Source: Paramicrosporidium saccamoebae KSL3 (lineage: Eukaryota; Fungi; Cryptomycota). Taken from it: a DNA stretch of 32,000 bases. The first letter of the stretch is position 1. Every line of letters begins with the position of its first letter. Position numbers and translations under genes: made by a program. The notes under the pieces were generated by a model. It worked only from the letters and a program-made list of their open reading frames with translations, ran no database searches and was not told where the DNA came from. Location of the stretch: assembly GCA_002794465.1 (NCBI GenBank), contig MTSL01000213.1:52019-84018 (forward strand), in the 5' to 3' direction. Of the stretch, positions 1-32,000 are shown in pieces.

Positions 1-1
1 G

Positions 2-373
2 GAGCGGGTAGGCCGGTGCAGTCTTGCGGGCTACCATCGAGCACGATATGTGGTGCAGGGACCGATGCGCAACGCAGCGCTGGTCGGCAGAGAGTTTGCT
101 CGAACAGTGGGAAGAGAGCGACAATACGGATGGCCGCGAGAAGGACTATGGCAACAGGCAAAGCTGCAGTATGCACAAGCCTGGAACACTCTCTTTCCCA
201 CAACGATACGCGAGCAGGGCAAGTGGGCTGAGGCTTTGGCAGGACGAGTAAAAGAGTTGACGTGGAAACAGGTTGGAGAGGGAACCCTAGTGGTAGGTGA
301 AATTATTTCCATTTATTACATGAGCAAACTGCTCGCTGTATCTGGCAAAAAGACGATCCAGACCTTTATCTAA
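2..373 (+). CDS. ATP20: Mitochondrial ATP synthase subunit g-like protein, probably 5'-truncated by the window edge
   Basis: The frame of ORF 50..373 is open back to position 2. AALVGREFARTV..YGWP and KELTWKQVGEGTLVVGEIISIYYMSKLL follow the subunit g layout as I recall it (KVG.E..K....PP, then one C-terminal TM helix). The match is divergent. Confidence 0.55.
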   Translation, partial: ERVGRCSLAGYHRARYVVQGPMRNAALVGREFARTVGRERQYGWPREGLWQQAKLQYAQAWNTLFPTTIREQGKWAEALAGRVKELTWKQVGEGTLVVGEIISIYYMSKLLAVSGKKTIQTFI

Positions 374-620
374 CTCCGACAATGACCAACCAAATAAATG
401 ATTTATCCTTTTGTTGCGTAGTGTGTATGGGGAGGGGGAGAAGGACAAGTCGGATGAGAAGAGACGAAACGAAAGAAAGGGGAAAAGAATTTGCACGCTG
501 TCGGAGAATGTTAATAAAACGGCATATTTCTAGTCTCGCTAGCAGCAATCCTGAAATCGTAAGGGTACGGGCCCCCCTGTCCTCAGAAAGGCATTTATTC
601 GATCAAATCTCTCACATTAA

Positions 621-1594
621 TCACTGTACAGCAAGACCCAATCTGTAGTCGGGAAGGACGGGATATAATACTGAACGTTCAGGCCTCCGTAGCATAATCT
701 CCACCTGCTTGTAATACTTTCTATTCTCCGCATCACGCAGCACCAATCCTACATAATACCGGACAGAAAAGGTGCCATTAATGTTGTTCATGGTGGGCGA
801 CGCTTTAGTCCCTAGGGCCGCCAAATCGAGATAGACGGGCAGAACGTCTCCCCGGTATGCCGAGCCATCAAGGATCTGTCGGCTTGAGAGAATGGTTTGC
901 TCAATCACTTCATTATTACCATCAAGCTCCTTTCGAACCAGGGTAACGGCCACATCAATGACCCGAACTCGGACCAGCAAGAATTGAACCGTCCCGTGGA
1001 TCTCATCAGTCATTAGAAAGTGGGATCGATCGAGACGCATTTTGATGTGGAGAAACTCTTCCAGACCGACCTCAATCTCCACCGGTACGGAGGGTGACAT
1101 TTCCACCGGCTCATATACTGTCGGACACCACAGAGTCGCCTCTTTCACCACGTCAGACAACTTTCGATGCATCACAACTCGCACAAAATAGCGTAGCGAG
1201 ACTCCTGACCCATCATATGACGGGAACGGGAAACGCACATTTCCAAAATCAAATTCTAACACTGTCGTCTCCTTCATCGTCCCTGGCGGGGCCAGCTGCA
1301 CCCGCGTGGAAATGAACTCGTCGGGAGGTGTGCGTTCAATGGCGCCGATGAGCGTTATAGAAATTCCCAGATGATCAAGAGGCGACTTGGGACGCAAATG
1401 GAGGTGACCACGGAGGGATGTCTTGTCATGTACAATTGGACAGGTTTCGGAGCTGGACAGCGAATTTGCGCCTTGACTGAGGATTCGACGATAAGTGTCG
1501 TATGGTTCTTCAAATTGCACAGTAATTTCGGGAGGAGACCCAAACAGACCGAATAAGCCCTAAACTACATGAGATGGCCACCCTCTATTACCAT
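621..1594 (-). CDS. VPS26: Retromer subunit Vps26; exons 1592-1594 (ATG only) and 621-1559; 313 aa
   Basis: Motifs GISITLIGAIE, SYDGSGVSLRYFVRVVM, IEVGLEEFLHI, FSVRYYVGLVLRDAENRKYYKQVEI. The track ORF starts at GTG. Splicing ATG|gtaata...tttag|GGC gives MGLFGLFGSPPEITVQF, a typical Vps26 N-terminus. Confidence 0.95.
1560..1591 (-). other. 32-nt spliceosomal intron directly after the VPS26 start codon
   Basis: gtaatagagggtggccatctcatgtagtttag. The in-frame TAG just before GGC forces a splice. Confidence 0.8.
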
Positions 1595-1673
1595 TATGTG
1601 CGATTAAGAGATTAAAGTGAGTAGCCCATGTGAGAGTCTGTATATAACACGAGGCACTTTGAGATGTAGTTAT

Positions 1674-1860
1674 TCGGATACTATTTTGTAAATGGCTTGA
1701 CACTACTTTGTAGATAGCTCGGTATTACTTTGTAGATAACTTGACACCACTTTGTAGATAGCTTGACATTACTTTGTAGATAACTTGACACTACTTTGTA
1801 AATAGCTTGACACTACTTTGTAGATAGCTTGACATTACTTTGTAGATAGCTTGATATCAT
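1674..1860. repeat. 22-nt minisatellite: 7 clear copies (1696-1849) plus degenerate flanking copies
   Basis: Unit cttgacactactttgtagatag in exact 22-nt register at 1696, 1718, 1740, 1762, 1784, 1806, 1828. Confidence 0.95.
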
Positions 1861-2016
1861 TTCACACTAATCTAATCACTATTTCATGTCATGTCACTTC
1901 TATATTGCAGTTATGTGTTCCTTATCACTATGTACTGGCTGACTCGACTTAACCTAACACCCTAACACCTTAACACCCAACCACCGACCACTAACCGCCC
2001 TAGCCAACACGACAAT

Positions 2017-4788
2017 TTAATCAGTGCTGAGAAACATTATAGAGGGCGGATATCGATTTTGTATGGTCGCACTCTGCTGTCTCAAATATGCAGTAAAGCC
2101 CTGCCGTAGCTCAGGCGCCGTCCGCAGTACCTCTTCCAGTCTTTCCAGATCGAGATGCAACATGACAGCATATGAGGAGGGTGCGAGGGTGCGGAGACAC
2201 CGGATAAATCCATCCCAAAGTTTGGGTGAGAGGGTGCGACTAAGGAGTCGGGATAAAAGTCCAACAAGATGAGACGAAAGACCCTTGTGATGTGCTGCTG
2301 ATTGAAGAATGGTGCGCATGAGCATGGTGGGCAACTCGGGAAGATCAATTAGCCGTTGGAGGGCAGTTGCAATGGTGTCGGGCTTGAAAACAGTATTCAT
2401 TACAAAGCAAATCTGAATCACGTCAACACCACGCTTAAGAGGGACAGGCAGCCTGTGCAAAAACACAAAAAGCTCAGAAGGTCCCAACAGGTCAGCCGCC
2501 TTGGAGAACAAATTCACATAGTGCATCTTATTCTTCTCTTCCAGAGGATCCACTACCTCTGCATAATGAACCAGACCTGTCTTCAATTGCTCCTTTGTGG
2601 CCACCATGGCAAATAGCTCTAGTAATCGAATCGGCCATCGGTCATTCAGCAGATTGTCGATTGCTTGATCCATGCACTCTGATGGGAACAGTTCTATGGA
2701 ATTAGGAAACGAACTAAATTGAATACTATGTCGGCAGAGATGCTCTAATGTCTTTTCAATCCAAACTCCCACAGGGTCGACTGAAATGGGAGCCTGTAGC
2801 AGGTAATTGCACAGAGAGACGACAGACTTTTCCAAATCCGGCATTGAACAAAGCAATGAAAGTTGACTAACACAGTACTCTTGGACGGCGGCATCCAATC
2901 CATTGTATGTAACAAAGTATTTTCCAAAAACAATGTCAGGCCGTCTCACAATCAGACGCAGAACCAAGTCCATTTGAATCCCAGGGACAGTAGGGTCGAT
3001 GCTATTCAATGCATCGGTGGCCGCACTAGACACTAGACTGGACACATCCTGCAGTTCAATCAGACTATCACATATTATGGCCGTGGCAGCCTTCCTCAGC
3101 GACTCATCTTCACTTACACAAAAGACTAATAGTCGGGTTACTAGAGACATCCGAACGGCAGGTCTCTTGATGGAGACTTGCTCAATAACTGCCAGAGTTA
3201 GGGTGCGTGTAGACGGCGTCACACAAAGCCAGTCAAGGAGCGTGATATGCAAATCTCCCACAATTTCTGGTGTCTCTATAAGGAATCGCTGCAGGAAGGC
3301 CTCCCATTGCGGGCTGTTCTCCGCCGCAAGCTCCTGCAGCCGGGCCAGTATCAGTGCGTAGGAGCTTTGGTACTTTTCACGGTCAGCCTGGAGCCACACC
3401 AACCTCATCCAATACAGCAGGGCTGCCATGCGCTCGTCCAAATTCACAAACCAGTAATCAATCAAGAGTTCGCCGATAACCGCATTTTCTAGTACTGCTG
3501 CAAGCCTCAAAAGGGATTTCAGTTGGGATTTCCTCTCCTTGGCATCTTGAAAAATGGCATTGTCTGACATTCCTTCCAGAATGGCCTTGTACTGGTTTAG
3601 CAATAATTGGCTTCGCTCGGCTTCGTCAATAACACGCGGAGCAAGCTCAAAGGGAACCATCTGATCCACTGCCATGTCCACTGAAGATGCCTGAATCTGG
3701 GGCTGCCGAGGATCCAATCGTCTCGGATCCCTAACCTGCACATGCGCAGTAGGTCTCCAGCGTTCCAACGACGACCTTAGTCGTTCAACTGGAGTCAAGC
3801 GCAACGCGTGCAGCAAAACTTCAATTGCGGTGGAGAGGGAGACCTTTTCAATTTCCACTGTAGGCTCTGCTTTAATCTTTTTAGTCCCCACATTGGCCAG
3901 CAAAGACTCGTCGTCGTCCTCCTCATTCCGGCGCTTTTTGCCGTATTTGGTGGATTTTTTAAGCACCTCCACAATGAGCGAGTAATACTTTTCAGCTGCT
4001 GCACATTCCACAAGACTGGCAAGCTGCTTCTCGAGAGTATGCCCGAGGTGGAGACGCTGATGTTCAGCCAATCGCTCAGGCTGCGTCTCGAATAACTCAA
4101 TCAGGGCGGGCACAATTTTGGGTAGAAAGGGTGGACGGAGCCGGGCAATCCTGCCGAGTAGGTTGGAAACGGCCAGGAGAGCGTTGGAGGGGACATTGTC
4201 TCGCCACAGGATAGCAATAAGTTGGTCAAGCGAAGCGCTTGAAACTTGCTTAATGTCGTTCAGTTTGATCTTGGAGTCGTCTGTCAGGGTAAGGGTATCC
4301 AAGCTGAATTCGTCCTCCTCCATCTCGTCTTCATCCTGACTGCGGTTGGAACAATACAGAACAAACATTTGTAGCATGCGTGCACCGCGTATTATCACGC
4401 CGGCGTGGCTGCTCTCTTTCATTAAACCAAGGATGCGCTCCCTCAATCCATTAATCACGTCCCATAAATCAAAATTGTTCGAGGTATAGACCAGTCTGAT
4501 TAGTGAGGGCAAGGCGCAAGCAAACCGGGTGAATACTTCACCAAGCAGGACGGGTTCATTAGTCTCCGAAAGTGCCTTTTCAACCAGCGGTATCAGTTCT
4601 GTTCCATATTCCCCATTCCTTGCGCATACGTGGAGGGCGACGAATGCACGGTCGAGGTCCTGTCCCTTTCCTTTGGTCAGCATTTTCACCACTGCAGCCT
4701 CCTCTCCAGCATCAATGCTGCCATTGCCGTCCAAAAAGCTGTATAAATCATGCCAGCTGGCCTTGCCCTTCTTTACATCCTCCAGCAT
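2017..4788 (-). CDS. SYMPK: Symplekin / Pta1-like mRNA 3'-processing scaffold, 923 aa
   Basis: Helical N-terminal region with IARLRPPFLPKIVPAL. The C-terminal symplekin_C-type segment reads LPTMLMRTILQS...LSRLLSR...LWDGFIRC...APSSYAVMLHL. Confidence 0.88.
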   Translation of the reverse strand: MLEDVKKGKASWHDLYSFLDGNGSIDAGEEAAVVKMLTKGKGQDLDRAFVALHVCARNGEYGTELIPLVEKALSETNEPVLLGEVFTRFACALPSLIRLVYTSNNFDLWDVINGLRERILGLMKESSHAGVIIRGARMLQMFVLYCSNRSQDEDEMEEDEFSLDTLTLTDDSKIKLNDIKQVSSASLDQLIAILWRDNVPSNALLAVSNLLGRIARLRPPFLPKIVPALIELFETQPERLAEHQRLHLGHTLEKQLASLVECAAAEKYYSLIVEVLKKSTKYGKKRRNEEDDDESLLANVGTKKIKAEPTVEIEKVSLSTAIEVLLHALRLTPVERLRSSLERWRPTAHVQVRDPRRLDPRQPQIQASSVDMAVDQMVPFELAPRVIDEAERSQLLLNQYKAILEGMSDNAIFQDAKERKSQLKSLLRLAAVLENAVIGELLIDYWFVNLDERMAALLYWMRLVWLQADREKYQSSYALILARLQELAAENSPQWEAFLQRFLIETPEIVGDLHITLLDWLCVTPSTRTLTLAVIEQVSIKRPAVRMSLVTRLLVFCVSEDESLRKAATAIICDSLIELQDVSSLVSSAATDALNSIDPTVPGIQMDLVLRLIVRRPDIVFGKYFVTYNGLDAAVQEYCVSQLSLLCSMPDLEKSVVSLCNYLLQAPISVDPVGVWIEKTLEHLCRHSIQFSSFPNSIELFPSECMDQAIDNLLNDRWPIRLLELFAMVATKEQLKTGLVHYAEVVDPLEEKNKMHYVNLFSKAADLLGPSELFVFLHRLPVPLKRGVDVIQICFVMNTVFKPDTIATALQRLIDLPELPTMLMRTILQSAAHHKGLSSHLVGLLSRLLSRTLSPKLWDGFIRCLRTLAPSSYAVMLHLDLERLEEVLRTAPELRQGFTAYLRQQSATIQNRYPPSIMFLSTD

Positions 4789-4862
4789 AATTACGAATTT
4801 TTGAATAATTCGTAACCACTATCGCACATTAGATGAGAGCTGTTTTGGTGGGGTAAATGCGT

Positions 4863-4870
4863 CTTTTATA
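4863..4870 (-). promoter_or_regulatory. TATA-like box (TATAAAAG) ~75 nt upstream of the symplekin ATG
   Basis: Sequence match and position only. Confidence 0.3.
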
Positions 4871-5155
4871 CGCCCGAGTCGGTTTAAAATAGAGATTACC
4901 ATCCATTAAACGCGAATTGACGCACTGTAAATATGGTGTTTATCGAAAATGCGCCATAAATACGAGATTTGTAGTAACGAGTGTGCCAAACAGCGCCCAT
5001 TTGTGACGTAGAGGATTGATTAGCATGTCCTTTGGAAATAGTATTTATTTGGGAGACTATCTCACACTTACAAATTGATAATAAAAGAGTTCCCTTGCCT
5101 CTCAAATCAATAGTATTTCCAAAGGGCATGCTAATCGATCCTTTACGTTACACAC

Positions 5156-5224
5156 TTCTGATTGGTCATTCTAATGCCTAGCCCACGATTCAGTGTGATA
5201 GAAGTGATAGTCTATGTGCCACAT
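5156..5224 (+). repeat. Dispersed repeat B, copy 1 (pairs with 20511-20579)
   Basis: Manual ungapped alignment, 52 of 69 nt identical. The last 43 nt are 35/43 identical. Confidence 0.7.
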
Positions 5225-5324
5225 AATCTGATAAAGATATGCCTTTGTACACTAACAGCCCCCTTTGCACTGGTTTGTTGTAGAAACTTTACTATAAGAA
5301 TAAACCGTTTTATTCTCAGCCTGG

Positions 5325-5670
5325 CTACATTTTGCTTTGGATAGGCACCTTTTTGGGATGCGTGTCTCTTTTGACATGTGGTCTCAGTGTCATTTTACGA
5401 ACGACCTCACGCTCCCGAGTTCTTTCACGGCAAGTCTTTTTGGATTGCTCAGGCTTCAACTTGCGTCGCGGCTTGACCACGCCCGCACTGACGGTTGGCT
5501 GCTGAACATATGTCATGGGCGGATCAAGGATCACCATCTTTGGGGATGCTACTGTGCTCAGTAACATCCAATCCTCTGTTTTCTCTGTCGAATTGTTGCC
5601 AGGCTTTGACTTGGTCTTTTTTTTTTACGGGCGAGGCGACCACCTTGTAAATGTCACTTAGCCATCCCAT
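5325..5670 (-). CDS. Possible small basic protein (~114 aa) split at an A10 run (frameshift or micro-intron)
   Basis: ORFs 5524..5712 and 5325..5567 join into one frame if one A of the A10 run (plus-strand T 5617-5626) is removed. No homology recognised. Confidence 0.3.
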
Positions 5671-5742
5671 CCAAACAAACTCGGCCCCAAAAATTGATAC
5701 ATTTATAGCCAATCACCAGCAACCATCAAGCGTATATTTTAT

Positions 5743-8055
5743 TTACAGTTTAAGAAGCCAATCTTGCTGGATGGCGAGACGGAGAGTTTCACGTTTCAGA
5801 TGGTCAATTTGTTTGGTCAGCAGAGTCAAAGTGGCTGAGATGGGACGGTGGTCACTGACCTGCATCAAGGGATGAGAAGTGTAGTTCTGCACCCTCGCAT
5901 CAGGAGAGTTTGTGCGAAGGAGGATACGGTCACAGTAAGCAGGGATTCGTTGCTTCTCGCTAGTGTCCAGGACATCCGTGCCACGGTCGTACTTGTAAGT
6001 CGGAGGGAAATTTAAGGGCTCCTCCTTAAAGGTTGAGAGAGGATGATTGGGGACCTTGATGAGTTGAGATAGCAATTGATCATTCGGGAGGAGTTCGACA
6101 TGAGTTTTAGCATGTATTGCTGATTCTGCAGCTTCTCGCGTTGTATTTAGACGATAATTCAAGTCTCCAAAGAGAACAACATGTTCGTGGTCAAAGATCA
6201 AATCACCCTCTCCCCCCATGAATACGCATTCCGACTGTGCCACCCGTGGTAAATGTGCATTCTTCAGAATTGTCGAGAGATCAGTGTTTCGAGCTGCCAC
6301 TTGCGAATGACCAGCTGCCAAGTGACAATTTACGAAACATAGAGACGTATCATCAATAGTCAGACGCGTGACAATGGCGCCTTTGTTCCCATGCAAACCA
6401 CCGAGGCCAGTCTTGACCATCTCATGAGAAACCATCCCAATACAAAGGGCTGGATCAGCAAAAACTGCCATCATCAGACCTACCATATTTTTCTGAGAAA
6501 CCAGTCGAACATTTGGACATGTCTGCTTCAGCTCTAGCAAGATCCTGTCCACCCACAGCTGGGCTCGTCCATCATCGGAGGGAGCATTGGTGACTTTGCT
6601 ATTAGAGGCAAGAATCATTTTGGCATTGGTGCTTTTGGATTCCAGATCGACCATTTCCTGAATCCCAACAACGTAGAGATCATATTTTCTGGTCGTGTCC
6701 AGCCAGTCCGCCCAGAACGAGGGAGCCTCTGGTGGTCTTTGGGAATCCACATTCCAGGAACACACGCGGACAGCACAGTTTTGGCTCTTGGCAAACTCTT
6801 CGGTTCGTTTGTGCAAGATTTCATCAACCTGGAGCTTTATGAGGTTTGCATCCCACAAACTGACGCATGCAGAATCACAGAGGGAAGCCAATGGAACATG
6901 CAATGGGTTGGTGGCGAATTGGGCTGCGTCAATGTGTATGACGGAAGTCTGATGGGCCTTCCACTCTGCCAACAGTTTCCAGTCTTTTGCGCAAATAATC
7001 TTCATCTTTCCGTTGGACAATCCCAGCCACAAAGACGTGCCTTTACCTTCAATACAGGTAATTTTATGGGATCCAGTTTGAAATATACCTGTTGGCACGC
7101 CTGTCGCATTCCACCTGACAAGCAGACCATCTTCATGAGCAGTAACAATAGTTTTACCTACAGAGGTAATCCCGGTTACAATGCCCACTTTGAGGCCAAG
7201 ATCGGCCTCATAGTCAAAACGGGCCGCCAGTGTCAGAGTATTCTGCTCCCTCGAATGTACTTCCAGCACTTTTCCCGATCCAACCCACACAATCCCACCA
7301 TCAGTCACATGCACGAGCGTGGGACAATCCATGACTCTTGTCACGCCAATCTTTGCATCAGCGCTAATGTCCGAATCAATTATTCTCCAAACATGGACCC
7401 ATCCAGCATCATCGACTGCCCACAACTCTTCTTTCGTGGTCTTTAAATGGATTATTGCTCGACCAGAGACACTCATACTCTTGGTAATCTCACCCACCCT
7501 GCAATCCACTACTAGAATGTTCCCATTCTTTGTGCCAACCGCCATTCTGTCCAGTGCAATGAATGCAGCCGATTCGGGAAAATCCAGGCCGGTAGAATGA
7601 CTCCATAACAACTCTCCACAACGCAGATTCCACCCTAAAATGGTTGCAGTGCTGATAGCAACAACCAATTCTCCAGATACTACTACCCGCTTAATTACAT
7701 TCCGACTGCGACTAATTTGCAATCTGCTCTCCAGCGTCGGACCTTCCCTTCGTGTCCGGTGACAGTCCAATGTGGAAATCTGAAGGGTTGAAATCCCAGC
7801 CAACACAGAATCAGCCGAGACGGCTCTAGGTCGAGCAGGCACTGGGGGAGCCTGTCTCGCATGAAATGTCCGACTCGTGTCCGTTAGTTGATTCCCATTT
7901 AGTGTTTGTCCCGCATCCATGGTTTGGTTCCCATTTGGTGTTTGTCTCACATCCATATCCATGGTTTGGCTCCTACTTGGTTTTTGTCTCACACCCACAC
8001 CCACATCTAATGCTCGTCTTACTTCCGGCTTTATTGGCACCGGAGGTCCCACCAT
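5743..8055 (-). CDS. Inositol polyphosphate 5-phosphatase with an N-terminal WD40-like propeller, 770 aa
   Basis: 5-phosphatase motifs CSWNV, VGIQEMV, HGNKGAI, FVNCHLAAG, FGDLNYRL, PPTYKYD, PAYCDRIL, SDHRPI. The upstream region has WD-like repeats (TAHEDGLLVRWN, WKAHQTSV, VSLWD). Confidence 0.92.
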   Translation of the reverse strand: MVGPPVPIKPEVRRALDVGVGVRQKPSRSQTMDMDVRQTPNGNQTMDAGQTLNGNQLTDTSRTFHARQAPPVPARPRAVSADSVLAGISTLQISTLDCHRTRREGPTLESRLQISRSRNVIKRVVVSGELVVAISTATILGWNLRCGELLWSHSTGLDFPESAAFIALDRMAVGTKNGNILVVDCRVGEITKSMSVSGRAIIHLKTTKEELWAVDDAGWVHVWRIIDSDISADAKIGVTRVMDCPTLVHVTDGGIVWVGSGKVLEVHSREQNTLTLAARFDYEADLGLKVGIVTGITSVGKTIVTAHEDGLLVRWNATGVPTGIFQTGSHKITCIEGKGTSLWLGLSNGKMKIICAKDWKLLAEWKAHQTSVIHIDAAQFATNPLHVPLASLCDSACVSLWDANLIKLQVDEILHKRTEEFAKSQNCAVRVCSWNVDSQRPPEAPSFWADWLDTTRKYDLYVVGIQEMVDLESKSTNAKMILASNSKVTNAPSDDGRAQLWVDRILLELKQTCPNVRLVSQKNMVGLMMAVFADPALCIGMVSHEMVKTGLGGLHGNKGAIVTRLTIDDTSLCFVNCHLAAGHSQVAARNTDLSTILKNAHLPRVAQSECVFMGGEGDLIFDHEHVVLFGDLNYRLNTTREAAESAIHAKTHVELLPNDQLLSQLIKVPNHPLSTFKEEPLNFPPTYKYDRGTDVLDTSEKQRIPAYCDRILLRTNSPDARVQNYTSHPLMQVSDHRPISATLTLLTKQIDHLKRETLRLAIQQDWLLKL

Positions 8056-8076
8056 GATAACCGATTGGTCAATTTA

Positions 8077-8677
8077 TTACAAACGTTTTTCCGTCCGACC
8101 GTAGGCCGTATCGTGCGCTTTGTATTCTAAATGGACAGAGGACGGGAGCTGCAGCACAAGACGCAGCTGGTCGCGTAGGCGAATCTTCTGGTCCTCGTCG
8201 TTGGCATTGCGATTCCACACGGATATAATATCTTCAGCATAACGCACCGACACTATCATGCCACAAACCCCATAGTCATCAAGGAGTCCTGAACATGCGG
8301 CCAACAACTACACCATAAATTCAGCAGTCTTTTCTTACCAAATGCTCCCATAAACGTGTCACAACTCCTTTTCGAAGCCGCACTGCCCACTTGCCGCCAA
8401 GGGCATTTGCATCATCTTCCCATGCGGGCTTGATTCCCGCCCGGAACACCTGATAGTCGGAATTGATGGCCAGCTCCCTTGGCCGCTTCAGATGTCCATA
8501 TACTGCCCAAAAATCTTCCGCCGTGCTAAAGGTGCCGATGGAGTGCAAGTTGGATTCGTAGTTGGCAGCAGCAACGGCCCCGCGCCCATGGCGGATCAGA
8601 TACCAAAATGTCCAGCTAGAGTGCAGCGGCAGGGCTAGTTGGGTCGAACCGGCAGCGGCTACTGTTGCAAATGTCAT
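8077..8677 (-). CDS. EIF4E2: eIF4E-family cap-binding protein, 4EHP/nCBP-like; exons 8339-8677 and 8077-8307; 189 aa
   Basis: Motifs PLHSSWTFWY, TFSTAEDFWAVY, FRAGIKPAWED..NALGGKW, EDIISVWNRNA, LPSSVHLEYKAH. The two track ORFs join in frame through a 31-nt intron. Confidence 0.85.
8308..8338 (-). other. 31-nt spliceosomal intron in eIF4E
   Basis: gtaagaaaagactgctgaatttatggtgtag; phase 0; restores RLWEHL-LLAACSG. Confidence 0.88.
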
Positions 8678-9119
8678 GTTGTATTGTCGCCGTATTCGGT
8701 ATTCCTTTGTCGGCGAGACTGAGAAACTGGGACTGCCAGGGTATATAAAATTATGTACCGATTAGAGAGTAAATCCAGTGATCGGGGATTGAGGGCCCTC
8801 GGTAAAAGAGTCTTTTGATAAAAGGTTTTCTCGATAAAAGGTTCTGTCGGTGAGAGAGTCTATCACTGTCGTATCTGAGGACCAAGAAGAAAGGATTCCT
8901 ATTATCAACCTTGCATTTACTACAAGCCTCACAATCGTGTCAAGCCCCTTGTCCACGGCTAGGCTTGCATAGATTCGTCGAGTTTATACGTGGATTAATA
9001 CAATGACTCGGTTGCAGAAAATGAACATTTGCCAATGAGGCGAGAACGGGGGTGATTCGACCATCTTCACACTGGCAATGTGGTTGATGGGACCTGCAGC
9101 AGGCCTAAGCCTTTCTGAA

Positions 9120-10712
9120 ATGTGGTTTCCAATCATACTCTTTTTTCTTGGAATCACCACCTGTATCACAGTAGAATTTACTCCTGAGACCTTGCTTCAG
9201 CAGAGTACACTTGAACAAGTCAACTGTCTCCTGACTGCAGTATCGTTTGACAATTCAAACAACGTGCGTACTTTTCTCGGGCTGTTGGAGTGCCCAATAC
9301 ACAACTTTAAGAAACTTTACTACAACCACATTCGAGAGAGTACTAGGTTGGGGGCATTGAAAGAATTGGCGAGAGATCCAAAAATGCACGATTTGCTATT
9401 TCAGGCAGATAAACTAGTCACCTGTCCTGAGCTTGCATGCTGGATTTTTCTGGTTCTAAAAATCGAATATGATGGGCGACTGCTTGTCAACTCAGGAGGA
9501 GATACTTACGCTGCCGTGGGCACATTCATGAAATATCCAAACTTGCTGGAGGCTGTAATTCAAGAGGCAACTAAAAAACTGCACGAAATGACAAGTTTGA
9601 ACTGGCTGAGAGAATATCTACGCGTTGCGTCTACAGAGGACTCGTTGAATCTATTGGATATCCTTGAGGATCATATGACTCCCCAAATACTGGCAATATA
9701 CTTTGAGAGCTTTCCTGGACAGACAGCATTCCTGGATGTTTATCTAACTAATACCATGACTGATGATGCCGATAAAGTCATCCGCCTATTAATTGCACAC
9801 GCCGCCAAGTACTGGGCATATATCGAGTTTACCGAAGAACAATTAGAAGTAATCAATAATGTCTGGACCATCGCCGTTAGTGGGGACAACAGGGCGTTTC
9901 AAGGATTTATTGAACAGTATTTAGAGAAAACTGAGGCATCTGGAAATTTGTTTTTCGAGGTTGTGGAGAGATTGACTGCAGCCAGCAGACAATTGGATAC
10001 CCGGCCCAGCTGGGGGCTCCTGGGATCTTTGCTCTTGATGTGTAATTCTCACCCATATATCCCGCAAAAAGATTGCAAAAGACTGACTGTTGACTATATC
10101 AATGAGATGACGCCATCACGCACCACTCCGCTGATGACCCGGCTTATTTCCACAATTTACCCCCTCAAATATCCTACTCCACCTGTAGCATACTGGTCCG
10201 CAAAGATGCTTCCCCCAGAAGAGGCACGATTGTTGTGGTTAAGAAGCGACACCTTGCATATTGCAGCAAAAGGTTTTCGCGCTAACCGTTCAATCAGCGA
10301 TCTGGCCTGGTACTTGCGAGATTTCAGACAATTCCCATGGAACGCACGGCTTAAGGGTGCGCCGGTGGTAAAAGTCATCAGGACCGAGGCCAAAAGCGCC
10401 ATCTTCCACCTCTATCGGTGCAATATAGACCATCGTATCAAAGCGACAGATGGAGGCAACGCATACCTCTTGGTCAGGACGCTATTAATGGCGTTACCGT
10501 ATGCTGTTGCGCGAGGAGAGTTCCTGGACATTAGTGTTCTCACCAGCAAGGGAACGGAGCATTCTTGGATACGTCTTTGTGACCAACTATCTTACGAGCT
10601 TGAGGAGGAGAAACTAGACCCTTACGTGAAGCTGAGGGATATATTGCAGTACTCTGGGTTCTTGTACTACTTTACGCCAGCCTCCCTACAACAGCTCCTT
10701 GTTAATAAATAA
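9120..10712 (+). CDS. Secreted family paralogue 1, 530 aa from ATG 9120, unknown function
   Basis: Signal-like MWFPIILFFLGITTC. Family motifs WLREYL, MTPQIL, ALPYA, YFTPASLQQLL. The track start at 9078 adds 14 aa ahead of the signal-like segment. Confidence 0.88.
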   Translation: MWFPIILFFLGITTCITVEFTPETLLQQSTLEQVNCLLTAVSFDNSNNVRTFLGLLECPIHNFKKLYYNHIRESTRLGALKELARDPKMHDLLFQADKLVTCPELACWIFLVLKIEYDGRLLVNSGGDTYAAVGTFMKYPNLLEAVIQEATKKLHEMTSLNWLREYLRVASTEDSLNLLDILEDHMTPQILAIYFESFPGQTAFLDVYLTNTMTDDADKVIRLLIAHAAKYWAYIEFTEEQLEVINNVWTIAVSGDNRAFQGFIEQYLEKTEASGNLFFEVVERLTAASRQLDTRPSWGLLGSLLLMCNSHPYIPQKDCKRLTVDYINEMTPSRTTPLMTRLISTIYPLKYPTPPVAYWSAKMLPPEEARLLWLRSDTLHIAAKGFRANRSISDLAWYLRDFRQFPWNARLKGAPVVKVIRTEAKSAIFHLYRCNIDHRIKATDGGNAYLLVRTLLMALPYAVARGEFLDISVLTSKGTEHSWIRLCDQLSYELEEEKLDPYVKLRDILQYSGFLYYFTPASLQQLLVNK

Positions 10713-10721
10713 ATTAGTCAT

Positions 10722-12311
10722 ATGCAAGTACTGCTATTGACTGTGCTGGTGACCACCGTTGCTGGTCTATGGGTCTCCTTCACGTTAAACAATCTACATC
10801 GGTATGGCAGTAGACAGACTGTGGTGGCCCTCATGTCGATTTTCAGCCTGGGGAGGAGGAATATCGACATCATTTGCCAAATGTTGGCGTCTCGTGAATA
10901 TGATTTGCACACTATTTATGATGAAATCACAGAATCTAGTAATAGGGCAGACTTGCTGAGCAGCCTGTACGAGGATCAAAACCTACATGATTTACTATTC
11001 AATGCGCGCAAATTGATACATAACCACCGACTTGCATATTTAGTTCTGCTAAGGACCCCGACAAGATACAAGGGGAATTTGGTCTCTGATGCGTCAACAA
11101 CAGCAATTAACATTGCACAATTGTATGGATTTCCTTTACTCCTGAAGGCACGTCTGATATACATTGCAGTGAATGCTCAGATGGGCAACGTAGAGACTTT
11201 GGAGTGGCTGGCGGAGTATCTAGCTGGATCTAGCATCAAAGAAGCTCGGGGTGTGATGAATCTACTAAGCCCTCAAGAAATGACACCACATGTTCTGCAA
11301 GTATTTCTTGACCGACTTAATGAAGATGCAATTTTTTTGCAAACGTTTTTACATGATGATGATGCAATGGTCATGGATCTCCTGAGAAGGTTAATGGTGT
11401 TATGTGTAGCGGTGAGGCTGAGGAATAAAGATTTATCCCCACAGCAGCAGCTTGTGGGAATGGAAAGGTGGAAGCGGATTCGAGGAATGAGATTGTTCTA
11501 CAAGAAAAAGGAAATTAGCGGAGAGTCACTATATTCCTTTGCAATGAACCAGATGGAATCGGACGATGGTAAGCTTAGAGAACGAGCGATGGATGCACTG
11601 AGTTATTGGGGATTATCCACACGGGACAGGTCGTATTGGGGAATGTTGACGGGATTAATGGAGTTGGGAGAAGGAGATGTGGCTTGGTTCTTCCGGACTG
11701 TGCGCAGAGAATCAGTTGCTCCCATGACGTTCCTTTCCCTCTGTCGACAGTTCATAACGATATGCCTGGAACATTTGCCAAGATTTAAGGACTGGCCCGA
11801 TGAGTATTTTTTTTACGAGCTACTCCCTCTCAATGTGGTTGTGCAAGAGTGGATGCGTGGGGGACAATTTACCCTTTTGCAAGCCGATGAGATGCACTAT
11901 TCAACGCTGATAGAAGCGGAGGGCGAAATACTTGAATATTCAAAGCTTCCCTGGAACGGACACGTGGGCGAAGGGCGTGTTACTACATGGATTGGCGACG
12001 CACTAATTGCAAAGCTCCAGAGAATCTTATCTGGCTCAATATACACATCAGGGTCATTTGTAACATGTATGGCCCTGACCATCCCATATTTGATCGCCTG
12101 CAAAAAGAAGCTGGACTTTTCCAGAGCATTCCAGGATCTTTCACCTAATGCCACTTGGAAACAGTTGTATCATTATCTCGACCGGAACTTTCCGTCCAAA
12201 AGGAAGCTTGCTTCATTTATTGCACAAATGGAAGACTTGACAGAGTATTTTACGTTTACATCCGTACGAATTCTTATAGATAGTTCGTACTACTATCACG
12301 CAATCCCATAA
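10722..12311 (+). CDS. Secreted family paralogue 2, 529 aa
   Basis: Signal-like MQVLLLTVLVTTVAG. Motifs WLAEYL, MTPHVL, WIGDALI, TIPYL, YFTFTSVRILI. Confidence 0.88.
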   Translation: MQVLLLTVLVTTVAGLWVSFTLNNLHRYGSRQTVVALMSIFSLGRRNIDIICQMLASREYDLHTIYDEITESSNRADLLSSLYEDQNLHDLLFNARKLIHNHRLAYLVLLRTPTRYKGNLVSDASTTAINIAQLYGFPLLLKARLIYIAVNAQMGNVETLEWLAEYLAGSSIKEARGVMNLLSPQEMTPHVLQVFLDRLNEDAIFLQTFLHDDDAMVMDLLRRLMVLCVAVRLRNKDLSPQQQLVGMERWKRIRGMRLFYKKKEISGESLYSFAMNQMESDDGKLRERAMDALSYWGLSTRDRSYWGMLTGLMELGEGDVAWFFRTVRRESVAPMTFLSLCRQFITICLEHLPRFKDWPDEYFFYELLPLNVVVQEWMRGGQFTLLQADEMHYSTLIEAEGEILEYSKLPWNGHVGEGRVTTWIGDALIAKLQRILSGSIYTSGSFVTCMALTIPYLIACKKKLDFSRAFQDLSPNATWKQLYHYLDRNFPSKRKLASFIAQMEDLTEYFTFTSVRILIDSSYYYHAIP

Positions 12312-12341
12312 TTGCCAACTTGAAAGGGATGGGCTATTAAA

Positions 12342-12399
12342 TGGGCTGGCAACACATTAATTACAAACTCTAACAATGTTATCTGGCTCAATATCCACA
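12342..12399 (+). pseudogene. Degraded duplicate of a paralogue 2 coding segment (11988-12047)
   Basis: Shares ttatctggctcaatat (16 nt identical) plus flanking similarity. Reads WAGNTLIT against WIGDALIA, then loses frame. Confidence 0.6.
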
Positions 12400-12457
12400 C
12401 GAGACGATTGACGATTAATTCATGTTGTTGCCTCATGTTGCTGCCATGTCGTTAATC

Positions 12458-12587
12458 CACATTACAACTTTATATTACTAATTCACATTACAATTCTACA
12501 TTACTAATTCACATTACAACTTTGCATTACTAACTCACATTACAACTTTGCATTACTAATTAAAATTACAACTTTTCATCATTAATT
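12458..12587. repeat. 26-nt minisatellite, 5 copies
   Basis: Unit cacattacaactttgcattactaatt at 12458, 12484, 12510, 12536, 12562. Confidence 0.93.
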
Positions 12588-12674
12588 TGCAAATCTCCTA
12601 CTATACAAGTTCCCTCTCCATCAATGGCTCACACACAATCAGACACTCACTACAGCGCACTAGTCCGGGGTATA

Positions 12675-14210
12675 ATGACTATTTTCCAGTTGCTAGTCTT
12701 TATTACATGCGTTGCCTCGCTTGAGATCCAATTTACAGAAAAAGAACTAGTGTATAATGGAACGTTCGAGTCCATGGAGGTCATTTTCAAATCGATTAGT
12801 TTCAGCCTGCCGAATGCTATGAAAGTGGCAGAGATGTTTCGTTCGCCATTATATGAGTATGCAATCCATTATGATGGAATTGGAGAGACTAAAGAATGCA
12901 TTGACCAGCTGGTAGAGTTGGCAAAAGAAAAAGAGTTGAATGCCGCGCTGCTCTCCGTATCCAAATTGGTTGCCGATCCAAGACTTGCGCGTAGAATCCT
13001 GGCCGAGAATATTCCACTTGAAACGTGTCTGGTATGCATAGAATCCGAAATTGGAGGGTTGCGACTAAGAATGACCGATGAATGGGTACAAGAGAGTCTA
13101 ATGCTTCTTGCCACCAAGCAACTCTCCCGTATGGATTCTCTTTGCTGGCTGCGGCAATACCTAGAACACGCAACTAAGGCAAAGATTTCTCGGCTGGCAG
13201 AGCTGCTAGTCCCGAACATGACACCCGATATTATCGCACTGCTTCTACCCAAGACAAATGCAGTGTTTTTGGAAAATTATTTATCTACTGATGTACTCTG
13301 CAGACTGCTAATTGTCTCTTTGGCAAAAATGACGTGTCAGGCTAGTCTCACTCCTCTGCAAGAGAGTATAATTTATGCTCGTTGGCAGGATTTCTCCTTA
13401 GAGACAGTCCGAATTCACGAAGAATCACATTCTGGTGACGTATTCACAAGCTTCAAAGACCATCATTTAAGTGATTCTGAGCCTGCGGCGGATCCGCAAT
13501 TGTTTGTAAAAGTGTTTGGACTGTTGGCCAATATAGGAAAAGACAGAAGCGATCTTTCGTTTTGGGCAATTTTGGCAAAATTGCTTCTACATTGCGATGG
13601 CGTCGTGGATCAAGGCGTGTGCATGGAGCGAACCGCATGGTACCTTGAAACTGTAGATTTCTCGATAGTTCCGCCATCCGTTATTAGAGAGCTGATATTT
13701 CGCCATGTTCCGCGATGGGATGATTCCTATTTTAAAAAGACTTTGGAACGTATCCCGACGAGTCATATCCCTAACAGATTGCTGCTTCCACAAACTGCCT
13801 TGCAACGATGGGTGCGCTACCCGCCGTTCATAATGCTACCACAAAAACATGACCGGGACCTAAAAACTTGGGAAAAAGTCGCAAGTCTCATTGTTGGCCG
13901 GCGAGTACTCCCGCTGAACGTGTGGGTCTGTGGCCAATGGATCGGCGATGCGCTCATTCGGCGCGCAGAGTCCACCGTGCAGAGCATTGAGGGAATGCTA
14001 ATGGCCTGGCCGTATTTGCTCCTGACGGGGCGAAAAATGGCCATGGGAGCGCTCTTTGAGGATACGGATCAGAACTGGCAAATGTTCATCCGTCGAGTAA
14101 ATGTTTTAGCTAATCGTAATCAAAGGATGATGCTAGAAGCATTTTACATTCCAAGGTTCTTTACCATTGAGACATTGCGCATGCTAATAGACAGCACCTT
14201 TAAGCAGTAG
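12675..14210 (+). CDS. Secreted family paralogue 3, 511 aa from ATG 12675
   Basis: Signal-like MTIFQLLVFITCVAS. Motifs WLRQYL, MTPDII, WIGDALI, AWPYL, FFTIETLRMLI. The upstream ATG 12624 would add 17 polar residues. Confidence 0.88.
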   Translation: MTIFQLLVFITCVASLEIQFTEKELVYNGTFESMEVIFKSISFSLPNAMKVAEMFRSPLYEYAIHYDGIGETKECIDQLVELAKEKELNAALLSVSKLVADPRLARRILAENIPLETCLVCIESEIGGLRLRMTDEWVQESLMLLATKQLSRMDSLCWLRQYLEHATKAKISRLAELLVPNMTPDIIALLLPKTNAVFLENYLSTDVLCRLLIVSLAKMTCQASLTPLQESIIYARWQDFSLETVRIHEESHSGDVFTSFKDHHLSDSEPAADPQLFVKVFGLLANIGKDRSDLSFWAILAKLLLHCDGVVDQGVCMERTAWYLETVDFSIVPPSVIRELIFRHVPRWDDSYFKKTLERIPTSHIPNRLLLPQTALQRWVRYPPFIMLPQKHDRDLKTWEKVASLIVGRRVLPLNVWVCGQWIGDALIRRAESTVQSIEGMLMAWPYLLLTGRKMAMGALFEDTDQNWQMFIRRVNVLANRNQRMMLEAFYIPRFFTIETLRMLIDSTFKQ

Positions 14211-14357
14211 TAAAACAGTTATATTTGCGCTTTATTGCAACCACGCAGTGGTATATCTGTAATCCATGCATCCTCGATAATTTATTATTTGGCAACACGC
14301 GACTCTCCTGGTTGTCGGCCCAGCCAGCAAAGTATTTTGGACTGCTTTATTAATGTA

Positions 14358-14514
14358 GCGTAGTGGGGATAATACCACAGACGGGAAGGGGGGTTGTTCA
14401 CTGCTAATCCTAGAACAGTATGGATACACATCTCACTGTGCTCACATACCCAGCAAAGCGATCCACTCTAGCACACAAATACCCAACTAATCAACCCTCT
14501 GCCTCTACGTCACA
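14358..14514 (+). repeat. Dispersed non-coding element A, copy 1 (pairs with 20316-20477)
   Basis: Identical first 15 nt, a G-run, a 43-nt core (14397-14439) with 1 mismatch, and shared aaatacccaactaatca and tctacgtcaca blocks. Confidence 0.9.
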
Positions 14515-14593
14515 TAGCCAATTAATCAATCCTCTACATCACAATTAAGATCCCTGGTCTGTAAATAAGCAATCTCACAATTGGCAATATTTC

Positions 14594-16126
14594 ATGTTAG
14601 CACTCATCGTACTATCACTCCCATTCGTGCTCTCCGTCAAAGTTTGCATCTCGCCGAGGCAATTTGCACGACAATTTAGCCGAAACTGCATCGATGTAGT
14701 GGTTGGAAGTTTTGAGATAGAAGCACGGAATTTACTTGCCTTTACGGAGCTACTCAATAGTGACGAATACAATTATCGTCAGCATTATGATATTATTGTC
14801 GAATCGCCCGAAAGAACCGAACAGCTGCAGACTCTTATTAAGCAAGAGTCACTGCACGGTGAGCCATTACTTAGTGTCAGCAAGCTGGTTATTAATCCAC
14901 AACTCGCCCAGACCATGTTTAGCAATGGGAGGAGATATTCGGGAGTGCTGGTGAGCAAGCTTCCCGTGAACAACCTTGAGCAAGTAGAGTTTTATTGGAG
15001 CAACAGCCATCTGTTTAGAAGGATTATTTGCTATGCGCTTGAAAATCAGATGCATCTGGTGGAAGACTGGGACTGGCTATATGGATATCTCAATGTCGCT
15101 GGCTCTGACACAGCCCGGTGGCTGCTATTCAAGATAGGAGTGGATATGTCCGCTGCTATGCTGTATCGCTTTGTTTATAAATTCCCCAGCCTCATGTCAG
15201 CATATCTGGAGTGGAGTGGTCCGGATTACCTCTTGCAGGCAATTAATGTACATTTGGTGAGGCTGATCTATGGCGTGCAGTTGACATCAGCACAATTGCA
15301 TGCGCTAAAGAGAGGATGCAGAGAGGTCACAAATATTCGTCTACTGCAGCTAGTTGAGTGGGTCTTGTCTCCATCCTCAGGAGCGTCCCAAAAAGGCTAC
15401 AGCGCGCTGTTAGAGAGTCTATACCGACTTGCTTTGTTTCAGAATAATCGAATAGTGTGGACCATCATAGGCCACGTCATTCGTTTATGCGATCTATTCT
15501 ATATGCCCAACTGTGCAGAGATAGTCGCTAAATATCTGCAAACGGTGAAAATGGAAAATACCTGTCCTTGGATGGCCCGAGCGCTGATAAGCAAGCATCA
15601 CAATATTTCCTCCCCTATTATTACGCGCTTCCCTGCTACCTTCATACCCTATCAACGCCTGCCACTGCCGCTAGTTCGGTCCTTGTGGCTGCGAGACAGT
15701 CCGCTGACTACTTGGATTGGCCAGGCATTGCCGGTGCGGGACGTTTCCATTCTCATCAAAAACTTTCAAAGGGGTATCATGGGACTACCCGTTAACCTGG
15801 ATAGCTCCTTGGACGCTGGTGAAATGTGTTGTACTGAGTGGTTCATCACCAAGTTCACATCACTGGGGCCATCTGACAAGATTGAGCTCTTGAGAGCCAT
15901 GATTGTGTCATGGCCATACTTGATTTTTCAACGATTGCAAGTCCGCCATCCCCTGATCTACGATGATGTGGATGCTGACTGGGAAACTTATTTCCACCGA
16001 CTGACTTACCGGCTGGATATTGACCGGCTATACTTGCTAGATCTGTGGGAGCTGGCAGGGCAGACAAACGTTATGACATATTTTACCCCTTCCACACTCC
16101 AACAGCTACTCACGGCCAAACAATAA
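14594..16126 (+). CDS. Secreted family paralogue 4, 510 aa
   Basis: Signal-like MLALIVLSLPFVLS. Motifs HYDIIVESPER, WLYGYL, SWPYL, YFTPSTLQQLL. Confidence 0.88.
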   Translation: MLALIVLSLPFVLSVKVCISPRQFARQFSRNCIDVVVGSFEIEARNLLAFTELLNSDEYNYRQHYDIIVESPERTEQLQTLIKQESLHGEPLLSVSKLVINPQLAQTMFSNGRRYSGVLVSKLPVNNLEQVEFYWSNSHLFRRIICYALENQMHLVEDWDWLYGYLNVAGSDTARWLLFKIGVDMSAAMLYRFVYKFPSLMSAYLEWSGPDYLLQAINVHLVRLIYGVQLTSAQLHALKRGCREVTNIRLLQLVEWVLSPSSGASQKGYSALLESLYRLALFQNNRIVWTIIGHVIRLCDLFYMPNCAEIVAKYLQTVKMENTCPWMARALISKHHNISSPIITRFPATFIPYQRLPLPLVRSLWLRDSPLTTWIGQALPVRDVSILIKNFQRGIMGLPVNLDSSLDAGEMCCTEWFITKFTSLGPSDKIELLRAMIVSWPYLIFQRLQVRHPLIYDDVDADWETYFHRLTYRLDIDRLYLLDLWELAGQTNVMTYFTPSTLQQLLTAKQ

Positions 16127-16671
16127 TCCTGCCAATGCAAATCGGTAGGCCTTGCCGAGTGGCATGTACAAGAGGAATTTTGCCAGCTATGACTCTCACT
16201 AACTGTGCATGTGCCGCGTAGTAAAAAAGCACCACGGTGCCAATTTAAATGAGCGGCAAGGAACTGTTCCTTATCAATTGGAATGAACTTGTTGACATAG
16301 TGTCCAAAAATTAGAGAGTCGATCTTTCCATTCCTTGACTCACTCTCCTTTTCATATTTGGACAAATACCCAGCACCAAGCACCCAGTACTCAGCACCCA
16401 GCTAAATACTCCACTATCTCACAAATCCATCGCTCTACAGTATTACAGGATCAGGGAAGCCCAAGGACCGTTCCATATTTTTCTTTATGCCGGATCGATA
16501 GGACGGCCACCTGTCATTTTAATACTTGAACAATAATGTCACATTAAATTGATCAAACCGCCCATGGTTATCGGCCCCTCAAAACTCCTCAATATTATTC
16601 CAAATCACACATTATCATCATCAGCCATTGATTCCGAGTAAATGATTGGTCTTTGCTTCACTCTCTAGCGG

Positions 16672-18171
16672 ATGCTTGTCGTGGCGCTTTTGGTGCAAGT
16701 CTGTGCAGGCTTTATAGTACGATTTTACCCAGAAGGACTGACTCGCTCCCTTGGCGAGACTTCAAGGGCAATACTGGGTAGCTACCTTATTAATGAGGAG
16801 GGAATTGAAACGATCCACAAGCTGCTCCAATATGAAGGATGTAATTTTCAATGCTATTACAATGGGATTCGCGAAACGACCGAACGTGTAAAGCTCCTCA
16901 CGCCATTCATGCAGGATAAAAGATTGCACAAGACCATTTTCAGTGGGGGAAAGTTGATTGGAGACTTGGGATTGGCGCATACGCTGCTCAACAGTGGATG
17001 GGGAGAGTACACTGGAACAGTGTTGGACGTGCTTCCACAGAATCCAATCACATTCTGGCGAGGCTATGAGACACTTCGGATGCTTATTGAGAATGCCGTG
17101 GAGCGAGGAGAAGAGTGCGTGGATTACCAATGGCTGCGCCGGTACTTGAGAATTGCATATCCAGAAGCCGCCAACTCCCTATTAAGATTGTTCACTCCGA
17201 AAATGACGCCCACGATCCTCACTGAATTTCTGCTGTTTGCCTATCTGGAGGCTTATATACCAGCGGGGCTTCCAGATATCGAACTATTAGAGCGTTCGGT
17301 GATGACGATTGTGACGGGCCACCGACTCAACATAGATTGCCGCATTCGCTTCTGGGCCTCTATTCCGGAATACTTGGGCGGCGTATCTACCGTCATAATC
17401 GCGTCGCTGCTTGATACGGTAATGAATGGAGATCCTACAGATGAAAACTACATAGAGTTGTTGTCATTGTCTTTTCGGTTTGCGCAGAGGCAGAGATCGA
17501 GGCCCTGGTGGAGCGTCATTGCGTATTTGACTAGCATTTGCCACGAGCGAAAAATCAGTGAGGGAGTTTGTATGGGTACTGCTGGGATATATCTTGGCAC
17601 TGTCCCACCTAGCTATACCAACCCTAACGATATTAAATTGGTCACAAAGGCCTACAGGAGCGGAATCGATGTAAACATGCGTACCAGGTTTCCCTTGCAC
17701 TACTGGCCCATAGAATATCGACCATTAGACGTCCGTTTGGCTGCTTGGAGACAGCAAATGCCGATAATTCAATGGTCGTTTCACCGTGCAAGCACATTAG
17801 ACGCAGTCTTGGAAGGTGTTTTGATAATGCGTAGTTATCCATCAAATGTCACATTACAATCGACATTGCTCGGAGAATACCTCATACAACATGTGAAATG
17901 GGTAATGAGATTGACTGTCAACAAACCAGATCCCACATTAGCTATCATCATGTCGCTTCCTTACCACGTGCGGGCGGGACGGAAATGCCCCATCTGGCAG
18001 GATATTGATCTAACGGGAGGATGGGCCAAAGTGGTCAATAGGTTGACTATTAAATCAAGTTTGGCTACTAGAAAACGGGTCTGGAAGCTCTTGGAAATAT
18101 CTCGGCTGTCGTCACAATTTGCCCCTTCTGAGGTCTTTGTCTATGCAAACATTGTAGTAATTGATATATAA
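16672..18171 (+). CDS. Secreted family paralogue 5, 499 aa
   Basis: Signal-like MLVVALLVQVCAG. Motifs YYNGIRETTER, WLRRYL, MTPTIL, WPIEY, SLPYH. Confidence 0.87.
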   Translation: MLVVALLVQVCAGFIVRFYPEGLTRSLGETSRAILGSYLINEEGIETIHKLLQYEGCNFQCYYNGIRETTERVKLLTPFMQDKRLHKTIFSGGKLIGDLGLAHTLLNSGWGEYTGTVLDVLPQNPITFWRGYETLRMLIENAVERGEECVDYQWLRRYLRIAYPEAANSLLRLFTPKMTPTILTEFLLFAYLEAYIPAGLPDIELLERSVMTIVTGHRLNIDCRIRFWASIPEYLGGVSTVIIASLLDTVMNGDPTDENYIELLSLSFRFAQRQRSRPWWSVIAYLTSICHERKISEGVCMGTAGIYLGTVPPSYTNPNDIKLVTKAYRSGIDVNMRTRFPLHYWPIEYRPLDVRLAAWRQQMPIIQWSFHRASTLDAVLEGVLIMRSYPSNVTLQSTLLGEYLIQHVKWVMRLTVNKPDPTLAIIMSLPYHVRAGRKCPIWQDIDLTGGWAKVVNRLTIKSSLATRKRVWKLLEISRLSSQFAPSEVFVYANIVVIDI

Positions 18172-18505
18172 ACTAATAGTCTCTATGGCCATCACATTTC
18201 AAGTCATTGCGTTTATAGCAATCTTGAACTGAGATTACTTTTTTAATCAGCCTTTACTAAAGATACAAAACTCCCAGCTTATTGCGATATCGTTGTGTAA
18301 TAAACATGCCCAAAGAGGTGGTTTCCGGTCTAGCCGGTGACATCAACGAGTGTTCCTCAGTACTCCCATCTGGGCATGGCATTCCAATCTCGATCGTAGT
18401 GATGCAAGAGTTAAATCACAGCTTCAATTCAGCAATCTACCGCTCCAACTCAGCAATCTTAATTTTATGCTGGACGATGGGCCAATTTAATAACCAGGGA
18501 TTAAC

Positions 18506-20074
18506 ATGTTGTTTCTGTTGTTACTTCATAGCGTAGCTGCCTTGAGCATCACTTTCGAGCCACACACACTTGCCCGAGACACTCCTGCCAGGTCCATCGG
18601 GCTCGTGTTTAAAACCTTTCGTATCAATCCGAAAAATTTGAAAACTGTGGCTGATATACTCTTATATGATGGATTCCACTATGGGCACCATTTTAATGTG
18701 CTCGAGTCAGTGAACAGATGGAGTCAGTATCAGTTCTATGTAGGATATACTGAATTACATGGAACCATTTTTTCACCTCCTAAGCTGGCGTGCAATCCTC
18801 CGCTGGAATTTTCACCCACAAAGGGCTACACAGGAGCTATTTTCGGGCCGTATAATTACCCTCCAGAAATGGACTTTGATCCAGGCGCGCTCCGCCAAAT
18901 GTTAAAGTATGGCATTACTCACCAAGTCAGCGATATGCAATCGTTAAGTCTGTTTGAGCAATTTATTGGAATGAGCAGAACTAAAGAGGCCCAATGGCTG
19001 TTGCGTCGGCTAACTGCTCGTGAAGTGTTTCCAGAACTGCTGGCCATCTTTCTTGAAGGGTGCAAAAACACTATACTTTCTTCATATCTCCACCAGGATC
19101 TTGAGCCTGATGAACGGCTAATAAGACATTTGAATGTGCATTTGGCCAAATTCAGTCACAAAGGCATACTGACTAGACGGAAAAAGAACCGCTTAGAGGA
19201 GTCATCCTTTTTTCTGGACAGTAATGGACCCCATTTCAAACTGAACACTATTGCGCGCCGACTGCTGGCATACACTAACAACAACTGCTCACACCGTGAC
19301 AGCGCTGCCCAGGCGACAGATTTTGGAGAATTGTTTGAAGGATTAAAAACGTATGCCAGCGACACGCGAGCATACTGGGGAATGATGATCACACTAATTG
19401 CAGAGTCGTTTGTGATGAAATCTGTTAGCACCGAACAGCCTAACGACGCGGTTAATTGGCTTCTTTCGAAGGATACGCAGTTCTTTCCGATTTTACCAAT
19501 GAAACTCTTGGTGTCCAGGATGCCGCAACTAGCAGACAAAGTGTCGTCACGGTATTTTCCAATCACACAATGTGAGTTGCTTCCGCGAATGCGACACTGG
19601 ATGGAAGCAAAGGTGATTCAGGTTACAAAAGACTCGATCGATTCAGAGGCAAGGTCGGTTGAAGAGATGAAATGGCTCTTCCTGGACCACATCAATGTTG
19701 GTGTATGGCCGGTGAATCTTTATTGTTCCCGGAATGGAAATCTCATGGATTGGACGATTGAAAGGGCAAATTGCATTCTGGAATCTGACATTTTCGACAA
19801 TATGTCCCAGAGCTGCTTGCAATCGTACGATTTGGTAGAGGAGGCCATGATCCTCGTCTTTGGTGTCATTCCGTATCTGCTCTTTGAGCGGCGTCGTGTT
19901 AACTTGGAAAAGTTTCTCCCTTTTCAATTGAAAACGTGGTCTGATGTGTTTACTCATCTGAAGACAATGTGTGATGGTGATCCGCGACTGGCAACGCAAG
20001 CCCAAGAGGTGCTATCACTGTCTTTGATTAGCGATTACTTTTCCCTTGATGAGATACGAACCCTGATAGGGTAG
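18506..20074 (+). CDS. Secreted family paralogue 6, 522 aa
   Basis: Signal-like MLFLLLLHSVAA. Motifs LHGTIFSPPKL, RAYWGM, VIPYLL, YFSLDEIRTLI. Confidence 0.87.
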   Translation: MLFLLLLHSVAALSITFEPHTLARDTPARSIGLVFKTFRINPKNLKTVADILLYDGFHYGHHFNVLESVNRWSQYQFYVGYTELHGTIFSPPKLACNPPLEFSPTKGYTGAIFGPYNYPPEMDFDPGALRQMLKYGITHQVSDMQSLSLFEQFIGMSRTKEAQWLLRRLTAREVFPELLAIFLEGCKNTILSSYLHQDLEPDERLIRHLNVHLAKFSHKGILTRRKKNRLEESSFFLDSNGPHFKLNTIARRLLAYTNNNCSHRDSAAQATDFGELFEGLKTYASDTRAYWGMMITLIAESFVMKSVSTEQPNDAVNWLLSKDTQFFPILPMKLLVSRMPQLADKVSSRYFPITQCELLPRMRHWMEAKVIQVTKDSIDSEARSVEEMKWLFLDHINVGVWPVNLYCSRNGNLMDWTIERANCILESDIFDNMSQSCLQSYDLVEEAMILVFGVIPYLLFERRRVNLEKFLPFQLKTWSDVFTHLKTMCDGDPRLATQAQEVLSLSLISDYFSLDEIRTLIG

Positions 20075-20315
20075 ACCTGGATTGATTTGGCCTCTAGTTT
20101 ATCTATTTTACCTGGTTGAGTTTGTGCTAGCCCATAGGTTAAAGGTTCTGTTGATGAGTGAACTGCTTTTTATTAAAGTGTATAGCTTCTTTCTAGGTAG
20201 CCATTCTTAATATAACCAAACTGGCCGGTGGGACCGCTATCTGGGTCGGACACCAACAATAAGTGGATAACAGGTTCGCTAGACAAGTTTTTATAAAATT
20301 TGTAGTGAGTGTGTC

Positions 20316-20477
20316 GCGTAGTGGGGATAAATAGTATGGACTGTCAGGCGGAAGGGGGGGGGTTTATTCACTGCTAATCCTAGAATAGTATGGATACACA
20401 TCTCACTGTCCCCAAATACCCAGCAACTAATCAACCCTCTACGTCAAATACCCAACTAATCAGTCTTCTACGTCACA
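20316..20477 (+). repeat. Dispersed non-coding element A, copy 2
   Basis: Core 20367-20409 matches 14397-14439 at 42 of 43 nt. Confidence 0.9.
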
Positions 20478-20510
20478 AGTGTATTAAAGGCCCTGTTAAA
20501 TGATATCCGA

Positions 20511-20579
20511 TTCTGATGGGTAATCTTGATAGTTATCCCACAATCCGGTGTGTTACGAGTGGTAGTCTATATGCCACAT
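20511..20579 (+). repeat. Dispersed repeat B, copy 2
   Basis: Ungapped 52/69 match to 5156-5224. Confidence 0.7.
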
Positions 20580-20640
20580 GCCTTAATCAATACCTACTTG
20601 TGAGACTAGTAATAAAGCTCTGCAGTGGGGGTTTCCTGTT

Positions 20641-20761
20641 CGTGGCTGTACTATCTCAAAACACTCTTGCACATTAACTGGTCCGTGGCTGTACTATCTC
20701 AAAACACTCTTGCACATTAACTGGTCCGTGGTTATACTATCTCAAAACGCTTTTGCGCATT
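20641..20761. repeat. 43-nt tandem repeat: two identical copies plus one degenerate partial copy
   Basis: cgtggctgtactatctcaaaacactcttgcacattaactggtc at 20641 and 20684; diverged copy from 20727. Confidence 0.95.
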
Positions 20762-20822
20762 GGCAGATCCTCTATTGAAATCTCTGAACATGTATATGAT
20801 ATACTTTGTCACATTTATCACT

Positions 20823-20830
20823 TATAAAAG
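20823..20830 (+). promoter_or_regulatory. TATA-like box (TATAAAAG) 48 nt upstream of paralogue 7
   Basis: Sequence match and position. It is the same octamer as upstream of symplekin. Confidence 0.35.
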
Positions 20831-20878
20831 GTTTTCTTAGATGTACTGTTAACAATCGTCCCCGGAGCATGCCAGGGT

Positions 20879-22393
20879 ATGAGTATCAAGTTTTTGTGGC
20901 TGGCGGGACTCGTGCTAGTGGCAGGCATAAGAATAACTACTACACCCCATGATCTCTCACTTAATTGCTACTCGGAGATTGTTGATATTATCTGCGCTTC
21001 ATTTGGACAACAATCAGCTCATGAGATGGCACAACTAATTAAAGATCCAGAACAGGTGTTTAAACAACATTACGAGGCCATTCAAGAGACACCGAGTCGA
21101 ATCGAGATGCTAAAGCTGCTGATAGGCAAGCCAGGATTGGAATCACTGTTCCGAGTAGAAAAGCAGGTTTTTAATCCCATAATCACGCAGTGGATTCTAG
21201 TTGACGGCCATGTCAGCGAACCCTTCTCCAGTAACCGCGTGGGACCCCATCTGCGTAGTCTGTTCCGCAACCCAACGCTACGTGAGCGGATTGTAGAACA
21301 TATTTTGGCACAGGAAGCAGGGACGATGGAGTCCTATGAATGGCTTGAAGCGTATCTCGAAATAGCCGAGCCTGATCAGATAACCTCAGTGTTTGAACAA
21401 CTGCAGCATGTCATGTCGCCAGTGCTACTGCTAAAATTTTTCAACGAGTTCTCAACTGGATGGAGTCTACTGCAATCCTATTTAGAGGAAGGAGGGTTAG
21501 TGCGCTATATGAATGCCACTTTGGTCTGGAAAATGTTCCGTGGGACGGCTGAGGAAATGTGGGCGCTAGAAGCTTTGATTGAGGACCATAGCCCTAATGG
21601 CGAGATGGTTTCGACCCTCCATGCTCTCTGCCAAATGCTCCAGAGAAGCAGGAAAGATGTGTCATATGTCACGGTGAGAGATGCCATTGAGGAGCTGAAT
21701 GGTCTGCGTGGGAGTTTGCCTGACACAACCGCCATTGACGGGAGCATTCTGGTACTACTGGCCGAGATCAGTGATTGCATTTTGCCAGAAGATAAGGGAA
21801 AACTCTTCCAACGCGCCTTTGAGATCACTCAACCCGCCCGCATGCCCACTTTTCTAGTACGTCGATGCATAGATGTACTGCGTCGGCAGGGCTACAATGT
21901 GTCCGAACTGTTGGAGGGATTACCCCGGGATAAATGGCCTATAGAACTGTTGTCGTTGGAGGAGCGCCGGCTTTTGTGGCTGCAACATGTGCCCATGGGT
22001 CTTCCACCAGCTGATCTAGTCGCATCTATGAGCTATTACACGCTAATAGACTCTCTCTGGGACGGCCTTATCCCCACCGGGCCCTTTAGTGATTTAGCCG
22101 TTTCTCAGCTTGATACCCAACGCTTCCCTCACGGTCTCACAGCGCGGGGATTCCGCGATATGCTGATTGCGCTTCCATACCTGGTAGCTACGAGACAACG
22201 CACGACCAAACTAGGCGGCCTATTTTTGGTTAACAGTTGGGATAGATTGCTTAGCCACGCTCGTACCGAGATGTCCCATGAGCCCCGATCGTATGAATTG
22301 GATTTGTGGCAGCAGATCATCAATGTGTCCTTTCTAAAGTATTTTTTCACTCCCAAAGAGATTTGCACTCTGGTGAGTGGCAACGACACATAA
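20879..22393 (+). CDS. Secreted family paralogue 7, 504 aa
   Basis: Signal-like MSIKFLWLAGLVLVAG. Motifs HYEAIQETPSR, WLEAYL, MSPVLL, WPIELL, ALPYL, FFTPKEICTLV. Confidence 0.88.
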   Translation: MSIKFLWLAGLVLVAGIRITTTPHDLSLNCYSEIVDIICASFGQQSAHEMAQLIKDPEQVFKQHYEAIQETPSRIEMLKLLIGKPGLESLFRVEKQVFNPIITQWILVDGHVSEPFSSNRVGPHLRSLFRNPTLRERIVEHILAQEAGTMESYEWLEAYLEIAEPDQITSVFEQLQHVMSPVLLLKFFNEFSTGWSLLQSYLEEGGLVRYMNATLVWKMFRGTAEEMWALEALIEDHSPNGEMVSTLHALCQMLQRSRKDVSYVTVRDAIEELNGLRGSLPDTTAIDGSILVLLAEISDCILPEDKGKLFQRAFEITQPARMPTFLVRRCIDVLRRQGYNVSELLEGLPRDKWPIELLSLEERRLLWLQHVPMGLPPADLVASMSYYTLIDSLWDGLIPTGPFSDLAVSQLDTQRFPHGLTARGFRDMLIALPYLVATRQRTTKLGGLFLVNSWDRLLSHARTEMSHEPRSYELDLWQQIINVSFLKYFFTPKEICTLVSGNDT

Positions 22394-22615
22394 TAATAAG
22401 CTGGTCAGTGAACACTGACGTAGTGTGATAACCTAATAAGCTGGAGAGTGGGCATTGACGCATTATAATAAATTGATGACATGCTTCAGGTTTTATATTC
22501 AAATTGCAAAGTAGACATTCAAACTCATGATCCACATTAAACATCCATAATTACATTGTAATTTAATGCAAAGATCCATTTACAGCATCTAATTTCCAAG
22601 CTCAAAGCACCATAA

Positions 22616-25600
22616 CTAGCTATTTATCAAGTTCAACTCAAGGCCAAGTAAACAAAAGGATTGCTGCACTAATGACACTACAGGCGGATCCTCTAGACGG
22701 AGACATTCGCACAATTCGGCGTAGAGATAGAACAGATGACCACGTCGCGTGTCAAGCAGCATACGTCGAGTGCCAGTACTCTCACTAGCCAACCCGGGTG
22801 GAAGAAGCAGCTCGTTTAGTGCCGAAAGTACATAGATCATCTCATCTTGACGCACCCGTGGGAACGGCATACGACCCAAAAGCGTCTTGTCGCGGGTGTA
22901 ACGTTGCATCACGTCCTGACATCGTGCCAGGAGGATCGGCAGGGCGGCATGAAGAATAGCAGATGGTAGGGCAATGAGAGATGATGGCAGAGTGAAGGAG
23001 GCGCGACTGTGGGCGGGTAATGCCTGGCCCGGGGTGCTGCGATCTGTACAAATGGAGAAGAGCGCATGAAGACACGTGATGGCCAATTTTTCCTTAATCA
23101 CGGGCTGAATGGACACGGTCATAGTGCTGGGCGAAGATGGATGTGATGCGTCAGAAAGATCCGTATATAACCGACTGGTCTGTTCCAATGCGACTAAAAG
23201 ACGCTCAATCAGGGACGGCGCCACATTTCCCATCAGCGGAAGCAGCGAATCGCGCACAAAAAGTACCTGCGTGACGTCAAAGTCCTCGTCGGCGTCCAGC
23301 TGATCCAGCGCCAGGGCTGCCGGTACCTGTGTTTTGCTGACATCCAATACATTCTCCATCAGCGTCACCACCACCGGCCATGCATTGTCCGAGGCATAAG
23401 TTGGAAGGATGGCCAATAGCACTGAATTGAGTGTTTTGGTGGCCAACTTCCATAGCGCCACTGGCCCCGGTCCCGTTGGTGCTCGGTATTTAAGAGTCAT
23501 TAGTCGTCCCAATGCCTGGATTACCACAACATAAGCCCCCTCCGTGTGCAATGTAACATCGGACGACCAATCCGCAGTTCGGATTCGCAGTCGTTCCAGT
23601 ACCACTGTCACCAATGCAATGTATGACACTTTCCCACCCGCCCCTTGTCGCAATGAGGTTCCTGTGCCGATTCGAGATCTGCGCACTGAAGTGGTCGTAG
23701 TCATTTCCACATCGGTCAGTTCGTGCAGCCATCCCATCCACCCCGCCAACTTGCGCAGATACAATGGTCGTGCCTGTTGATGGGCACCATCATAGTCCAG
23801 CAATGTGTCAACAATCTCCAGCACTGTACGCTGCAGCTCGGTCAGAGATTCTACATCTTTCACATGGTCCTCGGGAGTGGGACTTTGCAGTGCATTATCC
23901 AAAGCATTAAAGGAAGCGTTCAGCCAATCAGTATCGTCTTGCGTCTGCAACAATCCCATGATCGGCGGTAAGATTCGTACAAATTTGAGCAGACTGTCCT
24001 GGGTATAGCACGTGCTGGTGCTCTGCATCGTACCTCCAATCTCGCACCAGCAATTCCACGCCGCCCTCCATAGATTCGTTGACGGCACACCCCCTTCACT
24101 CACGAGACGTGCGAGACACGCAATCGACGCTGTTGTCAGTTCACTGCTTTTTCCGCAAAAGTCAGAAAACAGTCCCAAAAGCTTACCCCAATGCTGCTGT
24201 TCAAACTCGTCTGATTGGCTCAAAACTGGGAGGAATTTGCAGTACAATTGTGTGGTGCCCTGAATAATGAGCAGAAACGTCTCATTCCATTGTTTCTCTC
24301 CCGTGTCACGGCTGTGATGGGTCAGATCCAAGTCTTTGTCTGTGGTTGACAATGCTGGAGTTGACTTAACAATTTGTCCGTTTGGCATCTCCAGTAACGG
24401 ATCCAAATTATCCAAGAGGATCCGCTTCCATTCTTCCGTCTTCAATGACACTCCTCCAATCTCAATTGCACGTATCATTGTCTGGATTGCACTATTCCGC
24501 ACTTCGGGACGCGCATCGCGAGACAGTCCCACGAGCTGCTTGAGAATGAGCAGCCAAAGATCTTCATCGTCCCCGCTCCTTCGCACGTGATCTGCCACAT
24601 CCCACAACAGACCAATGGCCGTCAGACTAATGTTCAGGTCCTCACTGATCCGGGCAAAGTGACTGAGCACTGATACTGTCTCACTGATCGAGCTTCGTGG
24701 CAATGTTGGCAGGAATTCGGCACAAATCAGCTTGGCACTTGAAAAGGCGCTGCGCACAATGGGCAAGGACACATCGGTGGATTCGGTGGCCTTGGAGAGT
24801 ACTCTGAACACAATAGGCCATCCCTCAGTAATGTGCGGTCCAAGATGTTGCAGCAACTTTAACAACGACTCCAAAACCGTCTTGTGTACCTCAGCCCATG
24901 TGGCTGAACCATAGAAGCGCTCCAAGGCTCCCAACAGTCTTTGCTGGAGTGCAATGTTGAATTGCTCAATTGGGACGGTTGTGGAAAACTGTGTCGTCAG
25001 CAGACTGACTGTTTCACAGCCCAATCCTCGAAGAGTCACATCTGAAGTATTCAAAATTTGCTCAAGTTGGCCAATTAATAGTTCCCAACTGGCGGCTGCC
25101 ACTGTGTCATGCTTGATGAATCGCTCTACATTTAACAGCGCGACTTGTTTAAGCTTTTGTGCAGGAAATAATGCTGTGACATTACCAGTGATTTGGCATC
25201 CAAGTTGACATAACGATCGCAGAAAATACATAAATGCCTCGTTGCTGAGGGTACGACTACTTTCCATGATCCGCCTGCACAAATCAGCAATTTCGCCCAT
25301 CCTATCCATCCCAATGCTGCCCGCCTCTGCCGTCCGTCTCACCTTGATGACATTAAACTGGTCCGTGCCATGAACAACATGCAGAATGTACAACCAAGCA
25401 TCATCCAGCAATTCTCCAATCTCCCAGCCCACATTGAGAAGCATTACTGACATGGACAGATTTGCATCGCTGACCAAGAGTGATCCGTTAGACATATTCG
25501 GACTGGGCACTGCACTGACCGTCTTTGATGATCCCTGCGAGGTGGAGATTCGGTATTCAGGAAGGGCAATATCTAATAGTTCTTCCAAGGTAGCGCTCTG

Positions 25601-27138
25601 TGCCTCCTTGAAACCCAATACTGATTCTAATCGGACCAAGTCCATCAAGGCATCAATGATCTTGCCCTGCCACTCTCCATCGAGTCTGCAGGTGGATAGC
25701 ATCATGGACTGGGACTTTAAAATCGTTGCCCAGAGTACATCCAACAATCTCCTTCCCATCATAATAATATCTGACGTTTCGTCTAGTGGAACGTATTTTT
25801 TTCCATCTGTACAGTGAGGTCTAATCTCTTCCAAAAAATAATGAAGGAAACCAGAGATGCATTCGGACGCCACCAACACCAGATATGAATCATTTACAGT
25901 GGGAGGGTGGATCTTTTCTAATTGCTGACTGATAGATACCTTTAAAGAAACTTGAGAATAAATCATCTCTATGCCGTGCAGCCTGACACCCGTTCCCAAA
26001 ATCAGATTATTAATCGAAATGAACAAATCGGGTAGGAGCTTTGACTCGATCTGGCCCTGTCTACAGGCAATTTCCATGTGCGACACCAGACCTGGATCGC
26101 CAAGAATTTCCCTAAATGTTTCCAACACCAATGCACGTTCCCAAGGAACGTCACTCTCCTCAAGTAGCCGTACGGCACAGGAAACGAAAATTTCCGTCTC
26201 GGTGGCAAAAATATCGTAGAATTCCCGGATCAGCGCCGACACGACCTTCCAAAGTCGACAGGTTTGCGAAAAATCGCTCCTCTCGGTCAACTTTTTCAGC
26301 ACCATGGGACAAACCTTTTCCCTGATCAGGCTGGCAAATACTTGATGTCGACGCATCACCCGAGAATTGTACAAAAGCACCGACTCTATCAATTCTAATC
26401 CAAAGGACTTGTTCAACGACTTTAACGGAAGCTTTAGGGGCGGTTCATCCACCACCAGCAAACAAATGTCCTGCATGATTATATAAGCATCCGCCGAGAT
26501 GGGCCGAAGAGATGCCTTTTCCCCATTATACACCGCAATAGTCACCAGCGTCACCTGCTCATCCAGGACAGGCTCGCCATCTTCCTCTACCACCCGTTCA
26601 AATAGCCAAATTACCAATTGTCTAATAATGGCAACTGCCGCATTAATCACTGTGGGAGAGCGACAGGCTTGCAGTTTAAAACAAATCTCATATGCCTTGA
26701 AGAGATCCTCACCCTGACAGGTGTAATGCGTAAGTAGTGGCATGACGCATTGCAGGGCACGCAATTGGACATCGTCAGTCTGGCCGACAGTGCGGTCCAA
26801 CACTGTTAGTACAACGGGGAGCGCAGAGGCTGGCAGGGCTGCATGAGCCACGAGTCGGTGGAGCAGGGCGACAATGTGCGACATCAGCCGGGCTGCCTGA
26901 CTGCACGTACTGGCCAGTTCCAACACCCGAGCGACATTAACCTGTTCGGCCAGCACCTGTGGCAGATTCCCAGTCGAAACATCTTTTAGCGTCTTCAACT
27001 GTGTCAAGACATCATCAGTTGCCTAGCCATCATACTAAAATTCTCAGGAGGTACAGTCTTGACTTCAGGACACTTTCTACGCGTCTCCTGAGAAATGGTT
27101 GTGAGCTCAGACTGCATAAAGGCCAGCAGTGAGGCCAT
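22616..27138 (-). CDS. MON2: Mon2 (Sec7/ArfGEF-related endosomal scaffold); exons 27055-27138 and 22616-27022; 1496 aa
   Basis: The spliced N-terminus MASLLAFMQSELTTISQETRRKCPEVKTA is typical of Mon2. Other motifs: VQLRALQ, FGLELIESVL, NISLTAIGLLW, RPEVRNSAIQT, WNETFLL. Confidence 0.92.
27023..27054 (-). other. 32-nt spliceosomal intron in MON2
   Basis: gtacctcctgagaattttagtatgatggctag; phase 0; links a 28-codon ATG exon to the long ORF. Confidence 0.85.
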
Positions 27139-27184
27139 GTTGTGTGGAATTTTGAAAACTGAAATTGTTTACTCTTAACATTAA

Positions 27185-29881
27185 TTATAGACAGCGTCCA
27201 GACAGGATAGAATTCATCAGCCAATCGACTGTGACAATGATAATGCCCGTCTGAGATGCCCATCGAGAGAGTCGACTGCTACCGGATGGCAGCTGATCCA
27301 CCAGGACTCTAGATTGTCCAGCGGGATCTAAATTGGTTAGGGATGGGACAATATTTGCTCCCGATGCCTGACACACCATGGTCCAGCCCTTGCGAAACGA
27401 TCCTGGACCCTCCAAGGCGATTGTCCATCCCTGAAGAATCTTCGTTTCTGCATTGCTATGGCTCATGATCGGAATAGCAAAGGACTCCAGAGGAACGAAT
27501 CCCTTACTCTGTTCACAAGTCTCTAGCCAGTCCAGACGCACAATTGGAACACGGAGAGCCAGAGCTAGGAACGTCTTTGCAGTGCGACAAAATCCATTGC
27601 AAAGTAGCACTGTCCTTTCTGGATTCACATTGATCGCGTCATCTTCCAAGACGGTCCCTCCAAGGGATCGGATTCGGGTGACAAGCTGGGATTTTTGGGT
27701 GCGCTTTGCTGACGAAGAGAGATTGCCCAGAGTGATCCAAAATGACCATTCCTTCAGAGCTGTTTTCCTTGGACGCTTTGTGGCGGGCGAGGTCGGGAGA
27801 TTGGAAGAGAGACATCGCTCAGTTTTTAGGGACTGGAAAACTTTTCTGCTAATCACGACACGAGACAAGTCGACTTTTTCGCTGACATTATCAATCCGCA
27901 CCGAGATGGATCCGGCATCAATCCAACGTTCAAACTCTCCAACTCTAAAATCCATTCGTTTCCTATTCCGCACAACTTGGACTGCATCTCCAGCCATCAA
28001 TGATCGAATGTCACAGGGCGAAAAGTCGGCCAAGATGATCGATTTGTGACGCGTCTCTTTCCAGTGACAAAATCGAATCTTCCACAAGTCTCGGGTGCGA
28101 GAAAGTCGTTCTTGTAGAATTGCTGGAGCGTAATGCAAAGGTCTCCAGCGAGCCCAAACCAACATGTGCGATGAAAGGCATTGTTCAGTGCTACCGGCGC
28201 GTTGAGTGTGGACCGATCTTGCAGGCTGTCTATTAAATGGGTCGTCGAGCTGTCTATCGAGTTGACTGGATCTCTGTGCGAGTTTTAGAGGCTTTTTGTG
28301 GATTGGCAAAGATTCAGTGTCTGATTTTTGGTCTGGAATTGGTTCTATTGCAAGAGGCGCAATTGTATCAAATCCAGTGCTGGCCAGTGCTATTAGCGAC
28401 CTTTTGCCAGTACTCGGCAGAGTTGCTAATACTTCTCGTCGACTGCTTCTTTGCTTTGTAATGGTGCTTTTTAAAACGTCTTCCATCAAAGAGGTGGGTT
28501 GAGAGGAAGAAGTGACTATGCTTTTTGGCGTAGATCTAATACCTGGAGACGTGGTGTTTTTTAGCGATCGAACACTTGGAGACGTGTCTTTTAACGATCG
28601 AACATTTGGAGACGTCGTGTCTTTTAACGATAGAACACTTGGAGACGTCGTGTTTTTTAACGATCGAATACTTGGAGACTCCATTGTCTTTAAAGATTGG
28701 ATACTCGGAGACTTCATTTTCTTTAAGGATAGAATGCTTGGAGACGTCATGTCCTTTAAAGATTGAACACTTGGAGATGATACCCTCTTATTTGGAGACA
28801 ATATGCTCTTTAAGGACCCGGCAACGGGAAATGGTGACCTTTTGTCAATTGTGCCTGATGAAATCCCTTGTCCCAGGCTGTGTAGTATTGACTCTCTAGA
28901 TTTCAATTTTACCGGCGACGATACAGGCATTGGCGCAAATTGCACCTTTTTAGTACTTGGAGTAACCTTTTTTGATAGTTTTTTCATGGCCGAAGGGATC
29001 TTTGGAGCTTCGCTAACAGTAACAGCCTCTCCATCTGAGGGAGGGAAGATTACGGCTGTATGATCGCTCAAGTTTAGATCAGCATCCATTTCGGGCAAGT
29101 CGTTCATCTTTTGTGGAGTGTCGAACAAGTTGATCCGTTGCGAATAGTCTGCAATCGATCCCGCAGTCTTTGGTGAGCTCATCGGCATGCTGCTAAGAAT
29201 GTCTTTAATGCTCGTCATGACCACATTTGCAGGATATTGTGTGTCAGGAATGTCAGTAAAGCTCTCCAATGATGTCTGTGATATCTGCGGCGGGGCGGGA
29301 AATTGCGTAGCTGCCACAAAAATTGATTCTTGGGAACTTTGGCAGACTTTTTTCTTGGCAGAGGGCGCTTTTGAAAATGAGCTTGGCATTTCAATTGAAG
29401 TTCTACTTTGCGAGGGACTTTCCAACGACAGCCCAAACAATTTTAATGGCATAATCTCGTCGGTTCTTTCCGTCCGTGTACGGTCCAGTCCGTCCGAGTC
29501 GCTAAGAAAATTTGTCGATTTCAAAAGCTCGTGCTGCTCTTTGCGAACACACAGCTGACTATCCTCCACCCTTGGAGTATCCATAATTTCCGTCAGTGGT
29601 CTCATGAAGCTGCTTGCCTCGGCCGGTTGCCTCTCATAATTGTTCGTCTCTGTCCTCGCTGGCGTCTGAGGCGATTCTAGAATTCGGGGAGGGTCGGTTG
29701 CAGCGGTAAGGGGGGACTTTGAGAGTTGGTAGAGAAATTGCTCGTCCAAGTCTGTCTCCATGACCGCGGTATGAGGGAACCATTCTTGGACATTGTCAGA
29801 CGTGGATTGCGCTTTGGGGCGTTTGGTGGATTGGCGTTCTATGCTATTGCAAACATGACTGGGAATGAGATGCTTTGTCAT
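27185..29881 (-). CDS. Rad9/Crb2/53BP1-like checkpoint mediator: SQ/TQ-rich disordered N-terminus, Tudor-like domain, tandem BRCT; start could be ATG 29761
   Basis: Tudor-like VWARWRPLHYAPAIL. BRCT1 IRSLGGTVL...CRTAKTFLALALRVPIVRLDWL. BRCT2 GWTMVCQASGA...VTVDWLMNSIL. SQ/TQ cluster (SSQE, ATQF, ISQT, DTQY). Confidence 0.78.
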   Translation of the reverse strand: MTKHLIPSHVCNSIERQSTKRPKAQSTSDNVQEWFPHTAVMETDLDEQFLYQLSKSPLTAATDPPRILESPQTPARTETNNYERQPAEASSFMRPLTEIMDTPRVEDSQLCVRKEQHELLKSTNFLSDSDGLDRTRTERTDEIMPLKLFGLSLESPSQSRTSIEMPSSFSKAPSAKKKVCQSSQESIFVAATQFPAPPQISQTSLESFTDIPDTQYPANVVMTSIKDILSSMPMSSPKTAGSIADYSQRINLFDTPQKMNDLPEMDADLNLSDHTAVIFPPSDGEAVTVSEAPKIPSAMKKLSKKVTPSTKKVQFAPMPVSSPVKLKSRESILHSLGQGISSGTIDKRSPFPVAGSLKSILSPNKRVSSPSVQSLKDMTSPSILSLKKMKSPSIQSLKTMESPSIRSLKNTTSPSVLSLKDTTSPNVRSLKDTSPSVRSLKNTTSPGIRSTPKSIVTSSSQPTSLMEDVLKSTITKQRSSRREVLATLPSTGKRSLIALASTGFDTIAPLAIEPIPDQKSDTESLPIHKKPLKLAQRSSQLDRQLDDPFNRQPARSVHTQRAGSTEQCLSSHMLVWARWRPLHYAPAILQERLSRTRDLWKIRFCHWKETRHKSIILADFSPCDIRSLMAGDAVQVVRNRKRMDFRVGEFERWIDAGSISVRIDNVSEKVDLSRVVISRKVFQSLKTERCLSSNLPTSPATKRPRKTALKEWSFWITLGNLSSSAKRTQKSQLVTRIRSLGGTVLEDDAINVNPERTVLLCNGFCRTAKTFLALALRVPIVRLDWLETCEQSKGFVPLESFAIPIMSHSNAETKILQGWTIALEGPGSFRKGWTMVCQASGANIVPSLTNLDPAGQSRVLVDQLPSGSSRLSRWASQTGIIIVTVDWLMNSILSGRCL
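28530..28780 (-). repeat. Coding 33-nt (11-aa) tandem repeat, 8 Ser-Pro units
   Basis: Plus-strand ggaga anchors at 28545, 28578, 28608, 28641, 28674, 28707, 28740, 28773. Confidence 0.95.
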
Positions 29882-30034
29882 GGTGCTAAACCTGGTGCAA
29901 TTTGCAGAACTGAAACTGATTTTAGATATTATAAAGCCCGATGAGGATTTGAGTCTACTTGACTATCACCAGGTGAAGAGTATTTATGATGAAGAAATAC
30001 GAAAACAGGCTCTAGCAGGAAAATAAACCATTTC

Positions 30035-30421
30035 ATGTATGCATGCAAGGTAGGGGACCTTCCGCCAGAGGGCACGGCTCCCGTGCCAGGAGAGTACCAT
30101 TTAGAGTCTGGCGAGACTGTGATACTTTACAAGATAGAACCTGAGACTGCCCGCCTGAGGGCGGAATTGGAGGAGACAGTCCAGTCATGCACGCTGCTAG
30201 CCACCGAGTTAGGGTACTATTTATCACCTTGTGTGCTTATTCTAAACAGTATAAAGGATGCAGAGGAAGAGAATAGACGGACAAAGGAGCTCATTGAAAA
30301 GCTGCACAAATACAACGAATACAAGGATTTGGCGCAAGCGCTAATAGGTCGACTTGCCGTGCTGGAAGGATGCATCACGCGTGAATTGTATCCGCGCTTT
30401 GATTTGGAATTGGATGATTAA
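30035..30421 (+). CDS. SWI5: Swi5 recombination mediator (Swi5-Sfr1 complex); probable in-frame intron at 30214-30249
   Basis: The C-terminal LHKYNEYKDLAQALIGRLAVLEGCITRELYPRFDLELDD matches the Swi5 signature LH.YNE.KD..Q.L.G.LA...G.....LY..F.L...D. Confidence 0.88.
   Translation: MYACKVGDLPPEGTAPVPGEYHLESGETVILYKIEPETARLRAELEETVQSCTLLATELGYYLSPCVLILNSIKDAEEENRRTKELIEKLHKYNEYKDLAQALIGRLAVLEGCITRELYPRFDLELDD
30214..30249 (+). other. Probable 36-nt in-frame intron in SWI5
   Basis: gtactatttatcaccttgtgtgcttattctaaacag: GTA donor, T-rich body, CAG acceptor, length like the other introns. Confidence 0.55.
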
Positions 30422-30477
30422 CGGCATAAAGAGGACCTGTAGTTAATAAAAACACTAGAACAATATTGGCGGGGATT

Positions 30478-31782
30478 ATGTTGACCATGTCGAGGCTACC
30501 CAGGAGGCGGCCCAGATGGATTTTTCTCAATGTATCCAGTGTATCCAGTGTATCCAATGTCTCCAATGTATCCAGCGTCCTCAGTGTCGCAACTATGTCC
30601 AGTGTGCCAATCATAAAGTCCAATAAGAGGCTTGCCAGCAATGGGCTTGTCAGCACCAGACTTGTCAGGGTTGAGCTTGCCGGCAAAAGGCTTGCCAGCA
30701 CTAGTGACGTGCCTGCAGAGTTTTTCCGGAAACTAAAACCGGCTCCAGAATCCAGACACGCCAATTCCGCCCCAAAGACCTCGGAGCCGGGTGTCGGACG
30801 AACTCTGGATCCGGCAGTTATTTGCCACGAATTGGACAGTCAAGGGATAGTGCATGTCACTAGTGGCAAGTTTCAAAAAAGCTCACTCTGCTCTACGCTG
30901 GGCCTTTTGCCGCGAGATATTCGGAAACTGGATGGCACCCTAAAAGACCAGCTGCCGATTATTCTGGTGCGTGATTCAGCAGTACTCGTCAATATGGAGC
31001 ATATTCGGGCAATCATTAAGCACGACGGAGTTATCCTGTTTGAGTGTCTAGAGTTGGAACAACGGTTGAAGCAGCATGATTTTCTGCTGCATTTACAAAA
31101 TAGATTGAAGCAGGAAGAGCCATCAACGACGCAAATGCCGTTTGAATTTACCGTCCTGGAGACCATTCTCCAGCGGACAATGTATGATCTGCAGGAGGAA
31201 TTTGATTTCATGCAGCCGGAGGTGGAGGATCATCTTAGCGCATTGGAGAACATTGTACACTGGGAACGGCTCAAGGTTCTGTTGGTTTGCAAGAAGCGCG
31301 TGGCATTATTCAATGAACGAGTTAACAATATCCGACATTGTCTGAAGGAGCTCTTGGAGAGTGATTCTGACATGGCAGACATGTACCTTTCTGAGAAACA
31401 TGCAGCCAAGACCCATGACCGCCCCGCCTACCAACACGAAGAGATGGAGCTCTTGTTGGAAAGTTATCTACAGATGGCAGAGGAAATTGCCAGTCGCACA
31501 CAGATTCTTATCTCGCACATGACAAGTACTGAGGATATTATAAATATCGCTTTGGTTGGCCAAAGGAATGAGCTGGTCTTGCTAGATCTGAGGCTCGGAA
31601 TTGGAACTTTTGCGGCAAGCATTGGAGGATTTGGAGCCAGTGTGCTCGGAATGAATCTGCACACGGGCTACGAGCAATCTCCCTATGCATTCTGGATGGT
31701 AGTCGGCACCCTTGTCTCAGTTGCCTCTACCTCTTTTGTTCTCGTATGGCGAAGAATGCTCCGTCTAATCCATCGAAAGTGA
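30478..31782 (+). CDS. MRS2: Mitochondrial Mg2+ channel, Mrs2/Lpe10 (CorA family), 434 aa from ATG 30478
   Basis: Motifs LLPRDIRKLD, ILVRDSAVLVNMEHIRAII, MPFEFTVLE, EMELLLESY, GMN between two C-terminal TM helices. Confidence 0.93.
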   Translation: MLTMSRLPRRRPRWIFLNVSSVSSVSNVSNVSSVLSVATMSSVPIIKSNKRLASNGLVSTRLVRVELAGKRLASTSDVPAEFFRKLKPAPESRHANSAPKTSEPGVGRTLDPAVICHELDSQGIVHVTSGKFQKSSLCSTLGLLPRDIRKLDGTLKDQLPIILVRDSAVLVNMEHIRAIIKHDGVILFECLELEQRLKQHDFLLHLQNRLKQEEPSTTQMPFEFTVLETILQRTMYDLQEEFDFMQPEVEDHLSALENIVHWERLKVLLVCKKRVALFNERVNNIRHCLKELLESDSDMADMYLSEKHAAKTHDRPAYQHEEMELLLESYLQMAEEIASRTQILISHMTSTEDIINIALVGQRNELVLLDLRLGIGTFAASIGGFGASVLGMNLHTGYEQSPYAFWMVVGTLVSVASTSFVLVWRRMLRLIHRK

Positions 31783-31872
31783 CGACAATCTAGAGTGTGT
31801 CCGTTTGTGAGTGTCAGTGTATTAAAAAGCAAATAGACGGGCCAGGAGCTGTGAGAGAATGCATTTACAAAT

Positions 31873-31948
31873 CCCGGCCATTACTATAAACCTCGGCCAC
31901 TACTATAAGTCTCGATCACTACTACAAATCTCCACCGCTACTATAAAC
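31873..31948. repeat. 19-nt minisatellite, 4 degenerate copies, followed by C-rich repeats to the window end
   Basis: cccggccattactataaac / ctcggccactactataagt / ctcgatcactactacaaat / ctccaccgctactataaac. Confidence 0.85.
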
Positions 31949-32000
31949 CTCCCCCCCCCTCATACCTAAAAATCCCCCCCTCACACCTACAAACCCCCTC

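Follow-up and report, generated by a model that had tools for sequence, protein, structure and literature searches.

A tandem array of seven genes between eIF4E and MON2

The window analysed here is a stretch of 32,000 nucleotides of the genome of Paramicrosporidium saccamoebae KSL3, and it contains seven co-oriented genes on the plus strand, here called g1 to g7. As the preliminary description had stated, these are open reading frames encoding 499–530 amino acids that lie between eIF4E and MON2, and all seven are uninterrupted. Both flanking genes are on the minus strand, the first being the two exons of eIF4E (8321–8677 and 8077–8307; Pfam IF4E, E = 4e-33 and 8e-11, respectively) and the second MON2 (22616–27007). 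The first member of the array, g1 (9120–10712), encodes 530 amino acids and matches the family HMM with 381 bits; an in-frame ATG at 9078 provides an alternative start, giving 544 amino acids. The start of g2 (10722–12311; 529 amino acids, 409 bits) is just 9 nt past the stop of g1. The reading frame of g3 (12675–14210; 511 amino acids) is open from 12624, but the family alignment prefers the ATG at 12675. These are followed by g4 (14594–16126; 510 amino acids), the member used for structure modelling, g5 (16672–18171; 499 amino acids), g6 (18506–20074; 522 amino acids) and g7 (20879–22393; 504 amino acids). Comparison within the family serves to correct the annotation. The NCBI model PSACC_03563 is a fusion of g1 and g2, which are really two genes, and the models of two further members, PSACC_00742 and PSACC_00745, have the appearance of fusions with adjoining genes.

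The seven genes are true paralogues. Pairwise BLASTP alignments have 20–27% identity and often run over nearly the full length of the proteins, with E values from 1e-27 (g2–g3) to ∼1e-4 at a nominal database size of 1e8. The statistically significant pairwise similarity on which the proposal of a family depended is thus present. Only g5–g6 and g5–g7 are individually insignificant by BLASTP, and both of these pairs are connected via g4. When the family profile was compared with a six-frame translation of the window exactly g1–g7 were recovered, and there were no pseudogene remnants in the array or family fragments elsewhere in the window. The residues previously named as invariant, W373, P460-Y461 and W483 in the numbering of g1, are indeed so, and K98, G119 and F518 are further positions that are invariant across all seven proteins.

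The intergenic regions contain one element that is present twice. Upstream of g4 there is a non-coding element at 14352–14545 (plus strand) that contains direct-repeat families D3–D5 and D16, and alignment reveals a second copy that is ∼90% identical upstream of g7, at 20310–20480 on the same strand. Its motif CAAATACCCAGCA gives 6 matches where 0.9 would be expected by chance. Clear terminal inverted repeats were not found in the element, and it is possibly a shared regulatory or repeat element. Scans of the region upstream of g4 with bacterial-type promoter and terminator models were empty, such models being uninformative for a eukaryote. No Rfam families or tRNAs were found in the window. 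Tandem repeats between genes are not confined to the array, and are present also at 1680–1854 and 31878–31998.

Size, distribution and age of the family

How widespread is this family? An exhaustive HMM search returned 117 cluster representatives (50% clustering), of which 88 have E values of 1e-10 or below, and most are ∼500–600 amino acids in length. Word-indexed homologue searches, using a 7-sequence profile, a 63-sequence profile or a single member, returned just two relatives or the query alone, and metagenome scans with two single members as queries gave no match. Thirty of the 117 representatives were traced to their source; 11 come from P. saccamoebae and 19 from metagenome or SRA assemblies, with no other named organism among them. 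The family therefore appears to be confined to P. saccamoebae and uncultured relatives, a restriction that refers to these 30 representatives, the other 87 being of untraced source.

Within P. saccamoebae there are at least 13 family genes, comprising g1–g7 together with PSACC_03581, PSACC_00015, PSACC_00742, PSACC_00745, PSACC_00750 and PSACC_02207, of which PSACC_03581 lies on the same 188-kb contig as the array. The true number may be higher, since the source of just 30 of the 117 representatives was traced. The idea of an expanded family is thus well founded, and the number exceeds the 10 paralogues per genome that is used to define the large gene families of microsporidia (PMC10393165). 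Among the metagenome assemblies, contigs L002 and L003 hold a co-oriented array of three family genes plus a divergent member amid eukaryotic housekeeping genes; judged from these contigs, a tandem array of family genes is present in another compact eukaryote as well. The carriers among the traced representatives are thus an intracellular parasite of the Rozellomycota, as the proposal of a parasite family anticipated, and uncultured organisms that include at least one compact eukaryote.

In a distance tree g1–g7 are intermingled with members from metagenomes and from other loci of P. saccamoebae; g6 groups with PSACC_03581. The array is therefore not the product of a recent local burst. A metagenome contig (L001) contains an orthologue of g1 that is 58% identical, and this sister species keeps the orthologues of both g1 and g2, along with the junction of stop, 9 nt and ATG between them. 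Fragments resembling g4, g6 and g7 were also seen among the representatives, by eye and with no alignment or score. For the two orthologue pairs that could be measured the gene-wide dN/dS is 0.24–0.28, which indicates net purifying selection. We have shown by these comparisons that g1–g7 are old tandem paralogues that have been kept intact. The diversifying birth-and-death evolution that was initially suggested is not supported by interleaved old paralogues, retained orthologues, dN/dS values in this range and an array that is devoid of pseudogene remnants. The codon usage of the array is similar to that of the flanking genes (RSCU r = 0.71), and on this ground recent horizontal transfer was rejected.

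Predicted fold and conserved polar residues

The proteins have no recognizable relative of known structure. Pfam gave no match, DUF1609 included, for g1–g7 or for 63 members of the family, and a search of PDB sequences with the family profile gave a chance match only (E = 0.5). AlphaFold2 models, built on alignments of only 7–8 sequences, are all-α both for the whole g4 protein (pLDDT 74.3, pTM 0.57) and for the N-terminal domain (pLDDT 82.7, pTM 0.69). Nothing significant was found using Foldseek, either with the whole-protein model against the PDB and BFVD (best E = 0.013, TM ≤ 0.23) or with the N-domain model against the PDB (E = 0.15, TM ≤ 0.30). The family thus remains unrecognized at the level of Pfam, PDB sequence and fold, and the same three approaches reveal no match to a conserved housekeeping family. 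Matches to CRM1, importin-β, a designed ARM protein and 14-3-3 (E ≥ 0.013, TM ≤ 0.30) were set aside as generic helical resemblance. The all-helical character and the class of these weak best matches recall the α-solenoids (HEAT, ARM and TPR proteins, karyopherins and 14-3-3), but Pfam finds no repeat, internal periodicity could not be detected, and the fold matches are insignificant. An internal duplication was rejected, since comparison of the N- and C-terminal halves by hhalign gives a probability of at most 1.6%.

The conserved residues had been described as structural, limited to W, P, Y and L with no obvious catalytic set. That is correct for g1–g7 taken alone, but not across 81 full-length relatives, where the polar residues E72, R76 (74/81), H90 (67/81), K98 (70/81), N102, R222 and N408 are strongly conserved. 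There is no conserved cysteine column in the same 81 sequences. An enzyme family of new fold, secreted or luminal, with its active site in the N-terminal domain, should therefore be considered, since Y67, E72, R76, H90, K98 and N102 are kept in 74–91% of the 81 members at an overall identity of only 15–30%, and the N-terminal module is both the best conserved part of the family and duplicated in one relative. Yet none of the searches, whether of Pfam, of PDB sequences or by fold, connects the family with an enzyme family. Moreover, R76 is replaced by C and H90 by N in g3, E72 by R in g1, and g7 lacks H90, so that the seven proteins do not share a strict catalytic set. In the g4 model the K-L-x-x-N-P pattern falls at a loop/helix start, where it is compatible with a structural N-cap. 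We regard an enzymatic function as distinctly improbable. The conservation of E72, R76, H90, K98, N102 and N408 would nevertheless leave room for an enzymatic role or a conserved role intrinsic to the parasite.

N-terminal leaders and a candidate role at the host interface

Each of the seven proteins begins with a hydrophobic leader, bearing out the signal-like N-termini that had been noted on first reading. In g1 the leader MWFPIILFFLGITTC is followed by ITVEFTP, in g2 MQVLLLTVLVTTVAG by LWVSFTL, in g3 MTIFQLLVFITCVAS by LEIQFTE, in g5 MLVVALLVQVCAG by FIVRFYP and in g7 MSIKFLWLAGLVLVAG by IRITTTP, with the proposed cleavage between the two in each case. Using a hydropathy heuristic rather than SignalP, an uncharged hydrophobic N-terminal h-region with a median length of 14 residues is found in 67 of 71 N-terminally complete members. 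By comparison, such a stretch is missing from residues 1–60 of four of the six flanking housekeeping proteins, and in MON2 and MRS2 it begins only at residues 35–41 and so is not N-terminal. Read by eye, g1–g7 conform to the von Heijne −3/−1 rule, with G, S, A or C at −1 and V, T or C at −3. Directly after the leader, 17 of 99 members have the conserved motif [LIVMF]x[LIVF]xFxPxx[LIVMF], which is seen 4 times in a further 46,387 residues. RxLR, PEXEL, Crinkler, KDEL and classical NLS motifs were absent or sporadic in a regex scan. These features suggest that the members of the family probably enter the secretory pathway.

Might the leader instead remain in place as a membrane anchor? A leader of 12–16 residues could in principle do so, and the family would then be type II signal-anchor proteins, whose helical bodies, fixed to the plasma membrane of the parasite by the uncleaved N-terminal stretch, would form a variable surface coat. 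The N-terminal segment is the sole hydrophobic one, there being no second convincing transmembrane segment in g1–g7; it is directly followed by a conserved segment, and in some members of the family the h-region reaches 18–23 residues. However, with a median of 14, and 8–18 residues in six of g1–g7 (20 in g2), the h-regions are mostly short for a membrane span, and small residues occupy −3 and −1 in all seven proteins. Anchoring of this kind seems to us rather unlikely. Retention within the parasite is less probable still. ER- or Golgi-resident housekeeping proteins of its secretory pathway, diverged beyond recognition, would share the signal-peptide-like leader and the purifying selection, but a KDEL or HDEL is absent from the C-termini (g1–g7 end LLVNK, YHAIP, STFKQ, LTAKQ, VVIDI, RTLIG and SGNDT, respectively), as is a transmembrane retention signal. 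At least 13 divergent paralogues in tandem arrays, P. saccamoebae as the only named organism with relatives among the 30 traced representatives, and the lack of a fold match to known chaperones or receptors also speak against it, and we consider such a role very unlikely indeed.

The explanation that we propose, and to which we would give about an even chance, is that of a lineage-specific family of ∼500-amino acid all-α proteins that are secreted via a cleavable signal peptide and act as binding proteins at the host interface. A short N-terminal signal peptide would direct the proteins into the secretory pathway of P. saccamoebae, and its cleavage would release them at the parasite surface. 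Since the parasite is intranuclear, this would be into, or facing, the nucleoplasm of the host amoeba. There they may function as non-enzymatic helical binders, with different paralogues having different host or interface partners. The lack of conserved cysteines, of a membrane anchor and of an ER-retention signal is consistent with proteins acting beyond the parasite cell, in a compartment of the host that is reducing.

Part of the evidence counts against this proposal. An effector engaged in an arms race would not be expected to show a gene-wide dN/dS of ∼0.25 or orthologues retained for so long. This pattern would fit extracellular structural proteins intrinsic to the parasite, of the spore wall, the polar filament and anchoring apparatus or the sporont surface coat, which would be secreted yet have no action on the host. 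Such proteins would require signal-peptide-like leaders like those seen here, the old paralogues are conserved across several uncultured relatives, and the spores of Paramicrosporidium are microsporidia-like and contain a polar filament. The known proteins of polar tubes and spore walls, however, are typically repetitive or of low complexity, and rich in Pro, Gly, Ser or Lys, whereas the models here are globular and all-α with a conserved hydrophobic core. At least 13 very divergent paralogues would be unusual for structural components, and conserved cysteines are lacking. We find a structural role doubtful.

Binding proteins acting at the host interface would have parallels elsewhere. In microsporidia, large clade-specific families with signal peptides are candidates for host exposure, such as the NemLGF1-type families of Nematocida and Pancytospora and InterB/DUF1609 of Encephalitozoon (PMC10393165). 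The operational definition of such families is at least 10 paralogues per genome within one clade, with a predicted signal peptide or transmembrane segment in >50% of members (Reinke 2017; Wadi 2023, PMC10393165). The P. saccamoebae family resembles them in several respects. It belongs to an obligate intracellular parasite related to microsporidia, with 10 or more paralogues in a single genome, a putative N-terminal secretion signal in most members (here by hydropathy heuristic), an apparently narrow clade (here from the 30 of 117 representatives traced) and predicted helical domains without a recognizable fold or Pfam domain. Yet there is no sequence or Pfam relation in a comparison that covered Pfam with DUF1609, and the copy number is at least 13 rather than 100–240. 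The paralogues of P. saccamoebae are ancient, with orthologues kept between species, in contrast to species-specific bursts, and the host compartment is the amoeba nucleus instead of the animal cell. Host exposure has been demonstrated by experiment for some Nematocida families (PMC10393165), whereas for the present family it is a prediction.

The RxLR and WY/LWY effectors of oomycetes offer a second comparison. These too have a signal peptide, then a short conserved motif and an all-α body, are multigene and clustered, and are conserved chiefly at W, Y, L and P. Unlike them, the N-terminal regions of g1–g7 have no RxLR-dEER, PEXEL or LxLFLAK motif by regex, there is no Pfam WY or RXLR match and no internal repeat by profile–profile comparison. 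In the Foldseek searches of the PDB, the 50 top matches listed for the whole protein, and likewise the 50 for the N-domain, contained no WY/LWY structure.

Taken together we suggest that g1–g7 probably belong to a host-interface family. A more far-reaching version, which we think unlikely, is that these proteins are effectors, the first such repertoire from a Rozellomycota parasite that lives inside a nucleus, having an α-helical fold not seen before and released directly into the nucleoplasm of the host amoeba. In that case the post-leader [LIV]x[IV]xF[TE]PxxL and the C-terminal F[TS]PxELRxLIDSS[FY] (LIDSSY in g2) might act as signals for export, for sorting or for docking to the host, with a different nuclear target for each ancient paralogue.

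Secreted multigene families confined to one clade are already known from microsporidia-like parasites, and are indeed usual in microsporidia, so the finding is unsurprising in kind; the family itself is undescribed. The genome paper of P. saccamoebae makes no mention of secreted or effector families, and no literature was found citing the identifiers searched (three array models, two other members and one UniProt accession). Very little is known of host manipulation by Rozellomycota. Here an intranuclear parasite has at least 13 members that probably enter the secretory pathway, as judged by the leader heuristic and not SignalP, with >100 divergent relatives in uncultured organisms (19 of the 30 traced being from metagenome or SRA assemblies), at least one of which is a compact eukaryote. 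These proteins would provide a concrete set of candidates for the host–parasite interface at the base of the microsporidian radiation, and the family may be used as a marker for spotting such parasites in metagenomes.

Array, junction and gene models

Between eIF4E and MON2 the window carries seven co-oriented, uninterrupted open reading frames on the + strand: g1 (9120-10712, 530 aa, or 544 aa from an in-frame ATG further upstream at 9078), g2 (10722-12311, 529 aa), g3 (12675-14210, 511 aa, within an ORF opening at 12624), g4 (14594-16126, 510 aa), g5 (16672-18171, 499 aa), g6 (18506-20074, 522 aa) and g7 (20879-22393, 504 aa). The array, its setting between housekeeping genes and its lack of evident introns are therefore as the preliminary description had them. 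All seven genes are intronless, though introns exist in the region, since eIF4E (8077-8677, minus strand) is split into two exons (8321-8677 and 8077-8307) by a very short intron-like gap at 8307-8321. The housekeeping genes for Vps26, symplekin and inositol 5-phosphatase lie upstream; downstream, MON2 (22616-27007, minus strand) is followed by a BRCT protein gene (27185-29881, minus strand) and MRS2. Within this BRCT-domain gene, 28533-28777 is a tandem repeat of 33 nt (11 aa), with ∼7.5 copies of a unit coding for SPS[IV]xSLKxxT. Codon usage in the array is like that of the flanks (GC3 0.47-0.52 versus 0.46-0.54; RSCU r = 0.71), and thus the genes are native.

The seven proteins align collinearly, as had been judged by eye, with the hallmark W, PY and late W in register. 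The invariant columns are K98, G119, W373, P460, Y461, W483 and F518 (g1 numbering). Pairwise identity is 20-27% by BLASTP, with best E-values (database size set to 1e8) of 1e-27 for g2-g3, 3e-18 for g4-g5 and 1e-15 for g4-g7. Every pair is significantly similar except g5-g6 and g5-g7, and both of these are linked via g4. A family HMM run against the six-frame translation of the window matched g1-g7 alone (313-409 bits), with no further members, so that the array contains no decayed copies.

The g1 stop codon (TAA) is separated from the g2 ATG by just 9 nt (10700-10725). A 1418-bp JGI contig from a sister species, L001, encodes the C-terminal two-thirds of a g1 orthologue (58% identical); behind its stop codon and the same 9-nt spacer begins a g2 orthologue (66% identical), which has a hydrophobic leader of its own. 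The window and L001 (1100-1125) share the junction, AATAAATAAATTAGTnnTATG. Hence these are two separate genes, and g1 and g2 were paired before the species split. The gap leaves no space for a promoter of g2's own, and transcription of g2 must therefore start inside g1 or be bicistronic with it. The NCBI model PSACC_03563 (PJF16601.1, 1054 aa; 188,315-bp contig), which fuses g1 and g2, is wrong. Two further models, PSACC_00742 (P0016, 2013 aa) with the family domain joined to an RNase III protein, and PSACC_00745 (P0020, 671 aa) with it joined to the N-terminus of a nucleotide-sugar transporter, are probably over-merged neighbouring genes of the same sort, not true fusions. The database proteins P0006, P0004, P0005, P0003 and P0007 correspond to g3 through g7, in that order, by protein length and scores of 550-600 bits, the source being looked up for P0004 alone.

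A non-coding element of ∼190 nt lies upstream of g4 (14352-14545) and g7 (20310-20480), with a partial copy near 16363. The copies are ∼90% identical, far above the coding regions (∼22% amino acid identity), and have internal repeats of CAAATACCCAGCA / CAACTAATCAACCCTCTACGTCA. The 13-mer of the element has six matches at ≤2 mismatches (0.9 expected by chance), five of them upstream of g4, g5 and g7. The element could have arisen by gene conversion, could serve the genes as a common promoter or enhancer, or could be a small repeat. Short tandem repeats (units of 13/26, 21, 43, 40, 22 and 19-21 nt) occupy many intergenic spacers both within or beside the array (12427-12587, 18414-18459, 20638-20766 and 22394-22471) and outside it (1680-1854 and 31878-31998), and thus appear general to the intergenic DNA of this genome.

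Protein anatomy and predicted fold

Each of the seven proteins begins with the short hydrophobic, signal-like stretch noted earlier; it is uncharged, and no second convincing transmembrane segment is found in g1-g7. By our own heuristic an N-terminal h-region (median 14 residues) is present in 67 of 71 N-terminally complete members. Four of six flanking proteins have no such stretch, and MON2 and MRS2 have one from residue 35-41 only. The residues around the predicted mature start (TTC/I, VAG/L, VAS/L, VLS/V, CAG/F, VAA/L and VAG/I) fit von Heijne's rule, with a small residue at -1 and V, T or C at -3. This makes a good, if not predictor-grade, case that the leaders are cleaved signal peptides. 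An uncleaved signal-anchor, making the proteins a surface coat, would call for the same hydrophobic stretch, and we regard it as improbable beside these cleavage-site residues.

Immediately behind the leader sits the motif [LIVMF]x[LIVF]xFxPxx[LIVMF], found in strict form within the first 70 residues of 17 of 99 members and four times in 46,387 other residues. The best-conserved part of the family is the N-terminal module (∼residues 20-230), with the motifs HYxxIxExxxR ... LHxxLFSxxKLxxNPxLA ... YxG ... WLxxYL ... MTPxxL. The C-terminal part is more variable (RxxWG, PxxYxP, WxRxGP, LPxN, WPYL and the late W); it ends in F[TS]PxELRxL[IV]DSS[FY] in 34 of 118 members, g2 included, and in a degenerate LIDSTF in g3. 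The conserved residues had been described as W, P, Y and L, with no obvious catalytic set. This holds for the seven taken alone; family-wide, polar residues are conserved as well (E72 in 66, R76 in 74, H90 in 67, K98 in 70, N102 in 60, R222 in 60 and N408 in 63 of 81 full-length members), though several of these positions are substituted within g1-g7 and thus form no strict catalytic set. An enzyme of new fold could account for such residues, yet with no strict catalytic set it is distinctly unlikely. No alignment column of the 81 is cysteine-rich. A scan for sorting motifs found no KDEL, RxLR, N-terminal PEXEL or Crinkler, and no consistent NLS; that these proteins with predicted signal peptides should be ER residents is very improbable.

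An AlphaFold2 model of g4 from an eight-sequence alignment is all-α, with ∼33 helices (pLDDT 74.3, pTM 0.57); the N-domain modelled alone reached pLDDT 82.7 and pTM 0.69. Foldseek returned no significant match for the whole protein in PDB (best E 0.013, TM ≤ 0.23) or BFVD (best E 0.086, TM ≤ 0.25), nor for the N-domain in PDB (best E 0.15, TM ≤ 0.30). The solenoid, karyopherin and giant-virus repeat proteins matched by the whole-protein model were generic, with weak E and TM, and were rejected. Neither g1-g7 nor 63 relatives match Pfam, a sequence profile search of PDB with the family gave no match, and the N and C halves showed no relation to each other in hhalign. On these searches of Pfam, PDB and BFVD, with models built from shallow alignments, the family appears to be without recognisable relative, as first supposed, and no housekeeping family was matched.

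Distribution, age and selection

How widely is the family distributed? A HMMER profile search of 1.84 billion representatives found 117 at E ≤ 1e-3 (88 at E ≤ 1e-10 and 35 at E ≤ 1e-30), mostly of 480-600 aa. The source was traced for 30 of these. Eleven are from P. saccamoebae, amounting to 13 genes, namely the seven of the array, PSACC_03581 on the same contig, PSACC_00742, PSACC_00745 and PSACC_00750 on one 71.7-kb contig, and PSACC_00015 and PSACC_02207 elsewhere. The other 19 come from JGI/IMG, ENA or Logan assemblies only, some on contigs of ∼100 kb. No other named organism occurs among the 30 traced, which is consistent with confinement of the family to one lineage. To judge by eye from their termini, further short fragments resemble g7 (P0033), g4 (P0082) and g6 (P0102 and P0103).

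On four contigs with 43% GC (L002-L005), two of them from JGI samples and two from SRA runs, P0017 and P0027 stand in tandem with a third member, all in one orientation (11-1519, 1639-3273 and 3464-5068 on L003), and thus such arrays are not peculiar to P. saccamoebae. The surrounding genes are eukaryotic housekeeping ones (MetAP, MRP-L28, Tau95, Spc24, Utp11, Rrp15 and Ufd2). Beside the array, in this uncultured relative, lies a divergently oriented family member (L002 7921-9561, minus strand) in which the N-terminal module of ∼150 residues is matched twice, at aa 36-197 and 353-541, indicating that it can act as an independent, duplicable domain.

Distances in a neighbour-joining tree of the 81 full-length members are near saturation, so only its coarse picture counts. 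The seven genes are not monophyletic; g1 pairs with metagenome P0009, g4 with P0008, g6 with PSACC_03581 and g5 with PSACC_00015. Against their L001 orthologues (Nei-Gojobori), dN/dS is 0.28 for g1 (dS 1.08, 368 codons) and 0.24 for g2 (dS 0.81, 99 codons). The proteins are fast-evolving yet under net purifying selection. These ratios, together with an array free of pseudogene remnants, count against a recent burst of gene birth and death and against diversifying selection acting gene-wide, and the diversifying birth-and-death evolution originally proposed is not upheld. This is a real, old, tandemly arrayed multigene family whose genes are intact.

A candidate role at the host interface

P. 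saccamoebae is a rozellomycotan intranuclear parasite of Saccamoeba that grows naked within the nucleus of its host (PMC5701793). From their leaders the family proteins are probably secreted. They would leave the parasite by secretion and, given its naked growth within the nucleus, would end up in the nucleoplasm of the host or bordering on it. That conserved cysteines, anchors and retention signals are all lacking fits proteins that act in a reducing compartment beyond the parasite. That they are instead structural proteins of the spore or surface we think unlikely. Predicted secretion, the nuclear niche and the missing cysteines, anchors and retention signals lead us to favour, at about even confidence, a candidate set of helical binding proteins at the host interface.

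The P. saccamoebae genome paper makes no reference to secreted or effector families, and the six locus tags or accessions searched for occur in no paper of the literature library used. In kind the family is like the 'large gene families' of microsporidia, which are clade-specific and enriched in signal peptides (PMC10393165); as in those, a single genome has ten or more paralogues. On signal peptides, our heuristic gives the h-region in 67 of 71 members, and the 30 traced representatives are compatible with restriction to one clade. No homology was found to the named microsporidian families tested, and unlike these the P. saccamoebae family has few, ancient copies with orthologues retained. 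We conclude that the array represents a new family of a kind already known, that of clade-specific secreted multigene families.
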